Shown here: positions 1-64,000 of the stretch, in pieces
How positions within the stretch are numbered: position 1 is the stretch's first letter
Layout: every line of letters begins with the position of its first letter
NCBI GenBank assembly: GCA_934168275.1
Contig: CAKPNA010000001.1
Location: forward strand, 249,034-313,033
From: an uncultured Bacilli bacterium
GTDB lineage: Bacteria > Bacillota_I > Bacilli_A > RF39 > UBA660
Length of the DNA stretch: 64,000 nucleotides
Reading direction: 5' to 3'
Position numbers and translations under genes: made by a program
Notes under the pieces: model-generated
Database searches by the model: none
What the model saw: only the letters and a program-made list of their open reading frames with translations
Told to the model about the DNA's origin: nothing

Positions 1-460
1 CGGCATCCATTGTGTGATTAGTAGCAAGGCTTACCATATTAAAGCCGGCATCAATCATCGCATCTCCTACCTCATATGGTGAATTAAATCTTGGATAATG
101 ACTAGCACCCCCTCCAAGTATTGTCTCTTGATTATAGTATGCTAAATCATAATTACTAACATAATCTTTTATATAACTAACTATTGGTTTAAAATCATAA
201 CCATTGTAATCAGCTAATTTACGAGCATAATCATATACTGCAGCATGGATTAAATTATCTCCGGCCATAACTAATGATAATGAATAATCTTCTTCTTTTG
301 GCTTATCATCAGGTTTATCATTAATAATATTGTTGTGTATTTCTTGATGATCAGCTAAATATTTAACATAAAATCCTGCTCCTACTATAACTATAGCAAG
401 TAAAAATATAACAATAAATGCTTTATTACCATTTGTATTACTTTTTCTTTTTCTCGCCAT
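1..460 (-). CDS. CapA-family (poly-gamma-glutamate synthesis/metallophosphatase-like) protein, N-terminal part; continues beyond window start
   Basis: Reverse translation from the ATG at 458-460 gives MARKRK..(TM)..SLSLVMAGDNLIHAAVYDY...YNQETILGG, matching the CapA/PGA_cap N-terminal pattern (GD..., N-E-T). It overlaps the rnr stop codon by ~20 nt in a different frame. Confidence 0.55.
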   Translation of the reverse strand, partial: MARKRKSNTNGNKAFIVIFLLAIVIVGAGFYVKYLADHQEIHNNIINDKPDDKPKEEDYSLSLVMAGDNLIHAAVYDYARKLADYNGYDFKPIVSYIKDYVSNYDLAYYNQETILGGGASHYPRFNSPYEVGDAMIDAGFNMVSLATNHTMDA

Positions 461-2552
461 AATCTACATCCTTTACTATCTTAAAATCAACCATACTAGT
501 TTCACGAGAAGCATTAATAACTTCGACGGTAACTACATCACCAAACATATATCTATTCTTACTGTTCTTACCAACCATAATGCCTAGTTCTTTATCATAG
601 ACATAATAGTCACCTTTTATATCTTCTACTTTAACTAAACCTTCAACAGTGTTTTCTAGTTGAACAAATATTCCAAATTCACAAACTCCACTAACAACAC
701 CTTTAAATACTTCGCCAATATGTCCTTCCATATATTGTGCTTTCTTCATCTTTTCTACATCACGTTCACAATTTATTGAGTCTTGTTCTTTAATCGAAGA
801 ATGATCAGCAATAACCGGTAATAACTTCTCCCACTTAGATATTGTTTTAGTAGAATACTTTCTTAAATAATCTTTAACCAATCTATGTAATGTTAAATCT
901 GGATATCTTCTAATAGGAGATGTAAAATGTGAGTATCTCTTACTGCCTAAACCAAAGTGTCCAATATTAACATTAGAATATTTAGCTTTAGCCATGGTTT
1001 GAATAGCTAAACTACTTAAAATGCTACCTTCTTCTTTATCTTTAAACATATCTAGCATCTTCTGATAACTATAATTCTTTATCTTATTAACATCCATATT
1101 AAAACTATATCCCTTTAAAGATAAGAATCTAATAAATGTCTTTAACTTTTCAGGATTTGGTTTATCATGAACACGATATATACCCGGCAAATCCATATCT
1201 TCAACAAAGCCGGCAACTGTTTCATTAGCCACTATCATAAAGTTTTCAATTAATTTCTCTCCGGTACGTTGACTACGTAAGACAATATCTATTGGTTCAC
1301 ATTTTTCGTTAACTAATATTTTAGCTTCCGGACTGTCAAACTCTAAGTATCCTCGTCTAACCATCTTACTTCTAAGAATATCTGATAACTCCTTCATTAA
1401 CTTTAAGTTATCAGAAAATTCCTCATATCCTTCTGGAATAGTTTTTTCTTCTAATATTTTATTAACATTATTATATGTCATTTGTTTTTTAGAACATATA
1501 ACACTTTCAAAAATACGATAATCTACTACTTCACCTTTATTATTAATTTTCATAACACAAGATAAAGCCAATCTATTAGTATTAGGATTTAATGAACATA
1601 TACCATTAGATAATTGATGAGGAAGCATTGGAATAACTCTATCAACTAGATAAACACTAGTGCCTCTCTTAAAGGCATCTTTATCTATCTCTCCATCTTG
1701 TTTAACATAATAACTAACATCTGCTATATGAACACCTAATTCATATAAATCATTATCTAATTTTTTAAGTGATACCGCATCATCAATATCTTTTGTATCA
1801 TCACCATCAATAGTAAATATAAGTTCACGTCTTAAATCAATACGACCACTTAAGTCTCTTATTAATACTTCGCTAGGTAAACTATTTACTTCTTTCATTT
1901 CTTCATCAGAATACTTAGGATCAAAACCATATTGATAAGCATATGACAAAATATCTACTCCAATATCATTCTTATGACCAATAATAGCTATAACCTCTCC
2001 TAAATAAGTATTATCTTTAAAAGGCATTACTACTACTTTATGACCTGGTACAGCATTCATTGTATGACCATTAGGAATCTCTATTATCTTACCATTTCTT
2101 TGATCAGACTTAACAAAATTCTTACCATTCTCTGTATAAAACTCTCCAATAATATTTGACTCATCACGTTTTAATACTTTAATTACTTTACCTTCATTAC
2201 TCCTCTTATCAATAACTTCTATTAAAACAATATCACTATCTCTAGCATCTAACAAGTTTTTAGCATTAATATATACATCATCGTGACCTTCTCCAATAAT
2301 AACAAAACCATATCCTTTAGCATTTACTATAATCTTACCTTTTAAATAATGTGTATTAGTAATAAGTGTATATCTTTTTTTCTTTTCACTATAATATATT
2401 TCTCCATCACTACACATTTCATCTAAAACATCATTAAGTTCCCTTAACTCTTCAGGAGTCTTTAAACCTAATAAATCATTTATTTCAATAATAGTTAAAG
2501 ATAAATTCTTTTTACTATTTAAACACTCTAATATTTTATCTTTCATATCCAT
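438..2552 (-). CDS. rnr: Ribonuclease R (RNB-family 3'-5' exoribonuclease with C-terminal S1 domain)
   Basis: 704 aa. The RNB catalytic signature HFGLGSKRYSHFTSPIRRYPDLTLHRL is present, with OB/cold-shock-like N-terminus and C-terminal S1 region followed by a Lys-rich tail. Confidence 0.9.
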   Translation of the reverse strand: MDMKDKILECLNSKKNLSLTIIEINDLLGLKTPEELRELNDVLDEMCSDGEIYYSEKKKRYTLITNTHYLKGKIIVNAKGYGFVIIGEGHDDVYINAKNLLDARDSDIVLIEVIDKRSNEGKVIKVLKRDESNIIGEFYTENGKNFVKSDQRNGKIIEIPNGHTMNAVPGHKVVVMPFKDNTYLGEVIAIIGHKNDIGVDILSYAYQYGFDPKYSDEEMKEVNSLPSEVLIRDLSGRIDLRRELIFTIDGDDTKDIDDAVSLKKLDNDLYELGVHIADVSYYVKQDGEIDKDAFKRGTSVYLVDRVIPMLPHQLSNGICSLNPNTNRLALSCVMKINNKGEVVDYRIFESVICSKKQMTYNNVNKILEEKTIPEGYEEFSDNLKLMKELSDILRSKMVRRGYLEFDSPEAKILVNEKCEPIDIVLRSQRTGEKLIENFMIVANETVAGFVEDMDLPGIYRVHDKPNPEKLKTFIRFLSLKGYSFNMDVNKIKNYSYQKMLDMFKDKEEGSILSSLAIQTMAKAKYSNVNIGHFGLGSKRYSHFTSPIRRYPDLTLHRLVKDYLRKYSTKTISKWEKLLPVIADHSSIKEQDSINCERDVEKMKKAQYMEGHIGEVFKGVVSGVCEFGIFVQLENTVEGLVKVEDIKGDYYVYDKELGIMVGKNSKNRYMFGDVVTVEVINASRETSMVDFKIVKDVDYGEKKKK

Positions 2553-2579
2553 CCTCCATTATTAATAACATGAAAAATA

Positions 2580-3065
2580 TTACTCTATCGTAGTAATCAA
2601 ATTCTTTGTACTAGGTAAAGATAAATTATTATCTTCTGCTCCAGACGCTCCAACATTTAATACTACTTCACTAGTCCCGTTATTATATATTCGAATTATT
2701 CTATTTAATGTTGTATTAGCACTAATAGTACCACTAGTAGCAGCATTTTGTGTTACTCTAACACTAGTAAGACTACCATTAATTAGTTCATACCAGCAAG
2801 CATAGTTCAATGTCTTAGAAGTTGAATTAGTAATATTTAACTCAACACTGACACTCTCACCCGGAAGAACGCCCACAACACGGCCTTCATCTAAAGTAAT
2901 TACTTTATTAATAGTACTAACAGTATTAATATTAACGACATTATTAACTGTATAATTATAACTAAAATATGAATAAGTAGTATATATACCTGCACCTACT
3001 AGCCCAATTATTAAAATAATTACTATTATTAAATTTTTTAAAGGGAACTTTTTAATTTTATTCAT
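2580..3065 (-). CDS. Secreted protein with SipW-cognate (TasA/camelysin-type) signal peptide
   Basis: 161 aa. The N-terminus KKFPLKNLIIVIILIIGLVGAGIYTTYSYFSY resembles the SipW-cognate motif (GTYAYF). The rest is N/S/T-rich and beta-rich. Confidence 0.45.
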   Translation of the reverse strand: MNKIKKFPLKNLIIVIILIIGLVGAGIYTTYSYFSYNYTVNNVVNINTVSTINKVITLDEGRVVGVLPGESVSVELNITNSTSKTLNYACWYELINGSLTSVRVTQNAATSGTISANTTLNRIIRIYNNGTSEVVLNVGASGAEDNNLSLPSTKNLITTIE

Positions 3066-3200
3066 ACCAAATGCTCCTATCTAACTACTATAATGATAGC
3101 ATAAATCTAACTAATAAGCAATCAAAAAAAATCAATTTATTTAAATTGACTATTCAAGTTTATTTTAACATATTTAAAAAACGTACAACTAGTGCACGCC

Positions 3201-3647
3201 TTACTTAGATTCTCTTGTAATACCATAACCATCTAATAACTCATTTTGTTTACCAAACATAACTTTTTCATCCTCTTCTTCCATATGATCATAACCAAGA
3301 AGATGTAAAATACCATGTGTTGCTAAGAAAAATACTTCTCTTTTAACTGAATGATTATATAACTCTGCTTGTTCAATAGCTTTCTCATAAGATATATAAA
3401 TATCTCCCAAAAGTCTAAAGTCATCATATACAACATCCATATTATCTTCAAGAGCAAAACTAATAACATCAGTCTCCCTATCTACATTACGATATTCACG
3501 ATTAATTTCTCTTATCTCTTTATTATCAATAAATATTATATTAAATATTGCGTTCTCTATATCCAATTCCTTAACTACATACTTAATATAATCTTCTAAC
3601 TCACTAGTATTAATATCATTATTAGTATTATTAAATATCTCAAACAT
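3201..3647 (-). CDS. ybeY: rRNA maturation endoribonuclease YbeY
   Basis: 148 aa with the conserved metal-binding motif HGILHLLGYDH. Confidence 0.9.
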   Translation of the reverse strand: MFEIFNNTNNDINTSELEDYIKYVVKELDIENAIFNIIFIDNKEIREINREYRNVDRETDVISFALEDNMDVVYDDFRLLGDIYISYEKAIEQAELYNHSVKREVFFLATHGILHLLGYDHMEEEDEKVMFGKQNELLDGYGITRESK

Positions 3648-3656
3648 ATATATCTC

Positions 3657-4274
3657 CTATCTAAACCATCCAATAACATCAATATTGAACGAATATATAA
3701 GTATTATACACAATATTAAGATAAAAATAAAGTTAATAAACGAATCTCTCTTCATAAATTTAGGAAGTCTACTCTCTACTGCCGACAAAGCAACATAAAT
3801 TAAGAACCCACAAAAACCACCAACAACATTTAAAATAACATCATCTATATCAAATACTCTGCCTATCTTTAATTGTACTAACTCAATAGTTAAACTAACT
3901 ATTAAAGTTAAAACAAGTGGATAACTAACTTTATTAGCCTTCAAATAATAAGAAACAAAGAATCCAAAAGGTAAAAACATAAGGATATTACCAACAACAT
4001 TTCTAATAAATTTAGGGCTTCCAAAACTATATCTAAACATCTCTTTAAATGGTATTAAATTAACCCCACCATAGTTAACGTCTTGATAAGTAACCACATA
4101 ATATAAACATAATATATATATCATAAATATTAAAGCCAAAAATTCTCTATGAAACACAAATTTCTTATTATATTTTATTATATAAGCTATCCTAAAAGAA
4201 GACACTATAACAGTAATAAGAACTATCATGGGCCACACATTTATAAAACTATCAATCATAATAGACTTAAGCAT
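3657..4274 (-). CDS. VanZ-like family membrane protein
   Basis: 205 aa, multi-TM. Carries the VanZ signatures GNILMFLPFGFF and ELVQLKIGRVFDIDDVILNVVGG. Confidence 0.65.
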   Translation of the reverse strand: MLKSIMIDSFINVWPMIVLITVIVSSFRIAYIIKYNKKFVFHREFLALIFMIYILCLYYVVTYQDVNYGGVNLIPFKEMFRYSFGSPKFIRNVVGNILMFLPFGFFVSYYLKANKVSYPLVLTLIVSLTIELVQLKIGRVFDIDDVILNVVGGFCGFLIYVALSAVESRLPKFMKRDSFINFIFILILCIILIYSFNIDVIGWFR

Positions 4275-4288
4275 TAATAATCACCTCG

Positions 4289-4846
4289 TTAATCTCCCCT
4301 TAAAGCAGTACCCGGGCTATCGTTTGTATTCATAACTGCAATCCCTGTTGAAGTTAAATTGCCAACAAACCTCTTACCTAAAACCTGAGATGAAGTAGCA
4401 CTGCTAGTTATCCAAAATCTTAAAGAAACCACTCTAGATGAACCAGGATTTAAAATAACATTTTTAATTATAACATTATTATTAGTTGACAAGAAGGCAG
4501 GTTGCTGTCCATCAACCGAAACCTTAATTAAACTATTAGATAAAGTACTGCTAGAAGACGCATCTATTTTTACATCAAATTTATAAGTTAAAGTACCAGT
4601 ATTAGTAATAGTTATAGTTTTTGCATCTGTTTGCATACCATCACTATCCGACATTGGATATGCATTATTTAAACTAACAACTGAATTACTATAACTTAAT
4701 TTTAATGTTCCTGTACCATAACTTTGAACAGTAGAACTAACACTAGAAGTAAATAAAGCATAAGATTCTTTACCTATAGATACTACTAACACTAAAACAA
4801 GAAGTGATAATAATAATTTTCTATATCTTCCTTCCATTCTACTCAC
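4289..4846 (-). CDS. Secreted protein with SipW-cognate-type signal peptide (second paralog-like member)
   Basis: 185 aa. The N-terminus RKLLLSLLVLVLVVSIGKESYALFTSS is followed by S/T/N-rich beta-rich sequence. The architecture matches 2580..3065. Confidence 0.45.
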   Translation of the reverse strand: MSRMEGRYRKLLLSLLVLVLVVSIGKESYALFTSSVSSTVQSYGTGTLKLSYSNSVVSLNNAYPMSDSDGMQTDAKTITITNTGTLTYKFDVKIDASSSSTLSNSLIKVSVDGQQPAFLSTNNNVIIKNVILNPGSSRVVSLRFWITSSATSSQVLGKRFVGNLTSTGIAVMNTNDSPGTALRGD

Positions 4847-4932
4847 CTATCCTATACTTACAATTTTACCAAAACTACAAATATATATCAAGTGATTTAA
4901 CAAAAAAAAATATTTTACATACATTATCATAG

Positions 4933-5379
4933 GTGAATATAATGAATATCAGTAAACTTGGTAATGACTATTTAATTAAAATATATAAAGAAGAAATAAA
5001 AGATATAAATATTTATAATATAGATGATATATATACTTTAATTAAGTTAATTATTAAAAAAATAATTAAGAATAATAATATATCTGGTAACTACCAAATA
5101 AATATTTATACTAATGACATATATGGCATGATAATAGAATTTAATAAAATAAAAGAAAATAGTTATATTGACCTAAAAATCAATATAACTATAGATAGTA
5201 TCTTCCTTTATAAAACTAATAGTAATTACTTAAACACTAATAATACTATATATTACTATAAAAACAACTATTATATCTTACCTAAAGACAATAATATAAA
5301 CTTACTAGAAGTAGAAGAAGTATTATATGGTAATATTGTTAAAGAAATATTATCTAAAGGTATTAAACTAAAGCCATAA
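4933..5379 (+). CDS. Hypothetical N/I/K-rich protein (only plus-strand ORF in an otherwise 570-bp gap)
   Basis: 148-aa ORF with a plausible RBS (aggtgaatataATG). It has no recognisable motif and could be spurious in AT-rich DNA. Confidence 0.3.
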   Translation: MNIMNISKLGNDYLIKIYKEEIKDINIYNIDDIYTLIKLIIKKIIKNNNISGNYQINIYTNDIYGMIIEFNKIKENSYIDLKINITIDSIFLYKTNSNYLNTNNTIYYYKNNYYILPKDNNINLLEVEEVLYGNIVKEILSKGIKLKP

Positions 5380-5419
5380 TTATACATTATATCAAAAAAA
5401 GATCCTACCGTAGTAGAAT

Positions 5420-5656
5420 CTATTCAGCGCTCTCATCAACATTAAAATCTTTAAGTTCACCATTATCTGCTAAAATCTTATTTACTTTATCAGATACCTC
5501 AGTTAATTTATTATTACAATCTTTTACTAATTCCATAGCCTTAGTATATTTATTAATTGCATCATCTAAATTAACTTCTCCAGACTCTAATTCTTTAACA
5601 ATACTCTCTAATTCTTTTATCTTATCTTCAAAACTTATATCTTTTTTCTTATCCAT
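5420..5656 (-). CDS. xseB: Exodeoxyribonuclease VII small subunit
   Basis: 78 aa with an XseB-like coiled-coil sequence (FEDKIKELESIVKELESGEVNLDDAINKYTKAMEL). It lies immediately downstream of xseA. Confidence 0.85.
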   Translation of the reverse strand: MDKKKDISFEDKIKELESIVKELESGEVNLDDAINKYTKAMELVKDCNNKLTEVSDKVNKILADNGELKDFNVDESAE

Positions 5657-6924
5657 TAATTTTCACTCACCTTTACTACCTTAGAATATATATTACCATC
5701 TTTTAGATTAATAACTATATCATCATTATCTTTAACATTAGCTATACTAGATACTACTACATTATCTTTCTTAATAATACCATATCCTCTATTTAAAGTA
5801 CTAATTGGATTTAATACTTCTAACTTCTCAGTTAATCCTAACAAAGCTTGTTCTTTAAACTTATATAACATACTAGGATTAGTTAATATATAAGAATTAC
5901 TACTCTTAAATAATCTAACTTTATTATTATCAATAACTATATTAATCTCTTTATTTAATTTATCGATTAAATTATCTAATTTTTGTTCTAATATCTCATA
6001 CATAGCAGTTGGTTTCTTTAATATATAACTATTTGCTACATTACTAATTCTAGTTTGATAATTATTAATAGTATTATTAATAGCTTGATAACTTCTTCCC
6101 TTAGCAGTTTCTAAATAATTTAATATTGTACTAGTATCAGGTACTGCTAACTCTGCTGCCGCTGTTGGTGTTGGAGCTCTTAAATCTGCTACAAAATCTG
6201 CAATTGTAAAATCAATTTCATGTCCTACCGCACTAATAACTGGTACTTTTGAATTATATATTGCCCTAGCAACTATCTCTTCATTAAATGGCCATAAATC
6301 CTCTAAAGAACCACCACCACGACCAACTATTAAAGTATCTATATCATAAGTATTAGCTAACTCTATCTTCTTAACTATATCTGCTGCAGCATCATTACCT
6401 TGTACTAAAGCCGGAAATAGTATAGTTTCACATATTGGATATCTTCTCTTAATAGTTGTTAATATATCTCTAATAGCCGCTCCTGTTGAAGCTGTAACTA
6501 TTCCAATTCTCTTAGGCATTCTAGGTATTCTTTTTTTATGTTCCGGATTAAATAATCCTTCTTTAGCTAAATCTTTCTTTAACTTTTCAAAAGCAACATA
6601 TAAATTACCAATACCATCTTCTGCCATATTCTCAACATATATCTGATAAGAACCTGTCTGTTCATAAACACTAATTCTACCTACTACTAAAACCTTCATC
6701 CCATCACAAGGCATAAACTTTAAATTACCTGTATGATAAGAAAACATAACTGCATTTAATCTACTAGTTTCATCTTTTAAAGTAAAATAATAATGTCCTC
6801 TTGTATGTGCCTTAAAATTAGATATTTCTCCCTTTAAATATACCATTCTTAAATTAGTATCATTCTCAAACTTAGTCTTTAAATATCTATTTAATTCACT
6901 AATAGTTATATAGTTATTGTTCAT
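5656..6924 (-). CDS. xseA: Exodeoxyribonuclease VII large subunit
   Basis: 422 aa with an N-terminal OB-fold region and catalytic core. The nusB-xseA-xseB order is conserved. Confidence 0.85.
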   Translation of the reverse strand: MNNNYITISELNRYLKTKFENDTNLRMVYLKGEISNFKAHTRGHYYFTLKDETSRLNAVMFSYHTGNLKFMPCDGMKVLVVGRISVYEQTGSYQIYVENMAEDGIGNLYVAFEKLKKDLAKEGLFNPEHKKRIPRMPKRIGIVTASTGAAIRDILTTIKRRYPICETILFPALVQGNDAAADIVKKIELANTYDIDTLIVGRGGGSLEDLWPFNEEIVARAIYNSKVPVISAVGHEIDFTIADFVADLRAPTPTAAAELAVPDTSTILNYLETAKGRSYQAINNTINNYQTRISNVANSYILKKPTAMYEILEQKLDNLIDKLNKEINIVIDNNKVRLFKSSNSYILTNPSMLYKFKEQALLGLTEKLEVLNPISTLNRGYGIIKKDNVVVSSIANVKDNDDIVINLKDGNIYSKVVKVSEN

Positions 6925-7327
6925 TATCTACCCTACTATGATAAACCTTATCAAGAACTCCATTAATCATCTTACAAACACTATCATCAGAATAACTCTT
7001 AGCAAGTTCTACTGCTTCATCAATACTAACTAAACTAGGTACATCAGTATATAATAATTCATAGATAGCAATTCTTAAAATAGCTTGATCAGTTAACCCT
7101 AATCTATCTATTGTCCAATTATCTAAATACTTATTAGCACACTCATCTATCTCTTTAATATTCTCTACAACACCATGTACTAAATTAGTAATAAACTTAC
7201 TCTTAACTTCAGTTTGTGAATCTATTATATTATCTATATCATAATCAATATTATTAGTCTCATATAACTTAATTTGATATAATATTGTCATTGCTTTATA
7301 TCTTTGTTCATGTCTACTTAATTCCAT
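6914..7327 (-). CDS. nusB: Transcription antitermination factor NusB
   Basis: 137 aa with a NusB-like sequence (AILRIAIYELLY..., DEAVELAKSY). Confidence 0.85.
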   Translation of the reverse strand: MELSRHEQRYKAMTILYQIKLYETNNIDYDIDNIIDSQTEVKSKFITNLVHGVVENIKEIDECANKYLDNWTIDRLGLTDQAILRIAIYELLYTDVPSLVSIDEAVELAKSYSDDSVCKMINGVLDKVYHSRVDNEQ

Positions 7328-7508
7328 CTAAATCACCTACCAACTAAATCATAACATAAAATAAACATTTTGTTAACCATAAAACTCTATTTAAAGAAAA
7401 AAATATACATCTGAAGACAACTAAACTATATATAAAAATGCCAGCCACTGACTAACATATATAACGCATCTTTTTCATTTTACATAAATATTAAACATAT
7501 ATTATTAT

Positions 7509-8795
7509 ATGAAAAGTAAATTTATTAAATCCACTATTATTCTCCTAATAGGAGGCTTATTAACTAAAATATTAAGTATGGTTATTAGAATATTTCTAAC
7601 TAGAGCTATAACTACTAAAGGAATAGGACTATATATGTTAATCTTACCAACATTTAATCTCTTTATAACTCTATCAACCTTCTCATTACCAATATCTATA
7701 TCTAAACTAATAAGTGAAAATAAAAAAAGAAGTAAAAATATCATTCTATCTATTATTCCTGTATCTTTATTATATAACTTTATATTAATGTTTATATTAA
7801 TTATTATTAGTCCCTTAATTAGTAAATACTTACTTAATAATACTACTCTATATTATCCTGTTATGGCTATATCTTTAACATTACCTTTTATTTGTATCTC
7901 TAATATTATTAAAGGATACTTCTTTGGTAAAGAAAGAATGTTTCCCTATATTATGTCTAATATTATCGAACAAATAGTAAGATTAATATTAACTATAACT
8001 CTTATTCCTAAACTAATGACTATTAATTTAACTATAGCTATTGTTGGAGTAGTTCTTATAAATATTGTAAGTGAATTATCTTCTACTATTACTATGATGT
8101 TATTTATCCCTAAAGTAATAGACCTAAAAGTAGAAGACTTTAAATATAATAAAGGTATATTTCGAGAAATATTAAACGTAAGTATTCCCACAACAGGTAG
8201 TCGACTAATAGGCTCAATTACCTACTTTCTAGAACCCATTATCTTAACATTTGTCCTCTTACAAGTAGGATATACTAATGACTTTATAACTAATCAATAT
8301 GGTATTATTAATGGTTATGTTTATCCTATCTTATTATTACCATCATTCTTTACCATGGCTATATCTAATGCCCTCCTACCTGTAGTATCTAATAATTATA
8401 ACAACAATAGAAAATCATATGCTAAAAATAAAATACAACAAGCCATTATTATTTCTCTCTTAGTAGGAGTGCCTGCTACAATTATCTTAATGATATTCCC
8501 TGAATTCTTCTTAAAACTTATCTATAACACTACCCTAGGAAGTAATTATATTAGAATAGTTGCACCTGTATTTATCTTACATTATATTCAAGCACCCCTA
8601 ACAATAACTCTCCAAGCTATAGGTAAATCAAAGATTGCCATGAAAGGTACACTATATGGTTCAATCATAAGAACAATTCTCTTATTTACTACTAGTTATT
8701 TAAAAATAGGTATCTGGGGTTTAATAATTGCTACAACTTCGAATATTGTTTATATAACCTTACAGCACCTTTATTATGTTAAAAAATATATATAA
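7509..8795 (+). CDS. MOP-superfamily flippase (SpoVB/Wzx/MurJ-like polysaccharide-biosynthesis membrane protein)
   Basis: 428 aa with about 12-14 TM segments. The N-terminus LIGGLLTKILSMVIRIFLTRAITTKGIGLY is typical of SpoVB/polysaccharide biosynthesis proteins. Confidence 0.65.
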   Translation: MKSKFIKSTIILLIGGLLTKILSMVIRIFLTRAITTKGIGLYMLILPTFNLFITLSTFSLPISISKLISENKKRSKNIILSIIPVSLLYNFILMFILIIISPLISKYLLNNTTLYYPVMAISLTLPFICISNIIKGYFFGKERMFPYIMSNIIEQIVRLILTITLIPKLMTINLTIAIVGVVLINIVSELSSTITMMLFIPKVIDLKVEDFKYNKGIFREILNVSIPTTGSRLIGSITYFLEPIILTFVLLQVGYTNDFITNQYGIINGYVYPILLLPSFFTMAISNALLPVVSNNYNNNRKSYAKNKIQQAIIISLLVGVPATIILMIFPEFFLKLIYNTTLGSNYIRIVAPVFILHYIQAPLTITLQAIGKSKIAMKGTLYGSIIRTILLFTTSYLKIGIWGLIIATTSNIVYITLQHLYYVKKYI

Positions 8796-8818
8796 AAACT
8801 AGAACTCAATGTCCTAGT

Positions 8819-9913
8819 TTATTTATTTGTTTCTTCCTTCTTACTATTTAAATCTAATTTTAAGACTCTACATCTATTAGTTTTCTTCTCATCAGTACTT
8901 TCCTTAGGTTTACTATTTCCATATAATGAAGTTGTCATAATATTATAAACTGTATTATAACAAGTTCGATCAACAACACTAGTTTTTAAAGTTTGATCAA
9001 CAAAGTCTTCACTATCATCATCAAGTTCTTGAACAATATATTCATACAATTCATCACTTATACAATCATATTGCTTAATCTTTTCTATAATACCGAGTTT
9101 TTTACCTATATAATATATCAAAAATGTTTCTGTAAAAATACTATCTACTTCTTCCATATATTCATAAATCTTATCTAACATATCTTTATATTTTTTTCTC
9201 TCATCCATAGAAATATATCTATCCCAATTCTTTTGAATGTTAACTATTCTTTCTCTAAAAGGTATTAATACATCTAAATGAGCACTAGCAAACGATGCTA
9301 ACATCGAATCATATCTTTCAACAATACTAAGCATACAATTATTTATTCCACTACTATTTATATCTTCAGGTCTCCTAAATCTTTCATGTAATATTTTTTC
9401 TAAATCACATTCACTAAGTATTTCTTCAATCATTTTTTTAGCATAATACTTTAAAATTATTTCACTATGATTATAAGAATCATATATTAATAAGAATCCA
9501 TATCCAATACTTCTTTTTACTTCTCCATCTTTTACCTTACTTAATTCAAATAATACTCTTTTACCAGAATATATTGCTTCACTAATAACATTATACTTAA
9601 TATCTTTTGTTAGTTCTTCCATAATAATAACTAATTCAATTCTCTCATAATCAGTATCTGTATTATCCAAAAAATAATCTGCTACATTCTTAATAAAACT
9701 AATATCATTCTTAAACTTTAAAACTATATATTTAACAAACTCATAATCTTTCTGAACACTATCTGAACATAAATTATACATTTCTTTATCATTTGAATAT
9801 TCAATAACTTTCATCATAAAATATTTATCATTTTCTAATTCATCTACTGAATAATTTCCTAAATCATCACCATTAATATAACTAATAATTAAATCTTTAC
9901 TATATTTACTCAT
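8819..9913 (-). CDS. Hypothetical acidic cytoplasmic protein, translationally coupled to the upstream sigma factor gene
   Basis: 364 aa with no TM and no recognisable motif. Its start overlaps the sigma gene stop by 4 nt. Confidence 0.5.
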   Translation of the reverse strand: MSKYSKDLIISYINGDDLGNYSVDELENDKYFMMKVIEYSNDKEMYNLCSDSVQKDYEFVKYIVLKFKNDISFIKNVADYFLDNTDTDYERIELVIIMEELTKDIKYNVISEAIYSGKRVLFELSKVKDGEVKRSIGYGFLLIYDSYNHSEIILKYYAKKMIEEILSECDLEKILHERFRRPEDINSSGINNCMLSIVERYDSMLASFASAHLDVLIPFRERIVNIQKNWDRYISMDERKKYKDMLDKIYEYMEEVDSIFTETFLIYYIGKKLGIIEKIKQYDCISDELYEYIVQELDDDSEDFVDQTLKTSVVDRTCYNTVYNIMTTSLYGNSKPKESTDEKKTNRCRVLKLDLNSKKEETNK

Positions 9914-10839
9914 AAAATCACTCCTTCTTTATAATATCTTACCAATTTACGTGATGGATATCTTAGTTTTCTTAAAGCATGAACTTCTATCTGCCTAACT
10001 CTATCTTTTGTAATACCATATTGTTTACCAATTTCTCGATATCCTTTTGTATCGCAACCACCTAAACCATATCTTTGATAAATAATATCTTTCTCTCTTT
10101 CATCTTTCATTACCAAATCAACATCTCTAATAAATGCTTGGCGTTCACTCTCATTAATAATATCTCTTTCCATATCATTTCTATCTACTATATTATCACT
10201 TATATCATCAAATATACTAATATCAATAATTAACTTTAAATAATTCTTAATAGTTGTCTTATTAATATCATTTATATCCATATTTATGTTTATATACATC
10301 TTTTCAAATAATAATAAAATATCTTCTGCAAAAGACTCATAAGTAGAATCATAAAACATTTCTCTAAGTAAATCATAATTTAACTTTTCATTACTTTTTC
10401 TTAATTCAACATAATTGTTAAACAGATTTATAAATTCATCAACACTACAACCGAATAAATCACATATTAAGAAGTCAGAACCTCCTAATTTTTCATAAAC
10501 TTCATTAAAGAATGTTGTTGTAAATAAATTTGAATATTTACTAATACTTAATAATTCTCCATTATATATCTTTTGTATCCATACCTCTGTAAAAGCACTA
10601 ATAATATCATCAATATCATATAAACGTGTTGATAAAACTACCAAATTATTTCTAGATATATAATTATATACAACATAAAGTGTACCTAGTATTAATTTAT
10701 CCATATACTCTTTCTTTAATGAATCATTACTAGCACTTGTCGCTTTTCTATAAAGTTCTTGAGCTTCTGCTAACTTCAATTTATCAAAACTAGATATTTG
10801 ATTAAATAATTCATTCATAACCAAATTACCCCCCTTCAA
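9910..10839 (-). CDS. Sigma-70 family RNA polymerase sigma factor (group 3-like)
   Basis: 309 aa. The C-terminal region 4.2 HTH is DIIYQRYGLGGCDTKGYREIGKQYGITKDRVRQIEVHALRKLR. A region-2-like segment LILGTLYVVYNYISR is also present. Confidence 0.75.
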   Translation of the reverse strand: MKGGNLVMNELFNQISSFDKLKLAEAQELYRKATSASNDSLKKEYMDKLILGTLYVVYNYISRNNLVVLSTRLYDIDDIISAFTEVWIQKIYNGELLSISKYSNLFTTTFFNEVYEKLGGSDFLICDLFGCSVDEFINLFNNYVELRKSNEKLNYDLLREMFYDSTYESFAEDILLLFEKMYININMDINDINKTTIKNYLKLIIDISIFDDISDNIVDRNDMERDIINESERQAFIRDVDLVMKDEREKDIIYQRYGLGGCDTKGYREIGKQYGITKDRVRQIEVHALRKLRYPSRKLVRYYKEGVIL

Positions 10840-10847
10840 ATATATAA

Positions 10848-11459
10848 CTAAATTCTTTCTTTAATTAATTCTTTAACTTTTCTTTCACTTTTAACACAAG
10901 CAAAATAATCATCATCTGCTGTATCATAATAAAAGCCTAAACCATCCGTTGTTTCATTTGCCATACTATGTAACCTTTTTAGTTTAGTTTCTCTATCTTT
11001 ATCACTAATATGTCCATACATCCCAAGACAAATATTAAGACCTAAATCGTGTAATTGCTTAATTTTATCAATATCACATATATCATATGGATTGTGTGTT
11101 AAAAACAAATCACAATTATCAACTTTAAATATTGAAGAACTCATTAATACTAACAATCTATCATCATAAATTATTAGTCTACCATTATTTAAACCAAACG
11201 TCTCTCCAAAAGATGAAACAACTGCAACTAACTTTAAACCTAAACTATCGTATTTGCCTTTATTTATTTCAATAGCAGTTTCATCTGACAAATTTATATC
11301 TAAAAAAGACAAATAATCACCATACATCTTAGTTTGCTTATATAATCTACTTACCCATTCAACAAAATCTGTATCATTCAAAATATTAAATTTATCATAC
11401 TTCTTACCAGCAGATTTACAATATTGATAATATAAACAAAACCAATATTCACTTTTCAT
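10848..11459 (-). CDS. Hypothetical protein (first gene of the sigma operon)
   Basis: 203 aa with no recognisable family. A 9-bp gap separates it from the sigma gene on the same strand. Confidence 0.45.
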   Translation of the reverse strand: MKSEYWFCLYYQYCKSAGKKYDKFNILNDTDFVEWVSRLYKQTKMYGDYLSFLDINLSDETAIEINKGKYDSLGLKLVAVVSSFGETFGLNNGRLIIYDDRLLVLMSSSIFKVDNCDLFLTHNPYDICDIDKIKQLHDLGLNICLGMYGHISDKDRETKLKRLHSMANETTDGLGFYYDTADDDYFACVKSERKVKELIKERI

Positions 11460-11583
11460 AAATAACCTCCTATATTTTTTTACTTTTTCCCCAAAAGCAC
11501 TAGTATTATACTCTAAATCATGATATAATCAAAATACATATTTTTTATATGTTATATAACTATTAGTTATATTAGGAGGAATT

Positions 11584-12477
11584 ATGAATATAAACTTAGA
11601 ACTATATAAAACTTTTTATTATGTTGCTAAAAATGAAAGTATATCAAGAGCAGCTAATGAATTATTAATAAGTCAACCCGCTATAAGTAAAGCAATTAAA
11701 ACTTTAGAGGATCAGCTTAATACTAATCTTTTTATTAGAAAAAGAGACGGTGTTGAGTTAACCGAAGCCGGTGAAGCTATCTATAAAAAAATAAAAGATG
11801 CTATGGACTTAATCGGTTCTGCCGAAAACGACCTAAAAACTTTAACAAATATGGAATCAGGTACAATTAATATTGGTGCTAGTAAAACTATTATTCATGA
11901 GTTTTTAATGCCTTACATAAAATCATTCCATAAAGTACATCCAAATATAAATATTAAAATCCATACCGACAAAACTTCAGACATAATAAAAAAAGCAAAG
12001 ATGGGAATAATAGATGTCATATTTACCAATTTACCATATACTTTACCACAAGAATTTAACGAATTTAAATTGATAGATTTACATGACTGTTTTATTGCTA
12101 ATGAAGACTTTTCTGAATATAAAAATAAAAAACTAACAATCAAAGACTTAGAAAATCTTCCACTATTAGTTTTAACTAAAGGTACTGCAACAAGAATTAG
12201 ACTTGATAATTTTTGTGAAGAAAACAATATACATATTAAACCGGCAATGGAATTCAGTAGTAATACTTTAATAAAAGAGTTCACAGAAGAAGGATTCGGT
12301 ATAGGTCTTTTAAATGAAGAACATATAAAAGAAGAATTACAATCAGGTAAATTATTTAAGTTAGATATTAACCTAACATTAAAAGAAAAATATTTAGGTA
12401 TGGTATATAACAAAGAAAATAAAAGTCTTGTCGCTAAAAACTTTATAAAATACATAAAAGATAGTATTAAAAACTAA
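11584..12477 (+). CDS. LysR-family transcriptional regulator
   Basis: 297 aa. The N-terminal HTH is LELYKTFYYVAKNESISRAANELLISQPAISKAIKTLEDQL...LFIRKRDGVELTEAG, followed by a C-terminal substrate-binding domain. Confidence 0.85.
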   Translation: MNINLELYKTFYYVAKNESISRAANELLISQPAISKAIKTLEDQLNTNLFIRKRDGVELTEAGEAIYKKIKDAMDLIGSAENDLKTLTNMESGTINIGASKTIIHEFLMPYIKSFHKVHPNINIKIHTDKTSDIIKKAKMGIIDVIFTNLPYTLPQEFNEFKLIDLHDCFIANEDFSEYKNKKLTIKDLENLPLLVLTKGTATRIRLDNFCEENNIHIKPAMEFSSNTLIKEFTEEGFGIGLLNEEHIKEELQSGKLFKLDINLTLKEKYLGMVYNKENKSLVAKNFIKYIKDSIKN

Positions 12478-12479
12478 TA

Positions 12480-14171
12480 CTATCTTTTTGAACGCCCATT
12501 TTCAAAATCTTTTAATTCATCTTCTGATACAGCACTATTTTGTTGAAGGGCATTTAGTGTTTCGTATGACAATTGTGGTTTTATTGATAAATCTCTACTA
12601 ACATATAACGCTAGTTCTGCTTGTTCGGTAGGAGTAAATTTTCTAATAAAGTTTTCATTTGCCACTTCTTCAACTATTGAAGAAAATAATGCTTCATTTT
12701 TTATATCATTAAATGAACTTCTACCACCTGAATGCTTTATATCACCCTGCTCCATATTATAACTAGCTCCACTATCTGAACTATTAAACAAGTTTCTATA
12801 TATTTGTAATGTTTGTAGTAATTCATTATCCTTACCAACACGAATAGTTTCTGCTTTACCGGTCTTAATAGAATATACATAATTACTACCATTATCATCC
12901 GGATAAATACCTCTAAATATATAATCTCTTTTTTGCTTTCTAGCATTTAATAGTTCATACAAGATTGTTCTAGAACTCCTAGAAGTGTTAAGATCACCTT
13001 TATAATCGGTTGTAGATATTGAAACATATCCTCCTGGTCTTTTAGAATCATTTAAATACCTATCCGGAGCAATTCGTGCTAAACAAAAACAAGTTTTAAA
13101 GAAATCTCCTCTCATAAAAGAAGAAGTTTTTAATACAACTCTCTCCCAATTGATGATCTCATACTTCTTACCATCTATTTCATATAAGCCATTACTATCA
13201 AGAATTACTTTTTCATTATTATAAATAGCAAGTAATACATCTAAAGCTGAAGAAGTATGAGTAAGACTAGAACCAGTCATTATATTTAAAACATTAAGTG
13301 CTTCATCACCTAATTCACTTCCTTTAGGAAATCCAAGTAAATGCGGAATATTAAAATCATTAAGTTGAAAAGTAAAATCAAAGGTTGAGCCATCAGCCAA
13401 TTTTACAGAATTTTCAACATTATTTCTCCTTGAAGTATATATTGTTCTGTAAGTTTCAATACATAAATTTAAATTTTCAAACAAAATAGTCATAACTTTC
13501 TTCATCGCATCATTACTAGAAGATATAATTTTATTTCCCATAGGAAAATCACTAATATTAATTTCTGATTTCTCTTTTGAACCTGTAATCTTCTTACCAC
13601 CACTAGTATAAATCTCAGTATCAGACGATTTTTTATATGTAAATTTTCCATTCTTTTGAGACAATACTTCATTATAATATTTTGATCGAGAATCAGCCTC
13701 AACTATAATATTTCTACCCATAGCAGCCTCAATTAAATTAACTAATGCCACATCATCAAAACAAAATCTTTTATTTAATCTATCCGCTAAATATTTAACC
13801 TGTGCATATACATCACATTTAAATTGTTGAGGATACCCCTTAGATTTTAAAAAACTTTCAAGTCTCAAAGAAATACTCTCTTGATTATAATTATTTAAAA
13901 TAAAATCTATCGATTTACCATATTCTCTACTTGCAAATTCATTAATAACACTAATAACAATATTAGTATATAGTTCAATTGCTTCTTTATATAACTGAAG
14001 AATATCTCGTAATATAACATTATCGTCTTCATAATCTTTTTTATATGACTGAAACTTCATATTAATCTCATTAAAGTTTAAAATTAAAAGTCTAGCTATA
14101 TCAGCTCTAGACACATTAAAAGAACCATATATATCCTCTAATATAACCTTTTTATTATCCATTTCTATCAC
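12480..14171 (-). CDS. Hypothetical 563-aa cytoplasmic protein (no recognisable family)
   Basis: Long uninterrupted ORF with normal codon composition. It is convergent with the LysR gene and shares an orientation with the downstream sensor and ligase genes. Confidence 0.5.
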   Translation of the reverse strand: MIEMDNKKVILEDIYGSFNVSRADIARLLILNFNEINMKFQSYKKDYEDDNVILRDILQLYKEAIELYTNIVISVINEFASREYGKSIDFILNNYNQESISLRLESFLKSKGYPQQFKCDVYAQVKYLADRLNKRFCFDDVALVNLIEAAMGRNIIVEADSRSKYYNEVLSQKNGKFTYKKSSDTEIYTSGGKKITGSKEKSEINISDFPMGNKIISSSNDAMKKVMTILFENLNLCIETYRTIYTSRRNNVENSVKLADGSTFDFTFQLNDFNIPHLLGFPKGSELGDEALNVLNIMTGSSLTHTSSALDVLLAIYNNEKVILDSNGLYEIDGKKYEIINWERVVLKTSSFMRGDFFKTCFCLARIAPDRYLNDSKRPGGYVSISTTDYKGDLNTSRSSRTILYELLNARKQKRDYIFRGIYPDDNGSNYVYSIKTGKAETIRVGKDNELLQTLQIYRNLFNSSDSGASYNMEQGDIKHSGGRSSFNDIKNEALFSSIVEEVANENFIRKFTPTEQAELALYVSRDLSIKPQLSYETLNALQQNSAVSEDELKDFENGRSKR

Positions 14172-14204
14172 CTTCTATTAAATAAATTATAACAAAAAAA
14201 AGTA

Positions 14205-16010
14205 TTACTTTAAATACTTTTTTAATATATTATGTAATTTATTACTATCCATAGGTTTCATTATATAACCTAAATTATAAGTCTTATATTTACTCTCTAA
14301 ATCATTACCACTAGTTAACATAACTACTACATTAGGACTATATCCTGCCATTCTCTTAATCTTATTACTAATATCAGGATTTCCAATAAGATTAGCATCT
14401 AACCAATAAAACTCTGAACTATCAGGCATCATATCGTCTAGTAAAATCATATCATAATGATTATCACCATATAATAAATTAGTAAACTCTATATAATCAT
14501 AAGCTACTGTTATATTAATATGATAAGGCTCTAATAAAAGTATTAAATTATTTATCTTATCTTTATTATCATCTACTAATAGAATATTCTTACTAGATAA
14601 GTCAAAATACTCCACTTTTCTATTTCTTTTAGATATCTCTACTTCTTGATAATTCTTCTCTATTCTTTGATTAATTGTTAAACAAAACTCTAACTTACCA
14701 TCAACATTATTAATAGTAAACTTTATTTTTTGTAATTCTACTAACTTCTTTAAAACATTATACTCTAACCCACTTAATACTTTATCATAATCTTCTATCT
14801 TATCTAAACCTTTTGTATTATCTATAATCATCGTAAACTTCATTCTAGATACTACACCAAGTTCATATACATCAAGTTTTAATAAAATATCTTTAACTTC
14901 AAAGTTAGCCATAATAGTACTATATAAACTAATTAAAGTCTCTTTAATCTTTTCATCATCCCCACTTAAAACCGGATGAATATTATTATCAAAATCATAA
15001 GTAAACTTAACTTTATCATTAATAGATTTAATATCAAATAACTCTCTAATTTCCTCAAATAATTCTTTAGTATCATACTTATACTTCTTTAATGGATACT
15101 TACCACTTTCTATCTTCGATAACTCTATACTACTCTTAATCTCATTAACAAGATTAACTGAATATTTCTGTATCTCTTCTTTATCTTTAACAAACTCTTC
15201 ATCACTATCATAATGTTTATTACCAAACTGTAATAACTTAGTAAGTGAAGTATCAATACTAGATGATAAATTATTCATACTATTAACTGTTGCATCTTTT
15301 TCTCTTTCTAATAAATCATTAGTAGTAGTTAATTCTTTAATTAATTTAACATCCGGATTCTCAATCGTAAAATACATAAGAAATATTACCAAAGTCTCAA
15401 TAGGTGTTGTCAATAGCATATACGGATATTTCATTTGTATTGCCCCACCAATTCCTGCTAAAATAAGAAATATAAAAATAGGTAAATATTGTTTTATACT
15501 AATATTTTTAATTTTCCATACAATAACAATAAGCCAAATACTCATTACTATAATTAATACAGCTTGTAAAAATCTAACTGAAACCCCATAAGAATAAACA
15601 TAAGTACCATCGTTATAGTATTCCATAGGTAAAAATATTTCTATAGCTGATAATACAAAGAATAATACTATACATACACACTTTACAGTATAGAAAAACT
15701 TACTATTTTCTAAATCACTATTCTTCTCATTAAAAGCAACTACAAAAACATAGTAAGTATATATCATTAAAAATAATAAATAATAAATAAGTAATGCCTT
15801 TGTAACTACCACATTAATAAGAGGAATCTTATCCATATGCATAACAGTATAAAAACACCCTAATTCAATTAGTAATCCAAAGACATTAGATACTAATAAG
15901 CACTTAAATATTCTATTTTCTAAATTAGAAATATGTTCTTTCATAAAATAAAATATATTTAAAAGTACAACATAAACAAGACTTGTAATTTGAAGTAATA
16001 TTAAACTCAT
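14205..16010 (-). CDS. Membrane sensor with N-terminal ~7TM domain, degenerate histidine-kinase-like core and C-terminal receiver (REC) domain
   Basis: 601 aa with an N-terminal multi-TM region. The middle resembles the dimerisation/HATPase region (LSKIESGKYPLKKYKYDTKELFEEIRELF...KFTYDFD...LSGDDEKIKETLISLYS) but has no H-box histidine. The C-terminal REC is ILLVDDNKDKIN...YDMILLDDMMPD. Confidence 0.55.
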   Translation of the reverse strand: MSLILLQITSLVYVVLLNIFYFMKEHISNLENRIFKCLLVSNVFGLLIELGCFYTVMHMDKIPLINVVVTKALLIYYLLFLMIYTYYVFVVAFNEKNSDLENSKFFYTVKCVCIVLFFVLSAIEIFLPMEYYNDGTYVYSYGVSVRFLQAVLIIVMSIWLIVIVWKIKNISIKQYLPIFIFLILAGIGGAIQMKYPYMLLTTPIETLVIFLMYFTIENPDVKLIKELTTTNDLLEREKDATVNSMNNLSSSIDTSLTKLLQFGNKHYDSDEEFVKDKEEIQKYSVNLVNEIKSSIELSKIESGKYPLKKYKYDTKELFEEIRELFDIKSINDKVKFTYDFDNNIHPVLSGDDEKIKETLISLYSTIMANFEVKDILLKLDVYELGVVSRMKFTMIIDNTKGLDKIEDYDKVLSGLEYNVLKKLVELQKIKFTINNVDGKLEFCLTINQRIEKNYQEVEISKRNRKVEYFDLSSKNILLVDDNKDKINNLILLLEPYHINITVAYDYIEFTNLLYGDNHYDMILLDDMMPDSSEFYWLDANLIGNPDISNKIKRMAGYSPNVVVMLTSGNDLESKYKTYNLGYIMKPMDSNKLHNILKKYLK

Positions 16011-16049
16011 TTCCTAGCACCTCTTATATTACATAGTATATCATATATT

Positions 16050-17861
16050 TTATTTTTGGAAAAGTCTTTTTTTCTTTTTTACATTATTAACAGCATTATT
16101 GTTCTGATACATTTTTTCAAGTTCAATAAGGTTAGGTTTTTTACTAGCATTAAGTGGCATTTCATCAATAAATACTACATCACTAGGTACCATATATTCA
16201 GGAACACTAACCATACAATTATCAATAATTTGACGTTTTAAATCTTCATCAGCTACAATACCATCTTTAACAACAACATAAGCAATAGCTGTATTTTCTA
16301 CTTTAGCATCAGGTACAGTAATTACTTCACAATTTTTAACAAAATCAAGTGTAGCAATACTTCTCTTAGTTCTTTCAGGAATTAACTTTGTCGGATTACC
16401 TTTAGCATCAAATGTTAATACCATTCTTCTAAGTCTGCCATCTAAGAAAATCTCTCCTTGTTCATTATAATGAAGTATATCTTCACTATTATACCAAACA
16501 ACACCATTCTCATCTTTAACTAAATTATGATTAGTAGCTTCTTCATCATTATGATAACCATTCATTCTAGCAGCTGAATACATATAACCAACACCAGGTT
16601 CATTAGGCCCTAATTCTTTACCAGTATCAACATCTAATACTTTAAGAATATTACCAACACATGGTTTACCCATACTACCTAAACTAGCTCCATCATAATA
16701 ACAATATGCAAATGATCCAATTAACTCATTAGCTCCATATCCTTGAGCTATCTCTGCTGTTCCACCATTTCTTCTAATATACTCATCAGCACCTAACTTA
16801 ACACTATCTTTAAGTTCCGCACCACCAGTAACTATAATCTTCCATCTAGAACAATCCATCTTCTTATTCATCTCTGTCATCTTTTGAATATATGGTGGAA
16901 TAGTTAACCAATGATTAAATCTATAAAAGTTATTTCTATTAACAATATTTTTAGGATTAAATAATGGATCTAAAGCAAGTGCTACACCTAAACTTAATGG
17001 TTCATGTATCATATTAATTAATGAATAATATAACCATGTTGGGAATGTTGAAAACATAACATCATCAGGATCAAATCTATTAAGCTCTGTCATACCCATT
17101 ATTTGTACCATTGCATCTAATCTATCCCAAGAAGCCTTAACAGCCTTACAATTTCCTGTTGAACCACTAGTATATGCCACTGCAGCAATATGATCAGTAT
17201 TATATCTAGCTTCTTCTACTTCTTCAGTACTTTTTCTACCAAGATCTATTACCTCATCAAAGCAAAAAACATTCTCTCCATCATATAATTTCTTATTACA
17301 ACCCTTTAATTTTTCAATTAAACCATATTTGGCTTTAGACATTGTACAAGCATTAAAACCTTTAGGTATACTATCTATTAAAGAAGTAGTAATTACCTTC
17401 TCTACCCCAATCTCTTTTAAAGCATCTTGCATATCTTTAGAATAAAATATATCATTAGCTACAAAGAACTTTGAATTAAAATTAGATAATTCTCTCTTAA
17501 CCTCTGAAGGATTACTAGCAGCATTAACTAAGTGCATAGTAGCGCCTATTTTATCTAAAGCATAAACAGCCGCAATAGCATAAGGAGTACCTAATAAACT
17601 CATAGTAACTACATCATCATACTTAACACCTAATTCACTAAATCCTTTAGCCATATTATCTATTAAAGTTAAAAACTCTCTAAAGGTATATTCTCTACCA
17701 AAGTATAATATTGCTTTAGCATCCGGTTTAGATAATGCTACATCTTTAAACCTTTCATACATTGTCTTATGCTCTAAGATTTTCTCCATCTCTCCAGCAT
17801 TCTTAATTTGCATTACTCTTTCTTTTAAATTAACAAAATATTCTTTACTAAATTTTTCCAT
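16050..17861 (-). CDS. AMP-binding (ANL-family) acyl-CoA synthetase/adenylating enzyme
   Basis: 603 aa with the adenylation P-loop motif YTSGSTGNCKAV and overall ANL architecture. Confidence 0.8.
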   Translation of the reverse strand: MEKFSKEYFVNLKERVMQIKNAGEMEKILEHKTMYERFKDVALSKPDAKAILYFGREYTFREFLTLIDNMAKGFSELGVKYDDVVTMSLLGTPYAIAAVYALDKIGATMHLVNAASNPSEVKRELSNFNSKFFVANDIFYSKDMQDALKEIGVEKVITTSLIDSIPKGFNACTMSKAKYGLIEKLKGCNKKLYDGENVFCFDEVIDLGRKSTEEVEEARYNTDHIAAVAYTSGSTGNCKAVKASWDRLDAMVQIMGMTELNRFDPDDVMFSTFPTWLYYSLINMIHEPLSLGVALALDPLFNPKNIVNRNNFYRFNHWLTIPPYIQKMTEMNKKMDCSRWKIIVTGGAELKDSVKLGADEYIRRNGGTAEIAQGYGANELIGSFAYCYYDGASLGSMGKPCVGNILKVLDVDTGKELGPNEPGVGYMYSAARMNGYHNDEEATNHNLVKDENGVVWYNSEDILHYNEQGEIFLDGRLRRMVLTFDAKGNPTKLIPERTKRSIATLDFVKNCEVITVPDAKVENTAIAYVVVKDGIVADEDLKRQIIDNCMVSVPEYMVPSDVVFIDEMPLNASKKPNLIELEKMYQNNNAVNNVKKKKRLFQK

Positions 17862-18023
17862 TCTTCAACTTCATCCCTTCTTAATACCTAAAAAATAGGC
17901 AATTTTCACTTCTTGGCAAGTATTTTACCACAAAATTTTAAAAAATGATATACCATTCATCCCACTTTTTACTTTTTTTAATACAAAATAAAGCAAATAT
18001 AAATATTTAAATATTAACATTTT

Positions 18024-18107
18024 CCACCCATAATCGGACTTCTATCTATTACCACCCGGACTTTTTTACAAAAAGGTACTAAAATGTCCACTTACAACCG
18101 GACTTTT
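18024..18107. promoter_or_regulatory. Three direct repeats of ACC(C)GGACTT(T/C)T, two preceded by CCACCC, in the promoter region of the AMP-ligase gene
   Basis: ccacccataatCGGACTTct at 18035, ccacccGGACTTtttt at 18057 and acaaCCGGACTTtt at 18098. These GC-containing motifs are otherwise rare in this AT-rich window. Confidence 0.45.
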
Positions 18108-18114
18108 AAATAGT

Positions 18115-18627
18115 TTATTTACTTTTTTCCTTATCTATGTACTCTAAAATAATTTTTTCATTTTTTAATATTTCGTCCATCTTTCGATGTAATTCTTCCA
18201 AAATTAACTCGTTCTTAAGTGTTGTCTTATACTCATTATTACTCTTAATCTTCTCTTTTTTAGCCTCTCTATTCTGACTCATCATAATTATTGGTGCTTG
18301 AATAGCAGATATACAAGATAAAACTAAATTAAGTAAAATAAATGGATATGGATCAACAGCTTGCATAGCCATAATATTTAATACTATCCAAAATATTAAA
18401 AACAAAACAAATATTATTATAAATGTCCACGATCCTGCTACCTCAGCTAACTTATCCGATACTTTCTCTCCAATTGTTCTATTCTCTTCCTTATCAACAT
18501 TAATAGCAATAGGTTCATTTATCAGCATGTCAAATAATTCATCAAAATTATCCATTGTATCATTATCTGTCTTATTTAAAATCATCTTAACTAATTTCTC
18601 TTTATTCATCTTTCCCATCTTTACCAC
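18115..18627 (-). CDS. DUF1003 family membrane protein
   Basis: 170 aa. GEKVSDKLAEVAGSWTFIIIF...DPYPFILLNLVLSCISAIQAPIIMMSQNREAKKEK matches the DUF1003 signature. Confidence 0.8.
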   Translation of the reverse strand: MVKMGKMNKEKLVKMILNKTDNDTMDNFDELFDMLINEPIAINVDKEENRTIGEKVSDKLAEVAGSWTFIIIFVLFLIFWIVLNIMAMQAVDPYPFILLNLVLSCISAIQAPIIMMSQNREAKKEKIKSNNEYKTTLKNELILEELHRKMDEILKNEKIILEYIDKEKSK

Positions 18628-18692
18628 GACCTTACTACTTAATTATAACATAAATCCTAGTTAACAATAAACATTAACTAGGATATTTTTAA

Positions 18693-19997
18693 TTATTTTT
18701 TCTTATCAATAACTATAACACTCTTATTAGAAAAATCAATATTCTTAATAACCTTATTAACTTCTTCTAAACTAATAGAGTTTATCACACCAATAATATT
18801 ATCTTCAATATGATTATCAAATATAATATTATCTACTATCATTTCATTAACCATCTCGATATTCTCATAACTAAATATTTCATTACTAATTAATACTTTT
18901 TTCTTTCTCTTTAAGTCCTCTTCAGTAATATGAATATTACTTATTTCTTTATCAATTTCTTTAATTAATTCTTCATACTTCTCTGATTCTCCAATTAAAG
19001 AAATAATAAAATGGGTATCACAATTTAATAAATTATATCCAAGTGTATTAGCTATAATACCTTTCTTCTTTAACCTACTATCAAATATCGAAGTATCAGA
19101 AAATATAATATTAAATATCAAGAATAATATAACATTAAGTTTTCTAGTTTCCATATCAAAATCTTCAACATTAATTTTAATATTATAAGCTAACTTTGGT
19201 ATATCCGTATTTATCTTTATAACTTCATACTTCTTAACAACACTATCTTTTTCAAATACCTCTGGTCTCTTAACAGCTTCTCTCTTGTCATATTCCTTAC
19301 TATCCATCTTCTTCTTAATAACTTCTAAAACTTTATCTTTATCAAAAGAACCGGTAATAACTAAAAACATATTACTAGGATGATAAAAAGTATTATAACA
19401 AGTCTCTAAGTCTTCCTTAGTAATACTATTAACTTCTTTCTTTGTGCCGATAATTGATTCTTTAAAAGAATTACTATGTAAGGTATTCTCTCTAATCTTA
19501 TCATATAGAATATCCATTGGTCTATCATCACACATATTTATCTCTTGAGTAATTATTCCCTTTTCTGACTCAACATTCTCCTCAGTTAAATTAATACTAC
19601 CAACAAAATCTAATAAATATTCGATATTCTCTTCTAAATTATCTGGCCCTGAAAATAAATATGTTGTATTTTTAAAAGTTGTATAGGCATTAGTAAGTGC
19701 CCCACTTTTGGCATAAAACTCTTCTGGTTGAGGATCTTTCTCTTGAACAAATACTTTATGTTCCAAAAAGTGTGCTATTCCATTAGGAAATTTCTTCATC
19801 TTATTACTATTATATGGAACAAATTCATTATATACTGAACCATATCTTGTTGTATATGTCGCATAATTATTATGAAAATTATCTTTAGTATATAAATATA
19901 CATCTAACCCATTTTTTAACTTTTCATAATATATTACTTCATCAATCTTTTTAATTCTAATCTCCTTCATGTTGTCCCTCCAATACATATACTGCAT
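18693..19997 (-). CDS. M16-family (insulinase-like) zinc peptidase, active subunit
   Basis: 434 aa with the inverted zinc-binding motif HFLEH(K) (HxxEH). Confidence 0.75.
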   Translation of the reverse strand: MQYMYWRDNMKEIRIKKIDEVIYYEKLKNGLDVYLYTKDNFHNNYATYTTRYGSVYNEFVPYNSNKMKKFPNGIAHFLEHKVFVQEKDPQPEEFYAKSGALTNAYTTFKNTTYLFSGPDNLEENIEYLLDFVGSINLTEENVESEKGIITQEINMCDDRPMDILYDKIRENTLHSNSFKESIIGTKKEVNSITKEDLETCYNTFYHPSNMFLVITGSFDKDKVLEVIKKKMDSKEYDKREAVKRPEVFEKDSVVKKYEVIKINTDIPKLAYNIKINVEDFDMETRKLNVILFLIFNIIFSDTSIFDSRLKKKGIIANTLGYNLLNCDTHFIISLIGESEKYEELIKEIDKEISNIHITEEDLKRKKKVLISNEIFSYENIEMVNEMIVDNIIFDNHIEDNIIGVINSISLEEVNKVIKNIDFSNKSVIVIDKKK

Positions 19998-21222
19998 TTG
20001 GTCTTACTTTCTTAGCTAAAGAAATAATATCATCTCTTGTTATCTTTTCAATATTTCTTATTCTTACATCAGCATCCTCTGAATTAACTAACACTTTTGC
20101 CAAATAATTATTAATAATACCTACTGGATAATCAAAACTTGTAGTTATACCACTAATAATGGCTTTTTTAGAAGCCTCTAGTAATTCATCATTAAACTTC
20201 CCTTTACTAATATCTACTAAACTCTTTCTTACAAGTTTTAAAACAGCTTCATCATTACCTGGTTCAACTCCAGCATAGATAAATAATATATTATCATAAG
20301 CCTTATGTGAAGAATTAACATAATAAGCATAAGAATTCTTACCTCTTACTGTATCAAACAATATTGAATTAGAAGAACCGCCTAACATCTCATTATAAAC
20401 AAGTAAAACATACTTTCTCTCAAAATCAGTTAACCCATTTAATGAACATAACATAGTAAATTGACTCTGATTAGCATCCTCTATATCTTTGTATTTCTTT
20501 ATTCTTTTAGCCGGCTCTAACTCTTTAACTAAAATATCTACTCTCTTAGGATGAAACATATAAGCCTTAAAATTATCTTTAAAAATATTCTTTATTTTAT
20601 CACCATCTACATCTCCTACTACAAAAATATCAATAATACTATTATTAATAATATCTTTATAATAAGTATATAAATTCTCACTATCTATCTCATCAAGTTC
20701 TTCAATATATCCATAAGGATTATATGAATAAGGTTTATCAGGATACTTAGAAAATAAATTAAATAAAGCATACTTTAACTTATTATCTTTTATACTATGA
20801 ATATTCTTAGCCAACTTATTCTTACTCTTTTTTAAATCTTCATCATTAAACTTACCATTCTTAACATTAGGATTAAAAATAACATCTAATAAAAACTTTA
20901 TTGATTCTTCATTCATCTTATTTTCTGTATATATCTCATTTAAAAACCTTGTTCTAAAAGATAAAACATTATCATTACCTATTCTAATATTAGATGAAGA
21001 TAACTTTAAATCATAAAGATTCTCTGTTTCTTTAACTAACTCTATTTCAGATGGATAATTATATGAAGAAGAAAGCAACATATCTTTTAATATATTAGTC
21101 TTTGTAATATTTTTAGCATCTACACTATATCTAAAATCCACTTCAACAGTAATTGTCTTAAACTTATTAGTATTAATAATATGTAAGTTATATGCATTCA
21201 TATCATAATTTGTATATTTCAT
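19957..21222 (-). CDS. M16-family peptidase-like protein (probable non-catalytic partner)
   Basis: 421 aa. It is adjacent to and overlaps the active M16 gene, lacks HxxEH, and has YmfH/AlbE-like architecture. Confidence 0.6.
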   Translation of the reverse strand: MKYTNYDMNAYNLHIINTNKFKTITVEVDFRYSVDAKNITKTNILKDMLLSSSYNYPSEIELVKETENLYDLKLSSSNIRIGNDNVLSFRTRFLNEIYTENKMNEESIKFLLDVIFNPNVKNGKFNDEDLKKSKNKLAKNIHSIKDNKLKYALFNLFSKYPDKPYSYNPYGYIEELDEIDSENLYTYYKDIINNSIIDIFVVGDVDGDKIKNIFKDNFKAYMFHPKRVDILVKELEPAKRIKKYKDIEDANQSQFTMLCSLNGLTDFERKYVLLVYNEMLGGSSNSILFDTVRGKNSYAYYVNSSHKAYDNILFIYAGVEPGNDEAVLKLVRKSLVDISKGKFNDELLEASKKAIISGITTSFDYPVGIINNYLAKVLVNSEDADVRIRNIEKITRDDIISLAKKVRPNAVYVLEGQHEGD

Positions 21223-21254
21223 ATCTTCCTCCTAGTTATTATTGTGGCTATTTT

Positions 21255-21974
21255 TTATAATTTTAAACAACTTTCTAAGGATAAGATAATCATATCATTA
21301 AGATTCTTCTCTCTTTCTTCACTATTCATCTTATCAGTAAAGCAAAAAGAATCAGATACTGTAAGAAGTGCTGCTACATTCTTACCTAATACTCTAGCAT
21401 TATTAAATAAACTAAAAGTCTCCATCTCAACACCTAAAACATTATGTTCTTTAACTTTTTGTTTATAATCATTATTCCTCTCATAAAAAACATCAGATGA
21501 ATATATTCTACCCTCAACTAATTTCATATTAATATCATAACTAGTCTTAGTAATAACATCATTTAAATAATTAGAAGAAGCAATAACACTATCTTTATAA
21601 TCATCTAAAATACGTCCATACATTGAATCACTATAAGATTCTTTAACTAAAATAACATCGCCTAACTTTAAATCAGGATTATAAGCTCCACAAGAACCTA
21701 TTCTAATAATATAATCTACATCATACTCATTTAATAATTCATAAGAATATATTCCCATACTTGGATTACCCATTCCTGATGGAAATACAGTTACTCTTTT
21801 ATTTTTATAATAACCAGTATATGCTGTCATTCCTCTAACACTATTAACTAACTTAACATCAGTTAAAAACTTATCTGCTATATATTGTGCCCTTTTAGGA
21901 TCCCCTGGCATTAAAACAATATTAGCTATATCTTCTTTCTTACTTTCAATATGCACTGTTGCCATATTTATCAC
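21255..21974 (-). CDS. deoD: Purine nucleoside phosphorylase, DeoD-type
   Basis: 239 aa with the classic DeoD N-terminus (ATVHIESKKEDIANIVLMPGDPKRAQYIADKFL...TVFPSGMGNPSMGIYSYEL). Confidence 0.9.
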   Translation of the reverse strand: MINMATVHIESKKEDIANIVLMPGDPKRAQYIADKFLTDVKLVNSVRGMTAYTGYYKNKRVTVFPSGMGNPSMGIYSYELLNEYDVDYIIRIGSCGAYNPDLKLGDVILVKESYSDSMYGRILDDYKDSVIASSNYLNDVITKTSYDINMKLVEGRIYSSDVFYERNNDYKQKVKEHNVLGVEMETFSLFNNARVLGKNVAALLTVSDSFCFTDKMNSEEREKNLNDMIILSLESCLKL

Positions 21975-22041
21975 TACCTTTCATTAAAATTATACTATAC
22001 TTTATTATTAAAATAAAGAAAAAGAAGCATAGTATACACTA

Positions 22042-24267
22042 TTACTCCTCATTATTATTCTCTAGTTTAACTAATACTTCACGAGGTTTTGAACCATTTT
22101 GTGGTCCTATTATTCCTCTTTCCTCTAATAAATCAATAATTCTAGCTGCTCTATTATATCCTAAACGATATTTCCTTTGAATTAATGAAGCACTAATCTT
22201 ACCTGTTCTAACAGCAAAATCAACTATTTCATTATATAATGGATCATCATATTCATCACTAGATTCATAGTTATCATCTCCTGCTGACCCACTACTAGAT
22301 GAACCACCACGATCAATAGTTAATGATTCATCATAAATAGCCTTCTGTTGACTAATAGTATAATCAACTATTGCTTGTATTTCTTCATCAGAAACATAAG
22401 CACCTTGAATACGTGTTGGACTATTTGCTCCCATTGGTAAGAATAACATATCACCTTTACCTAAAAGTTTTTCTGCACCACCAGCATCTAGTATTGTACG
22501 AGAATCAATTTGTGATGAAACAGCAAAAGATATACGAGATGGAATATTAGCCTTAACAACACCAGTAATTACATCAATTGAAGGTCTTTGTGTTGCAACA
22601 ATTAAATGAATACCTGCTGCACGAGCCATTTGTGTAATTCTCATAATAGAGTCTTCAACCTCTTTAGCAGCTACTAACATCAAATCAGCTAATTCATCAA
22701 TAATAACAACTATATATGGTAATTTCTGATACTCAGGATTCTTTTCACAAAATTCATTATATGAAGTTATATTTTTATTCTTAGTAGCTTCAAACAAATC
22801 ATATCTTCTTTCCATTTCTACAACAATATTCTTTAAAGCAATTGAAGCCTTTTTAGCATCCGTTACAACCGGTGTAAGTAGATGTGGTACTCCATTATAC
22901 ATTGAAAATTCAACCTTTTTAGGATCCACTAACACTAACTTTAACTCACTAGGTTTAGTACGCATAAGCATTGAAGCAATAATACAGTTTATACATACTG
23001 ATTTACCACTACCAGTTGAACCTGCTACTAACATATGTGGTGTTGTATTAATTTCACAATATCTAACCTTACCCATAATATCTTTACCAAGCCCTACTGA
23101 AAGTAATGTCTTATCAGTAATTGGTGGCATATTAGAAAATACTTCTCTAAAACTAACCGGAGCATTAACCTTATTAGGAAGTTCTATACCAATAGTATTC
23201 TTCCCTGGAATAGGTGCTTGAATTCTAACATCCTTAGCTGCTAAAGCAAGTGCAATTTCTCTTTGAATAGATAATAACTTACTAACCTTTGTCCCAGCTT
23301 TTAACTCTAATTCATATTGAGTAACTGTAGGGCCAATATTAACCTGCACTATCTTGCCTGATATATCAAAAACCTTCAGTATTTCTTCTAACTTACTAAT
23401 ACAATTTTTAGCATTCACTTCATTTTCTTTACTACTAACATTCTTACTTGCTTTAAGCAAAGAAATAGGAGGTAATTTATAATCAGTATTAATTGGTACT
23501 TCCATCTCATTACTAGGAGGTAATACTACATCATCATTCTTAACAATAGGTACTTCCTTATTACTATTACTACTAACTTCACTATCTTTAACCTTTGTAA
23601 GTTCATCCACTGAAGATATAACTATTCTCTTATCTTCCTTAACCTCATCAGGTTCATTCTTAACACTATCCCCACTAGATATTGGAACTTCACTCTTCTT
23701 CTCTTTCTTCTTATTAAGCTTAATCTTAGATAATAACTTAGCAATTGAAGTATTAAAGAATAATACTACCCCAATAATTACCATTGTAACTAAAACAATA
23801 TATACTCCATCTTTAAAAGATATATAAAATAAATAACCAAATAGTGCTCCTATCATACCACCACCACAATTATCTATCATATCCGTATTCTTAAATGTCT
23901 TCATAATATTATCTAATGTTTCAGTAATAATTGCTTGTCCTTGTAATTCATTAACATACTTCATATGTAAAAGTACCAATAAAGCAATAACTAATACATA
24001 TAACCCTATCATCCTACTATTTATTAAATCAGGAATCTTTCTCTTTAAAATAAGATAAATCCCAATTCCTAATAAAAATACTAAAAATAAAGGATAAATA
24101 ACCCCCACTAAAAAAACAGCAAATGATCTAATAAAATTCCCAGCTGGACCATATCCCCCAATTCCAATTATCGAAAACAAAATAAGTAATACTCCTACTA
24201 CCTCATTACTATATTCAAATTTAGCACCATCTTTTTGTTTCTTTTGTTTCTTTTTTGCCATAATCAT
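22042..24267 (-). CDS. ftsK: DNA translocase FtsK/SpoIIIE
   Basis: 741 aa with N-terminal TM segments, a variable linker and a motor domain carrying Walker A (VAGSTGSGKSVCIN). A C-terminal gamma/winged-helix domain is present. Confidence 0.9.
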   Translation of the reverse strand: MIMAKKKQKKQKDGAKFEYSNEVVGVLLILFSIIGIGGYGPAGNFIRSFAVFLVGVIYPLFLVFLLGIGIYLILKRKIPDLINSRMIGLYVLVIALLVLLHMKYVNELQGQAIITETLDNIMKTFKNTDMIDNCGGGMIGALFGYLFYISFKDGVYIVLVTMVIIGVVLFFNTSIAKLLSKIKLNKKKEKKSEVPISSGDSVKNEPDEVKEDKRIVISSVDELTKVKDSEVSSNSNKEVPIVKNDDVVLPPSNEMEVPINTDYKLPPISLLKASKNVSSKENEVNAKNCISKLEEILKVFDISGKIVQVNIGPTVTQYELELKAGTKVSKLLSIQREIALALAAKDVRIQAPIPGKNTIGIELPNKVNAPVSFREVFSNMPPITDKTLLSVGLGKDIMGKVRYCEINTTPHMLVAGSTGSGKSVCINCIIASMLMRTKPSELKLVLVDPKKVEFSMYNGVPHLLTPVVTDAKKASIALKNIVVEMERRYDLFEATKNKNITSYNEFCEKNPEYQKLPYIVVIIDELADLMLVAAKEVEDSIMRITQMARAAGIHLIVATQRPSIDVITGVVKANIPSRISFAVSSQIDSRTILDAGGAEKLLGKGDMLFLPMGANSPTRIQGAYVSDEEIQAIVDYTISQQKAIYDESLTIDRGGSSSSGSAGDDNYESSDEYDDPLYNEIVDFAVRTGKISASLIQRKYRLGYNRAARIIDLLEERGIIGPQNGSKPREVLVKLENNNEE

Positions 24268-24316
24268 TCACTTCCTACCATAAAAATTATATCAAATTAC
24301 TAATTAAAAGTAAATA

Positions 24317-25264
24317 TTACCCCTTATTATAATTAGCAATATTCTTATTAATTATAAATAACTCTATCCCTAATCCTTTATCTGTCTTCCCTGTCTTAAT
24401 ACCACTATCAAGATCAAATAAATAAGATAAATAATTAGCTAACTCTTCTTTAGTATAACTATATATTTTAGGAATAGTCTTCTGTACTCTAAATGGATGA
24501 GCATCTATTTCTTTACTGATTCCATTGGCATCCATTCCTTTATCATATAAAGTCTTTACTTGTAATAAAAATCTAAATTGATTAGCTAGTAGAGTAATAA
24601 TAGATAATTCATCATACCCATTATTAATAAACTTACGATATAAACTAAGAGCTCTATCAGTATTTCCAACAATAACTGCTTCTGAAAGTAAATATATCTC
24701 TTCTTCTATATTATCTATAGTAATCTCATTAACATCATTTCTATTAATTATTTTATCATCACTTTTATATAAAAATATCTTATCTACTTCATTAGTAGCA
24801 TTATCAATATTATTACCAACTCTACTAATAAAATAATCTAAAGTAGCACCATCTATCTTATATCCATTACTCTGTATATAATTCTTTAAATAAGTCTTAA
24901 TATAACCCTTATTATCACTAACATTAATAACTTCTCCAATAGTACTTAACTTCTTATATAATTTCTTTCTACTATCTACCTTATCACCATTAACTACTAA
25001 TACTAAATAATTATCTCTATTATAATTATCTAAATATTTAAGTAAATCACTATCATCTATTTGAAAACTAAAATTATCACATACTATTAGTTTATTCTTT
25101 TCAAACATTCCTACCATCGATAAATCATCTATAACATCTCTTAAAAGAAAATCATCAAGATTATATCTTATCTCTTCTTTAATACCTAACTTATCTTTTA
25201 TATCATTAATATATTTATTAGTAATACCTAAATCATTACCATATATTAAATAAAAATTCTTCAT
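24317..25264 (-). CDS. holA: DNA polymerase III delta subunit
   Basis: 315 aa with the HolA-like N-terminus (FYLIYGNDLGITNKYINDIKDKL) and overall length. Confidence 0.7.
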   Translation of the reverse strand: MKNFYLIYGNDLGITNKYINDIKDKLGIKEEIRYNLDDFLLRDVIDDLSMVGMFEKNKLIVCDNFSFQIDDSDLLKYLDNYNRDNYLVLVVNGDKVDSRKKLYKKLSTIGEVINVSDNKGYIKTYLKNYIQSNGYKIDGATLDYFISRVGNNIDNATNEVDKIFLYKSDDKIINRNDVNEITIDNIEEEIYLLSEAVIVGNTDRALSLYRKFINNGYDELSIITLLANQFRFLLQVKTLYDKGMDANGISKEIDAHPFRVQKTIPKIYSYTKEELANYLSYLFDLDSGIKTGKTDKGLGIELFIINKNIANYNKG

Positions 25265-25271
25265 CCTACCA

Positions 25272-26141
25272 CTACTCTTCTTCTACACACTCATATCCAT
25301 TACTCTTATAGTATCCTACTACTTCATCATAAGATGTCATTAACTCATAATTTTCTATTGATTTACCACTACTAGTATAAGTAAATGTTAATTCACTATC
25401 ATTAAACTTATAATCATCCATCTTATTTTCAGCCCATAAATTAGTATACTTAAAGTTATTATAACCCCTCTTATTATAAAACTGATAACTAACATCATGA
25501 CTTAAATGTCTTAATTCTTTCTTTTGATCAAACTCTAAATATAACTTATCACTATATTTATATTCTTCTGACTCATTACTACTATCTATCGTACAAAGAA
25601 CCTTATCATATTGCTTCAAATACTTATCTTTATTAAAATAAATATATATTGAACCCGCTAAAAGGAAAAGAAAAATAATAAGCATAAAATATAAAAAGCC
25701 TAATGATTCGTTATTTTCTTCTTCACTAGCATCCACTACTTCTTTAGGAATAGTTAATTCATCTAACTTAACTAAAAGATCCTTACCAACATTCTTATCA
25801 TTTTTAGAAATAATTTCTACCTCAGTCATATTACTAATATCAATCGCACTATATTCATTATCATTAACATTATTAATAATTTTATTAACATAATCAAAAA
25901 TAATATTCTCTTTATCTTGTTTAACATCAAAAATAACTATTGTATTACCTTTAATATAAACTGTGCCATAACGTAAAATACCACTCTGATAATCATTATT
26001 ATCAGCATATACTATATAATTATCACTATATTTGACATGAGTAAAACAAGCAAATACTGAAACTCTTTTTTCCTTCTTATTAAAAGAAGCATTTATATCT
26101 TTTACTTTAAGTATCTTCCCTATCACATTTACCCACTCCAA
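25272..26141 (-). CDS. Hypothetical protein with a central TM segment
   Basis: 289 aa containing one hydrophobic segment (LGFLYFMLIIFLFLLAGSIYIYF). No recognisable family. Confidence 0.45.
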   Translation of the reverse strand: MEWVNVIGKILKVKDINASFNKKEKRVSVFACFTHVKYSDNYIVYADNNDYQSGILRYGTVYIKGNTIVIFDVKQDKENIIFDYVNKIINNVNDNEYSAIDISNMTEVEIISKNDKNVGKDLLVKLDELTIPKEVVDASEEENNESLGFLYFMLIIFLFLLAGSIYIYFNKDKYLKQYDKVLCTIDSSNESEEYKYSDKLYLEFDQKKELRHLSHDVSYQFYNKRGYNNFKYTNLWAENKMDDYKFNDSELTFTYTSSGKSIENYELMTSYDEVVGYYKSNGYECVEEE

Positions 26142-26237
26142 TTATATTTCTTCTACTTAATAATATCACAAAAACTAATTATAGACAAGCATATCACTAC
26201 AAAAAAACATGCTCTTTTCTAAGCACATTTTTCTCTA

Positions 26238-27155
26238 TTATTCTTCATATCTAACTTCATTCATATAGTTAAAACCACTTATAAATGAATCATCTGAATA
26301 ATCTCTAACCCTATTAGTCATTACATCATTTATTGGTATTAAAGTATAATCTTTAAGTATTACATACTTATAAGTAAATGTTAAAACATCATCATAATAT
26401 TTAGTTAATAGATTAATCTTTACTGTAGTAGTAATTGTCTTATTTAAATCAGTATCAAAATAACTCATTAATTCATAAAAACCTTTATCAGTCTTCACTA
26501 TTCTCTCATTATATATTCTAATAACTTTTTCTCCTTCATAATTACCACTAACTTTATCAATAGTAGGATACTTATCATTAGAATTATATACTAATCTATA
26601 TATAATATTGTCTTTAACATAAGCATAATTAGACATAAAATCATAATCTATCTTCTTACCAAGATACTCCGTAGAATATTCCCACTTTAAATAATCACTA
26701 AGTTTATAATCAGCATTTAAATACATATCATAACTATCTCTAACTTTATTATCCGTATTATTATCATGCAAGGTATATAAAGTGTCTTTATCATCAAAGA
26801 ATGTTATATCAGCACCCCAACTAGGTCTAATATTCATAACTTTAATATTACTAGGTATATCGTATACTTTCTTATATTCAAAATTACCACTATCTAATAA
26901 ACTAGGATTAAATATATAAATAGTATTATTACTTATAAAAGCATATTTATTAAAACAAGTATCTTCATTTAATATCTCTCCATTAGTAATCTTATTATAA
27001 GTATAATCTTTATCTTTTTTAGTATTCTCCTTAACTTCATCAACTAATGTTTTAGAACTAATAACCCCATTCTTATTTAACATAAATACCAATAAAATAA
27101 TTACCCCAATAACTATAATGCCAATACCTACATATAATAATTTCTTATTTTTCAT
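26238..27155 (-). CDS. Hypothetical N-terminally membrane-anchored extracytoplasmic protein
   Basis: 305 aa with an N-terminal signal-anchor (LLYVGIGIIVIGVIILLVFML) and Y/N/D-rich beta-rich remainder. Confidence 0.45.
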   Translation of the reverse strand: MKNKKLLYVGIGIIVIGVIILLVFMLNKNGVISSKTLVDEVKENTKKDKDYTYNKITNGEILNEDTCFNKYAFISNNTIYIFNPSLLDSGNFEYKKVYDIPSNIKVMNIRPSWGADITFFDDKDTLYTLHDNNTDNKVRDSYDMYLNADYKLSDYLKWEYSTEYLGKKIDYDFMSNYAYVKDNIIYRLVYNSNDKYPTIDKVSGNYEGEKVIRIYNERIVKTDKGFYELMSYFDTDLNKTITTTVKINLLTKYYDDVLTFTYKYVILKDYTLIPINDVMTNRVRDYSDDSFISGFNYMNEVRYEE

Positions 27156-27162
27156 ACCTCAC

Positions 27163-28254
27163 CTATTTTTCGATATAACCACTTGTCTTTTGCGTATACA
27201 TATCATCAGTTACCGTTTTATATCTCTTACCATCATAGTCATCAGTAAACCCATTATAAGCTTTATAAATTTCTCCTGTTTCAGTATCGTATACTCTCTC
27301 ATAGCCAAGTGTTGCATCACTTTGTTTTTGGCTCATAATATCATAAGACTTATTTCTCTTCTCCCATGAATCCATAATACCATCACTTATTTGATTACCT
27401 ATTGCTCTGATTTGCTCAAAATTTTTCATAACAGCATCTTGCTGACCATTGAATCCGTTAATAAAAGTATCACTAAACTCTAAAGAGGAAACAATAGTCC
27501 TTAATGTATCCTGCCAATCAATAAATTCATCTTTTGGCGTAGTAACAAAAATTGCATCATAAACATTTAAATATTGTATATCTATCTGCTTTCCTGAAAT
27601 TATATTCTCATAAACATAATATGTTCCAACATCATAAACATAAGCCGTAAATAATCCTTCACCTTCTTTACCATTCTCATCTTTAAATGATGCTCTTAAA
27701 GTATCTCCACCAAGGCTACCTTTACCTAGATTTTCACTCACAATAAAATCATTCAATACAGGAAATGTAAATGCAGTTGTATTATTTAAAGTACCCAAAT
27801 CATTAAATATTTTATAAAAGCCCTCAGTATCTTTAGTAGCAATTACACTTGTCTTAGCAAACATATTATTTGGATAATATTTTTGTTGCCATGCTTTAGC
27901 TTCTTCGGACTTATTATATCCCTCAGTCTTTAAATTAAAGAAAAATTGATAAAGAGGATTTTCTGGATTATACATCTTAATCGTATAATGAATATAATCT
28001 CCCAATGTATCTACCTTCCAACCTACCGGCTTCTTTATAGAAAAGTTCCCATTATTATAGTCTTCTAATACTACTTCACTAGCACTATTCTTAACAATCT
28101 TAACGCCTGTATTCAAACCAATACCTCCACCATCAATAACTTTAATAATATCACAAGATACCCCTACTAAAACTAATACGCCCACTACTATTAAAGTAAT
28201 AAATAATGGCTTATTGGCTTTTAATTTAACTATTTTCTCTTTTAAATCTTTCAT
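27163..28254 (-). CDS. Hypothetical N-terminally membrane-anchored extracytoplasmic protein
   Basis: 363 aa with an N-terminal signal-anchor (PLFITLIVVGVLVLVGVS). No recognisable family. Confidence 0.45.
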   Translation of the reverse strand: MKDLKEKIVKLKANKPLFITLIVVGVLVLVGVSCDIIKVIDGGGIGLNTGVKIVKNSASEVVLEDYNNGNFSIKKPVGWKVDTLGDYIHYTIKMYNPENPLYQFFFNLKTEGYNKSEEAKAWQQKYYPNNMFAKTSVIATKDTEGFYKIFNDLGTLNNTTAFTFPVLNDFIVSENLGKGSLGGDTLRASFKDENGKEGEGLFTAYVYDVGTYYVYENIISGKQIDIQYLNVYDAIFVTTPKDEFIDWQDTLRTIVSSLEFSDTFINGFNGQQDAVMKNFEQIRAIGNQISDGIMDSWEKRNKSYDIMSQKQSDATLGYERVYDTETGEIYKAYNGFTDDYDGKRYKTVTDDMYTQKTSGYIEK

Positions 28255-28390
28255 ACTCCACTCCTTTTCATTAGCTAATTATAGTATACTCTACCAACTA
28301 ATATATATCAATTAATTTGCCAAATAAAACAATGTTTCTAATGACAAGTTCTATCTAAATATAGTATAATTAAAGTGAGGTGAAAAACAC

Positions 28391-30106
28391 ATGACATTTA
28401 AAGATACATTTAATAAACTATTAAAAGAACTAAATTGTACATCACGAAAACTATCTATAAACTCAGGTATTTCAGAATCAGTAATAAGTAGATATCGTAG
28501 TGGTGAAAGAACTCCAAAAAAAGATAGTATCCAAATTAATAAACTAATAGATACTTTATATAATATCTCACTTGAACAAGAACTAAAATATACTAAAGAA
28601 GATATTAAGAATATACTATTAAGTACTTTCCAAGAAGATAATTCTTTTGATTATGAAACATTAAGTAAAAACTTAAATAACTTAATTATCACTCTTAACA
28701 TAAATATAAATGATTTATCTAAATATATAGTCTTTGATTCATCACATATATCAAGAATTAGATATGGTAAAACTAAACCATCTGATCCTATCTCGTTTTC
28801 TAATAAAATAGCTAACTATATTGTATTAAAATATAATGACTCCGATAACATAAAAAGACTATCCTTATTAATAAATAATAATATTACTAGTAATACTCTA
28901 TTTGACCAAATATTTACTTATCTAACAAGTAATAATAATTCTAATAATACTGAAGATAATCACATTAATGACTTCTTAAATAACTTAAATAATTTTGATT
29001 TAAATGACTATATAAAAGCCATAAAATTTGATCAATTAAAAGTACCCACTATCCCATTTTATAAAGCTAAAACTAAGAATTATTATGGTTTAGAAGAAAT
29101 GAAACAAGCTGAAATTGATTTCTTAAAAGCTACAGTTCTATCTAAATCGAAAGAAGATATCTTTATGTGCTCTGACATGCCTATGGAAGATATGGCAAAA
29201 GATATTGAATTTGGTAAAAAATGGATGTTTGGTATTGCCATGTGTCTAAAAAAAGGTCTTCACTTAAATATCATTCATAATCTTGATCGCCCATTTAATG
29301 AAATGATGCTAGGACTTGAAAGTTGGATTCCTATATATATGACTGGTCAAGTATCACCATATTACTTTAAAGATCCTAAAAATAATATCTATGGTCACTT
29401 AAATTATACTTCAGGTAATTATGCTTTATACGGTGAATGTATCAAAGGTTATCATGATAAAGGAAAATATTATCTTACAGGTAATTCTAAAGAAATAGAA
29501 TACTATAAAAATAAAACTAACTATTTACTTAAAAAAGCTACTCCCTTAATGGAAATATATACTAAAAAAGATAAAGACTTATATCAAACTTTCTTACTAA
29601 ATGATAGTAAAATAAAAAATAATCATCAAAGAACTCTAAATACCCTACCATTGTTTACTATTAATGATAAACTACTAGATAAAATATTAAAAAGAAATAA
29701 AATAAGTAAAGAAGATATTATTAAAATAAAAAAATATAAACAAGACGAAGAAAACTATCTTAATAATATTCTAAAGAATAATATAATTACTGATACAATC
29801 TATAACTATGAAAATGAATTTACTAATAACTTATCTCTATCTCTTGAAAATATCTTTTATAATCAAAAAATAACCTATACTTATCATGAATATCTTGAAC
29901 ACTTAAAAGATACCATAAACTATAGTAATAAAAACTATCACTTAATTATCAATAATGACCAAACATTTAAAAACATCTCTATTAATATTGTTGATAATAA
30001 TTATGTAATTATCTCCAAAAGTATCAATCCCACTATTCACTTTGTAATAAGACATCCTAAATTAAAAAGTGCTATTGAAAACTTTAAACCAATAGTAAAA
30101 GAATAA
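28391..30106 (+). CDS. XRE-family HTH regulator with large (~500 aa) uncharacterised C-terminal domain
   Basis: 571 aa with an N-terminal HTH_3-like segment (LLKELNCTSRKLSINSGISESVISRYRSGERTPKKDS). It is divergent from the three membrane-anchored proteins. Confidence 0.55.
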   Translation: MTFKDTFNKLLKELNCTSRKLSINSGISESVISRYRSGERTPKKDSIQINKLIDTLYNISLEQELKYTKEDIKNILLSTFQEDNSFDYETLSKNLNNLIITLNININDLSKYIVFDSSHISRIRYGKTKPSDPISFSNKIANYIVLKYNDSDNIKRLSLLINNNITSNTLFDQIFTYLTSNNNSNNTEDNHINDFLNNLNNFDLNDYIKAIKFDQLKVPTIPFYKAKTKNYYGLEEMKQAEIDFLKATVLSKSKEDIFMCSDMPMEDMAKDIEFGKKWMFGIAMCLKKGLHLNIIHNLDRPFNEMMLGLESWIPIYMTGQVSPYYFKDPKNNIYGHLNYTSGNYALYGECIKGYHDKGKYYLTGNSKEIEYYKNKTNYLLKKATPLMEIYTKKDKDLYQTFLLNDSKIKNNHQRTLNTLPLFTINDKLLDKILKRNKISKEDIIKIKKYKQDEENYLNNILKNNIITDTIYNYENEFTNNLSLSLENIFYNQKITYTYHEYLEHLKDTINYSNKNYHLIINNDQTFKNISINIVDNNYVIISKSINPTIHFVIRHPKLKSAIENFKPIVKE

Positions 30107-30118
30107 GAACCCAGTTCT

Positions 30119-31327
30119 CTATGAAAGAATCGCGTTCTTTTTATATTTTCTTATAACATTACCATTTTTATCAATTCGATAATTTAAATAGAACATCACA
30201 TTAACCGTTATAAATTGATATACTGATGAACATACTTGTCCTAACCCCGTACAAAATGGGGAATCAATTAATGACATACCAATTCTTAATATTAATGCTA
30301 TAACTTTATTAGAAGTTGTCTTCAAAGCTGAATACTCTAACTGTAAATAACAAATCTTTAATCTATACATTGGATACAATAAGAAATTAATTATCTCAAA
30401 ACTAAAATATATTATAGTAATCCTTATATCCAAATCATAAAACCAATATAATATTCCAAACATAACTAAACTAGTACTAAATAATATCGATAATAACTTA
30501 TAAGCATTATTTATATGTTCATTATAATTAAACTCATTCTTACTTATATCTATATTAGCCGCTACTACCATAGCATCTGCTGTATCCCATTGTGTATCTG
30601 TTATCAAAGCCACAAATGTTATTGCTAAAGCATATACTTCTCCATACTCTAAAGTATTAGATAACCCAAATAAAAATATTATTAAATAAGCAAAATTATT
30701 AAATAGTTCCGCCGAATCATACCTTATCCACTTAAATAAATTAACTGTAAACTTAAACTTACTACTATTATCAATATAAATATACAAAGTAAATAGTGCT
30801 AAAGGCATTAAAGTAGCTATAACTATAATAACCTGATTCTTAGTAATTAACGAAGTACCTATTAACAATATAAAGTTTAATAAATTAAATATTAAAGAAT
30901 TCTTATTAGCTATCTTATTCTTACCTTCATAATATAACTTATTCTGTATCATAGAAAACTCTAAAGTAATAAATAATTGTATTATAGAATATATTGTAAA
31001 AGTCCTATATATACCTACATCCATATTCATAAACTTAATATAATTATTTACGTTAAATAAAATAATTGTAAATATAATAATCGCTATAAGAGTACCTACT
31101 ACTAACCCTGACATAACAGTATCTTCATTATTATCTTTCTCTTTACTTATACTAGCACCCGTTGAAAATATAGATCTAATAATATAGTATATATACTGTA
31201 ATGGATATGTTAATGTAAATATATTAATTAAATTTTCATCCACTATTATCCCTAATAAAAACCATGATATTATTGGTATAAAAGATAATAATGATAAATC
31301 AAAACTTATTCTTAACAGTCTCTTCAT
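30119..31327 (-). CDS. Polytopic integral membrane protein, unknown function
   Basis: 402 aa with at least 10 predicted TM segments. No recognisable motif. Confidence 0.5.
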   Translation of the reverse strand: MKRLLRISFDLSLLSFIPIISWFLLGIIVDENLINIFTLTYPLQYIYYIIRSIFSTGASISKEKDNNEDTVMSGLVVGTLIAIIIFTIILFNVNNYIKFMNMDVGIYRTFTIYSIIQLFITLEFSMIQNKLYYEGKNKIANKNSLIFNLLNFILLIGTSLITKNQVIIVIATLMPLALFTLYIYIDNSSKFKFTVNLFKWIRYDSAELFNNFAYLIIFLFGLSNTLEYGEVYALAITFVALITDTQWDTADAMVVAANIDISKNEFNYNEHINNAYKLLSILFSTSLVMFGILYWFYDLDIRITIIYFSFEIINFLLYPMYRLKICYLQLEYSALKTTSNKVIALILRIGMSLIDSPFCTGLGQVCSSVYQFITVNVMFYLNYRIDKNGNVIRKYKKNAILS

Positions 31328-31413
31328 ACTTACACAACTCCTACTATAATATAATTATAACATAGACATCTTGTTTGATAAAGAAAAAGAAGATATATTT
31401 ACCCTCTACAAAA

Positions 31414-31800
31414 CTAACGATTACCTCTTACATATTCTGCCAAGGAAATATCCGCCGGACACAAATCATAATTTATAATATCTTCTCTATCGACAAACCT
31501 ATATTCTGAATGGTCATGTAAATGAAACTCCCCTGCTATATATTTGCATTCATATAATCTTAAATCAACTGTTTTAGATGGATATTCGCAAATACTATTC
31601 GTAAGAAATCTAATTGCTTTCACTCTCATGTCAAACTCTTCCATTATCTCTCTTTCAATAGCCTGCATTTCTGTTTCATCTTTTTCCACCTTACCACCAG
31701 GAAACTCCCACTTACCAAGAACCTCCTCTGAACCCGTTGATCGACGTGCAATTAAATACTTCCCATCTTTCTCTATTAAAGCTGCAACTACTGTTATCAT
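31414..31800 (-). CDS. NUDIX hydrolase (MutT/NudG-like), chromosomal copy
   Basis: 128 aa with the Nudix box GKWEFPGGKVEKDETEMQAIEREIMEEF. Confidence 0.85.
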   Translation of the reverse strand: MITVVAALIEKDGKYLIARRSTGSEEVLGKWEFPGGKVEKDETEMQAIEREIMEEFDMRVKAIRFLTNSICEYPSKTVDLRLYECKYIAGEFHLHDHSEYRFVDREDIINYDLCPADISLAEYVRGNR

Positions 31801-31889
31801 TTCTAACCACCTATAAATAGTATATCAAATTTAATTAATTTACAAAAGTCTTAATATTAAAAACCCCTAGAATAATCTAGAGGTCAATA

Positions 31890-33125
31890 CTATCTCTTCA
31901 TCCAATTCTTACCATCAACTACCCTAGCTACAACCATTGAATTAGATAAATCACCAACAACATTAAGCATTGTAGCCGGCGCATCAATAATAGTAGCAAT
32001 AATTGTAAGTATTGGAAGTGCTCCTGTTCCATATCCCATCATTGTTAGAATCATCATTTCTGATATTGTTCCCCCACCAATAGGAACTGCTGTAACAAGA
32101 AGTGTCGCCACTAAGGCTACTAATAATACCTTACTAACGCCACCAAAACCACTAATATCTGTACCAAATAAACTTACTAAAAACATAATCTTAAAAACAC
32201 TACCAATAATTGAACCATCTTTATGAAAACTAGTACCAAGAGGTATCACTGTTTCCGCTATATCATCAGATACTCCTATCTTTTTCGCACATTCACTATT
32301 TACTGGAATAGATGCCGCTGATGAACATGTCGCAATCGAAGTCAAACTAGCCGGTATAGCATTCTTCCAAAATCTTTTAATACCATCAACTCCCCCAGCC
32401 ATAAAAGCATATATTGTATACACAATAAAGTAAAATAATAAACATACTATCGTATATATAACAAAAGTCTTAATATACCCAACTGCTATAGCACTACCAA
32501 AAGTACCAACCAAAGAAGCAGTACAGCACATAAAACCTATCGGAGCATAATACATAATAATATTAACAACCTTCATAATAACTTCATTAAAAGATTCTAA
32601 TACTTCTCTAGCCTTATCTCCCTTCTTACCAGCCATATTAATAGCCACTCCAAATATAATAGAAAATACTAATAAAGCCATTAAATTATCTGTACTAAGT
32701 AAATCACTAAACTTACTAACTGTAAGTGTTTTAGCAGTCCTCTCTAATATATTAAGTTCTTCTATTTTTACATCTTCTACTAAACTACTCTTAATATCAC
32801 TAACTCTCTCAGTATCAACTAAATTAATCTTATATGTCGAAACAAAACCCACTACTACTGCTACTAAAGAAGTAATAATAAAAGTAATTATTGTCGTAAT
32901 CATAATCTTGCCAAGTCTTTTAGCACTTTTAATCTTCGATATAGATACTGTTATTGAAAGAAATATTAGCGGTACTACAACTACTAAAAGCATATTAATA
33001 AACATATCTCCTAAAGGACTAAGAATACTAGCTTTCTCTTTAAATATAAGTCCTATAATCGTACCAATAATAACTGCTAAAATTAATATAATACTAGACT
33101 TATAATTTTTCATAAACTTTTTCAT
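31890..33125 (-). CDS. Dicarboxylate/amino acid:cation symporter (DAACS; GltP/SstT-like)
   Basis: 411 aa, polytopic. SIATCSSAASIPVN matches the DAACS re-entrant loop motif. Confidence 0.75.
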   Translation of the reverse strand: MKKFMKNYKSSIILILAVIIGTIIGLIFKEKASILSPLGDMFINMLLVVVVPLIFLSITVSISKIKSAKRLGKIMITTIITFIITSLVAVVVGFVSTYKINLVDTERVSDIKSSLVEDVKIEELNILERTAKTLTVSKFSDLLSTDNLMALLVFSIIFGVAINMAGKKGDKAREVLESFNEVIMKVVNIIMYYAPIGFMCCTASLVGTFGSAIAVGYIKTFVIYTIVCLLFYFIVYTIYAFMAGGVDGIKRFWKNAIPASLTSIATCSSAASIPVNSECAKKIGVSDDIAETVIPLGTSFHKDGSIIGSVFKIMFLVSLFGTDISGFGGVSKVLLVALVATLLVTAVPIGGGTISEMMILTMMGYGTGALPILTIIATIIDAPATMLNVVGDLSNSMVVARVVDGKNWMKR

Positions 33126-33249
33126 AACATCACCTTTCTAATATCATTATATTATTAATAAATAAACATTATAAGTATTATAAATCCACACTAAAAATAA
33201 ATATTATTACTATAATCCACACTTATGATATAATAAAGATGAGGTAACT

Positions 33250-34785
33250 ATGAAAAAATATATAAAATTAAATAATAATGATAATCATCTATCTCTAGGT
33301 AATTTTACTAGAATAATAAAAGAAAACACTATTAATAAAACTAGTGCTATACAAATAGAAGTATTTAATGCTCTATTTAATACTAATAATATAAATGATA
33401 CTACTGTAAATAACTATTGTATTGGTATAAGAAGTATAAATAATGAATATAAACAACAATACATAATATATAAAAAGAAATATCAAAAAGATAAATATAT
33501 TCTACTAGATATAATAATTAATTTATTAACCATAATAACTGGTAATATCTATACAAACTTATCTAAGAATGAAAAGATAAATATAATAAATAATAATAGT
33601 ATATTAAAAACAATAACTATAAAATTATATAATATAAGTAAAAATGATAAAGAAGTATCTAAAGAATTATCTAGTAATTTATTATATTTAATAAGTAATA
33701 ATAATTTATATGAAGCCCTTACTCAAATACTATTCTTTATTATCTTAGATAAAAAGCAACCCATATATGAAGATAATTTAAAAAAAGAAATAATAGAAAA
33801 TCTTCTAAACAATACATTAGTGTCCCCTAAAGAGTTAGAAGAATATTTAAATCTTAAACTAAGTGAAGGTATTAACTATAACTACTCTTTAACTACTCTA
33901 GCCAAGAATAATAATCCATATGCTTTATATGAATTAGGTAGTGATGAATACAAAGGATATATTAAAGGATATCCAAGATATGATATAAGTTATAAATACT
34001 TTAAAGAAGCATCTTTAAAAGAACATCCTAGTAGTTATTATATGATGGCTAAAATGTTAATTAATAATAATATTGGTAATAAAACAAATAAAGATTTAAA
34101 ACTAGCTTATGAATATTTAAATAAAGCTATTAAATTAGGTAATGTAGCATCTATTAATTTATTAGGTAATATGTATAAAAGAGGCTTATATGTAAAGAAA
34201 GATATTGAGAAAGCTAAGTCTTTATATGAAGAAGCGGCCTCATATAACTACGTTTATGCTTATAATAACTTAGGTAAAATATATGAAGATATGAAAGATT
34301 ACCAAAAAGCCTTCTATTACTTTGAAAAGTCTTCTCTACTTGGTGAGTCTTATGCTCTAAATACTCTAGGAGAATATTATCGTAAAGGAATATATGTAAG
34401 CATTGATTTAGATAAAGCCTTTGAACTTTATAATAAAGCTTTGGAGTCTCCCATCGATAATATTTACCCATATGCTTACTATAACTTAGCAAAATATTTC
34501 TATCTAACCGGAGATGTAGTATTAGTAAAAGATATAAATAAGGCTATCAACTATTTATCTATAGCAAGTAGTAATGATATTATTGAAGCATCTACTTTAT
34601 TATTATATATATATGTTGAAGAATATTTGAAAGAATTAAATGATGAAATGATACCTAAAATAAAAGAATTAGTTATTACTATTGAAAGGCATCCAAAGTA
34701 TAATGAAGAAATAAAAGAAGAAATAGATAGTAACTTATTAAAACTTAAAGAGAATAAAAAAATAAATATAGATGTTATATTTTAA
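33250..34785 (+). CDS. Sel1-like repeat (TPR-related) protein
   Basis: 511 aa. The C-terminal half carries tandem Sel1-like repeats (AYEYLNKAIKLGNVASINLLGNMYKRGLYVKKDIEKAKSLYEEAA...YALNTLGEYYRKGIYVSIDLDKAFELYNKA). Confidence 0.7.
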   Translation: MKKYIKLNNNDNHLSLGNFTRIIKENTINKTSAIQIEVFNALFNTNNINDTTVNNYCIGIRSINNEYKQQYIIYKKKYQKDKYILLDIIINLLTIITGNIYTNLSKNEKINIINNNSILKTITIKLYNISKNDKEVSKELSSNLLYLISNNNLYEALTQILFFIILDKKQPIYEDNLKKEIIENLLNNTLVSPKELEEYLNLKLSEGINYNYSLTTLAKNNNPYALYELGSDEYKGYIKGYPRYDISYKYFKEASLKEHPSSYYMMAKMLINNNIGNKTNKDLKLAYEYLNKAIKLGNVASINLLGNMYKRGLYVKKDIEKAKSLYEEAASYNYVYAYNNLGKIYEDMKDYQKAFYYFEKSSLLGESYALNTLGEYYRKGIYVSIDLDKAFELYNKALESPIDNIYPYAYYNLAKYFYLTGDVVLVKDINKAINYLSIASSNDIIEASTLLLYIYVEEYLKELNDEMIPKIKELVITIERHPKYNEEIKEEIDSNLLKLKENKKINIDVIF

Positions 34786-34825
34786 CTATATTTATTTTAT
34801 GTGTGCGAGCAAAAATTAGAACTTT

Positions 34826-34842
34826 TGCTCTCTTCAGGGGGG
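34826..34842. repeat. Left copy of the island-flanking direct repeat (GCTCTCTTCAGGGGG preceded by hairpin gagcaaaa...ttttgctc)
   Basis: A 15-nt GC-rich identity with 43553-43567. Such a sequence is very unlikely by chance in 26%-GC DNA. Confidence 0.6.
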
Positions 34843-34944
34843 CCTGTTCTCTTCAGTTAGAAGAGACCAAATTGTGTTAAACCATTTAAATACGGGCCTT
34901 TTTATATTGGCATAAACCGTCATTTACCGTGGTTTTTTAGTATT

Positions 34945-34970
34945 TTTGTACCTAAATTGTACCTAAAAAA
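34945..34970. repeat. Tandem TGTACCTAAA direct repeats (left subterminal copy)
   Basis: tttttGTACCTAAAtTGTACCTAAAAaa. A near-identical pair occurs at 43474-43505. Confidence 0.6.
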
Positions 34971-34974
34971 GACA

Positions 34975-35673
34975 TCAATTACTTTTTTGATGCCTTTGTT
35001 TTTTTCTTAACTTGTTTTTTAGATTTTTTCTTTTTTCTACAATATTTGTATTAATACATTCAATATATAATTCACTAAATATTTCTTCTAATCTTTCAAT
35101 CATACCATCTTCACCTTTTAAAAATTTCTTTGCTCCTATAAATTGACTATATGAAAAGTACAACATTATTATTACGAAACTAAAACTTACTAGATATGGT
35201 AGTGCAATTGCCAAACCATTAAAGTCAAAGCCATCTTTAGTATAAAATGAAAGTATTGCTGGAATAGCTATTGATAATATAGCTAACAAATTGCCTCCAA
35301 CTATTTTAGTTTTAATCATATTCCTATTGTGATCAATTATGCATAAAAGTGTTTTTTCATTATACATATTATTTTTTATAAAGTAATCTTTAAATAGTTC
35401 TTTTTCAGCATTTCTAATAATAAATGGTAATGTTATCTCATTTTCGTTTCTTTTACCTATACTTAAATGCAATTTTGTATTTAATACCTTTTCACTTACA
35501 ACTTTCATAATTAATAACATAGCTATAAACACTAAGATCATTGGTACTATTTTATTTAAAAAATTGAATATTAATGAAATCAATATAAATACAACATATA
35601 TCCAAAACGTTCTTTTTTTAATAATGTTATATGGACTTTTTTTCTTATATATTTCTTCTATATCTTTGTACAT
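34975..35673 (-). CDS. Hypothetical membrane protein (island cargo)
   Basis: 232 aa with about 4 TM segments and a basic Lys/Arg-rich C-terminus. No recognisable family. Confidence 0.45.
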   Translation of the reverse strand: MYKDIEEIYKKKSPYNIIKKRTFWIYVVFILISLIFNFLNKIVPMILVFIAMLLIMKVVSEKVLNTKLHLSIGKRNENEITLPFIIRNAEKELFKDYFIKNNMYNEKTLLCIIDHNRNMIKTKIVGGNLLAILSIAIPAILSFYTKDGFDFNGLAIALPYLVSFSFVIIMLYFSYSQFIGAKKFLKGEDGMIERLEEIFSELYIECINTNIVEKRKNLKNKLRKKQRHQKSN

Positions 35674-35759
35674 ATTATTCCCCCTAAATTTAACTAATAT
35701 TATATCACAAATAACTTGACTAATTGATTAATACAACAACTATTAAAAAGGAGGATTAT

Positions 35760-36032
35760 ATGGTTAATAGCGTTGTTATTTCAGGATGCTTTAAAGGTAT
35801 TGAAAATGAAGAATTACTCTTAAAAGTTGAAGGTTTAGAAAACCATCAAATTGTCAGAATAAATATTTCAAAAGGTTTTCAAAAAGAATTAGATAATTAC
35901 ATCAAAGAAAATGATTTAATTGGCATAAAAGGTTATATTGAAGTTGATGATCTTCATAGAATTATAATTATTGCAACAAAAATTACTTTTATCAAATTAA
36001 AAAGCTCAGAATTAAATTTTCTGAGCTTTTAA
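35760..36032 (+). CDS. Small hypothetical protein, possibly OB-fold-like (island cargo)
   Basis: A strong RBS (aaaaaggagg) lies 5 nt before the ATG at 35760, giving ~90 aa (MVNSVVISGCFKGIENEELLLKVEGLENHQIVRINISKGF...). The pattern is weakly SSB/PriB-like. The gene ends in a hairpin shared with the convergent gene. Confidence 0.45.
   Translation: MVNSVVISGCFKGIENEELLLKVEGLENHQIVRINISKGFQKELDNYIKENDLIGIKGYIEVDDLHRIIIIATKITFIKLKSSELNFLSF
35999..36030. terminator. Bidirectional hairpin (aaaagctcaga-attaaatttt-ctgagctttt) shared by two convergent genes
   Basis: A perfect 10-11 bp stem with flanking A/T runs. It overlaps the last codons of both 35760..36032(+) and 36029..37309(-). Confidence 0.6.
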
Positions 36033-37309
36033 TTTGAATATATTTTATAACTTGTTGGAACAAAATTATAATCCGTATTATTGAATAGATCTTTACCTCT
36101 TACTATTTTTAGATAACGGTCTTTACTTTCACTATTAATTATCCTATACAAATAATAATTATCTATATGTTTTTTTGCAAAATCTATTTCATCAGACGTA
36201 ATATCAATTGGTGTTCCTTCATTACCCTTTGTTGATTTGACTTCAATATATTTTTCAACATATTCACCATTTTCATTTAATTCAAATGATAAAATATCAA
36301 ATCCTTCATTCTCTTTTTTATTATTAAAAAATTCTTCCATTTCCCTAACTTGTTCTTGGGCTTCTTCTTCCATTAAGCGCCTGATTTCATTTTCATATAC
36401 AACTTTCTCATTTATAATACCCTGATTTGTTTTTATGATTTCTTCAGCTATATAGTCTGGCTTTTTAGTTCTTTGTATTTTTTTATCTGTTTTCCTATAC
36501 TTTCTTATATTTATTTTACCTTCCCTATATTCCAAATCATTTTGTTCCTCAATCATATCAGAATATACTTTGCTTTCGATTTCAGTTATTTCATAAACTA
36601 TTTCGCTAAATTTTTCATCTTTTTCAAAATTATAATCATTTGGATATACAATTGATAAAGGAAATTTCCATACGAGTCTATCGTTTCCATCTATGTCCTT
36701 TTCTACAACTTGATATGGTTCAGCACATAGTTTAACTTGTCCTTCGAAAATATATTTTTTATTATTATCTTTGGAGAATAAATACATTGGTAAATCATTT
36801 TCGTTTGATTCATAAATTGTTTTATTGTTTTTTGTGATAGTTTGATCTCCTGTTAATCCCTCTCCAGTATATGTAATAAAACCGTTTTCAACTAAACTAT
36901 CACCATATACACCATTTTCTTCTGATGTTGTTAATACTAAACAGTTTAATGAATTAGTTTTCATTATGCCTGACTGACCACTTATTTTAAAAATTGCCAT
37001 AAGTTGATCTCGTGTAAATACATCACCAATATTCATATTGTTTATAAATTTTATTTGATCATAATATATTGATTTATATAGACCTGATCCTTTTTCTTTT
37101 AGAATGTATTCTTCTGTTCCAGAAAATGCTTCTGATAATACACTATGTGTTTCTAATGCTGCTCTTACTGAAGCACCACCATTATTTATACCTACATCTC
37201 TATTTTTGTCAACTTCTTCATAGATTTCTTTTAGTGGAATCCACTCTTTTCCAGTTCTTCTATGAATAGCAATAACTGAGTTATAAACAATCTCTCTTAA
37301 AGTACTCAT
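36029..37309 (-). CDS. SRA-like (5mC/5hmC-reader-type) domain fused to C-terminal PD-(D/E)xK nuclease-like DUF3883 domain; candidate modification-dependent (Type IV-like) restriction protein
   Basis: 426 aa. The central region (FITYTGEGLTGDQTITKNNKTIYESNENDLPMYLFSKDNNKKYIFEGQVKL) matches the SRA/YDG pattern (YTGeGg...dQ..gN.aL...PVrvfR...Y.YdGlY). The C-terminus (GFDILSFE...KYIEVKSTKGNEGTPIDITSDEIDFAKKHIDNYYLYRI) matches DUF3883 with a D...E-V-K core. The N-terminus is winged-helix-like. Confidence 0.55.
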   Translation of the reverse strand: MSTLREIVYNSVIAIHRRTGKEWIPLKEIYEEVDKNRDVGINNGGASVRAALETHSVLSEAFSGTEEYILKEKGSGLYKSIYYDQIKFINNMNIGDVFTRDQLMAIFKISGQSGIMKTNSLNCLVLTTSEENGVYGDSLVENGFITYTGEGLTGDQTITKNNKTIYESNENDLPMYLFSKDNNKKYIFEGQVKLCAEPYQVVEKDIDGNDRLVWKFPLSIVYPNDYNFEKDEKFSEIVYEITEIESKVYSDMIEEQNDLEYREGKINIRKYRKTDKKIQRTKKPDYIAEEIIKTNQGIINEKVVYENEIRRLMEEEAQEQVREMEEFFNNKKENEGFDILSFELNENGEYVEKYIEVKSTKGNEGTPIDITSDEIDFAKKHIDNYYLYRIINSESKDRYLKIVRGKDLFNNTDYNFVPTSYKIYSN

Positions 37310-37311
37310 AA

Positions 37312-37698
37312 TTATTTCTCCTTAACATATTTAGCAAGCGGAATATCAGCAGGTGCTAAATCATAATTTAATAAATTATCTTTTTCTACCCATTTATATT
37401 CTGAATGATCATGTAAATGAAAATCACCCGATATATAAGTACAACTATACAATTTTAAATCAACTGTCTTTTGAGGGTATTTGCATACATTATTTACTAA
37501 GAATTTATTTGCATGAACTTCTAATTCAAACTCTTCTTTAATTTCTCTTTCTATTGCGATTTTTTCGTCTTCGTCCTGTTTTACTTTACCACCAGGAAAT
37601 TCCCACTTGCCAAGTACGTTTGGATCTCCTGTAGAGCGTTTGGCTATTAAAACTTTATTATCTTTTTCTATTAACGCTGCTACAACATTTATAATCAT
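37312..37698 (-). CDS. NUDIX hydrolase (MutT/NudG-like), island copy, co-operonic with the SRA/PD-(D/E)xK gene
   Basis: 128 aa with the Nudix box GKWEFPGGKVKQDEDEKIAIEREIKEEF. It is about 65% identical in protein to the chromosomal copy at 31414..31800, and a 2-bp gap separates it from the downstream nuclease gene. Confidence 0.85.
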   Translation of the reverse strand: MIINVVAALIEKDNKVLIAKRSTGDPNVLGKWEFPGGKVKQDEDEKIAIEREIKEEFELEVHANKFLVNNVCKYPQKTVDLKLYSCTYISGDFHLHDHSEYKWVEKDNLLNYDLAPADIPLAKYVKEK

Positions 37699-37743
37699 AT
37701 TCTTTCACCATATTAATTATATCATAGTTTTTTATTATCTAAC

Positions 37744-37770
37744 AAAAAAAGGCTTATTTAAAGCCTTAGT
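37744..37770. terminator. Rho-independent terminator of the RM operon (minus strand)
   Basis: On the minus strand the stem is AAGGCTTT-aaat-AAGCCTT followed by TTTTTTTGTT. It overlaps the stop codon of the 591-aa gene. Confidence 0.65.
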
Positions 37771-39541
37771 AAACTATATACATAGGAGAATTCAAAGTTA
37801 TCTCTCCCTCTAGCGATCCTGATGAACTTTTAATATTATCAAATATTTCAAAAATAATTGGATTAGATGATAGTATTTTCCATACAATATTTCCTGTTCC
37901 ATTAATCATAATGTACATCAAATAATCAAAACGTGTTTCTCCGGGTGCCATAGGAGACTCTTGACCTCCTACACCGATATAACATTCTTTAATAACAATT
38001 GGAGTATATACTTTTTCAATTAATTGATTTAATTCTGCCATCTTTTCAGAATCATTTCTAACGGAAACCAATTTGTCAATGTCAGATCTTTGTGTTTCAT
38101 AAATTTTCTTTTTGTTTTCTTGTAAAAAAGCATCGTATTCATCGTCAGAACATTTGTGAACGCTAATTATATCTATGTAATTCCTTTTTGTTGTAAGTCC
38201 TGTTCCCTGAAGTATTTTTCTATCGCCTTGAGCACCAGGATAACTAACAGCTATATTTTTCATATTATTCATCAAAAATACACTCATAGAAGCAAAAGTA
38301 ACAACATCCTCATTTATCATATCATTAGGTAGTAACTTGGTTGGCATTTTGATTTTCGAAGTCATTAAACTTTTTTGTCTTTCTGTCAAATAATAATTAT
38401 CAACTAATTCTAAATTCCATTTAATTTCTACAATGACATTATCATTTAAATCGCAAAGAATTATCTTTTCACCAAAATGAAGTAAATTATTAATTACGGA
38501 TAAACTACTATTTAAACAATTCATTAAGTCATTATCATTGATAATAATTGTATTGCCTGTAATTAGTGCAGATTGAAATAAATTATGTGTATTAGTTGCC
38601 TTTTTAAATAAATCATACGCAATATCAAATGTGACAATATTATCATTAGGTATTACTTTAGCATCTATAATCTCCATTATTGCATCTTGATTGTTTCCTT
38701 CATATAATGATTTATATTTGTTTCTGTTTTCTCTTTGAACTAAAAATTTTACAATAGGTTTTTGATTATAATTTTTATTTAAGAATAAAAGCATTCCTCT
38801 TTCTGGATCCATTCCATGTCCATATCGATTAAACTTCAACATTAATTTTCCATCAGTTCCAACTCTAATTCTCGAAGAATTAGTAAATTCTAATCTTTCA
38901 TAATTATAATTAGAGTGTACATAATTTGAATACTTATTCTTTTCTGCTTCAAAATATTCATTATCACTAGCTGTCTTATTATATGATTCTATCATTCCAT
39001 TCATAATTTCTTTTAATTCATTTAAAAATGGAGGACAAGATATTTTTGTAATATCAGTCATAACTAAATCAGAGTTTTCAATCAAAGGCCAATCAATATG
39101 ATAATAAATTCCACCCATATTTAAAGTCGTATAGTATTCATGTTGAATTTTAATTTTTGTTCCTCCACCAAAATCAGTATTATTCATTTCTGAAGGTGAA
39201 ATCTTAATGCATGGTGTTTGATAATATGTACTCCAATACATAACATCATATCTCTGCATTATATGATCATCTGTTGGTACTGCAGTAGAAAATTCAATTG
39301 CAACAATAGGATGTTCTGTATCATCTTCTTCTATTATACTAATAAATCCATCAAAATCTTTATGTGAAAATAATTTTGAAATAATTGAATCATTACGGTA
39401 AGCAGAAAAATTATTCGGCTTCGTATAAATAATTTTATGATGTACATCTCGCAAAACATCATTGTCTGAAATATAATCTAATAAATATAGTCCCTGTTCA
39501 TAACATTCACAATATACTCTTAATTCTTTTATACTTCTCAT
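37766..39541 (-). CDS. Putative restriction endonuclease of a two-methyltransferase (Type IIS-like) RM operon
   Basis: 591 aa with no database-recognisable motif by eye; a possible PD-(D/E)xK-like core is DFDGF...VAIEFS. It is the last gene of the M1-M2-X operon, 11 bp after the M2 stop. Its size suits a Type IIS or other atypical Type II enzyme. Confidence 0.4.
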   Translation of the reverse strand: MRSIKELRVYCECYEQGLYLLDYISDNDVLRDVHHKIIYTKPNNFSAYRNDSIISKLFSHKDFDGFISIIEEDDTEHPIVAIEFSTAVPTDDHIMQRYDVMYWSTYYQTPCIKISPSEMNNTDFGGGTKIKIQHEYYTTLNMGGIYYHIDWPLIENSDLVMTDITKISCPPFLNELKEIMNGMIESYNKTASDNEYFEAEKNKYSNYVHSNYNYERLEFTNSSRIRVGTDGKLMLKFNRYGHGMDPERGMLLFLNKNYNQKPIVKFLVQRENRNKYKSLYEGNNQDAIMEIIDAKVIPNDNIVTFDIAYDLFKKATNTHNLFQSALITGNTIIINDNDLMNCLNSSLSVINNLLHFGEKIILCDLNDNVIVEIKWNLELVDNYYLTERQKSLMTSKIKMPTKLLPNDMINEDVVTFASMSVFLMNNMKNIAVSYPGAQGDRKILQGTGLTTKRNYIDIISVHKCSDDEYDAFLQENKKKIYETQRSDIDKLVSVRNDSEKMAELNQLIEKVYTPIVIKECYIGVGGQESPMAPGETRFDYLMYIMINGTGNIVWKILSSNPIIFEIFDNIKSSSGSLEGEITLNSPMYIVY

Positions 39542-39552
39542 ACTAAATACAT

Positions 39553-40656
39553 CTACACCTCCTCTATTTTTTCAAATACTAAAAAGTATTCCTTCTTTCC
39601 CTTAGTTCGAAAGCTTTGCTGAAAATTTCTACTTGTTTTATCCAACTCAGTATACTTTTCCTCGACTAATTTCCATTTTAATTTTTCAGCAATAAGCAGC
39701 GTATGTTCCCTGCTATCATATTTTTCACCAGCAATTTTTCCATCACCTATAATTATTACTATATGTGCTCCTACCTTAAGTGAATAATTTGCTGATAAAA
39801 ATATTTTATATAAATCATCAGTAAACTTACTTGCCTCTTTCTTTAAACTTGAGAATTCTCTTCTTGAACCTATCTCTTTTTCCATAACAGGTTTAAAATC
39901 ATATCCCAACCATAACATTCGATGTTTATGATATAAATAATAATCATATGTATTAGGGTATGGTGGAGAAGTGATTAAAAAATCCACACTATTTTTTTTC
40001 AATATTTTATTAATCAAATTTGAATCAGTTAAGTATACCATGGAATCACAATCTAATTTATTTGTTAATACTGCAATATCAAAAACATCTTTTAACTTAC
40101 TAATAAATGATTCTAATACTTCTTCAACTGATATGTCACCTTTATCCTTTGCAGAATATCTTGTATCACTTTCTTGGTTAGATAATGGTAATATTACAAT
40201 TGAAAATGCCAAATAACATAAGTCAACAATTCTTTCATCAGCATTGTATGCTTTTATACAATGTCTAATAGCTGATAAGCCAATAATTACATTTTCTCTA
40301 AACCAATGATTGATCGAATCATAATTTAATATTTCAAATTCTTCTTTATTAATATTTTTAAAAAATTCAGTCGTCTTTTTCTCAAAACTATTTATTTTTT
40401 TTAAATCTGATTTATTATAAGTATTAGTTTTTACTTTAGATATCTGATAAGCAACAGGATTAATATCAAAACCAACTGATCTTCTTTCTAACCATCTTGC
40501 CGCAAGAAGTGTTGTTCCACTTCCAACAAACGGATCTAAAATCACATCATTCTTTTTAGTATACTTATTGATATAGTATTCAAGCATTTCTGCAGTATAT
40601 TTTGCTGGATATGAGTGAATACGATCAATTTTATTTATATCTTCAATATTTATCAT
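39553..40656 (-). CDS. DNA methyltransferase (N4-cytosine/N6-adenine, SPPY type), M2
   Basis: 367 aa. Motif I (ILDPFVGSGTTLLAARWLERR) lies near the N-terminus and motif IV (ITSPPYPNTYDYY) about 190 aa later, an alpha-class order. Confidence 0.85.
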   Translation of the reverse strand: MINIEDINKIDRIHSYPAKYTAEMLEYYINKYTKKNDVILDPFVGSGTTLLAARWLERRSVGFDINPVAYQISKVKTNTYNKSDLKKINSFEKKTTEFFKNINKEEFEILNYDSINHWFRENVIIGLSAIRHCIKAYNADERIVDLCYLAFSIVILPLSNQESDTRYSAKDKGDISVEEVLESFISKLKDVFDIAVLTNKLDCDSMVYLTDSNLINKILKKNSVDFLITSPPYPNTYDYYLYHKHRMLWLGYDFKPVMEKEIGSRREFSSLKKEASKFTDDLYKIFLSANYSLKVGAHIVIIIGDGKIAGEKYDSREHTLLIAEKLKWKLVEEKYTELDKTSRNFQQSFRTKGKKEYFLVFEKIEEV

Positions 40657-41606
40657 TTTCTTAACACCACCAAATATGAATGATTTTGATTTATATAAAA
40701 TACTGAAGGATATCCCAATAAAACTAAACTTCTTTGTTCATTTTGATCCCATATTATTAAGTCATGATATTTAAATCCGGCTTTTTGCCCTAACTCAGCA
40801 ATTAAACCATGTAAATTTACATATGGAATTTTGTTTTTAATATCTCTAAAATCTTTAACCACCCAGATATTATATCCTCCAGGTTTTGTTTTTTGATAAA
40901 TCTTCTTCATTAGTTTTAAAACACTATCAGAATAATCTTTTATTGCCATGTTTCCAAAATCTTTCTCGTTTGAAGAATAAGGTTTAGCAGTAGAATTATT
41001 ATCTTCAACTATTCTGGAATGTTTATGTCTATTTTTTCTGTCATCTTCAACCTTTAATAATAAATCAGCATAAGGTGGAGATGTAAAAGTTAATTGTACA
41101 CTTTCATTTTTTATTTCTTTAATCTTTTCAAGACAGTCACCTTCTAAAATGTTGAAAGAAACATTAGATTTAAGTAAATTTTCTTCATGGTTTTCATATA
41201 TGTAGTCAATAAATTCTTTATTTAATTCAATACCAACGGAATTTCTTTCAAGCTTTTCTGCTCCAAACATAGTAGTCCCTGTACCAACAAACGGATCTAA
41301 AACAAGATCTCCTTTATTTGAATACATTGTAATAACTCTTTCAGCAAGTTTTTGAGGAAATGTCGCTCCATGAATTAAATGTTGCTTTTTTCTTGCAGAT
41401 GAAACATCATCCCATACACTTCTGCTACATAAAGTCCATTCTCTTGCTGTCATTCCATTAAAAGTTTTTTCTCTTTGAGACTTTTCTTTTTCAATGTCTT
41501 CGGGTGTTTTAGAATTATCTCTGATATTTGCTAGTTCTTTTTTTAATTCATTTATTTCTTCATTTTTCTGTTTAATCAATTTTAATATTTCTTTTTCAGT
41601 TTGCAT
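40653..41606 (-). CDS. DNA methyltransferase (N4-cytosine/N6-adenine, SPPY type), M1
   Basis: 317 aa with motif I (LVLDPFVGTGTTMFGAEKLERNSVGIE) and motif IV (FTSPPYADLL). Its stop overlaps the M2 start by 4 nt. Confidence 0.85.
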   Translation of the reverse strand: MQTEKEILKLIKQKNEEINELKKELANIRDNSKTPEDIEKEKSQREKTFNGMTAREWTLCSRSVWDDVSSARKKQHLIHGATFPQKLAERVITMYSNKGDLVLDPFVGTGTTMFGAEKLERNSVGIELNKEFIDYIYENHEENLLKSNVSFNILEGDCLEKIKEIKNESVQLTFTSPPYADLLLKVEDDRKNRHKHSRIVEDNNSTAKPYSSNEKDFGNMAIKDYSDSVLKLMKKIYQKTKPGGYNIWVVKDFRDIKNKIPYVNLHGLIAELGQKAGFKYHDLIIWDQNEQRSLVLLGYPSVFYINQNHSYLVVLRK

Positions 41607-41749
41607 AAGGTCACCTCATATAATAAAATATCACATCTAATTCTAAAAGTCCAGTCCCATTTTCTCTTCTATATAATTATACCATTAAAAAAGATGTTTT
41701 TCCTATAAAACTACAAAATATTTATATTATTTTTAATAATTTGTAGATT

Positions 41750-43128
41750 AAATTTGAAAGTGCACAATTGTTGTGCAGTTAGGTTTGTAATAGTATATAA
41801 TATCTTCTAAGCAACTTATTTGTCATTTAAAGGAGGAAAGTTACAATGACAAAATATAAACATCTTTCTTATGAAGATAGAAAAAATATAGAAGATGGAT
41901 TGAATCAAAATAAATCCATAAATCAAATTGCTAAAGATATTAACAAATCTCATTCTACTATTTTAAGAGAAATAGATAGAAATAAGGTTTATTATAAGCC
42001 AACAGCTTGGAATAATTGTTCCGCTGTTTCTGCTCCATGTCAGAAATTAGATAAAACACCCTATGTATGTAATGGCTGTAAATCAAGAAGCGGATGCAGA
42101 AAAATAAGATATACTTATTATGCTAGAAAAGCTAATGATGCTTATAAAGAACTAATTAGTTCATGTAGACAAGGTATAAGTTTAACTGAAGAAGAAATAT
42201 ATAATATTAATAAAATAATCACACCTCTCGTTAAAAAAGGTCAAACAATAAATCATTTATATATTAATCATCCTGAAGTTTTAAACTTTTCTAAAGTTTC
42301 TTTTTATAATTATATTAATAATGGCATATTTGAATTTAGACCTCTTGATTTCCCTAGAATTGTAAAATATAAAAAAAGAAAAGCAACAAAACGTAGAACA
42401 CGACAAGAAAGAGAAATATTAATAGGTAGAAGGTATGAAGATTTTATTAATTATATAAGTAAAAACCCAAATTTAAACATTGTCGAAATGGATACAGTTG
42501 AAGGACTTCAAACTGATTCAAAATGTATTCTTACTCTTTTTTTGGAGAAAATGAAACTTAATGCTTATGTTTTTATTGGAAAGTCAAACAACAGATGAAG
42601 TTACTAGAACATTTGAATATCTTCAAAAAGTTTTACAAGAAGATGATTATAAAAAACTATTTCAGGTTATTCTTACTGATAATGGGCATGAATTTTATGA
42701 TGTACTAAACATTGAATGCAATCATAAAATTGGAGAATACATCACACATGTTTTTTATTGTAATCCATCAGCTTCTTGGCAAAAAGGTGGAATTGAAAAA
42801 AATCATGAATTTATTAAATATGTTTTACCAAAGAAAACAACATTTGAGCATTTAACTCAAAACGATTGTAATATTGTTGCTAATAATATAAATAGTCTAT
42901 GTAGAGAATCGTTAAATGATAATTGTCCTTTTAAGGCAATGTTATTTCTATGTGATGAAAAGATTTTAAATACCTTAAATATGTATTATATTGACCAGAT
43001 AAAGTTCAATTAAATAGAAAACTATTAAAATAAAAAAAGATATTTATTACCCAAAACAAATATCTCAATGACAAATAAATTGCCTACCAATAATAATATA
43101 CTAAGCAGAATTGTGCACTTTCTTTTAA
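41750..43128 (+). mobile_element. IS30-family insertion sequence with imperfect terminal inverted repeats (core GAAAGTGCACAATT)
   Basis: The left end is ttaaatttGAAAGTGCACAATTgttgtgcag (41748-41780). The right end is ctaagcagAATTGTGCACTTTCttttaaaa (43101-43130), its reverse complement. The two ends enclose the IS30 transposase reading frames. Confidence 0.75.
41846..43013 (+). pseudogene. IS30-family DDE transposase, split into two overlapping frames (frameshift at a T7 run near 42536-42542)
   Basis: ORF1 (250 aa) has the N-terminal HTH (YKHLSYEDRKNIEDGLNQNKSINQIAKDINKSHSTILREIDRN) and the first D (NIVEMDTVEG). ORF2 (150 aa) has ILTDNGHEF and SWQKGGIEKNHEFIKYVLPK (the DDE E-region). The two overlap at 42561-42598. 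Confidence 0.75.
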
Positions 43129-43139
43129 AAAACATGCAA

Positions 43140-43470
43140 ATTCTGTCTTTTCGTCGTGGAATAAAACTTCCTTGACGAACAATACTATACCACATTTTAT
43201 TGATTATGTTAATTTTTTTATATTAAAATGTCCAAAAAAAAGTGCAGTTTCTATTAAAACTACACTTTTTTGACATTTATGTACTTAATTATGCACTTTA
43301 CTTTTTATTTAACAGAATTTTCAGATTAATTGGCAAAAAAGCAAATATTTTTCATTGAGAATTTTTGCCACTTTTGCCACTTTTTCTCAATGAGATTTAA
43401 AACAAATAAAAAATAATTGAAGATTCTTGCCATTTTCGTCACCTTTCTTCAACAAACCATTCTTAAAACT
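43140..43470. repeat. Cluster of palindromes and iteron-like short direct repeats adjacent to the IS30 right end
   Basis: An imperfect ~22-bp IR is aaatgtccaaaaaaaagtgcag...ctacacttttttgacattt. A second IR (tcattgagaa...ttctcaatga) encloses TTGCCACTTTTGCCACTTTT. A third IR (ttgaaga...tcttcaa) encloses TTGCCATTTTCGTCACCTTT. Confidence 0.5.
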
Positions 43471-43473
43471 AAT

Positions 43474-43505
43474 TTTTTTGTACCTAAAAGTGTACCTAAA
43501 ATTAC
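43474..43505. repeat. Tandem TGTACCTAAA direct repeats (right subterminal copy)
   Basis: tttttttGTACCTAAAagTGTACCTAAAatta, in the same orientation as the 34945-34970 copy. Confidence 0.6.
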
Positions 43506-43543
43506 TTAATAGTTCTAAACCTCTATATTAATAAACAAAAATG

Positions 43544-43575
43544 AGAGCTTTCGCTCTCTTCAGGGGGTTTTGGTT
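43544..43575. terminator. recG rho-independent terminator; it contains the right copy of the island-flanking direct repeat GCTCTCTTCAGGGGG
   Basis: On the minus strand the stem is GAGAGC-gaaa-GCTCTC followed by ATTTTTGTTTATT. The + strand reads gagagctttcGCTCTCTTCAGGGGG. Confidence 0.65.
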
Positions 43576-43731
43576 GAACACTCCTACACACAATCGTAGC
43601 GAGTGTGTCATAATCTCTTATGACATATTAATTGTAATATATAATAAATAAAAATGCAAGAGTTTTACAAAAAATTTTTCATAAAGATTTTTTTCAAATT
43701 ATCAAACCCCAATAATGACTAATAAAATCTA

Positions 43732-45729
43732 CTAATTAACCCCTTCTAATTTCTTACCAACATCATCTAACAATTGATATTCACTCCTATTATTCATAAA
43801 AGCAGGCATAAACTCATCAACATCTTTCTTTACCCTAAGTAATAATTCATAATCCCTCTTAACATTAGCCAGTATTAATCCAGTCTCTCCACTTTGTCTT
43901 AACCCAAACAAATCCCCTTCGCCTCTACTTTTAAAATCGTACTCACTAATCTTAAAACCATCACTACAATTCTCTAACATAGCAAGTCTTTCTTCTTTAT
44001 TATCCGCAATTAAAACACAATAACTCTGCAAACTATTTCTACCAACCCTACCTCTTAACTGATGTAACGTTGATAATCCAAATAAATTAGCATTAAATAT
44101 TACCATCATGGTAGCATTCTTAACATTAACACCAACTTCAATAACAGTAGTGGAAATAAGTATATCAACTTCCCCCTCTTCAAATTTACTCATAATACTA
44201 TTCTTTTCCTTAGGATCCATCTTACCATGAACAGAAGCTATCTTAAACATCTTACCAAAAGCCCTATTCATTTTATCCTCTAAATCAACAACACTACTAT
44301 TAACTGATGCCTCACCTTCCTCATTAATCATAGGAGCTATAACATATATCTGATGATGTTCATCTAATTCTTTCTTCATCATAATTAAAACATCCATTAT
44401 CTCATCAGTACCCTTTAAGTAAGTAATAACATCCTTTCTTCCAACCGGTTTAGTTTTTATACTAGATACATCCATATCACCATAAATAGTTAAAGCATAA
44501 GTTCTCGGTATTGGTGTTGCACTCATTGATAAAATATCCGGTAATTCCCCTTTATTCCTAAATGTATCCCTTTGATTAACTCCAAATCTATGTTGCTCAT
44601 CAGTTATTACTAAGCCTAAATTATTAAACATAACTTTATCTTGTATTAAACTTTGTGTCCCTATAATAAAGTCTATCTCCCTATTACTTAATTTATTATA
44701 TATAATCTTCTTATCTTTACTACTAGTAGAAGACGTCAATAAACTAACTTTCATAATACCATCAAATAAACGTGAAGCCTCCTGATAATGTTGATTAGCA
44801 AGTATTTCCGTAGGGACCATTAATGCAGACTGATACCCCGCTAAATAATTAGCGTAAACAGCAATAAAAGCCACAATAGTTTTACCACTACCAACATCAC
44901 CCTGTAATAGCCTATTCATTCTTCTATTACTCTTTAAATCATCAACTATCTCTTTTACCGAACTTAACTGATCACTAGTTAAACTAAATGGTAACTTACT
45001 AATAAATTCATTAACTTTATCGATATCAATAACTTTACTAACCTTATTACTACCACTATTATTTATTAACTTTAAATAATTAATCTTAAATAAATACATA
45101 AATAATTCTTCATACTTTAATCTTTGCTTAGATTTCTTTAACACTAAACCATTATAAGGATTATGTATTAACTTTAAAGCTTCCAACTTAGGCATAAAAT
45201 TATATCTAGCTACTAAATAATCAGGAATATAATCATTACAATGATAACTATCTAAAATAGTATTTATAATCTTAGCAATAAACTTTCTATTTAATCCATT
45301 AGTAGTATAGTAAACTGACTCAACAGTAGGAGTATCATTTAATTTCTCAAATCTAATCTCACTACATACAATATTATTTTTATATTTCTCATACTTACCT
45401 ATAACAGTTATCTCTCTACCTAACTCTAACTCTTTCTTTAAATAAGCTTTATTATATACACTAACATTAATTAAATAACTACCTGTATTAATTCTAAATA
45501 CTATCTTCCTTAATTTAGGATTAATATATACAGTACTAACATTACCATCTATACACCCATCTATTACTATTCTATCCCCATCATTTAAAGAAGATATATT
45601 ACTCTTTCCAATAATATCATATCTAAATGGATAATGATTAACTAAATCATCTGTAGTATATATATTTATTTTATTAAATAACTCTAACGTTTTAGGACCT
45701 ATTTCATTTACTTCACTCAATAAAGCCAT
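43732..45729 (-). CDS. recG: ATP-dependent DNA helicase RecG
   Basis: 665 aa with an N-terminal wedge/OB region and helicase motif I (GDVGSGKTIVAFIA), followed by DEQHRFG and QLRGRVGR motifs. Confidence 0.9.
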   Translation of the reverse strand: MALLSEVNEIGPKTLELFNKINIYTTDDLVNHYPFRYDIIGKSNISSLNDGDRIVIDGCIDGNVSTVYINPKLRKIVFRINTGSYLINVSVYNKAYLKKELELGREITVIGKYEKYKNNIVCSEIRFEKLNDTPTVESVYYTTNGLNRKFIAKIINTILDSYHCNDYIPDYLVARYNFMPKLEALKLIHNPYNGLVLKKSKQRLKYEELFMYLFKINYLKLINNSGSNKVSKVIDIDKVNEFISKLPFSLTSDQLSSVKEIVDDLKSNRRMNRLLQGDVGSGKTIVAFIAVYANYLAGYQSALMVPTEILANQHYQEASRLFDGIMKVSLLTSSTSSKDKKIIYNKLSNREIDFIIGTQSLIQDKVMFNNLGLVITDEQHRFGVNQRDTFRNKGELPDILSMSATPIPRTYALTIYGDMDVSSIKTKPVGRKDVITYLKGTDEIMDVLIMMKKELDEHHQIYVIAPMINEEGEASVNSSVVDLEDKMNRAFGKMFKIASVHGKMDPKEKNSIMSKFEEGEVDILISTTVIEVGVNVKNATMMVIFNANLFGLSTLHQLRGRVGRNSLQSYCVLIADNKEERLAMLENCSDGFKISEYDFKSRGEGDLFGLRQSGETGLILANVKRDYELLLRVKKDVDEFMPAFMNNRSEYQLLDDVGKKLEGVN

Positions 45730-45943
45730 AACCTCACCTACTAACTTCTACTAATATTATATCATTTCTTGTTAAATAATAGTTAAAAAATATTAAATAA
45801 AAAACGGAAGCCTATATCTAATAAGCTCCCTATCTATATAAACGTAAGCATCAACCTACGATACATTATATATTATGCAAACAATAAAAAAAGTTTAATA
45901 TAACATACCAAGCTATATGCTAAAGTTTATAAATATGTATTTT

Positions 45944-46183
45944 TTATCTTCCGCTTCTTCTAGAATTATTTACACCATCAGAATATAACATATCATCTAA
46001 TGTTAATCCTCTATATTGCATTTCAATTATTAAACACTCAAGAATATTTCTTCTAATTTTATTTGCTTCACCATTTATAATATTATAAAAACAACATTGT
46101 AACTCTTCAAAAGAAAGTTCTTTTAAACTATCTGTTAAATTATAATTAACAGTTTCTTTTTCTAAACTGTTTAATGTTACCAT
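45944..46183 (-). CDS. Small hypothetical protein (79 aa from the RBS-supported ATG) driven by a consensus sigma-A promoter
   Basis: The RBS gaaaggagc precedes ATG(46183), giving MVTLNSLEKE... A -35 TTGACA (46238-46243) and -10 TATAAT (46215-46220) with a 17-bp spacer lie on the minus strand. The longer 99-aa ORF start is unlikely. Confidence 0.45.
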   Translation of the reverse strand: MVTLNSLEKETVNYNLTDSLKELSFEELQCCFYNIINGEANKIRRNILECLIIEMQYRGLTLDDMLYSDGVNNSRRSGR

Positions 46184-46210
46184 ACTTTTCGCTCCTTTCA
46201 AAAAAACTTT

Positions 46211-46243
46211 TGCAATTATACACCTACATATTTGGAATGTCAA
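46211..46243 (-). promoter_or_regulatory. Consensus sigma-70/sigma-A promoter (TTGACA-17-TATAAT)
   Basis: Minus-strand reading: TTGACAttccaaatatgtaggtgTATAATtgc. Both hexamers are perfect. Confidence 0.6.
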
Positions 46244-46405
46244 GAAAAATCGTATTTGCCTTCAATTCGCTATGATTAATTTATGATAATGGCTTAAGTG
46301 TTAACTTGCGAAAATGTCTCACTATGATATAATATGTCTCTAAATCATTCTTATTTATTGAGTATTTTTTTACTTTTCTATTTATTTCATTATAATAATC
46401 AACAT

Positions 46406-46470
46406 AGCTTCCTTCTATGGTGAATATGTTTCTATTTGTAATTTATTACTCTTAATTTTAAACACTACAT
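46406..46470. repeat. comEC 3'-end-like repeat, copy 1 (encodes ..VVFKIKSNKLQIETYSP* then an RBS)
   Basis: Reverse-complement translation gives TNVVFKIKSNKLQIETYSP-stop followed by aggaag, paralogous to the real comEC terminus (SVVFKVKNSKLKIKTYSP*). Confidence 0.7.
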
Positions 46471-46524
46471 TTGTAGAAAAAAACTATCAATAAATTATTG
46501 ATAATTTTTTGATTATATTTTTTA

Positions 46525-47034
46525 CTATATTGTAGGTAACTCATTGGTCCATTTTTCCAAATCCTTATGTGTTTGGTCTAATTCAGCATATATTTCCTCA
46601 TCCGTTTTTCTTATTGTATGATTTTCGTCTTTATAAAAATCAATTTTCTTTGATAAATAAGATTTATTTTCTATAAGTTCATATTTAAAATTACTAGGAT
46701 GCTTTTGAAAATTATAATCATAATGAAATAAAATATAAGGATATGTTGCTGTTTTTTCATCTTTATGATAAAAATATTCTTTATCCTTTCCTACAAAATG
46801 CAAACTTTTATCATTTTGAGCTTCGCTCAAATATTCTTCCAATTTATTGATATCTTCTTTATGTAGTGGCCAAAGAATTCCTACATCATTATGCCCTGCA
46901 CATGAAAAATCTGTTTTATATCCTTTTTTGTTTAATATTGCAATTACATTTCTTATTTCATAATCACAATAAATATATTCATTTAATTCATCTTTTATCT
47001 CAAAGGTATTTTTATTAATGAATGCTATAGACAT
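46525..47034 (-). CDS. Hypothetical protein (cargo between comEC-end repeats 2 and 1)
   Basis: 169 aa with no recognisable motif. Confidence 0.45.
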   Translation of the reverse strand: MSIAFINKNTFEIKDELNEYIYCDYEIRNVIAILNKKGYKTDFSCAGHNDVGILWPLHKEDINKLEEYLSEAQNDKSLHFVGKDKEYFYHKDEKTATYPYILFHYDYNFQKHPSNFKYELIENKSYLSKKIDFYKDENHTIRKTDEEIYAELDQTHKDLEKWTNELPTI

Positions 47035-47099
47035 TTTTTCACCTCAGTATTTATTATATCATACCTTTTTACCAATAAATTAATTTTATTCACTTTTTC

Positions 47100-47889
47100 T
47101 AATTCTTTTAAATTTTTAGCTAGAGTTAGTAGATTTTCTGGCATTGTACCAACTAGTTTGTAAATTGTATTCCTAATTTCTTTACAGACTTCATAACGAG
47201 TTTCATTGGCTTCACTTTCTAATTTAATATTTTAATTTTTTAATTTTTGTTCCGTTTGAGAAATTCTAAATAAATTTGCAATTAACTCATCACTACCTAT
47301 ATTATCTAAAATATCTTCTCTATATCTAAGTTTATTTCGTTTAGTAATATCGTTTGCAGTTCCTCCATTATATAATTCCTTATACCCTGAATTATGAAAT
47401 TTATCAAAATTTTTTTCTCACCATTTCTAGCAAAAATATTCAAAGAATAATTACCTTTCCCTGTTAAATTTCTTTGATAAAATCTTTTCTGTTTCTCAGT
47501 AAGTTCACTATATTTTTTTCACTTAATTCCTGCTTTCTAGTTTAAATAGCAAAAGATGTTTGTGCAAGCACTATAATTTCTTTTCTTGAGTCGCCATCTT
47601 GTGTCACTAAATAACATGCATATCTTGATAGCTTATAATATCTAGTTTCCCTTTTAGTATTAGAACCTATATCAACCATTTTACCAACATCAGCAAAATG
47701 GTTTTCAATATCTACATTTGAATTTTTACATGCTAATTTTGCTTTACTAATTACATTTTCAAATCTTCTACACTGTGCATACTCTAATATCTTTTGTAAT
47801 TCTCTAGTCAACCAATACTCATTATCATTTCTATCAAAATGTTTTATATCTTCGAATAATTTTGCTGTATATTCTTTTAGTTCATTCAT
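47100..47889 (-). pseudogene. DinD-like (DNA-damage-inducible protein D / Bro-N-like) gene with only the N-terminal ~115 codons intact
   Basis: The intact ORF 47542..47889 (…ENVISKAKLACKNSNVDIENHFADVGKMVDIGSNTKRETRYYKLSRYACYLVTQDGDSRKEIIVLAQTSFAI) matches the DinD N-terminal domain. DinD is normally ~270 aa. The 47100-47541 segment has no long ORF in any frame, consistent with frameshifts. Confidence 0.5.
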
Positions 47890-48030
47890 TTTTCTTCCTT
47901 CTATGGTGAATATGTCTCAATTCTTAATTTATTTTTTTTAATTTTAAACATAATACTACCATTTTGATCTGTTCTATATATTTTTATTAATAAGTTACAA
48001 AATTCATCACCATAATATTCTTTTGTTTCT
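47890..48030. repeat. comEC 3'-end-like repeat, copy 2 (encodes ..YGDEFCNLLIKIYRTDQNGSIMFKIKKNKLRIETYSP* then an RBS and the ATG of the next gene)
   Basis: Reverse-complement translation aligns with the comEC C-terminus (RYGHPNKEVLNNLSDSKIYRTDQDGSVVFKVKNSKLKIKTYSP*). It abuts the dinD-like start codon. Confidence 0.75.
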
Positions 48031-48058
48031 TCGTAATTCACAATATCGCATCCTATAC

Positions 48059-48940
48059 TCACACCAATTCATATTCTCTAGCAATTATTCTCTCATCAGA
48101 GCAATATTTAATTACATATTTATTATCTTGTTTGCAAATAATAATTCCCACTGTATCATTTTCTTCAATAGTTTTTATATTCTTATCTATATAATTCATA
48201 TAAGTCATAATTTGTCCAGTATGCCCTTTCTTAAGTTCTGTTATCTTTAATTCTACAACTACATAACACCTATATTTAATATTATAAAGTAATAAATCAA
48301 TATAGTTATATCTATTACCTAATTTAATTGGATATTCACTTTTTATAAAAGTAAACCCTATTCCTAATTCTTCTAAAAAGTTTTCAATATCTTCTAGGAT
48401 TAGTTTTTGTAATATTTTTTCTGATAATATATCATACTTATTGCTATTTTTAATCAAAATTGGATTCTTGATAAAATCAACTATATCGGATTCTTTTTGT
48501 TCTACTGATTTATTTTTTGTAAATTCAGGAAGCCTTTCATATTCATTAGATTTTATTTTTTCTCTTAACTGTCTTATTGATAAATTATTTAATTCAGCTA
48601 TTTTAACATAATATTGAAATTTATTATCATCAAACCAAAGAATTTCACAATAATGACTCCAACTTAATTTGGCAGACACTGTCTGCCATTTCTGAGATAC
48701 TTTATAAAACTGTCTCATATTTCTTAAATTTCTTTGACTATATCCTGAACCAAACTCTTCAGTTAATTTTATTGAATACTCTTTAATAATACTTTCTCCA
48801 TATTGATTACCCGCAGCTAGTAATAACTTACCAACATTATAGTAAGTATTTAAATCACTCTTATTAATTGAATAATTTTTAACTTTCCGATTTATCCCAT
48901 TATTTACTAATTCATTTTTTATCTCATTATAGTAATTCAT
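48059..48940 (-). CDS. YhcG-like DUF1016-family PD-(D/E)xK nuclease
   Basis: 293 aa. The N-terminal region has LSWSHYCEIL...LSIRQLREKI, as in DUF1016. The C-terminal PD-(D/E)xK core is YIDLLLYNIKYRCYVVVELKITELKKGHTGQIMTY. Confidence 0.65.
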   Translation of the reverse strand: MNYYNEIKNELVNNGINRKVKNYSINKSDLNTYYNVGKLLLAAGNQYGESIIKEYSIKLTEEFGSGYSQRNLRNMRQFYKVSQKWQTVSAKLSWSHYCEILWFDDNKFQYYVKIAELNNLSIRQLREKIKSNEYERLPEFTKNKSVEQKESDIVDFIKNPILIKNSNKYDILSEKILQKLILEDIENFLEELGIGFTFIKSEYPIKLGNRYNYIDLLLYNIKYRCYVVVELKITELKKGHTGQIMTYMNYIDKNIKTIEENDTVGIIICKQDNKYVIKYCSDERIIAREYELV

Positions 48941-49060
48941 ATCTACTCCTTTCTACGGACTATATGTTTTAATTTTTAACTTACTATTTTTAACTTTAAA
49001 CACAACACTACCATCTTGATCCGTTCTATAAATTTTTGAATCACTCAAATTGTTTAATAC
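48941..49060. repeat. comEC 3'-end repeat, copy 3 (the genuine comEC terminus, stop, RBS aaaggag, then the ATG of the YhcG-like gene)
   Basis: This is the prototype of the ~65-140 bp sequences duplicated at 47890 and 46406. Confidence 0.75.
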
Positions 49061-51031
49061 TTCTTTATTTGGATGACCATATCTATTGTTCTTGCCAACA
49101 CTAACTATTGAATATTTTGGATTTACTTCATTTATAAATTCTTTACTACTACTTGTTTTACTTCCATGATGACCTACTTTTAATACCTTTATATCACCTA
49201 TATTATATTTATTTAAAATATCTTGCTCTTTCTCTATTCCAGCATCTCCCATAAATAAAAACTTATAACCTTCATAATTAAAATAAACAACACTAGAGTT
49301 ATCATTCTCGTTATCATACTCTCTTGTATTTAAAAAATACATCTTATAGCCACTAATCCTTAATTCTTTAATACATGTATAATACTTAATTTTCTTTTTA
49401 TTTAATACTTTGATTAATTCCTTTTCTAAATCATTATAAGGTCCACAATTAAATACCACGTTTTTTACCTTAAAATTATTTACTAAATTAATTGCTTCTC
49501 CCATATGATCAAAGTCTCCATGTGAAACCACCAAATAGTCTATCTTTGTAATACCAACTGTCTTCAAATACGGTATTATCTTATTACCAACATTATTACT
49601 ACTCTCATAATTCATTGTATCCCCTGAAGTATCAATTAATACATTACCACCATTATTAGGAAAACTAACTAATATACTATCCCCTTGGCCAACATCAAAA
49701 ACAAGCACTCTTAAATCACTATCAAAATAACTAATATTTTTAAAAAGAATAATTAACAATATTACCCCAATATACATTTTAGACTTATACAAAGATATAA
49801 CTAAAATCACATAATATATAATCACTAGCACTATCCCTACTTTAGGAAAATTAATAACAAGCATTGAAATATTCGATACAAACAAAGAACATTTCTCCAT
49901 AATACTAATAAATAAATATAAAATAGCATCTATCTTAGGAACAAACAAACTCACTATTGATAAAGGGAATATAATACTACTAACTAATGGAATAAAAAAC
50001 AAATTCAAAACAACTGATAAAACATTAACTTGATTAAAATAATTAATACATATAGGTAAACTAAACATAAAACTAATAAACGATATATATAAATTCTTTA
50101 CCAATTTATTTTTTATTTTCTTTATATTTCTATTAGCCATAACTATTCCGGTACTTATAATGTATGAAAACAAAAACGAAACATTATATAGATAAAAAGG
50201 ATTAATCAACAACAATACTATAAGAACAATAAGCATTATATCTAAACTCTTAATTTTCAAATTAAATAATTTATTAATAGAAAAAAGAATAAACATTAAA
50301 ACACTTCGCACTGAACTAGCCGTAAATCCCACTAGCACCATAAAAAATATTAAAAACAAATTAACAATAAAATAATTAAAATAACGATTATAACTAATTT
50401 TATTCATTATACCTAACAAGAAAGTAGCAAACAAAGTAATATGCATTCCCGATATTGAAAACAAATGACTAATACCATTATATTGATAACTACTCCTAAC
50501 ATCTTTATCTATTTCATTAATAGCCAAAACAAATGTCTTAACATAAGAACCACTCTTCTTTATATTATTAATTCTACCTATTAACTTATTTTTTATATAA
50601 TAAATAATACTAGTATTATTACCTATCTTCTCAAACTTATCAATTGTCATTAAATAAAATATCCCACTAGTTCTTAAATATTTTTTATAATTAAATAAAT
50701 TAGGAATAGTATTGTTATTAGCTTCCTTTAAATTACCATAAATAATAATTCTATCACCCAATTTTATATCATTAAAATAGCTAATTTCTTCCACATCTTC
50801 ATAATAGTAATTACCAATAATCGTCTCTTTATTATTTACATATATTTCAACTCTATTATCTTTAATAGAAATCTTTTCTACTATTCCTTCAAATGAAGTT
50901 AAATCGCTATTTAAAATACTCTCTCTTTTAATAAAATTAATTCGATAAAGGCTAATCATTAATACTAATAAAGCCAATACTTTAAATAAATATTTATGTT
51001 GTAATATTACTTTTAATCTTCTCATAAACAT
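48953..51031 (-). CDS. comEC: DNA internalisation-related competence protein ComEC/Rec2
   Basis: 692 aa with an N-terminal polytopic competence domain and a C-terminal metallo-beta-lactamase domain (VLVFDVGQGDSILV...HGDFDHMGEA). Confidence 0.9.
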   Translation of the reverse strand: MFMRRLKVILQHKYLFKVLALLVLMISLYRINFIKRESILNSDLTSFEGIVEKISIKDNRVEIYVNNKETIIGNYYYEDVEEISYFNDIKLGDRIIIYGNLKEANNNTIPNLFNYKKYLRTSGIFYLMTIDKFEKIGNNTSIIYYIKNKLIGRINNIKKSGSYVKTFVLAINEIDKDVRSSYQYNGISHLFSISGMHITLFATFLLGIMNKISYNRYFNYFIVNLFLIFFMVLVGFTASSVRSVLMFILFSINKLFNLKIKSLDIMLIVLIVLLLINPFYLYNVSFLFSYIISTGIVMANRNIKKIKNKLVKNLYISFISFMFSLPICINYFNQVNVLSVVLNLFFIPLVSSIIFPLSIVSLFVPKIDAILYLFISIMEKCSLFVSNISMLVINFPKVGIVLVIIYYVILVISLYKSKMYIGVILLIILFKNISYFDSDLRVLVFDVGQGDSILVSFPNNGGNVLIDTSGDTMNYESSNNVGNKIIPYLKTVGITKIDYLVVSHGDFDHMGEAINLVNNFKVKNVVFNCGPYNDLEKELIKVLNKKKIKYYTCIKELRISGYKMYFLNTREYDNENDNSSVVYFNYEGYKFLFMGDAGIEKEQDILNKYNIGDIKVLKVGHHGSKTSSSKEFINEVNPKYSIVSVGKNNRYGHPNKEVLNNLSDSKIYRTDQDGSVVFKVKNSKLKIKTYSP

Positions 51032-51686
51032 TATTACCTATACCACTTACTTTAGTAATATCCTCTATTGTATTAAACTTTCCATTTTCTTCGCGATACT
51101 TAACAATAGCCTCTGCTTTAGATTGCCCTATTCCATCTAATTTAGATAATTCTTCAACACTAGCAGTATTAATATTAACTTTACCACTACCATTAGTAAT
51201 AGTATCCGTTATCTTATCATTAATACATCCATCATTCTCAATATTAGGACACTTACACTCCTTCTCCACAACCTTAATAACCGTATTAACTAAGTTAGAA
51301 TTCTTAACCTCTTCGGTAGTATAAATAATTATTACCATCTCATCACTTACTAATTTAGATAAATTAATTAAAGATGTATCAGCATCCTCTCTAAGTCCTC
51401 CGGCCATATTAACTACATCATTAACTCTTGTACCTACTTCTACTTTATATACACCCGGATTATTCACTGCACCTTTAATATCCACTAAATAATACTTATC
51501 ATCACTAACAACATTATCTTTTTTATCACTAACCAAAATATCATCATTATCTTCAATATCATTAATAACTACACTATTATCTATTAAACTATTCTTTAAA
51601 TAAATTCCTCCTATAATAATTAAAATACCCATAATACTAAATACAATATACTTATATTTCTTTAAAAACTTTATCATAACTATCAC
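50994..51686 (-). CDS. comEA: Competence protein ComEA (DNA receptor, HhH)
   Basis: 230 aa with an N-terminal TM and tandem C-terminal helix-hairpin-helix motifs (VNINTASVEELSKLDGIGQSKAEAIVKYREENGKFNTIEDITKVSGIG). Confidence 0.85.
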   Translation of the reverse strand: MIVMIKFLKKYKYIVFSIMGILIIIGGIYLKNSLIDNSVVINDIEDNDDILVSDKKDNVVSDDKYYLVDIKGAVNNPGVYKVEVGTRVNDVVNMAGGLREDADTSLINLSKLVSDEMVIIIYTTEEVKNSNLVNTVIKVVEKECKCPNIENDGCINDKITDTITNGSGKVNINTASVEELSKLDGIGQSKAEAIVKYREENGKFNTIEDITKVSGIGNNVYEKIKSNITT

Positions 51687-51793
51687 ATCCCTTCAATTAT
51701 AATATTCCAAGATAAATAGTCATTTTACTTCAAAATTTTACAAAAAAATAAAAAAGTTTATTAAAGTAATTATATCTTACTAAAATAAACCTA

Positions 51794-52438
51794 TTAACTT
51801 ATTCGATAATGCCCAACAATATCATCTCTATCTTCTAAAATATCTTCTTCATAATTTATTTGCCACTTATTAGCATGATGAATTACAAAACTTACTCCAT
51901 TCTTATTTCTATTATCTGATACTATTCCAATATGATGTTTAAAAACTACAATGTCTCCACCTTGCCACTCATCTATATTATAAATATCATTCGTAAGTTT
52001 AATCGCATTATTATCAAAATATACCTTCAAATTAACAACTCTTCTAAAATCAATATTTTTATCAACTACTTGAATATTATATCTTTCTCTATTATTTACT
52101 ATATCATCATTAACTAAAGTTTTTAAATCATATCCCGCATTAAGTAAAGCAAATCCAACTACATCACTACATACCCCATACTCATCATTAGGATATCCTG
52201 TAGCATAATATTTACTTTTATACTTAGGCTTTTTACTTACATACTCTTTAGCACCCTTTAATATATCACTTTGATCATCTATTCCATCATTATCTTTATC
52301 TGTCTTACTAATATAAGTACTAATACCAAAATATTCATTACTATATTTCTTATGAGATATATAATTTAATTTATATAAAATAAATAATCCTAATAATATA
52401 AAAACACTATCAATTATTAAATACTTAAATCTTCTCAT
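51794..52438 (-). CDS. DUF1287 domain protein (membrane-anchored)
   Basis: 214 aa with an N-terminal TM. GVCSDVVGFALLNAGYDL...NIDFRRVVNL...GDIVVFKHHIGIVSD matches the DUF1287 pattern. Confidence 0.6.
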   Translation of the reverse strand: MRRFKYLIIDSVFILLGLFILYKLNYISHKKYSNEYFGISTYISKTDKDNDGIDDQSDILKGAKEYVSKKPKYKSKYYATGYPNDEYGVCSDVVGFALLNAGYDLKTLVNDDIVNNRERYNIQVVDKNIDFRRVVNLKVYFDNNAIKLTNDIYNIDEWQGGDIVVFKHHIGIVSDNRNKNGVSFVIHHANKWQINYEEDILEDRDDIVGHYRIS

Positions 52439-52465
52439 ACCTATCCCTTATACATACCTCTTTTA

Positions 52466-53491
52466 CTATTTTAAAATATTATCTAAATCTCTAATAATAC
52501 CATCTCTAGATACACTATAATAATTAAATTTTTTACTACTAAAATCATTAAGTAAAGAATTAATATATTCACCAAACTCAATAATCATATCATCATTACT
52601 TAAAATATCATCAGCAACATCTTTCTTTAATTTAATTAGATATACCTTAACTAAAAAACTATTTATTTCCTTAATCTTTTGAATAAACATATTAGTTTCT
52701 AATAAACGTCTTGCCTTATTAAAATCTACATATCTATTAGTATAATCAAGACAAGATATAAAATTAATAATTTCTTCATAAGATGCATATTCTTGAAGTT
52801 CTTTAATTAGTCCATGTAAATTAGCACCTAAATACAACTTATACATCTTAGATTTACCAATAATTTTTTCTAATTTGCCTGCAATAAACACTTCATATTT
52901 GTAAGAACCACGTACATCTTCAATATCGCCAAAATAACGCTCTGTAAGCAATTGTGTATATCATTCATTCAAACCATCACCAAAAATATAAGTATAACTT
53001 GACTGACTAAATCCCGAATAATATATATTATCTGCTTCTACTGAACTAGCCATATGAAATAATTCATGATAAATAGAAATTAAATAATTATCTTCCTCAA
53101 ATATCATATCATTATGTTCAATATCATAATATCCATCAGTATAACGAAAAGAATATCCTTTACTAGAGCTAGTTTTTACCTCATTTATATTATTATAAAA
53201 AATAGTTAAATCAGCACCACTAAACTCTGATAAAATTACCTCGATAAATTCCATTATAGCTCCACAAAATTTCCTAGATAGCAATTTATCATAATCAATA
53301 CCATCATATTTCAAATCTTGTTTAGGCAAACTTTTAACTTGTACACGATGATTAATTTTATGCTTTTTTTGCAAACAATACTTACCAATTTTTCTATCCG
53401 TAGTATAGCATAATATAATAGGTACTAAATCATTATAATCAACACTATCCATATCACGTATCAAATCAAATAATTCTTCATTATACCTCAT
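52466..53491 (-). pseudogene. HExxH (zinc metalloprotease-like) protein gene interrupted by one in-frame TGA at 52961-52963
   Basis: Two ORFs (176 aa and 161 aa) lie in the same frame, separated only by TGA (…FGDGLNE-TGA-YTQLLTERYFGD…). The upstream part has HELFHMASS. Confidence 0.5.
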
Positions 53492-53820
53492 ACTATCACA
53501 TCTTTCTATATTATTTAAAGAAATCTCTCTTATTAAAACCTGATGTCATAAATCTAAAAGCTGCTCTTCCATTAGTTAACCAAGTAAACTTAACATTATT
53601 CTTAGTATTAACAACCATTTTATTTACCATAAACTTTGCAATTACCTCCAGATAATCACCTAAAACATTATTTTTCATCTAAAGTAATCTTCTCACCATT
53701 TGCTAAAATTTCAATAAAACAAGCAATTGTTATCTTTGAAATACCATGCAAAGATAGTTCCATCTAAATCTATATCAATTTTCATATAACGCCTCTATTC
53801 ATATTAATTGTAACATAAAA

Positions 53821-54312
53821 TCACTTATTATTTACTACATATTCATTAAACTTCAGCATAAACTCATCAGTTGTTGCCCATTCAAAATCATAACCTGATA
53901 TTTTATATAAAGCATAAGCACAAAGATATTCATATTCACCTCTATTAGGACTCTTATATATAATTAAGTATAATGGTTTCATCGCCGGTTTACCAATATC
54001 TATTACTTTTTTAAATCTCTCATAATTAAAAACTCTAGCCCAACCTTCGGTAATTAATATTTCCGGATTTTCTCTCTCTTCCTCATAAGCCTCAGCAACA
54101 AGTATTTGAAGTTCAGATGATACTTCAGTTAAAATATCCTTATCTACATTCTTTATCAGCAATTCCTCATTAACTCCATTAGCAGTAATTTCATCCCATG
54201 TAATATCTTTATCTTCTGCTTTATCATCATTATCAATTATTTTATTATTACTAAAAAATATATAGACTCCTACTAAAACTAATAAAACTATAAATATTAA
54301 TATTTTCTTCAC
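53821..54312 (-). CDS. Hypothetical N-terminally anchored secreted protein
   Basis: 163 aa with a signal-anchor (ILIFIVLLVLVGVYIFF) and an acidic extracytoplasmic domain. Confidence 0.45.
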   Translation of the reverse strand: MKKILIFIVLLVLVGVYIFFSNNKIIDNDDKAEDKDITWDEITANGVNEELLIKNVDKDILTEVSSELQILVAEAYEEERENPEILITEGWARVFNYERFKKVIDIGKPAMKPLYLIIYKSPNRGEYEYLCAYALYKISGYDFEWATTDEFMLKFNEYVVNNK

Positions 54313-54416
54313 AACTTACTCCATTCCTGAACAACACTTCATTAAATTAATTATATTGTATCATACTTTTAGCAGCTTCATCAAAAAAGAGACATATCAT
54401 AACAATATATCTCATA

Positions 54417-54932
54417 CTATTTTTTATTCTTTACCTTATCTTTATCTTTTTTATCAATTTTCTTCTTATTTGAAACACAACTACCTAACATATATCCAAC
54501 TACAAAGAACAAAAACATTCCAACAAAATTTGATGCCGGATCGCTAGGTGAACCTACAATAAAGAAAACAACACTAGTCAAACATAGTACAATAGAAACA
54601 GCAATTGTAATAATTAAGTTCTTATTTTCTAACAATTTCATTTCTTCAAGCTCTAATTCTTTTAATCTTCTTTGTTCAGCTAATTCTAACTCTTTTGTTT
54701 TTCTATTTTCTTCTTGAATCTTTTGAACCCAATTTTTCCTAGTATTATTAGAATTTTCTAGTTCAATCTTTTGACTATGCTTAATTTCCATTAATTCTTT
54801 TTTAGCATTATGTCTAGTAGCAAATTTTTCTTTCCATCCCTTTTCGCTGTTATCAATACCTTTTTCTACTAATTTTTCAACATTACCCTCAACATCAATT
54901 TTCTTCTTATCCATATCAAAAATTAATTTCAT
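54417..54932 (-). CDS. Hypothetical coiled-coil membrane protein
   Basis: 171 aa with a Lys/Glu-rich coiled coil (ELELAEQRRLKELELEEMKLLE), two C-terminal TM segments and a KKD-rich tail. Confidence 0.45.
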   Translation of the reverse strand: MKLIFDMDKKKIDVEGNVEKLVEKGIDNSEKGWKEKFATRHNAKKELMEIKHSQKIELENSNNTRKNWVQKIQEENRKTKELELAEQRRLKELELEEMKLLENKNLIITIAVSIVLCLTSVVFFIVGSPSDPASNFVGMFLFFVVGYMLGSCVSNKKKIDKKDKDKVKNKK

Positions 54933-54998
54933 ACATCATACCTCCATTATAAAACTTGTAATTTACGCGAATCAATCTAAATTATATCACTAACAAAA

Positions 54999-55736
54999 TT
55001 ATCTTTTTCTACATTCAAATACTGATTTGTCAAGTTCACATCCAGTTAAATTTTTTGCATCTGTTTGCATAACAGAAATAATTCCTTTAATAACTTTATA
55101 ATCTTCAAGTCTTGTATAAATGCCATTAAAAGGATCCAATACCGTTTTATCACCATCATTATTAATTATAAGCCAATTATGTTCACCATTACTCTCAATG
55201 CCATCTACAATAATAAAACTAGATTCTTTTTCTTTAATTATATTTAAAGCTGTTAAAAACATACAGTAGTCAAAACATACTCCCCTCAAATATGGTTCAT
55301 CATCTCTTGTAAATTCAAATAATACCCTTAGCATTTTTTCAAATAATGTTTCATTTTCTCTAAAGTGATAAAATTGAGCCTTCTTATATGGATAAATATA
55401 ATTTCTTAAACCTCTTTTTATATTATCATGAACAATTAAACTTTTGTCATATATATCATCATATTCACTGTATCCTGTTTTTCCTTTGTTAAATAATTTA
55501 TATGATAATGTTTTAATATCTATTCTACCTGATAAATAATCATTAACTATACTAATAACTTCCTTACTATATTTATTTGATTCAATTATTTTATATAAAA
55601 ATGTAGATAGAAAAAATTGCATCGTATTTTCATCTTTTCTAATCATATCTAAGATTTCACCAACATCAGCAGAAATTGACTTACCACTTTTTAAATTTAA
55701 AATAATTTTATTAAATAATTCATCATTCATTTCCAT
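54999..55736 (-). CDS. Hypothetical cytoplasmic protein
   Basis: 245 aa with no recognisable motif. Confidence 0.45.
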   Translation of the reverse strand: MEMNDELFNKIILNLKSGKSISADVGEILDMIRKDENTMQFFLSTFLYKIIESNKYSKEVISIVNDYLSGRIDIKTLSYKLFNKGKTGYSEYDDIYDKSLIVHDNIKRGLRNYIYPYKKAQFYHFRENETLFEKMLRVLFEFTRDDEPYLRGVCFDYCMFLTALNIIKEKESSFIIVDGIESNGEHNWLIINNDGDKTVLDPFNGIYTRLEDYKVIKGIISVMQTDAKNLTGCELDKSVFECRKR

Positions 55737-56172
55737 ATTCTATCTCCTTTATTACTATTATTATATCATTTATTTATATCCATTTGTTTTTAATTAGCAA
55801 TATTTATAAAATTACTTTTTTAGAATTAACTCTAAACTAAGCAGAAACAGTAAAAAATATTTCTTTTTTATATTTTAAAACAATAATTTCAAACGGTTAC
55901 AAAATGTAACCATTTCATTTTCATCTTTTTTAATCTATTTTTTAAACCATTCAATAATTTCTTACTTGTTTGTTTTCAAATACTTTTCCTACTACTATCA
56001 ACTCACCTTTTATCTAGTATTTAGTACGCACACTCTCCACATAGCATATTCTTAATTATGAATAGTTTCTTTTTATATGTTTGAGTATAACTAACTACCT
56101 CATAATATACAAACAAAATAGGTACAACATATATTATGAATATATACATTATTATTAAATATTTTAGAAAGG

Positions 56173-57048
56173 TTAGTTGTATATTTTATTTAGTATATCA
56201 TTTAAAATTGTATTACTTTCCATTTTATTAATGGCAAAACATTTTTTTCCTAAGTCTTTAAAACTACTACCACAATGATATATAAATCTCTTATCTATAA
56301 TAATAAATCTATCATGAAACTTGTTGTTAAAAACTAGTTCAACATTGTTATACTGAGCTCTATATTTTTTTATTAACATTTCATTCATATTTGCAGAATA
56401 AATTATTATATTAACATCTATTTCTTTTAAAATATCTAATAACTCTTTACCAGCATAATTATCAATAATAATTATTTCCTTTTTTGCAGTTTTTAAAATA
56501 TCTAACAATAGCGAATAAGCATCATAAATTTGGCCATCAAAAAATATTGCATTTGCTTTTTCTTTTTCATGTAATTTATCAAAAGAAGTTTTTAGTAGCC
56601 TTATTTCTTCATCATGCTTATATACTAGATTATTTATAAAACTTTGATTTACCAATGTATTAGAAATATATTTTCTCATGGAAACAAACGCATCAATAAT
56701 TTGAACATTAACTTTGACTGCAATATCACTCTTAAGAAGACCAGATAACATCATTATTCCTTGCTCAGTTAAAACATATGGTAAATATCTTATACCACCA
56801 TGTACTATCTCATTTCTTAAACTTGAGGTCACAAATTGTGATCTCAAGTTGATTACTTCTTCCACAGTTAATTGAAAACAAAATGTTTCTGGGAACCTCA
56901 TAATATTTCTTTTAATAGTTTGATTTATAATTCTTGTTTCAGTTTTATATAACTTTGCAACATCTGATGACAAAATAACTTGTTTACCTCTCACTTCAAA
57001 TATCATTTCTTCAATTTTAATATTCTCTTTCAACATTAGTTCATTCAT
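56173..57048 (-). CDS. ORF6N (KilA-N-related) domain protein
   Basis: 291 aa. The N-terminus (IFEVRGKQVILSSDVAKLYKTETRIINQTIKRNIMRFPETFCFQLTVEEVINLRSQFVTS...GGIRYLPYVLTEQGIMMLSGLLKS) matches the ORF6N domain. The C-terminal ~150 aa are unknown. Confidence 0.7.
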   Translation of the reverse strand: MNELMLKENIKIEEMIFEVRGKQVILSSDVAKLYKTETRIINQTIKRNIMRFPETFCFQLTVEEVINLRSQFVTSSLRNEIVHGGIRYLPYVLTEQGIMMLSGLLKSDIAVKVNVQIIDAFVSMRKYISNTLVNQSFINNLVYKHDEEIRLLKTSFDKLHEKEKANAIFFDGQIYDAYSLLLDILKTAKKEIIIIDNYAGKELLDILKEIDVNIIIYSANMNEMLIKKYRAQYNNVELVFNNKFHDRFIIIDKRFIYHCGSSFKDLGKKCFAINKMESNTILNDILNKIYN

Positions 57049-57220
57049 AATCTAAAACCCCCTTTTTGTAATTTCAATTATATAACCAATACTACATAAT
57101 ATGATATAAGTAAACATATTCTCCTCAGACAACCTCCATAAAATTTTACCATTTTTTTTACAAAAATAAATGTTTTTTTTGATAGTCACTGAACAGTTGA
57201 TTTTCGTTGAAATATAAGGC

Positions 57221-58429
57221 CTATTTAAGTTTTAATACTGCAACGCACTCCACGTGATGTGTGTTAGGAAACATATCCACTAACGTAATATCCCCTAGTT
57301 TATACCCATTATCTAACTCTTTAATATCTCTCGCTAAAGTAAGAGGATTACAAGATACATAGACTATTTTATTAGCCTTAATCTTAAGAAGAATATCTTT
57401 TGTACGCTTATCCAAGCCACTCCTTGGTGGATCAACAACTATAACATCAGCCTTAATCTGATCATTAATAATCTTTCCAACATCCCCGGCATAAAATTCT
57501 ATATTATTAACACTATTTATCTTAGCATTCTCTTTAGCATCCTCTACTGCTTGCCCATTCAACTCAATACCAATAATACTATTAAAATACTTACTTAAAT
57601 ATATCCCAATAGTACCCGTACCGCAATATAAATCTACTAAATTATCTTTTTTATCATCCTCTATAGCATACTCTACTACTTTATTATATAACTTATTTAC
57701 TGTTCTACTATTTACTTGAAAGAAACTATCTGGACTTATTCTATATTTATATTCTCCTATCATTTCATATAAATATTTCTCACCATAAATACACTTATAT
57801 TTATTATTATAAGTATAAATACTAACTACTTTCTTATCTAAATACTTAATTACTTCTTCACTATTAACACTACCATAAAATATTATCATAATTCCATAAT
57901 AAGTATCTCTTATAACTATCTTATTACATTTATTAACATTAATATTTTTCTTAATAATATCTATTATTTCATTTAACTTATCACTTACTAATAAACATTT
58001 ATCCACGTCTACTATTGTATTACTATCTTCTTCATATAATCCAATTATACCATTACTAACTTGTAAAGTAATTTTATTACGATAACCATATCTATTATCA
58101 GACTTAATAATATCAGGTTTTATATCTATCTCATTTCTTTTAAATATGTCAATAACATTATTAACTTTATATTCTAATTCATCATGATAAGTATAAACAC
58201 TAATACTACATCCTCCACACACATCATAATATGGACATAATACATTTACTCTTTTAGAACCATTCTTAATTATCTTATTTACTTTACCAATACTATAATT
58301 TTTATATTCTTTTACAATATCTATATCAACAATATCTCCAACAATAACCTTTGGAATAAAGACAACTTTACCATTAATTTTTGCTATTCCCATTGCTTGA
58401 TGATTCATTTTTTCTACTACTACTTCCAT
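57221..58429 (-). CDS. rlmD: 23S rRNA (uracil-C5)-methyltransferase RlmD/RumA family (TRAM + Fe-S + SAM MTase)
   Basis: 402 aa with an N-terminal TRAM-like domain and a Cys cluster (CPYYDVCGGCS). The C-terminal Rossmann region has DLYCGTGTIG and VDPPRSG. Confidence 0.8.
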   Translation of the reverse strand: MEVVVEKMNHQAMGIAKINGKVVFIPKVIVGDIVDIDIVKEYKNYSIGKVNKIIKNGSKRVNVLCPYYDVCGGCSISVYTYHDELEYKVNNVIDIFKRNEIDIKPDIIKSDNRYGYRNKITLQVSNGIIGLYEEDSNTIVDVDKCLLVSDKLNEIIDIIKKNINVNKCNKIVIRDTYYGIMIIFYGSVNSEEVIKYLDKKVVSIYTYNNKYKCIYGEKYLYEMIGEYKYRISPDSFFQVNSRTVNKLYNKVVEYAIEDDKKDNLVDLYCGTGTIGIYLSKYFNSIIGIELNGQAVEDAKENAKINSVNNIEFYAGDVGKIINDQIKADVIVVDPPRSGLDKRTKDILLKIKANKIVYVSCNPLTLARDIKELDNGYKLGDITLVDMFPNTHHVECVAVLKLK

Positions 58430-58437
58430 AATCTCAC

Positions 58438-60603
58438 CTACATCCTAACTGGATTTACATCTATATCTATATTAACTTTATTATTACTTTTATATATATC
58501 ATCTATTTCTTTTAAAGTAGGAAATACTTTATTATCAAAACGATACTTTATAATACATTGATAATAATAAATATTATTTATCTTAAATATATTAGCCATA
58601 GAAGGTCCTAAAATAATAGTCTCACTATCTAATTTATTTCTTAAATAATTACCTATCTTATTAGCCTCTTTAAAACCATCTTCATAACTAGAAGAATTAA
58701 TATTAACTACTACTAAATAATAATATGGACTATATTTTAACTTCTTACGAATAGCCATTTCATCATTATAGAAAGCCAAATAATCATGATTTTTAGCGTG
58801 TACTATACTATAATGTTCTTCATTAAAAGTTTGAATAATAACTTCTCCCGGATAATCACCACGACCCGCTCTACCAGATACTTGGGATAATAACTGATAA
58901 GTATATTCACTACTTCTAAAGTCCGGAATATTAAGTGATGTATCAGCATTAATAACTCCTACTAAAGTAACATAAGGAAAATCTAGTCCCTTAGCAATCA
59001 TCTGTGTACCTAGTAATATATCATACTTTCTCTCTCCAAAATCTCTGATAATTGCTTCATGTTCACCTTTCTTACTAGTAGTATCCATATCCATTCTAAT
59101 AACTCTCGCATCAAACATTTTATTTAATTCTTCTTCTAATTTCTGTGTACCTAGCCCATAATCTTTCAAAGTATTACCACAATTAGGACACTTTCTTTCA
59201 AACTCTTTAGCATAAGAACAATAATGACATCTTAACTTATTAGAAGTCTTATGATAAGTTAAACTAATATCACAATTAGGACACTTCTCAACATAACCAC
59301 AAGATGGACACGTAATCATTGAAGAATAACCCCTTCTATTTAAAAGTAAAATTATTTGTTCATGTTTATTTAAACGATCTTTTATCTTACTAATTAATAG
59401 TCTACTTAATACTGTATAATTCTTCTTAGCTTCCTCTTTCATATCTACAACATGAACTACCGGTAAATGAGAAGTTTTAGGTCTATTTAATAAAGTTATT
59501 AATTCATACTTCTTATTTAAAGCACGAGCCATAGATTCTAATGATGGTGTAGCACTACCAAGTAATACCGGACAATTATGATATTCCCCTCTTAAAAAGG
59601 CCACATCTTTAGCATTATATCTTGGATGATTATCTTGTTTATAAGTAGGAGTATGTTCTTCATCAATAACAATAACGCCAAGATTAGTTAATGGTGCAAA
59701 GATAGCACTTCTCGCCCCTATTACTATCTTAACTTTTCCCTCTCTAATTTTACGATATTCATCATATCTTTCACTATCTGATAATCTACTATGAAGTATT
59801 GCAATATTACTTTGAAATCTATTAACAAATCTACTTAATATTTGAGGGGTTAAACTAATTTCCGGTACTAACATAATAGCACTTTTTCCCATATCAAGAC
59901 ATTTAGCTATTATATCCATATATACTTCTGTCTTGCCACTCCCAGTAATACCATATAATAAATATATCTTATACTGATTCATTATCACTTTATTACTAGC
60001 TATTCTTTGTTCATCAGTTAAATTAATTACTTTATTAGGTACTACTGACTGATATTTATAACGATAATCTTCTTCATAAATAAACTTAATAATATTATTT
60101 TTAACTAACGTATTAATACTACTAGATAACTTATTTACTAATACTTTCTTATTCTTAATTATATCTTCAATAATTTCTTTTTGTTTATCATTACATTTAG
60201 TTAAATAAGTATTAATATCCACATCTTCATTTATTACAGCAAATCTCTTATTCTTTATATTAATATTAGTATTTATACTAGCCTTCAAAGCTTTAGGAAG
60301 CATAACTTGATATGCTGAAATTAAACTACATAAAGTAGATTCTTGAATTTTTTTCCCCAAATATAACATTTCTTCATTTAATATAACATCTTCATCAACA
60401 AGTTCTTCTATCTCTTTAAGTTCATATTTATCATCATAATTATTAGTAAGTTCTATAACAAAACCCTCTAAATACATCTTACCAAAGCTAACCTTTACTC
60501 TCATTCCTACTTTAATTTTATCTATATACTTAGAAGGCACTATATAAGTAAATAATCTATCTACTTTTTTAACACCTATTTCTACAATTACTTTAGCATA
60601 CAT
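58438..60603 (-). CDS. priA: Primosomal protein N' (replication restart helicase PriA)
   Basis: 721 aa with Walker A (GITGSGKTEVY), DEEH, and the Cys4-Cys4 zinc-binding insert (CPSCGYVEKCPNCDISLTYHKTSNKLRCHYCSY). Confidence 0.9.
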   Translation of the reverse strand: MYAKVIVEIGVKKVDRLFTYIVPSKYIDKIKVGMRVKVSFGKMYLEGFVIELTNNYDDKYELKEIEELVDEDVILNEEMLYLGKKIQESTLCSLISAYQVMLPKALKASINTNINIKNKRFAVINEDVDINTYLTKCNDKQKEIIEDIIKNKKVLVNKLSSSINTLVKNNIIKFIYEEDYRYKYQSVVPNKVINLTDEQRIASNKVIMNQYKIYLLYGITGSGKTEVYMDIIAKCLDMGKSAIMLVPEISLTPQILSRFVNRFQSNIAILHSRLSDSERYDEYRKIREGKVKIVIGARSAIFAPLTNLGVIVIDEEHTPTYKQDNHPRYNAKDVAFLRGEYHNCPVLLGSATPSLESMARALNKKYELITLLNRPKTSHLPVVHVVDMKEEAKKNYTVLSRLLISKIKDRLNKHEQIILLLNRRGYSSMITCPSCGYVEKCPNCDISLTYHKTSNKLRCHYCSYAKEFERKCPNCGNTLKDYGLGTQKLEEELNKMFDARVIRMDMDTTSKKGEHEAIIRDFGERKYDILLGTQMIAKGLDFPYVTLVGVINADTSLNIPDFRSSEYTYQLLSQVSGRAGRGDYPGEVIIQTFNEEHYSIVHAKNHDYLAFYNDEMAIRKKLKYSPYYYLVVVNINSSSYEDGFKEANKIGNYLRNKLDSETIILGPSMANIFKINNIYYYQCIIKYRFDNKVFPTLKEIDDIYKSNNKVNIDIDVNPVRM

Positions 60604-60697
60604 AGTAAACCCTCCATATCAAATAAATTATATCAAAGATAAAACTATTTTACAATTATATTAACAAATATGCTAACATAAAAAAAAGAGAATATTT

Positions 60698-61276
60698 CTA
60701 TTCCCCATAAACAAATTTTACTTCATATTTCTTTCCTGAAATCTTGCCTACTTGCTCTATATAATTTTGAATTAATTTTTCAGCGCCATCTTCTGCTCTA
60801 TTAAATAAGCTTTGATTGTTTTTTACTTTTTCTAACATTTCTTCATCGGCTTTTTTTATTGCTTCATTTATTTCTGAATCTTCTATTTTATTTTCATTAA
60901 AGCCATCTTCATTCTTATATATTGAATCATCATTATAATTTTCACAATGATGAGATAATATTTCTGCTCTAGGCATATTAATAGTAACAACATTATCTTT
61001 TTCATCTATTGTAATACTAGACATCTTTATCCCTATTTTTACTACACCCGTATATTCTATCCAATACTTTCGATCTACTTCAAATAAATGAGTTAATCCT
61101 TGTCCTTTCTTTTTTTCAACTTTTGCCACATTATGATAATAAGCTTTAACAGTAGCTAAATCAGAAATATTTCTTACTTGGCTTAGACTTGGTTTAACAT
61201 CAGGATTTTTATTTCCACATCCTGTAATAACTAGTAATAATAAAACTATTAATATAACTATATTCTTTCTTTTCAT
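60698..61276 (-). CDS. Lipoprotein, DUF4230-like
   Basis: 192 aa with a lipobox (LLLLVITGCGN). The overall pattern resembles DUF4230. Confidence 0.45.
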   Translation of the reverse strand: MKRKNIVILIVLLLLVITGCGNKNPDVKPSLSQVRNISDLATVKAYYHNVAKVEKKKGQGLTHLFEVDRKYWIEYTGVVKIGIKMSSITIDEKDNVVTINMPRAEILSHHCENYNDDSIYKNEDGFNENKIEDSEINEAIKKADEEMLEKVKNNQSLFNRAEDGAEKLIQNYIEQVGKISGKKYEVKFVYGE

Positions 61277-61285
61277 CCTACACCT

Positions 61286-61918
61286 CTATCTAATCTCTAA
61301 CTTATATTCGTTATCTTTAGCACTAATTAATGGTTCAATTATTGCTTTAATAATAGAGACAACATTTTCTTGAGTTTTATCATAAAAATCTGTATCTTCA
61401 TTAATAGAATTCTCCAAATGTTTTACAGATAGATTAAATGCTTCTTGATGAACAGTTTCAGTTTTATATTTATCATCTAAATACATAATATCAATATTAC
61501 TAGCACTTACTATTTTATCGAATATTTGAATCTTAGGTAGTGTAATTATAATTGTTTTAGTATCAGGATTTTCTTCATATTTTATATCTTTAAAATCAAT
61601 ACCCGCTTTTACCGTACCTTCATAACTTACATAATAAGCAACTTTATTATCTTTAGTTGTTTTAGTAGCTATTCCGTTATAAGTATATTCTGCTGCACTT
61701 AACTCACTTACATCTAAAACCTTTAATAATTCAGATTTAGATGATATAGTTGTTTGCCCTCTTTTATTAAAGATAGCAAAATATAAACCTACCAAAATTA
61801 ATATTCCTATAATTAAACCACCAATAAAAGTAAGTTTGCTATCTACTCTTTTAAATTCTACTACTGAAGTCTTTGCCATTTCTTTTTCTTTAACGATTTC
61901 TTCTTTTTCATTTTTCAT
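61286..61918 (-). CDS. Membrane-anchored DUF4230-like protein
   Basis: 210 aa with an N-terminal TM (FIGGLIIGILILVGLYFAIF). It is adjacent to, and similar in architecture to, 60698..61276. Confidence 0.4.
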   Translation of the reverse strand: MKNEKEEIVKEKEMAKTSVVEFKRVDSKLTFIGGLIIGILILVGLYFAIFNKRGQTTISSKSELLKVLDVSELSAAEYTYNGIATKTTKDNKVAYYVSYEGTVKAGIDFKDIKYEENPDTKTIIITLPKIQIFDKIVSASNIDIMYLDDKYKTETVHQEAFNLSVKHLENSINEDTDFYDKTQENVVSIIKAIIEPLISAKDNEYKLEIR

Positions 61919-61994
61919 ACTTCTACACCCTTTTACAATGTTATTTAATTTCTTTTTTCATAGCAGCAAATGTTTTCCACGCGAAATAGTTTTA

Positions 61995-63584
61995 TTAATT
62001 TGTTCTGCTTGTATAAACTGTTGGTTCATATACTGTTCCAGCAAACCATACTTCACCACTATCTTTATCTCTAATTATAAACATATATGGTTTATCAAAT
62101 GTTAAATCTATCTTCTCAACAGGAACTTCATATAAATAATCAAAGCCACAACCACTAGCACCTTTACCACCATTCTGAATAGCAGCACCTGCTTTAATTC
62201 CATCATTAGAAAACTCTATATTAGCACTATGTTCAGCTGACACAATAGTAGCGTTTCCATTAAGCATCTTAGATAAATTAACTTTACTAGAATCAAAGAT
62301 ATCTGTTATACCAAGAGTTTTAAAATCATTTACTAAGTCTATTTTATAATTAAACTTAAAGAATGGTATACTACCACTAATCTCTGTAATAACATTATCA
62401 TTAAAACTATCTAATTCTATATCTTTTAAACTACTAATAATATTCTTTATATCACTTGCTTTAATATTACTAATATAACTATCTAAACTAATATTTTTAG
62501 GCATAATACCAACATATTGTAAAGTAGTCCCATCATACTCTTTTAAATCTTTAGCAAATACTCTAACATTATCGTCATTATAAAACTTAAAATCAGTCGA
62601 ACTACTTATATGATTATAATTAGATTTAATATCTTCAATATATTTATTAACATAAGTATCAACATCTCCTTGATCAACACTACAAGTAGCTGCTTCATCA
62701 CTCTTTAACCATTCACTATATTTTTCTTTAATATTATTTCTAATAGCATCTTCTCCTAAAGTAGAAACAATATCATATTTATTAGCAATAGCACCAATTC
62801 TTACTGACTTAGCCTTCATATTATCATTATTAAAATTTAATGAACTATATCCACTCTCTACTAAAGAAGATAAATACATACCATAATGTTCATGCTTAAA
62901 GCTTACTCTATAATCTTTATCTACTGCTCTTATTTGATTAGTCCATTCCATATCAATAGCTAAAGCATTAGCCAAAACAAAATCTAATTCACTTGGATTA
63001 TCTACTAAATTATCTATTAAACCTAGTGTCTTATCTTTAACCCATTTATTCATTACTTCATTACTAGTAAAAGAATCATATATAACATCAGCACTATATT
63101 TACTAACTAATGTATCTATATATTCTTGTTTAACAGTATCTTTAAACGAATCTCTAACAAAGAAAGCATTAGCAAGTGATAAATTATTACTATTAGTATA
63201 TCTCTTTGCTTTATAGTCTCCAATAACTGCCTTAATTTGTCCGTTAGACTCTCCATCCGTACCGTCATTTAACATAGCAAGAGCATACTTAATAGCAAGT
63301 GGACTATATATTTTATTTACTCCATCATTCTCTAACTTTAAGAAAGCTAAATCAAACTCTCCTAAATTATTATCTTCCATTCTATATTCAGAAGAATAAT
63401 TTTTATTATCATTAGCATCTATTTCTACATTATTATTTTTATCTCTAGTCATATAAAAATATACTCCCGCACCTATTACCCCTATTACTAGTAAAATAAC
63501 TATTATTGTTAAAATAATTTCTCTCTTTTTATTTCTATTTAAATCATTAAATAAATTATCTATATTACTATCCATATTATTCAC
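61995..63584 (-). CDS. Serpin-family serine protease inhibitor, N-terminally membrane-anchored
   Basis: 529 aa. The C-terminal serpin signature is KPYMFIIRDKDSGEVWFAGTVYEP. An N-terminal TM (EIILTIIVILLVIGVIGAGVYFYM) is present. Confidence 0.75.
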   Translation of the reverse strand: MNNMDSNIDNLFNDLNRNKKREIILTIIVILLVIGVIGAGVYFYMTRDKNNNVEIDANDNKNYSSEYRMEDNNLGEFDLAFLKLENDGVNKIYSPLAIKYALAMLNDGTDGESNGQIKAVIGDYKAKRYTNSNNLSLANAFFVRDSFKDTVKQEYIDTLVSKYSADVIYDSFTSNEVMNKWVKDKTLGLIDNLVDNPSELDFVLANALAIDMEWTNQIRAVDKDYRVSFKHEHYGMYLSSLVESGYSSLNFNNDNMKAKSVRIGAIANKYDIVSTLGEDAIRNNIKEKYSEWLKSDEAATCSVDQGDVDTYVNKYIEDIKSNYNHISSSTDFKFYNDDNVRVFAKDLKEYDGTTLQYVGIMPKNISLDSYISNIKASDIKNIISSLKDIELDSFNDNVITEISGSIPFFKFNYKIDLVNDFKTLGITDIFDSSKVNLSKMLNGNATIVSAEHSANIEFSNDGIKAGAAIQNGGKGASGCGFDYLYEVPVEKIDLTFDKPYMFIIRDKDSGEVWFAGTVYEPTVYTSRTN

Positions 63585-63589
63585 TCCCT

Positions 63590-64000
63590 TTACTTAATTA
63601 CTTCATATATAAGTTTAATATTATTATCATAACTATTAGTAATTTCAAATATTGTATTATCTACATATTCTAACTCTTTATTAGTATATACCGTCATTAA
63701 TACATCATCTATATTAATATATTCACCTACTTCTTTCTTAAGAATAACTCCTACTGAATAATCTATCTTATCTTCTTTATTCTTTCTTCCTGCCCCTAAA
63801 TGCATAACATATACTCCTAATTTATAAGCATCTATTAATGATAAATAACCATTAGTTTTAGACTTAATATTATATACATACTTAGCTTTAGGAAGTAAAT
63901 TAATATTACCATGTTGATACTCAATCATTTCCTTAAACTTTAAATAAGCACTACCATTATTAATAGAATTAACTGCCTTATCATGAGCTATATTATAATC
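63590..64000 (-). CDS. pdp: Pyrimidine-nucleoside (thymidine) phosphorylase, C-terminal part; gene continues beyond window end
   Basis: The C-terminal alpha/beta domain has GVYVMHLGAGRKNKEDKIDYSVGVILKK, and the open frame continues upstream to position 64000. Confidence 0.7.
   Translation of the reverse strand, partial: DYNIAHDKAVNSINNGSAYLKFKEMIEYQHGNINLLPKAKYVYNIKSKTNGYLSLIDAYKLGVYVMHLGAGRKNKEDKIDYSVGVILKKEVGEYINIDDVLMTVYTNKELEYVDNTIFEITNSYDNNIKLIYEVIK

Follow-up and report, generated by a model that had tools for sequence, protein, structure and literature searches.

A defence island without an integrase at the 3' end of a candidate small RNA gene in gut Bacilli, a probable relic of a tyrosine-recombinase element family

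In the 64-kb stretch of DNA analysed here (the window), a block of anti-phage genes of ~8.7 kb lies between a Sel1-repeat gene and recG (34842-43552), bounded by direct repeats as expected of attL and attR. It contains a type II restriction-modification operon on the minus strand (37766..41606; Pfam and PADLOC), formed by two N6/N4 methyltransferases (40653-41606 and 39553-40656; Pfam N6_N4_Mtase, PADLOC MTase_II) and a type II restriction enzyme (37766-39541; PADLOC REase_II, E 3.9e-63). On the same strand, a NUDIX gene (37312-37698; Pfam; PADLOC PDC-S07, E 1.6e-43) is followed by a gene for a nuclease with SRA and NOV_C domains (36029-37309; Pfam; PADLOC PDC-S36, 3.1e-19). This pair (36029..37698), which also gives a weak PADLOC match to mREase_IV, has the appearance of a modification-dependent (type IV) restriction module.

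Towards the Sel1 gene, a plus-strand ORF (35760..36032) encodes a 90-aa protein whose AlphaFold2 model (pLDDT 74.9) has the OB folds of SSB proteins as best structural matches. In at least four genomic contexts there are homologues with 87% identity at the equivalent position, adjoining other type IV enzymes, and the DNA at 35652-36031 is 84-85% identical to the loci carrying them, marking this as a conserved gene of the distal end of the element. The neighboring 232-aa protein (34975..35673, minus strand) is probably membrane-bound, as read by eye from its hydrophobic sequence; it has no significant match in Pfam, NCBIfam, PADLOC or PHROGs, the sole listed one being far below the cut-off, and in related elements an unrelated hydrophobic protein of 126 aa occupies its position. 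An IS30-family insertion sequence is also present inside the island (41757..43123, plus strand), with the terminal inverted repeat GAAAGTGCACAATT and TTT/TTT flanks, its transposase being frameshifted and split into 41846-42598 and 42561-43013. The cargo listed in the preliminary description (a restriction-modification operon, a NUDIX plus SRA-nuclease operon, an OB-like protein, a membrane protein and an IS30 element) is therefore correct by profile searches and the structure model, with the membrane protein read from sequence.

Pfam, NCBIfam, PADLOC and PHROGs assigned none of the island proteins to a tyrosine or serine recombinase, relaxase, coupling-protein or replication family, and tblastn with the integrases of related loci gave no match anywhere in the 64-kb window, so the initial claim of an island without a recombinase holds. 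It had also been proposed that the 34975..35673 and 35760..36032 products may contribute to mobilisation, with recombinase, relaxase and Abi profiles as the check; the HMM searches returned no such matches, and the second product has the SSB-like OB fold and not an excisionase fold, no excisionase being encoded by the island. Having no recombinase, the island depends for any movement on an integrase either lost or supplied in trans. The preliminary description had put forward these same two options and called the mobilisation unexplained; the options stand, but a mechanism can now be given, as related loci carry tyrosine integrases that use the same site.

The two ends of the island share a 15-nt exact direct repeat, GCTCTCTTCAGGGGG, at 34827-34841 and 43553-43567, which are its sole two matches in 64 kb even when up to two mismatches are allowed (0 expected by chance). 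The right copy had been placed correctly, while the left one starts one base before the position first given (34828-34842), and the short hairpin described at each copy is present in both. With its extension, the full repeat has 32 nt (34810-34841 against 43536-43567), 29 of the 32 bases being identical. We take 43553..43567 (plus strand) as the att core of the junction near the small RNA gene described below, and 34810..34841 (plus strand) as the distal counterpart, composed of the core at 34827-34841 and, from the repeat comparison and from locus L138, a decayed remnant of the displaced terminator of that gene (34810-34826). The idea that the left 15-mer is an att duplication created by insertion was borne out, both copies flanking the inserted accessory island.

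The duplicated segment had been assigned to the terminator of recG. Instead, it is the 3' end of a separate and conserved candidate small RNA (sRNA) gene between recG and the island, an unclassified gene of ~88 nt on the minus strand (43537..43624) recognized by its fold, its conservation and its occurrence in metagenome loci, and which would be the integration target. It is laid out as hairpin 1 (GUCAUAAGAGAUUAUGAC), hairpin 2 (ACACUCGCUACGAUUGUGUGUAGGAGUGU), a single-stranded stretch, AACCAAAACCCCCUGAAG (43575-43558), and an intrinsic terminator, with a folding z of -4.7. Conservation extends over the 165 bp that separate recG from the repeat, in relatives whose RecG proteins are 59-97% identical, and at least 120 metagenome loci carry the motif, 103 of the 105 distinct sequences among them sharing the architecture. 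These loci were collected by exact match to an 18-nt core, so the invariance of this core is partly built in; L004, L006, L010 and L011 alone were found independently. A helix of at least 6 bp ending no more than 6 nt from the core is present in 77 of 79 distinct sRNA bodies against 25% of shuffles, and these bodies have 60 different stems with a mean z of -4.5. Rfam 15 gave no match at gathering thresholds in the window, and in 43450-43760 a search allowing E up to 10 listed only chance-level matches. As a candidate for a real, independently transcribed RNA gene it is supported by its structure and covariation, together with a terminator and a promoter-like site.

Two options can be given for the candidate promoter (43631..43670, minus strand). 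The first, TTGCAT (43659-43654) and TACAAT (43636-43631) separated by 17 nt, was chosen by eye on the model of other loci, where TTGACA/TATAAT boxes precede hairpin 1 by 5-6 nt; the second, TTGTAA and TATTAT separated by 18 nt (43670-43641), comes from a sequence scan. At the other end of the gene, the right hairpin is a minus-strand intrinsic terminator, GAGAGC-GAAA-GCTCTC followed by ATTTTTG (43558-43543), and a terminator scan delimits the segment completing the sRNA gene at 43537..43558 on this strand. This half of the right copy belongs to the element and not to the chromosome, since identical sRNA bodies differ in their terminators: one body can be joined to up to four to six of them, each tied to the element downstream. 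The element thus appears to restore the 3' end of the sRNA with its own sequence, the terminator travelling with it.

The junctions agree with this arrangement. The window, L004 and L010 have the sRNA in common up to CCCCCTGAAG(AGAG) and diverge directly after it, and we infer that the exact position of the crossover is within or next to CCCCCTGAAG(AGAGC). Locus L138, from the same species, corresponds to 32181-34845 of the window with 97.8% identity and is unrelated to the window beyond; past 34845 comes an element of the L010 type, 93.8% identical to L010, which has paired repeats of its own, TAAGTCATA. An empty site, with the Sel1 gene, a single terminator and recG, had been suggested as the thing to look for in related genomes and was not found; in L138 the site is filled by this different element. 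In a species with an 84% identical Sel1 protein, other genes follow the Sel1 gene and there is no sRNA at that place. We assume that the ancestral order was Sel1-sRNA-recG.

Just inside the ends of the island are all four exact copies of TGTACCTAAA, at 34947-34956, 34958-34967, 43479-43488 and 43491-43500, all on the plus strand. Four exact copies in the window compare with 0.28 expected, a number reached by no shuffle, while at one mismatch the count is unremarkable (7 against 8.5 expected). Measured from the cores, the pairs lie ~65-90 nt inwards at the proximal end and ~105-125 nt inwards at the distal end. They had been considered candidate arm-type sites and, with exact pairs in both arms, they behave so; most likely they are the binding sites of the cognate integrase, a role suggested by sequence and position. 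At the same position, every element type has a characteristic paired repeat, and two groups of integrases (clusters 10/11 and cluster 5) are found at 2.5-5.6 kb from TTTAGGTACA arms; the arm repeats track the type of integrase.

The P' arm, the conserved end on the sRNA side (43314..43535, plus strand), has one TGTACCTAAA pair and two hairpins with GTGACG/GTGGCA loops. Its identity to L086 is 87%, with further matches in L083, L004, L120, L061 and L091, and these loci carry other cargo. The P arm, the conserved end on the Sel1 side (34842..34970, plus strand), contains the hairpin TCTCTTC-AGTTA-GAAGAGA (34848-34866) and the other pair; it is 94-96.5% identical to the ends of defence islands L149, L150, L152, L155 and L157, in at least four genomic contexts, and 88% identical to L130. 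Both ends of the island are conserved ends of a family whose cargo differs.

Several relatives using the same site keep an integrase. In 13 loci (including L006, L010, L023, L050, L123 and L133) the strand opposite the core carries a full-length tyrosine integrase gene 110-560 nt downstream, and in further loci this gene is 1.2-5.6 kb away. By reading of the sequences, L006, L041 and L017 have relaxase-like and replication/helicase-like genes in addition to the integrase. Tandem arrays of the unit formed by core, terminator and arm are present in L113, L030, L044, L130 and L141 and, in the loci examined in detail, the extra copies of the core mark the junctions of elements that entered downstream of the sRNA. 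Integrase-bearing relatives, whether or not they have the relaxase-like gene, use this site and share arms or the distal module. No complete TGTACCTAAA-type element, with integrase and both ends, was found in any single locus fetched. In L149 an integrase adjoins the shared distal module; after it come repeats of another kind (TTTGCAG) in place of the sRNA core, so that any assignment of a cognate integrase to the TGTACCTAAA repeats would be tentative. As a separate observation, the 3' end of the sRNA is occupied interchangeably by defence systems, Fic and AbiE-like modules or phage-like elements.

We suggest that the island is, very probably, an integrase-less relic of a family of tyrosine-recombinase integrative elements inserted in the 3' end of the sRNA gene, that is, a cis-mobilizable element (CIME), which fits the lack of integrase, relaxase and excisionase genes. 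The family would integrate at the 3' end of the conserved ~88-nt gene downstream of recG, the terminator brought by the incoming element restoring the gene at the proximal junction, and the original 3' end would have been displaced to the opposite junction, next to the Sel1 gene, and would now be decaying there. The IS30 element would have been inserted later. The island would have kept both att sites, both arms, the OB-fold gene and the defence cargo, and its movement would depend on an integrase supplied in trans by a related element, such as one newly inserted next to it; failing this, it would be a fixed relic. The boundaries, the candidate sRNA gene, the use of the site by integrase-bearing relatives, the conserved ends, the tandem arrays and the lack of recombinase genes were observed directly, whereas the point of crossover, the binding role of the repeats and any remaining mobility of the island are inferred.

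A less likely reading accepts the same origin but sees the island as an active satellite-like element, routinely excised and moved by an integrase encoded elsewhere in its genome or on a visiting element, and not as a relic. The identity of the cores over 15 nt and the four exact 10-nt arm repeats would be expected from it; the 94-96.5% identity of the P arm in at least four other contexts points to a recent spread of this end, and L113, L030, L044 and L130 have tandem integrase-less cassettes at the site. However, all contigs read with identical flanking or cargo proteins (~21 per look-up) show the same island in the same place, so there is no direct sign of recent movement. The window has no integrase homologue, an excised circular form of the island was not found for the source species, and IMG/VR contains neither an attP-like circular junction nor a match to the arm sequences. 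In a wider version, which we put forward only as a speculation with about the same low expectation, the 3' end of the sRNA in uncultured gut Bacilli would be a dedicated docking platform where short integrase-less defence cassettes, each with a core, a replacement terminator and conserved arms at its borders, pile up in tandem and are shuffled in trans by integrases of co-resident integrative and mobilizable elements (IMEs) or satellites, the island of the window being a live cassette. If true, it would mean an integron-like exchange of anti-phage genes on lambda-type att sites.

It is very unlikely that the locus is simply a variable defence hotspot reshuffled by homologous recombination in its flanks, the 15-mers being two similar terminators. 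Defence genes do cluster at the site, their content varies between strains and the repeat overlaps terminator-like hairpins, but the homology with L138, L004 and L010 ends no more than a few bases from the core, unrelated genomic contexts preserve the sequences immediately inside the cores, and there are tandem arrays and adjacent integrases at the same core. We give even less credit to the IS30 element, in spite of its position inside the island, as the agent that assembled or moved it by composite or one-ended transposition: it is a single copy with inverted repeats unlike the ends of the island and none at the boundaries, its TTT/TTT flanks indicate a simple insertion, its transposase is frameshifted, and related islands with the same ends lack it. 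Finally, a dispersed REP-like intergenic repeat, which the preliminary description had considered for the 15-mer and its hairpin, is hardly credible even with the motif in at least 120 metagenome contigs, given only two copies in the window, the sRNA fold of 103 of the 105 distinct sequences collected with the motif, and extra copies at element junctions.

As a probable decayed member of an integrase-driven family, a recombinase-free island with clean att-like ends is explained without a new mechanism. The work also brings a new candidate sRNA, widespread and structured, with an invariant C-rich single-stranded stretch and no Rfam family, whose 3' end is an insertion hotspot for mobile elements in poorly known gut Bacilli; searching this 3' end could be a practical route to new defence genes in their genomes. 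There is, moreover, a conserved end module, in which the arm, a small hydrophobic protein and the OB-fold protein travel together beside type IV restriction enzymes.

Among known systems, integrons resemble some of the relatives, where short cassettes with hairpin-containing recombination sites accumulate at one fixed site. Nevertheless, there is no intI next to an attI and there are no attC-type sites, the window has a single unit, and the element junctions consist of a core and arm-type repeats typical of lambda-like integrases. Islands and prophages with tyrosine recombinases reportedly (Williams 2002) enter the 3' end of tRNA, tmRNA and other small RNA genes, restoring the gene with a copy of their own. 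The likeness lies in the identity block at the 3' end of a small RNA, the replacement 3' end supplied by the element, the displaced original end at the far junction and the paired repeats in both arms; on the other hand, the RNA here is neither a tRNA nor a tmRNA and matches no Rfam family, it is an intrinsic terminator that is replaced, and the integrase has been lost from the island of the window. The IMEs of Firmicutes (PMC5704250) are comparable to relatives L006, L041 and L017 with their integrase, relaxase-like and replication/helicase-like genes, as read, whereas the element of the window has none of these modules. The closest correspondence is with CIMEs, elements that lost the integration and transfer genes and kept attL and attR, described with tandem accretion at the attachment sites of ICEs and IMEs for the ICESt1-related elements of Streptococcus thermophilus (PMC5704250). 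The island is likewise flanked by attL and attR and devoid of integration and transfer genes, and its site is used by integrase-bearing relatives, where tandem arrays also occur, these arrays showing only that accretion happens. It differs from the ICESt1-related elements in its host, an uncultured low-GC member of the gut Bacilli, in its cargo of defence genes, and in its target, an unclassified sRNA gene and not a protein or tRNA gene. The kind of island is thus already known, while the sRNA, previously undescribed, and the family of elements inserted in it are new.

The 15-mer GCTCTCTTCAGGGGG was found by motif scan at 34827-34841 and 43553-43567 in direct orientation, and these are its only two matches in the 64 kb with up to 2 mismatches allowed, none being expected by chance. 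The direct repeat spans 32 nt at both junctions, with 29 of the 32 bases identical, and encloses the defence genes lying between the Sel1-repeat gene and recG (the island, 34842-43552). Exact copies of the 10-nt repeat TGTACCTAAA number 4 against 0.28 expected, forming two pairs, one just inside each island end. Motif scans thus confirmed both the 15-mer pair and the end-flanking pairs of the preliminary description. The GC content of the island shows no contrast with the surrounding DNA.

In L138, a locus from the same species with a Sel1 protein 98% identical to that of the window, positions 32181-34845 are matched at 97.8% identity and the match stops 4 nt beyond the 15-mer. Past this breakpoint, its DNA is unrelated to the window, is 93.8% identical to the element of another locus (L010), and carries its own paired repeats, TAAGTCATA. 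At the opposite end, divergence among the window, L004 and L010 begins directly after the core, the att stretch near the 3' end of a predicted small RNA (sRNA) gene. Judged from the sequences, the island boundaries in the window coincide exactly with the cores. Adjoining the left core of the window, and likewise that of L138, is a mutated version of the common terminator GAGAGCGAAAGCTCTCATTTTTGTT, which is what a displaced and now useless sRNA 3' end should look like. A hairpin (TCTCTTC-AGTTA-GAAGAGA, 34848-34866) also adjoins the left core; its arms copy TGAAGAGA of the core, one copy being inverted, and it is conserved in L130 and L141-L157. It may be a core-type binding site or a cargo terminator.

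The sRNA gene of about 88 nt (43537-43624, minus strand) has a promoter-like site, two hairpins, the single-stranded AACCAAAACCCCCUGAAG and an intrinsic terminator. An att-bounded inserted island, as previously proposed, is supported, with this gene as the target rather than the recG terminator. The 165 bp from the recG stop codon (43732) to the repeat are nearly unchanged where RecG is 97%, 89% and 81% identical, and still recognisable at 59% RecG identity. The fold is far more stable than that of shuffled sequence (z = -4.7). An exact search for the 18-mer core recovered at least 120 metagenome contigs, in which core invariance is partly built in by the way they were gathered, plus three IMG/VR contigs; the same core is carried by four loci found via RecG, independently of the motif. 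The order hairpin, hairpin, core and terminator is present in the folds of 103 of 105 distinct sequences, and a helix of at least 6 bp ending no more than 6 nt from the core is found in 77 of the 79 distinct upstream bodies, against 25% of shuffles. These 79 bodies have a mean MFE z-score of -4.5 and 60 different basal stems; the structure is therefore conserved even as its sequence varies. RNAalifold, run on a MAFFT alignment, returned almost no consensus structure, because the stems vary too much in sequence and loop length, and this approach was replaced by folding each sequence singly with a shuffle control. No Rfam 15 family matched the sRNA, and literature searches for the core sequence returned no paper containing it.

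The sRNA was also seen in L004, L006, L010, L011 and L013-L135, with two covarying hairpins and an invariant AACCAAAACCCCCUGAAG. In RoxS/RsaE-type sRNAs, a C-rich stretch pairs with ribosome-binding sites, and by analogy the C-rich stretch found here could act in the same fashion. The recG gene is upstream of the sRNA on the same strand in the window, and downstream and convergent in L044, L045 and L101, which suggests inversions around the site. In L005 (3937-4055), a MAG with RecG 91% identical, divergence begins about 60 bp past the recG stop codon, and no sRNA is reached before the end of the contig; the Muribaculaceae label of this record is probably a binning error.

The same core is used by integrase-bearing relatives. 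In 13 loci a full-length tyrosine integrase gene, encoded on the opposite strand, lies 110-560 nt downstream of the core; in others the distance is 1.2-5.6 kb. In L006, genes read from their sequences as relaxase-like and helicase-like come after the integrase, and the L010 element has a phage-like gene set. The three viral contigs from IMG/VR are all integrated copies. Identical sRNA bodies carry different terminators, each tied to a different downstream element: four terminators for one body, six for another and three for the window's own (window, L004 and L010). The sRNA terminator is therefore supplied by the incoming element, and recombination would occur within or adjoining CCCCCTGAAG. 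Past the terminator, many loci have a AAGGGTTTG-like sequence, which precedes a direct-repeat pair characteristic of each element type (e.g., TTTAGGTACA, TTTGGTCCA, TATGACTTA, ATGTGGCA and CTACACACCCA). The integrases located 2.5-5.6 kb from TTTAGGTACA arms belong to two groups, clusters 10/11 and cluster 5. The integrase clades associated with TTTAGGTACA arms are the L041/L117/L134/L135 type and the L004/L086/L149 type. Tandem arrays were also found, with internal core-terminator-arm copies between cassettes in L113, L030, L044 and L130.

The internal positions are +1369 in L113, +1368 in L030, +2244 in L044, +4440 in L130 and about 7290-7360 in L141/L146. These cassettes, arrayed at the sRNA site, are short and without an integrase of their own, each beginning with core, terminator and arm; reading of their sequences assigned Fic-like and AbiEi/AbiEii-like genes, among others.

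Both ends of the window's island are conserved in other elements. The left, Sel1-side end (P arm, 34842-34970) shares 94-96.5% identity with other defence-island ends, those of L149, L150, L152, L155 and L157, and 88% with an internal junction of L130. Next to the arm, these related islands encode a small hydrophobic protein, then a homologue (87% identity) of the 90-aa protein of the window; another type IV enzyme (GmrSD) comes further in, along with a type I restriction-modification system, and beyond them is an integrase that is intact, split or truncated, or satellite-like genes. Outside the P arm, at least 4 unrelated genomic contexts were found. It is adjoined by a decayed core in L142, a core with one mismatch in L148, a truncation in L144, and a tandem junction with another arm and terminator in L141 and L146. 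The right, sRNA-side end (P' arm, 43314-43535) has 87% identity with L086; further matches are L083, L004, L120, L061 and L091, all with other cargo. By their sequence and placement, the TGTACCTAAA pairs are putative arm-type sites. Neither the P-arm hairpin nor the paired TTTAGGTACA repeat was found by scanning IMG/VR. Two hairpins with loops GTGACGAAAATGGCAA and GTGGCAAAAGTGGCAAAA were observed in the P' arm (43340-43440), the second loop resembling the ATGTGGCA pair in the arms of a different element type (L045, L130); this hairpin may be a leftover or a second candidate set of binding sites.

Profile searches and ORFs agree with the gene content described previously between the repeats: two N6/N4 methyltransferases and a type II restriction enzyme, a NUDIX protein and an SRA plus NOV_C nuclease, a 90-aa protein, a 232-aa protein whose sequence reads as that of a membrane protein, and an IS30 element with a split transposase. 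No island protein matched recombinase, relaxase or Abi families in four HMM libraries, which speaks against the earlier idea that the 232-aa and 90-aa products contribute to mobilisation. Likewise, tblastn with the site-associated integrases gave no match anywhere in the window. No significant HMM match was returned for the 232-aa protein, which is hydrophobic and whose place in related islands is taken by an unrelated hydrophobic protein. The 90-aa protein, modelled with 17 homologues (pLDDT 74.9), is predicted to be a five-stranded barrel with one helix, its best matches being SSB-type OB folds. Its gene (35760-36032) represents a family of proteins about 85 aa long, in which a single cluster at 87% identity comprises 384 sequences. 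At all loci looked up for this cluster (L141-L158), the gene sits distally in an TGTACCTAAA-type island, in convergent orientation to a type IV restriction enzyme gene.

Inverted repeats of its own bound the IS30 element (41757-43123), which is flanked by TTT at either end, and this points to a simple insertion. Deletion of the integrase by this element is unsupported, given the TTT on both sides and the approximately 580 bp of non-coding DNA left once IS30 is removed. The transposase (41846-43013) is split into overlapping frames of 250 and 150 aa in every contig seen; the frameshift has therefore become fixed in the lineage. A plasmid search with the element gave just a weak match to a Metamycoplasma IS30.

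Other accessory spots were noticed in the window. A second NUDIX gene (31414-31800, minus strand, 128 aa) lies outside the island, adjoining an SDF transporter gene, and has 66% identity with the island NUDIX, which is of the PADLOC PDC-S07 type. This neighbourhood may be another accessory spot, since L136, a relative with 84% Sel1 identity, holds AAA_21 and RloB genes there instead. Upstream of recG, 46500-48100 (L002 6787-8188) contains Bro-N and DUF1016/YhcG genes and small ORFs, and may be an accessory or prophage-remnant region.

Exact look-ups with Sel1, RecG and the 232-aa protein in search of an empty site returned the same island each time, identical and identically placed in every contig read (about 21 per look-up). 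Among the closest RecG and Sel1 variants, contigs were too short, the site was otherwise occupied or synteny was different, and no empty site was found; nor was a circular junction. This uniformity, with neither empty site nor circle, argues against current mobility. Mobilisation in trans could still occur, given the perfect preservation of the cores and arm repeats and a left arm nearly identical to arms in other genomes. The predicted junctions are ...AACCAAAACCCCCTGAAGAGAGCAAAAGTTCTAATTTTTGCTCGCACACAT... for the empty site (sRNA core joined to the Sel1 flank) and ...CTGAAGAGAACAGGCCCCCCTGAAGAGAGCGAAAGCTCTCATTTTTGTTTATTAATATAG... for the circle (P arm, core, P' arm). Metagenomes containing this species include the Hadza samples. 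In a species with an 84%-identical Sel1 protein, the Sel1 gene has other neighbours, so the ancestral order Sel1, sRNA and recG is assumed.

None of the loci examined contained, by itself, a complete TGTACCTAAA-type parent element. Around the OB-fold homologue P0245, L149 has the distal module and an intact integrase, with no sRNA-proximal end within 10 kb. Other repeats, rather than the sRNA core, come after this integrase, which is therefore at most a candidate partner of the TGTACCTAAA repeats. We read the island of the window as a cis-mobilizable element (CIME), a kind already known. More novel are two by-products of this analysis, the sRNA and the hotspot that it forms.

What the first reader, a model, noticed from the sequence alone, without database searches (positions are those of the whole stretch)
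37766..41606. Three-gene RM operon: two SPPY-type methyltransferases and a 591-aa orphan-looking nuclease candidate (Type IIS-like arrangement)
M1 (317 aa) and M2 (367 aa) both carry DPFVG(T/S)GTT...LER followed by (T/F)SPPY, in a motif I-then-IV order. Their stop and start overlap, and the 591-aa ORF follows 11 bp later and ends in a strong terminator. Two separate MTases with one large endonuclease is the hallmark of Type IIS systems with asymmetric sites. The 591-aa protein has no obvious known nuclease signature and could be a new REase family. An IS30 copy sits immediately upstream of M1 and may have displaced a C-controller gene or altered the operon promoter.
Basis: partly seen in the sequence, partly recalled or inferred. 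Interest (0 to 1): 0.5.

Follow-up and report, generated by a model that had tools for sequence, protein, structure and literature searches.

The report
BsrI-type restriction-modification operon
This is an intact three-gene bacterial restriction-modification cassette whose "mystery" 591-aa protein is a relative of the known restriction enzyme BsrI, so it is an ordinary but previously unlabelled defence system, not a new nuclease family.

Summary
Three co-oriented minus-strand genes are M1 (317 aa), M2 (367 aa) and a 591-aa ORF. M1 and M2 overlap by 4 nt, an 11-nt gap precedes the ORF, and a terminator hairpin follows it.

The Type IIS reading is supported. The "new nuclease family" reading is not.
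- The 591-aa protein matches BsrI of Geobacillus stearothermophilus (ACTGG 1/-1): BLASTP E 7e-71, 31% identity over 535 aa.
- It matches PADLOC's Type II REase model PDLC03439 (E 4e-63).
- It carries both catalytic motifs of the BsmI/Mva1269I/BsrI group, invariant in close relatives: D64-X18-E83-X12-Q96R97 and D457-X17-E475-x-K477.

Orthologues of M1 and M2 accompany the nuclease gene in about 50 of 61 loci across bacteria and archaea. All carry SPPY, with motif I before motif IV.

Most likely mechanism: a monomeric enzyme with two active sites nicks each strand at an asymmetric site, and each methyltransferase protects one strand, probably as m4C. A specificity of ACTGG is plausible but unproven.

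There is no evidence that the IS30-like element displaced a controller gene.

Verdict: new member of a known kind; low-to-moderate interest.

The parts
41676..41684 (-). Candidate promoter of the operon: TG-extended -10 box (TGgTATAAT). A GAGGTGA ribosome-binding site follows 5 nt before the M1 ATG.
   Evidence: Read directly from the sequence. The 86%-identity block shared with the IS-free relative L004 starts at 41685, beside this box. Function as a promoter is inferred.
40653..41606 (-). M1, a 317-aa DNA amino-methyltransferase. Motif I (DPFVGTGTT, residues 104-112) precedes motif IV (SPPY, residues 176-179).
   Evidence: Pfam PF01555 at 104 bits. PADLOC MTase_II PDLC03353 at E 7e-44. Orthologues in 56 loci all carry SPPY with motif I before motif IV.
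39553..40656 (-). M2, a 367-aa DNA amino-methyltransferase. Motif I (DPFVGSGTT, residues 41-49) and motif IV (SPPY, residues 230-233) are about 180 residues apart, which leaves room for a target-recognition region. Its start overlaps the M1 stop (ATGA).
   Evidence: Pfam PF01555 at 86 bits. PADLOC MTase_II PDLC03364 at E 3.5e-47 over the full length. Orthologues in 60 loci all carry SPPY.
39538..39552 (-). Five-codon mini-ORF (ATG TAT TTA GTA TGA). It starts right after the M2 stop, and its TGA overlaps the ATG of the nuclease gene. The GGAGG box sits 5 nt before the mini-ORF ATG but 16 nt before the nuclease ATG. It is a possible translational-coupling relay.
   Evidence: Read directly from the sequence. 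Not tested; it could be chance. Relatives L001 and L003 have a 4-nt gap or a direct overlap instead.
37766..39541 (-). R, a 591-aa (68.4 kDa) restriction endonuclease of the BsrI family: one polypeptide with two catalytic sites.
39251..39352 (-). Codons of the N-terminal catalytic motif (Cb, predicted bottom-strand site): D64-X18-E83-X12-Q96-R97.
   Evidence: All four residues are invariant in 38 relatives. The family profile aligns them to BsmI PD90-91...E109...Q122R123, and the score drops for the BsmI mutant chains that read IVF where the wild type reads IEF. The motif is defined in PMC1950550 and PMC11889245.
38111..38173 (-). Codons of the C-terminal catalytic motif (Ct, predicted top-strand site): D457-X17-E475-N-K477, a canonical PD-(D/E)XK motif.
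   Evidence: These residues are invariant in 38 relatives. They align to BsrI D479...E494-C-K496. BsmI has the same spacing, 527-PD-X17-E-X-K-548 (PMC11889245).
37741..37767 (-). Intrinsic-terminator-like hairpin (7-bp stem, 5-nt loop, T7 run) that ends the operon.
   Evidence: A separate TG-extended promoter-like site for the next gene follows at 37745..37716.

Best explanation
This is a Type IIS (subtype IIT, two-catalytic-site) restriction-modification cassette of the BsrI family.

The three genes are transcribed as one unit, from a promoter just upstream of M1 to the hairpin after R. M1 and M2 are translationally coupled.

R is a monomeric endonuclease with the architecture Cb~recognition region~Ct. 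The N-terminal site (D64, E83, Q96, R97; an EcoRI-like PD...E...QR variant) cuts the bottom strand. The C-terminal site (D457, E475, K477; a FokI-like PD-ExK motif) cuts the top strand. By analogy with BsmI and Mva1269I, the cuts are probably sequential and occur within or immediately beside a short asymmetric site, leaving a 2-nt 3' overhang.

Because the site is asymmetric, two methyltransferases are needed, one for each strand. Both carry SPPY at motif IV, which favours N4-methylcytosine.

The recognition site is most likely ACTGG/CCAGT, as for BsrI, or a close variant.

Shown: gene structure, homology to BsrI, fold match to BsmI, intact catalytic motifs, and conservation of the cassette.

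Inferred: strand assignment, order of cleavage, type of methylation, specificity, and the promoter.
For: (1) BLASTP of R against BsrI [Geobacillus stearothermophilus] (P0367) gives E 7e-71 and 31% identity over 535 aa. P0367 is 599 aa and 69.4 kDa, the mass published for BsrI in PMC1950550.

(2) PADLOC model PDLC03439 'REase_II' matches R at E 3.9e-63 and matches all 74 family members tested.

(4) A 74-sequence family profile hits only BsmI in the whole PDB (E 1.6e-4), aligned exactly on PD...E...QR.

(5) D64, E83, Q96, R97, D457, E475 and K477 are invariant in 38 relatives. Their spacing fits the published motifs PD-X13-18-E-X12-QR and PD-X12-17-EXK.

(6) An M1 orthologue (E 1e-80 to 1e-125) and an M2 orthologue (E 1e-48 to 1e-106) lie immediately next to the R gene in about 50 of 61 loci. 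These come from Helicobacter, Brachyspira, Campylobacter, Clostridia, Melainabacteria, Patescibacteria, Bacteroidota, Bathyarchaeia and Nanoarchaeota, and also Anoxybacillus.

(7) All 56 M1 and 60 M2 orthologues carry SPPY.

(8) Exact copies of all three proteins occur on 25 to 117 metagenomic contigs, so the cassette is maintained intact.
Against: - No experiment or methylome is available, so activity, specificity and methylated base are not shown.
- Identity to BsrI is only 31%, and the last 90 or so residues do not align by BLASTP.
- I could not retrieve the BsrI methyltransferases to compare with M1 and M2.
- ACTGG/CCAGT is not depleted in the window itself (22 observed against 23.9 expected).
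- SPPY is a rule of thumb for m4C, not proof.
Confidence: 0.9

Rival explanations
1. Same system type, but with a recognition sequence different from BsrI's ACTGG. It would be a new Type IIS specificity within the BsrI/BsmI group, probably still containing the RNTG core and cutting 2 nt after it.
For: - R is only 31% identical to BsrI.
- The enzymes of this group recognise different sites: ACTGG, GAATGC, GCAATG, GCAGTG and GGATG.
- The M2 orthologue in L069, next to the R homologue (P0131) that scores highest on the PADLOC REase model, is only 36% identical.
- The window shows no depletion of ACTGG.
Against: - BsmI and Mva1269I share only 30.2% identity and are isoschizomers (PMC11889245).
- The patch aligned to BsmI's base-reading GNQAWQR is T-D-D-H-x-x-Q-R in both BsrI and the window protein. 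The central NRYGHxMDPERG loop is also near-identical in both.
- ACTGG/CCAGT has the lowest observed/expected ratio (0.69) among the 12 most depleted 5-mers in 378 kb around close relatives.
Confidence: 0.4
2. The 591-aa protein founds a new restriction-endonuclease family with no known nuclease signature.
For: There were no hits in Pfam, NCBIfam or a single-sequence PDB search. Public records label its relatives 'hypothetical protein'.
Against: There is direct homology to BsrI, a PADLOC REase_II hit, a match to the BsmI fold, and both group-defining catalytic motifs.
Confidence: 0.02
3. The cassette is a decaying or domesticated remnant: the methyltransferases are active but R is inactive, or the IS30 insertion has silenced the operon.
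For: A frameshifted IS30-like element lies 150 nt upstream. Some relatives are visibly degraded; for example, in L027 (Brachyspira alvinipulli) M2 is split and R is truncated.
Against: - All three ORFs are full length.
- Every invariant catalytic residue is present.
- The -10 box and ribosome-binding site are retained and shared with the IS-free relative.
- Identical proteins recur on many contigs.
Confidence: 0.07
4. M1 and/or M2 make N6-methyladenine rather than N4-methylcytosine.
For: PF01555 covers both activities. The nearest solved structures include the m6A enzymes MboIIA, CcrM and DpnA. In BsrDI, a relative, one methylase of the pair was assigned to N6A and the other to N4C.
Against: SPPY is invariant in all 116 orthologues. 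By established knowledge, enzymes in this sequence family that make m6A usually carry DPPY, and those that make m4C carry SPPY or SPPF. Both strands of ACTGG/CCAGT contain a cytosine.
Confidence: 0.25

Closest known systems
BsrI R-M system of Geobacillus (Bacillus) stearothermophilus (ACTGG 1/-1; UniRef E5Q8U1_GEOSE)
   Same: - Homologous over about 90% of its length (E 7e-71).
- Similar size: 591 aa and 68.4 kDa here, 599 aa and 69.4 kDa for BsrI.
- The same FD...E-X12-QR and D...E-x-K motifs.
- The same TDDHxxQR patch and NRYGHxMDPERG loop.
- Single polypeptide.
   Different: - Only 31% identical, and the C-terminal 90 or so residues do not align by BLASTP.
- The host is a 25%-GC gut bacterium, not a thermophile.
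- Specificity is untested.
- The gene order M1-M2-R on one strand differs from the convergent or divergent layouts found next to the R homologues closest to BsrI by sequence (Anoxybacillus L070, metagenomic L069).
BsmI / Mva1269I (GAATGC 1/-1), with crystal structures 9f38, 9ezd and others
   Same: - Two active sites with identical motif types. The E-to-QR (X12) and Ct D-to-E (X17) spacings are identical; the Cb D-to-E gap is X18 here against X17 in BsmI.
- The mechanism is presumably the same: a monomer that nicks the bottom strand and then the top strand.
   Different: - About 10-13% identity.
- 85 residues shorter.
- The base-reading patch is T-D-D-H in place of G-N-Q-A, which suggests that different bases are read.
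- Similarity is detectable only with a broad family profile (E 1.6e-4) or by structure.
BsrDI / BtsI (GCAATG / GCAGTG 2/0)
   Same: They have the same two catalytic motif types, and each is accompanied by two separate amino-methyltransferases (M1 and M2).
   Different: In these enzymes Cb and Ct sit on two separate subunits (a heterodimer). Here they are fused in one chain.
Beta-class N4/N6 DNA methyltransferases (PF01555; e.g. M.PvuII, M.MboIIA, TTHA0409)
   Same: Motif I (DPFxGxGTT) and motif IV (SPPY) are shared, with significant Pfam and PDB sequence matches.
   Different: They are circularly permuted relative to these enzymes, with motif I before motif IV. Pfam and PDB alignments therefore come in two out-of-order pieces.

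Membership tests
BsmI/Mva1269I/BsrI group of two-catalytic-site Type IIS (IIT) endonucleases | N-terminal non-canonical site (P/A/F)D-X13-18-E-X12-QR | tested here: met
   The motif is F63-D64-X18-E83-X12-Q96-R97. These residues are invariant in 38 relatives. The family profile aligns them to BsmI 90-123 and BLASTP aligns them to BsrI D58...E76...Q89R90.
BsmI/Mva1269I/BsrI group of two-catalytic-site Type IIS (IIT) endonucleases | C-terminal canonical site PD-X12-17-EXK | tested here: met
   The motif is I456-D457-X17-E475-N-K477, invariant in close relatives. It aligns to BsrI D479...E494-C-K496.
BsmI/Mva1269I/BsrI group of two-catalytic-site Type IIS (IIT) endonucleases | Significant sequence similarity to an experimentally characterised member | tested here: met
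   BLASTP against BsrI gives E 7e-71 and 31% identity over 535 aa.
BsmI/Mva1269I/BsrI group of two-catalytic-site Type IIS (IIT) endonucleases | Three-domain fold: EcoRI-like domain, central domain, FokI-like domain | tested here: met
   [not shown]
BsmI/Mva1269I/BsrI group of two-catalytic-site Type IIS (IIT) endonucleases | Acts as a monomer; strand-specific, sequential nicking; cuts within or next to an asymmetric site and leaves a 2-nt 3' overhang | not testable with these tools
   This needs biochemistry. It is inferred from homology only.
BsrI isoschizomers (ACTGG 1/-1) | Recognises ACTGG | tested here: inconclusive
   ACTGG/CCAGT has an observed/expected ratio of 0.69 and ranks 10 of 512 in 378 kb flanking close relatives. 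However, other common Type IIS sites are similarly depleted, and the window itself shows none (22 observed against 23.9 expected). There was no non-host control set.
Type II R-M system | Endonuclease gene genetically linked to cognate methyltransferase gene(s) | tested here: met
   M1 and M2 orthologues lie adjacent to the R gene in about 50 of 61 loci across bacteria and archaea. Most exceptions are contig ends or truncated R genes; in L008 R is followed by two unrelated beta-class methyltransferases.
PF01555 N6/N4 DNA methyltransferases | Score above the Pfam gathering threshold; AdoMet motif I and catalytic (S/D)PP(Y/F) motif IV present | tested here: met
   Scores are 104 and 86 bits against a cut-off of 26.7. 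Motifs were located.
Canonical beta-class topology (motif IV ... TRD ... motif I) | Motif IV lies N-terminal to motif I | tested here: not met
   Motif I precedes motif IV in M1, M2 and 109 orthologues. These are permuted relatives and should not be filed as beta-class.
N4-cytosine methyltransferases | Transfers methyl to N4 of cytosine | not testable with these tools
   Only the SPPY tetrapeptide, invariant in all orthologues, points this way.
C-protein-controlled R-M systems | Small HTH controller gene upstream, in the operon | tested here: not met
   There is none in the window or in the IS-free relative L004. An XRE-like small ORF lies upstream of M1 in only 3 of about 50 loci: L020, L023 and L048.
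IS30 family insertion sequence (neighbour) | HTH_38 N-terminus, IS30 DDE catalytic region, and terminal inverted repeats | tested here: met
   HTH_38 matches at E 4e-17. NF033563 matches at E 2e-15 to profile positions 163-266. Inverted repeats lie at 41757-41771 / 43109-43123 and at 41791-41827 / 43067-43103. The reading frame is broken (250 + 150 aa).

The most novel reading that the evidence does not exclude
The gut-bacterial clade to which this enzyme belongs recognises a sequence other than ACTGG. It has more than 300 clusters at 90% identity, none of them with a functional name. In that case it would add a new Type IIS specificity and, through D64A/E83A or D457A/E475A mutants, a new pair of programmable strand-specific nicking enzymes. 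Its two permuted SPPY methyltransferases would define a new m4C motif pair in gut methylomes.
Probability: 0.35. Interest if true: 0.35.

Novelty: new member of a known kind. Interest (0 to 1): 0.22.

Why it matters
The practical value is modest.

- **Annotation gap.** Pfam and NCBIfam have no model for the BsrI family. Hundreds of homologues in Helicobacter, Brachyspira, Campylobacter, gut Clostridia, candidate-phyla bacteria and archaea are therefore deposited as 'hypothetical protein'.
- **Route to nickases.** Linking these homologues to BsrI and BsmI gives their catalytic residues directly. That offers a route to new nicking enzymes and predicts an asymmetric, probably m4C, motif to look for in gut-metagenome methylomes.
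- **No new biology.** Nothing here changes what is known about restriction-modification.

Tried and rejected
- **Single-sequence searches on R.** Pfam, NCBIfam and PDB searches found nothing. A 38-sequence profile against the PDB also found nothing meaningful. Only a broader 74-sequence profile reached BsmI.
- **Names of distant family members.** All were unnamed.
- **k-mer depletion as a test of specificity.** Results were suggestive for ACTGG in close-relative loci but not decisive. GGATG, GCAGC, GCATC and GAGTC are depleted too, there was no non-host control set, and the window itself shows no depletion.
- **ACTGG as an autoregulatory site upstream of M1.** One site lies 49 nt before the ATG in the window, but only 7 of 51 loci have one within 160 nt, about the chance level. 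Rejected.
- **Retrieving the BsrI methyltransferases.**
  - The BsrI protein is not on any held contig.
  - A concatenated M1+M2 query returned only long fused methyltransferases and used the last homology search.
  - Literature searches for M.BsrI and for ACTGG m4C motifs returned nothing useful.
- **Anoxybacillus restriction literature.** Nothing relevant.
- **Origin of the PADLOC model.** The PADLOC papers do not say which REBASE entry seeded PDLC03439. Scoring family members placed the seed nearest P0131 and the Anoxybacillus protein P0128. Querying with P0128 then retrieved BsrI.
- **Other scans of the window.** Rfam and tRNA scans found nothing.
- **Host identity.** The host could not be named. 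Exact proteins occur in NCBI, ENA and Logan assemblies (longest contig 449,606 bp; several from Hadza gut metagenomes) without organism labels.


Full report
**1. What is in the sequence**

The minus strand of 37766..41606 holds three tightly packed ORFs: M1 at 40653..41606 (317 aa), M2 at 39553..40656 (367 aa) and a 591-aa ORF at 37766..39541.

- The M1 stop and M2 start overlap in ATGA.
- The third ORF starts 11 nt after the M2 stop.
- Upstream of M1 lie a GAGGTGA ribosome-binding site and a TG-extended -10 box (TGgTATAAT, 41684..41676).
- The stop codon of the 591-aa ORF is embedded in a hairpin, AAGGCTT-TAAAT-AAGCCTT, followed by T7 (37767..37749).
- A separate promoter-like site (TTGTTA-18 nt-TATAAT with TG, 37745..37716) follows for the next gene.
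- Both methyltransferases pass the Pfam PF01555 threshold.
- They carry DPFVG(T/S)GTT...LER and then TSPPY, so motif I precedes motif IV.
- This order is circularly permuted relative to the beta-class enzymes they match in the PDB (TTHA0409, M.PvuII, M.MboIIA, CcrM). For that reason the alignments come in out-of-order pieces.

**2. The 591-aa protein is not an orphan**

Taken alone, it has no hit in Pfam, NCBIfam or the PDB. It does have 311 full-length homologues of about 590 aa, almost all unnamed. A scan of 1.84 billion cluster representatives found only 248.

A 38-sequence alignment showed two clusters of invariant acidic and basic residues: D64, E83, Q96 and R97 near the N-terminus, and D457, E475 and K477 near the C-terminus.

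An AlphaFold2 model built on that alignment is confident (pLDDT 91.7, pTM 0.90).

- In Foldseek against the PDB, the four top hits are all the Type IIS enzyme BsmI (E 1e-13, probability 1.0, full length). The next hit is ten orders of magnitude weaker.
- Most of these (BsaWI, AgeI, NgoMIV, EcoRI, SdaI, FokI) are among the per-domain neighbours reported for the two nuclease domains of BsmI (PMC11889245).

BsmI has two active sites in one chain: 90-PD-X17-E-X12-QR-123 for the bottom strand and 527-PD-X17-E-X-K-548 for the top strand. The window protein has D64-X18-E83-X12-Q96R97 and D457-X17-E475-N-K477.

A broader 74-sequence profile hits only BsmI in the whole PDB (E 1.6e-4) and aligns exactly PD...E...QR. 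The score falls for the mutant BsmI chains that read IVF where the wild type reads IEF.

**3. Direct link to a characterised enzyme**

- PADLOC's Type II REase model PDLC03439 (602 positions) matches the protein at E 3.9e-63 and matches all 74 family members tested.
- Scoring subgroups against this model pointed to a metagenomic protein and to an Anoxybacillus gonensis protein as the members closest to its seed.
- Using the Anoxybacillus protein as a query returned 'BsrI [Geobacillus stearothermophilus]' (UniRef E5Q8U1_GEOSE, 599 aa).
- Its computed mass of 69.4 kDa equals the mass published for BsrI (PMC1950550).
- BLASTP of the window protein against BsrI gives E 7e-71 and 31% identity over 535 residues. 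Both catalytic motifs align, as do the TDDHxxQR patch and the NRYGHxMDPERG loop.
- BsrI (ACTGG 1/-1) is grouped in the literature with BsmI, Mva1269I, BtsCI and the heterodimers BsrDI and BtsI. All are Type IIS enzymes with two different catalytic sites. BsrDI and BtsI are each reported with two amino-methyltransferases.

The protein is therefore a BsrI-family restriction endonuclease.

**4. The cassette is a conserved mobile module**

A scan of one genome per GTDB species found 61 loci. They come from Helicobacter, Brachyspira, Campylobacter, many gut Clostridia, Melainabacteria, Patescibacteria, Bacteroidota, Actinomycetota, Bathyarchaeia, Nanoarchaeota and others.

- In about 50 of the 61 loci, an M1 orthologue and an M2 orthologue lie next to the nuclease gene. 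They usually sit immediately upstream on the same strand (M1-M2-R) and occasionally follow it (R-M1-M2). Most exceptions are contig ends or truncated copies.
- Helicobacter cinaedi (L008) pairs the nuclease with two unrelated beta-class methyltransferases instead.
- Near the thermophile branch the methyltransferase pair is convergent or divergent with R, but the proteins are still M1 and M2 orthologues (50% and 36% identity).
- All 56 M1 and 60 M2 orthologues have SPPY.
- In the window lineage, a block from the -10 box of M1 to the stop of the downstream Nudix gene is 86% identical to a relative whose recG is only 67% identical. This indicates lateral exchange.

**5. Mechanism**

The following is inferred from homology; none of it is shown here.

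- R binds an asymmetric 5-6-bp site as a monomer.
- The N-terminal EcoRI-like site nicks the bottom strand.
- The C-terminal FokI-like site then nicks the top strand 2 nt after a TG, leaving a 2-nt 3' overhang.
- M1 and M2 each methylate one strand, probably at N4 of cytosine.

In BsmI, the patch GNQAWQR reads the two central adenines. The aligned patch here and in BsrI is TDDHxxQR. This would fit reading of other bases, possibly a cytosine amino group, but that is speculation.

Is the site ACTGG?

- In favour: BsmI and Mva1269I are isoschizomers at 30.2% identity, and the recognition-candidate loops are conserved between BsrI and this protein.
- In favour, weakly: ACTGG/CCAGT has an observed/expected ratio of 0.69 (rank 10 of 512) in 378 kb around close relatives, and 23 of 30 loci fall below expectation.
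- Against, or neutral: other common Type IIS sites are similarly depleted, there was no control set, and the window itself shows no depletion.

I put ACTGG at roughly 0.5-0.6.

**6. The IS30 idea**

The element spans about 41757..43123. It has inverted repeats at 41757-41771 / 43109-43123 and at 41791-41827 / 43067-43103. It is divergent from M1, and its transposase is split into ORFs of 250 and 150 aa. The same arrangement is present in a 99%-identical contig.

The IS-free relative L004 carries a protease-like gene and a small lysine-rich ORF there, not a controller gene. Homology to the window begins at the -10 box. Small XRE-type ORFs upstream of M1 exist in only 3 of about 50 loci.

Nothing suggests that a lost C-protein or a disrupted promoter is involved.

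**7. Verdict**

The Type IIS interpretation is supported. The 'new nuclease family' and 'displaced controller' ideas are not.

This is a new, unannotated member of the BsrI family in an uncultured low-GC gut bacterium. The closest contigs come from Hadza gut metagenomes.

Interest is low to moderate. It points to an annotation gap in Pfam and NCBIfam and to a possible source of new nicking enzymes, but it adds no new biology.

Noticed in passing
window 36029..37698 (minus strand): Nudix 37312..37698, SRA+NOV_C 36029..37309; also L004:9844-11399: Directly after the R-M terminator lies a two-gene unit with its own promoter. The first gene is a NudG/MutT-like Nudix hydrolase (NF007834 pyrimidine dNTP diphosphatase, E 2e-29; PADLOC candidate PDC-S07, E 2e-43). 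The second is coupled to it across a 2-nt gap and encodes an SRA-domain nuclease (SAD_SRA plus NOV_C/DUF3883; PADLOC PDC-S36, with a weak mREase_IV hit). In the 89%-identical relative L004, the Nudix gene is conserved but the partner is SRA-HNH, so the nuclease domain has been swapped. The 86%-identity block ends exactly at the Nudix stop. This may be a Type IV (5mC-directed) restriction enzyme paired with a nucleotide-pool sanitiser that keeps 5-methyl-dCTP out of host DNA. Distant relatives of the BsrI-like cassette do not carry this pair.
   Followed up: partly
window 41757..43123: An IS30-family element lies between recG and the operon. Its inverted repeats are GAAAGTGCACAATTG / CAATTGTGCACTTTC, plus 37-nt arms at 78% complementarity. 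The transposase is split into overlapping ORFs of 250 aa (HTH_38) and 150 aa (IS30 DDE C-terminus). The same split occurs in a 99%-identical metagenomic contig (L006).
   Followed up: partly
window 43475..43567 and 34810..34966 (minus strand); L004:11578-11669: Two short sequence elements bracket the roughly 8.5-kb defence island (IS30, M1, M2, R, Nudix, SRA nuclease and two small ORFs). One is CCCCCTGAAGAGAGCRAAAG, a terminator-like hairpin, at 43548-43567 and 34822-34841 (0 expected by chance). The other is a pair of TTAGGTACA 9-mers at 43479-43499 and 34947-34966. In relative L004 the same 93-nt element sits just downstream of the SRA-HNH gene. They may be island boundary or recombination sites. 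No integrase gene was seen.
   Followed up: partly
window 39538..39552 (minus strand): A mini-ORF, ATG-TAT-TTA-GTA-TGA, lies between M2 and R. It starts one base after the M2 stop and its stop overlaps the R start codon. The GGAGG box is spaced optimally for the mini-ORF rather than for R. It may delay or couple translation of R, or it may be chance.
   Followed up: no
P0115 (748 aa, JGI): One homologue of the nuclease is fused to MarR-type winged-helix domains (PF01047, PF12802) and is annotated as a MarR regulator. It may be a built-in controller fused to a BsrI-like endonuclease.
   Followed up: no
L008 (Helicobacter cinaedi), L052, L059, L069, L070 (Anoxybacillus gonensis): The cassette layout varies. 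In H. cinaedi the nuclease is followed by two unrelated beta-class methyltransferases. L052 and L059 have the order R-M1-M2. In L069 and Anoxybacillus the M1-M2 pair is divergent or convergent with R. UniRef labels the Anoxybacillus nuclease 'NERD domain-containing protein'.
   Followed up: partly
proteins P0422-P0436: Single-chain methyltransferases of 820-970 aa (one of 618 aa) each match part of the concatenated Anoxybacillus M1-like + M2-like query. Their size suggests fused double methyltransferases, but which half they match was not checked. One is from Bacillus cereus.
   Followed up: no
window 31414..31800 (minus strand): A second 128-aa Nudix ORF lies about 5.5 kb from the defence-linked one. 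Its counterpart in L072 carries the Pfam NUDIX domain. It may be the housekeeping MutT paralogue.
   Followed up: no
window, whole: ACTGG/CCAGT sites are strongly strand-asymmetric: 6 ACTGG against 16 CCAGT on the plus strand. This probably reflects the strong GC skew of the region.
   Followed up: no

Follow-up and report, generated by a model that had tools for sequence, protein, structure and literature searches.

Stacked comEC 3' ends in uncultured gut Bacilli are probably left by repeated insertion of modules at a phage attachment site

A 64,000-nucleotide stretch of an uncultured Bacilli genome (here called the window) carries two further copies of the 3' end of the competence gene comEC behind the gene itself, each followed by a different gene. 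What put them there? Full-length comEC (48953..51031, minus strand) encodes 692 amino acids with Pfam Competence, Lactamase_B, and DUF4131 matches, and its ComEC protein was found on 21 metagenome contigs. Codons 504 to 692 with the stop (48953..49522, minus strand) make up copy 3, the current 3' end. Downstream on the same strand lie copy 2, the last 27 codons plus stop (47901..47984), and copy 1, the last 17 codons plus stop (46415..46468). Repeat detection in the window covers the comEC copies with a 92-nt repeat family of 71 to 80% identity, and all three align in MAFFT. A tblastn search of the 64-kb window with ComEC residues 504 to 692 recovers copy 2 at 47984-47904 (27 codons, 70% identity, E=1e-8) and copy 1 at 46468-46418 (17 codons, 71% identity, E=0.005). 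The preliminary description had reported three minus-strand copies at essentially these positions, and repeat search, alignment, and protein matches agree with it. Of the copy lengths it gave (about 20 to 40 codons), the homology stands but not the extent, as the 53-aa open reading frame at 47901-48062 resembles comEC only in its last 27 codons. Copy 3 is the 3' end in use now, and copies 1 and 2 are probably earlier 3' ends of comEC.

The genes behind the copies differ in state of preservation. The start codon of a 293-aa YhcG/DUF1016 nuclease of the PD-(D/E)xK type (48059..48940, minus strand) lies 13 nt past the comEC stop; the protein scores above both Pfam gathering thresholds (DUF1016_N, 93.8 bits against 32.8; YhcG_C, 116.6 bits against 32.5) and matches PADLOC PDC-S02 and phrog_22762, in keeping with its earlier identification. 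Copy 2 is followed by a DinD-like (Bro-N) gene (47085..47889, minus strand) whose tblastn matches to a full-length homologue are spread over three frames, indicating two frameshifts; the earlier assignment to the DinD family holds, but the gene is a pseudogene. It is 54 to 64% identical to that homologue (L062, 1055-1879), which reaches 332.8 bits against a cut-off of 242 for the NCBIfam equivalog NF008573 (DinD), matches PADLOC PDC-S13, and has a Bro-N domain by Pfam. Both families are listed as candidate phage-defence genes, in line with the role proposed earlier for the cargo. ORF169 (46525..47034, minus strand), the accessory gene of this middle module, has no Pfam, PHROG, or PADLOC match. 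An AT-rich hairpin with a T-run is visible by eye after it (about 46476-46503) and was not called by the terminator scan.

What follows copy 1 had been read as a new short open reading frame and is really the decayed 5' end of another YhcG gene (46329..46405, minus strand; tblastn and alignments), with 46391-46329 being 81% identical to YhcG residues 14 to 34. This remnant is joined to a conserved right flank (45944..46243, minus strand; promoter scan and strain comparison) that holds a sigma-70-like promoter and a small open reading frame, followed by recG (43732-45729). The strong promoter noted earlier (46243-46215, minus strand) is a real motif with 12 of 12 consensus positions, but it is part of this flank. 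No tRNA gene and no integrase were found in the 64-kb window.

Strains of the window's own lineage (ComEC residues 1 to 503, 93 to 96% identical to the window; RecG, about 97%) order the copies. Window positions 47985-46328 match strain L098 at 96.4% identity over 1,660 nt, a segment comprising copy 2, the DinD-like gene, ORF169, copy 1, and the YhcG start. In L098, copy 2 is the resident 3' end of a full-length comEC with the DinD-like gene behind it, and this synteny confirms the homology of copy 2. Strain L099 carries a newer module, comEC' (the 3' portion) followed by YhcG (296 aa), a 258-aa gene, a terminator, and a phage-type P arm (see below) abutting CATGG, and then an intact displaced fragment of 190 aa that is the full-length counterpart of window copy 2. 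This fragment is 92 to 100% identical to the L098 resident end in all ten 60-nt intervals, indicating that the whole old end was displaced in L099 with no mid-segment hybrid. In the window, the corresponding attR junction and codons 504 to 665 are deleted; the 17- and 27-codon copies are deletion remnants of a 189-codon unit.

The older layers are shared as well. ORF169 is 98 to 99% identical in L098 and L099, the truncated copy 1 is identical in form in both, and both keep longer remnants of the oldest YhcG (residues 14 to 142 and 221 to 293). The right flank is 84 to 96% identical in L002, L096, L098, and L099, and L096 and L101 show the locus in other states. L098, L099, and the window thus have differing proximal modules on a common distal backbone; cargo does vary between strains, as had been predicted.

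To what extent is this arrangement found outside the lineage? Among the uncultured gut Bacilli sampled, dozens of species show the stacked-tail pattern. In the genome collection, 541 candidate stretches encode a relative, and we surveyed 80 species-level related genomes. Arrays of stacked 3'-end repeats occur at 36 of the 52 related loci with at least 3 kb of downstream sequence. Most of the data used here are metagenome assemblies, whose contigs can be broken or wrongly joined at repeats. In the 80 genomes, the 60 additional comEC fragments all lie downstream of comEC in the same orientation and none at an unrelated locus, as a generic repeat element would. Their starts cluster at residues 496 to 506, with a mode of 504. 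Across 72 related species, identity of the resident ComEC is 39% over residues 251 to 503 versus 81% over residues 504 to 692, the two values being negatively correlated, and the step coincides exactly with codon 504, which encodes the first His of the metallo-beta-lactamase motif. At four-fold degenerate sites, identity is 0.40 upstream of this codon, which is saturation, and 0.52 downstream. Codons 1 to 503 are lineage-specific and the remainder is the current exchangeable module. Insertion had been proposed at the extreme 3' end of the gene; the site instead lies at codons 504 to 506, 570 nt upstream of the stop, and 189 codons are replaced.

Different species have modules in common at 88 to 96% nucleotide identity; these consist of comEC codons 504 to 692, a cargo gene (YhcG/DUF1016 or DinD-like), an accessory gene, and a terminator. 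The shared stretches begin within -64 to +12 nt of codon 504. In other species, the match between displaced fragments and resident alleles starts at nucleotide 0 to -3. A conserved 27-nt motif precedes the displaced fragments. Motifs of type A or B stand directly 5' of CATGG in 35 cases, with the fragment behind intact in 19; about half of the motif-adjacent fragments are intact 189-codon open reading frames. No integrase of any type was found in or beside the arrays at the 80 loci, where the sole Xer-like tyrosine recombinase cluster sits further downstream among housekeeping genes. The earlier suggestion that the recombinase is encoded elsewhere agrees with its absence from the window and from every cassette array examined.

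The motif and the boundary both lead to phages. In the conspecific lysogens P0024, P0046, and P0074, ComEC is truncated after H504-G505, the gene being broken after CATGG (codons 504-505), with genes for a 465- to 468-aa serine recombinase and a CI-like repressor at the break. At loci L083, L084, and L085, the gene of 465 to 468 aa follows the comEC break immediately, and it matches the phrog_95 integrase. This integrase, with Resolvase, Recombinase, and Zn-ribbon domains, adjoins the attachment site; in phages L086 to L092, it adjoins attP. IMG/VR phages with related integrases have an attP composed of a P arm, CATGG, and an inverted-repeat P' arm. In L090, which encodes lysis and tail genes, attP reads ATTCGACTTAC...CACCA/CATGG/AGG...GTAAGTCGAAT (slashes set off CATGG), and its P arm is identical to motif A; the 27-nt motif is hence the P arm of a phage attP. 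P-arm types A, B, and C were seen. The attP spans about 50 bp, its imperfect inverted-repeat arms do not resemble comEC, and there is no long direct repeat. The core common to phage attP, attL, attR, and comEC is the 7-nt CATGGAG. We found attL (B.P') junctions in L082 to L085, L088, and L089 and attR (P.B') junctions at 35 sites in 31 genomes and in strain L099, with no contig covering both ends of one prophage.

Taken together, these junctions suggest that comEC codons 504 to 506 (CATGGAGAY) are the attB of temperate large-serine-integrase phages in RF39-like gut Bacilli, with crossover predicted in the CATGGAG region. In the window, the putative attB core CATGGAGAC (49514..49522, minus strand) encodes the H-G-D of the HxHxDH metallo-beta-lactamase motif. 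The window retains neither a P nor a P' arm, and its link to the att site therefore depends on its relatives.

We consider it probable that the stacked ends were left by repeated insertion of modules, each pairing a new tail with a candidate defence gene, at this phage attachment site. The unit exchanged between strains and species would be the 570 nt from the att core to the comEC stop, bringing with it the next gene, encoding a YhcG/DUF1016 nuclease or a DinD-like protein (both candidate defence genes), and often an accessory gene, a terminator, and a phage-type P half-site. A new module would enter at the att core, giving the 5' 503 codons a new 3' end, while the old 3' end and its cargo would be pushed downstream behind an attR-type junction (P arm, then CATGG) and decay there. 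The window would then record two such rounds, with copy 1 and the YhcG remnant as the oldest layer, copy 2, the DinD pseudogene, and ORF169 as the middle layer, and the resident comEC end with its YhcG as the newest; later deletions would have removed the two older attR junctions and the greater part of the two older 3' ends. In this respect, the earlier proposal, in which modules with cargo insert one after another, each supplying a replacement 3' end, and older copies decay, was broadly right.

How do modules without an integrase get in? We infer that a phage integrase acting in trans inserts them and that homologous recombination among the 570-nt repeats then reshuffles alleles. One route would use canonical steps: a phage could excise with the distal attR, carrying a module, integrate in a new host, and excise there with the proximal attR. 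Three points sit uneasily with insertion by phage integrase. Protein- and DNA-pattern scans of IMG/VR, where there are only about seven related contigs, found no phage contig with a comEC' module or an internal attR. A circular module would bear an attR-type (P.B') site, and recombination between such a site and attB is not known for canonical large serine integrases. Further, the model does not account for the source of the first module ending in a P arm. A tblastn search of all array open reading frames against the phage loci found no accessory genes in common.

Homologous recombination could in principle do most of the work, and it clearly contributes, as the variable right ends and mosaic 3' alleles indicate. 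In its strict form, this explanation holds that attR scars arise rarely, once or a few times, for example by aberrant prophage excision and Campbell-type recombination of a specialised-transducing genome, that modules then spread solely through RecA after transformation or transduction with the conserved 570-nt comEC' repeats as portable homology, and that the integrase never acts on modules. DNA from aberrant excision would begin exactly at the attR crossover, which would explain the left boundary at codon 504. Several patterns fit, the missing cassette-carrying phage among them. Conspecific strains carry mosaic comEC 3' alleles, the L099 resident end is itself mosaic relative to several alleles, and the right ends of segments shared between species vary, some falling where comEC' stops, others where YhcG stops or further on. 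Compared with L002, its closest relative, the window is about 95% identical at the nucleotide level upstream of codon ~500 and 63 to 88% identical downstream, with identity falling gradually rather than in a single step. ComEC identity between the two is 91% for the N part but 74% for the C part, the reverse of the between-species pattern. Against it, the displaced fragment in L099 is the entire old end, with a junction within the first ~60 nt rather than at random, and the displaced fragments elsewhere are just as precise at their left edge. Moreover, 35 arrays preserve the P arm precisely up to its outer edge, and upstream of that edge their sequence is unlike that of the phages. The P.P' junctions between the single-gene cassettes of L095 cannot come from homologous recombination alone. 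We therefore regard recombination without any integrase action on modules as possible but doubtful.

The L095 locus also suggests a broader reading. Its integrase-less single-gene cassettes, promoter-less or self-promoted, each end in a recombination half-site, are separated by P.P' junctions, and are closed by P.B', all arrayed at one platform; a metagenome scan for such attP-type junctions returned three loci, including L095. Tentatively, the att site in comEC may serve as a gene-capture platform whose cassettes, with a replacement comEC 3' end (the B' side) first and a phage P half-site last, are inserted, excised, or shuttled by phage integrase, the shuttling perhaps through alternative use of several attR sites.

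The preliminary description favoured a classical scheme, in which an element with its own, typically tyrosine, integrase inserts at the comEC 3' end and its attP carries the replacement end, as in tRNA islands. Stacked direct copies of a gene end, each with different, strain-variable cargo, are what this scheme predicts, but the boundary at codon 504 is not. The search for an integrase recognising the site did find candidates, all of them large serine recombinases of temperate phages that split comEC rather than repair it. The phage attP contains no comEC-like sequence beyond the 7-nt core, so the scheme does not describe these phages. With no integrase at any of the 80 loci in addition, the replacement-end model is largely refuted, and we judge it very improbable for these arrays.

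Still less probable is a homing-like drive, an idea first suggested by fragment starts at the HxHxDH motif beside a nuclease gene. It lost ground once truncated ComEC proteins were traced to lysogens and the 27-nt motif was recognised as a phage P arm. Here YhcG would cut naive comEC at the sequence encoding HGDxDH, and repair would copy in both the nuclease gene and the intervening 570 nt. The nuclease gene does lie 13 to 17 nt past the comEC stop at 47 of 79 loci, the boundary is sharp and falls at a highly conserved motif, and the tract up to the nuclease gene is uniformly homogenised. However, the phage att site fully explains the boundary, 26 of the 79 loci have a DinD-like gene with no nuclease domain detected, and every resident gene retains the putative target sequence. 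Homing should also overwrite the old end, not leave it displaced with a phage P arm in front. It is equally hard to credit that the downstream fragments are silent cassettes in the manner of pilE/pilS, serving as gene-conversion donors that diversify the ComEC C-terminal nuclease domain. Intact fragments and mosaic resident alleles would suit such a role, but this segment, far from being hypervariable, is the best-conserved stretch of the protein, many fragments are truncated or frameshifted (both of those in the window included), and each has its own cargo gene and att scar, as insertion history predicts. A diversity-generating retroelement or local duplication was rejected, as there is no reverse transcriptase, the copies differ at all base types, and each has its match among alleles in other genomes.

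Our preferred reading, insertion of modules at a phage att site, has partial parallels in known systems. The serine-recombinase elements Phi1207.3, Phi10394.4, and Tn1207.1 insert in streptococcal comEC (celB) at a GA dinucleotide (PMC4260502), which makes comEC an established target of serine-recombinase prophages, and an A118-like prophage is inserted in Listeria comK (PMC7397523). These share with the present phages a temperate element, a serine recombinase, a short core in a competence gene, and a split gene. The site described here lies in the HxHxDH motif and may not correspond in position to the streptococcal one, and integrase-less modules re-tailing comEC are present here and not reported for those systems in the literature searched. 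No paper found by searching for comEC together with DUF1016, RF39, or serine integrase describes such an arrangement.

SCCmec composite islands are built at rlmH (orfX) by the large serine recombinases CcrAB and CcrC. They resemble the comEC arrays in forming tandem arrays at one attB with the newest element nearest the gene, in having recombinase-less, att-bounded pseudo-elements, and in their variable cargo. The SCC attB lies in the last rlmH codons and only about 15 to 18 nt are repeated, whereas each module here carries 570 nt (189 codons) of its target gene. The recombinases here are single phage-type enzymes, scoring 60 to 105 bits with the NCBIfam CcrA/B/C models against cut-offs of 700 to 900. 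In Streptococcus thermophilus, integrase-less elements (CIMEs) accrete and are mobilised in cis with ICEs at the fda 3' end, and Dehalococcoides has tandem ssrA islands (PMC5704250, PMC3146451). The S. thermophilus recombinase is a tyrosine recombinase. Again elements without a recombinase keep flanking att sites and lie next to an autonomous element, with which they can leave together when a different pair of att sites is used; CIME co-excision follows the same logic as the shuttle route proposed here. In those systems, the same short repeat occurs at every junction, the autonomous element is itself an ICE or island where here it is a phage, and neither system is known to replace a large coding segment of its target gene.

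The rhs and cdiA genes have orphan C-terminal modules downstream of the main gene. As here, the displaced 3' fragments begin at a conserved motif, have their own partner gene, lie in the same orientation, and can be swapped back by recombination. The C-terminal piece there is a variable toxin; here the 3' piece is conserved, the downstream gene varies, and the boundary is a phage att site. Integrons resemble L095 in having single-gene cassettes ending in half-sites at one platform, but no IntI, attI, or attC was found next to comEC at the 80 loci, and the junctions are serine-integrase attP half-sites.

In effect, 189 codons at the end of a core competence gene form a mobile unit here, with the module edge set by a phage attachment site, and the locus records in concrete form the conflict of temperate phages with natural transformation. 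It is also a previously unnoticed hotspot, placing two candidate defence families right behind comEC, where expression together with the DNA-uptake genes is probable. That integrase-less cassettes are bounded by serine-att half-sites suggests that phages may mobilise host genes without illegitimate recombination. If the platform reading is true, a competence gene split by a phage could be repaired or re-tailed, candidate defence genes could be delivered and co-transcribed with the DNA-uptake operon, and extra attR sites might misdirect prophage excision. The several new integrase, attP, and attB sets predicted here, all on one conserved 7-nt core, are of interest for genome engineering; no integrase of a cultured phage is more than 36% identical to these enzymes.

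Other readings of the 27-nt motif were set aside. Motif B was considered as Xer/dif-like, but only one arm resembles a XerC arm and there is no XerD arm, and tRNA-like, antisense-ORF, and promoter readings were not convincing. Motif A contains the sequence TTGACA.

The comEC gene of the window (48953-51031; 692 amino acids, with Competence and Lactamase_B domains) follows comEA (50994-51686) on the minus strand, which also carries the downstream features. A gene for a YhcG/DUF1016 PD-(D/E)xK nuclease (48059-48940) starts 13 nt past the comEC stop codon. Beyond it lie a 27-codon comEC end (copy 2; 47901-47984), a DinD-like Bro-N pseudogene (47889-47085) carrying two frameshifts, an unclassified ORF of 169 amino acids (ORF169; 46525-47034) with an AT-rich hairpin and a T-run behind it, a 17-codon comEC end (copy 1; 46415-46468), the first ~25 codons of a second, decayed YhcG gene (46405-46329), and a conserved flank comprising a sigma-70-like promoter (46243-46215), a small ORF, and recG. 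The preliminary description reported three comEC 3' ends, and repeat finding detected all three in alignable form. Copy 2 does derive from comEC, but it is shorter than the ~40 codons claimed for it; the dinD-like gene placed behind it is there, now as a pseudogene, and what had been read as a short new ORF behind copy 1 is instead the YhcG remnant. A promoter scan scored the flank promoter as a perfect 12/12 sigma-70 consensus (TTGACA-17-TATAAT). The small conserved ORF behind this promoter has 79 amino acids in other assemblies, and in every strain the promoter stands at the constant right-hand border of the variable region. Just beyond recG, adjoining ~700 nt without long ORFs, is an IS30-like transposase (41846-43013, plus strand) in two overlapping ORFs of 250 (HTH_38) and 150 amino acids; it is probably frameshifted.

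Using the C-terminal half of ComEC as the query, we recovered 80 loci from species-level genomes, nearly all of them metagenome assemblies. At least 541 of 599 candidate stretches among the matches listed encode a relative. Their record labels are uncultured Bacilli, Tenericutes, Mollicutes, "Clostridium sp. CAG," and similar, and we read them as RF39-like gut Bacilli of ~25% G+C. By tblastn, the 80 loci contain 60 extra comEC fragments, all in the same orientation and all downstream of comEC; 36 of the 52 loci whose downstream sequence reaches at least 3 kb have them. Fragment starts are concentrated at amino acids 496 to 506 (mode, 504), and most fragments end at the true ComEC C terminus. 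An intact 3' segment is directly followed by a YhcG-like gene in 47 of 79 cases, by a DinD-like gene in 26, and by a gene of another kind in 6; this gene usually starts 13 to 17 nt past the stop. Often one variable accessory gene separates this cargo gene from the next comEC fragment. No recombinase genes were found in the comEC-fragment arrays of the surveyed loci. Independent metagenome contigs of the window's species (L001, L100, L101, and L102) stop either at the end of comEC or within YhcG, consistent with assembly breaks at strain-variable, repeated modules.

The YhcG/DUF1016 protein matches the PADLOC candidate family PDC-S02 and phrog_22762, and the DinD-like protein scores as an NCBIfam DinD equivalog and matches PDC-S13 and phrog_8036; both are candidate rather than proven defense families. 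The ribosome-binding site and the position directly behind comEC suggest that the cargo may be cotranscribed with the DNA-uptake operon.

Directly 5' of the displaced comEC fragments are a hairpin with a T-run and then a 27-nt motif, which has two forms of equal length, A (ATTCGACTTACTTTTTGACAATCACCA) and B (ATTCGTATGCATAAACGTATGTCACCA). The motif abuts CATGG at 35 sites in 31 genomes, always on the comEC strand. A search with ComEC amino acids 1 to 503 identified three proteins truncated just past H504-G505. On their contigs, a gene for a large serine recombinase (465 to 468 amino acids) lies on the opposite strand immediately past the comEC break, and a gene for a CI-like repressor comes next. 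One such comEC-splitting lysogen is 94% identical to the window over ComEC amino acids 1 to 505, and at the lysogen breaks CATGG is followed by motif B as an inverted repeat. IMG/VR phage contigs whose integrases are 65 to 74% identical carry a complete attP right behind the integrase stop. In one of these phages (L090, encoding Erf, a repressor, a holin, an endolysin, and tail proteins), the P arm of attP is identical to motif A, and the outer 11 nt of both arms are perfect inverted repeats. The truncated ComEC in the lysogens and the match to the attP arm together indicate that comEC codons 504 to 506 very probably form the attB core (CATGGAG) of a temperate-phage family, that the 27-nt motif is the phage P arm, and that each junction of the motif with CATGG (P.B') is an attR-type scar. 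The integrases at this site reach no more than 36% identity to any cultured-phage integrase. None of the contigs sampled covers an entire prophage together with its two junctions; both attR junctions are gone from the window, which is linked to the att site via its relatives.

The A-type P arm also contains TTGACA, followed after a 16-nt spacer by TATGAT in comEC codons 507 to 508 (L005, 10518-10560; L090 attP), so that an A-type attR junction has a promoter-like site aimed into the displaced fragment and the cargo gene. Separately, a 470-amino-acid ComEC relative (P0052) diverges after "...LRVLVFD" (residue ~446), immediately ahead of the DVGQGD motif, which may point to a further place of insertion or breakage at another conserved metallo-beta-lactamase motif.

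Five configurations of the comEC-recG interval occur in close relatives. L101 and L102 have comEC, a 17-codon YhcG remnant, and the flank; L096 has comEC, a different type of YhcG gene, a HAD-like gene, and the flank; and L098 has comEC with its own 3' end, the DinD-like gene, ORF169, copy 1, and the YhcG remnant. L099 adds to the L098 arrangement a proximal module consisting of comEC codons 504 to 692 (comEC'), a 296-amino-acid YhcG, a 258-amino-acid gene, a terminator, and a type-A P arm. In the window, the L098 backbone is joined to another proximal module, whose YhcG is 57% identical to that of L099. L098, from the comEC end through the YhcG remnant, matches window positions 47985-46328 at 96.4% identity over 1660 nt, indicating that copy 2 was once the working comEC end. 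In L099, the P arm of the proximal module abuts an intact displaced fragment of 190 amino acids that matches the resident end of L098 at 92 to 100% in every 60-nt window, which shows that the entire old end was displaced and places the junction at the att core or in its immediate vicinity. The displaced end in the window has lost codons 504 to 665 to a deletion that also took the attR junction and the accessory region. Three other species have modules that are 88 to 93% identical, over 2.0 to 2.35 kb, to the new one of L099. An additional gene of ~300 amino acids lies between the small flank ORF and recG in L002 (10300-11240) and L096 (10994-11890), and a HAD_SAK_2 gene is present in L096, L098, and L099; the window has neither.

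The 72 resident ComEC proteins compared have a mean pairwise identity of 39% over amino acids 251 to 503 and of 81% over amino acids 504 to 692, and the two are negatively correlated. The change is abrupt: per-codon identity is 0.44 to 0.85 at codons 497 to 503 and 0.8 to 1.0 from codon 504 onward, where it is high also outside the catalytic motifs. Four-fold degenerate sites are saturated upstream of codon 504 (0.40 observed, 0.39 expected) and unsaturated downstream (0.52 observed, 0.41 expected). Many segments are shared between species at 88 to 96% nucleotide identity, with left ends from -64 to +12 nt around codon 504 and right ends at the comEC stop, at the YhcG end, or through the accessory gene into the next fragment. 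The window and its closest relative, L002, show the opposite asymmetry, with ~95% nucleotide identity up to codon ~500, then 83 to 88%, and then 63 to 70% across the remaining comEC and the YhcG gene. Conspecific strains carry mosaic 3' alleles of comEC; among displaced fragments there tend to be older and more divergent types of allele, and resident ends mostly form one tight cluster. These patterns point strongly to exchange of the 3' 570 nt of comEC between strains and species.

How modules enter the locus can be approached through L095, a 77-kb bacterial contig with integrase-less units behind comEC. Its order is comEC, YhcG, a 147-amino-acid gene, a terminator, and a complete attP-type junction (P_A.P'_A); then the gene for an esterase, a terminator, and P_C.P'_A; and a gene for an HTH/membrane protein, a terminator, P_C.B', a decayed comEC', and a YhcG remnant. 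The third P-arm type, C (TTTTCGACACTTAAAAATTGG), is joined here to an A-type P' arm (5590-7450), and the esterase and HTH/membrane protein cassettes are single genes, each with its own terminator. The main rival is that homologous recombination alone spreads the modules. Recombination among the 570-nt repeats clearly operates as well: alleles are mosaic, shared segments end on the right at varying points, and identity between the window and L002 declines in a graded way. The P.P' junctions preceded by cargo and terminator, however, cannot come from homologous recombination alone, and L095 shows the integrase machinery apparently acting on integrase-less units. We infer a route in which a prophage resides in a host already carrying an array, excises with a distal attR, and thereby takes along the module that lies between the two attR sites. 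The module-carrying phage would integrate in a new host and excise there with the proximal attR, leaving an imported 3' end on comEC and the host's old end pushed behind the P arm of the module. This prophage shuttle would need canonical reactions only. Alternatively, a module circle (P.B') might recombine with a resident attL when an excision factor is present, or the integrase might have relaxed site choice. The sampled comEC-site phages carry no comEC', YhcG, DinD, or array accessory genes, scans of IMG/VR found no phage with a comEC' module, and none of the models considered accounts for the origin of the first module ending in a P arm.

Recombinase-less elements accrete in tandem at one attB in SCCmec composites. 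Such accretion is also known for CIME/ICE pairs and for the ssrA islands of Dehalococcoides (PMC5704250, PMC3146451). Serine-recombinase prophages reside in streptococcal comEC, with Phi1207.3, Phi10394.4, and Tn1207.1 at a GA dinucleotide (PMC4260502), and a Listeria prophage is inserted in comK (PMC7397523). The literature searched yielded no description of the combination of an att site in the middle of the catalytic domain, modules that each bring 189 codons to replace the end of the target gene, homogenization of this gene segment across the sampled species, and single-gene cassettes bounded by serine-recombinase att sites.

Upstream of comEA, a further strain-variable region lies between an ORF6N-domain gene (56173-57048) and the DUF1287 gene adjoining comEA (52400-57100 in the window; also in L001, L082, L084, and L096 to L101). 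The genes that vary there include adh_short, nitroreductase, acetyltransferase, and RhuM-like genes, and near this region L082 carries a different serine recombinase, of 598 amino acids, and a PemK toxin gene.
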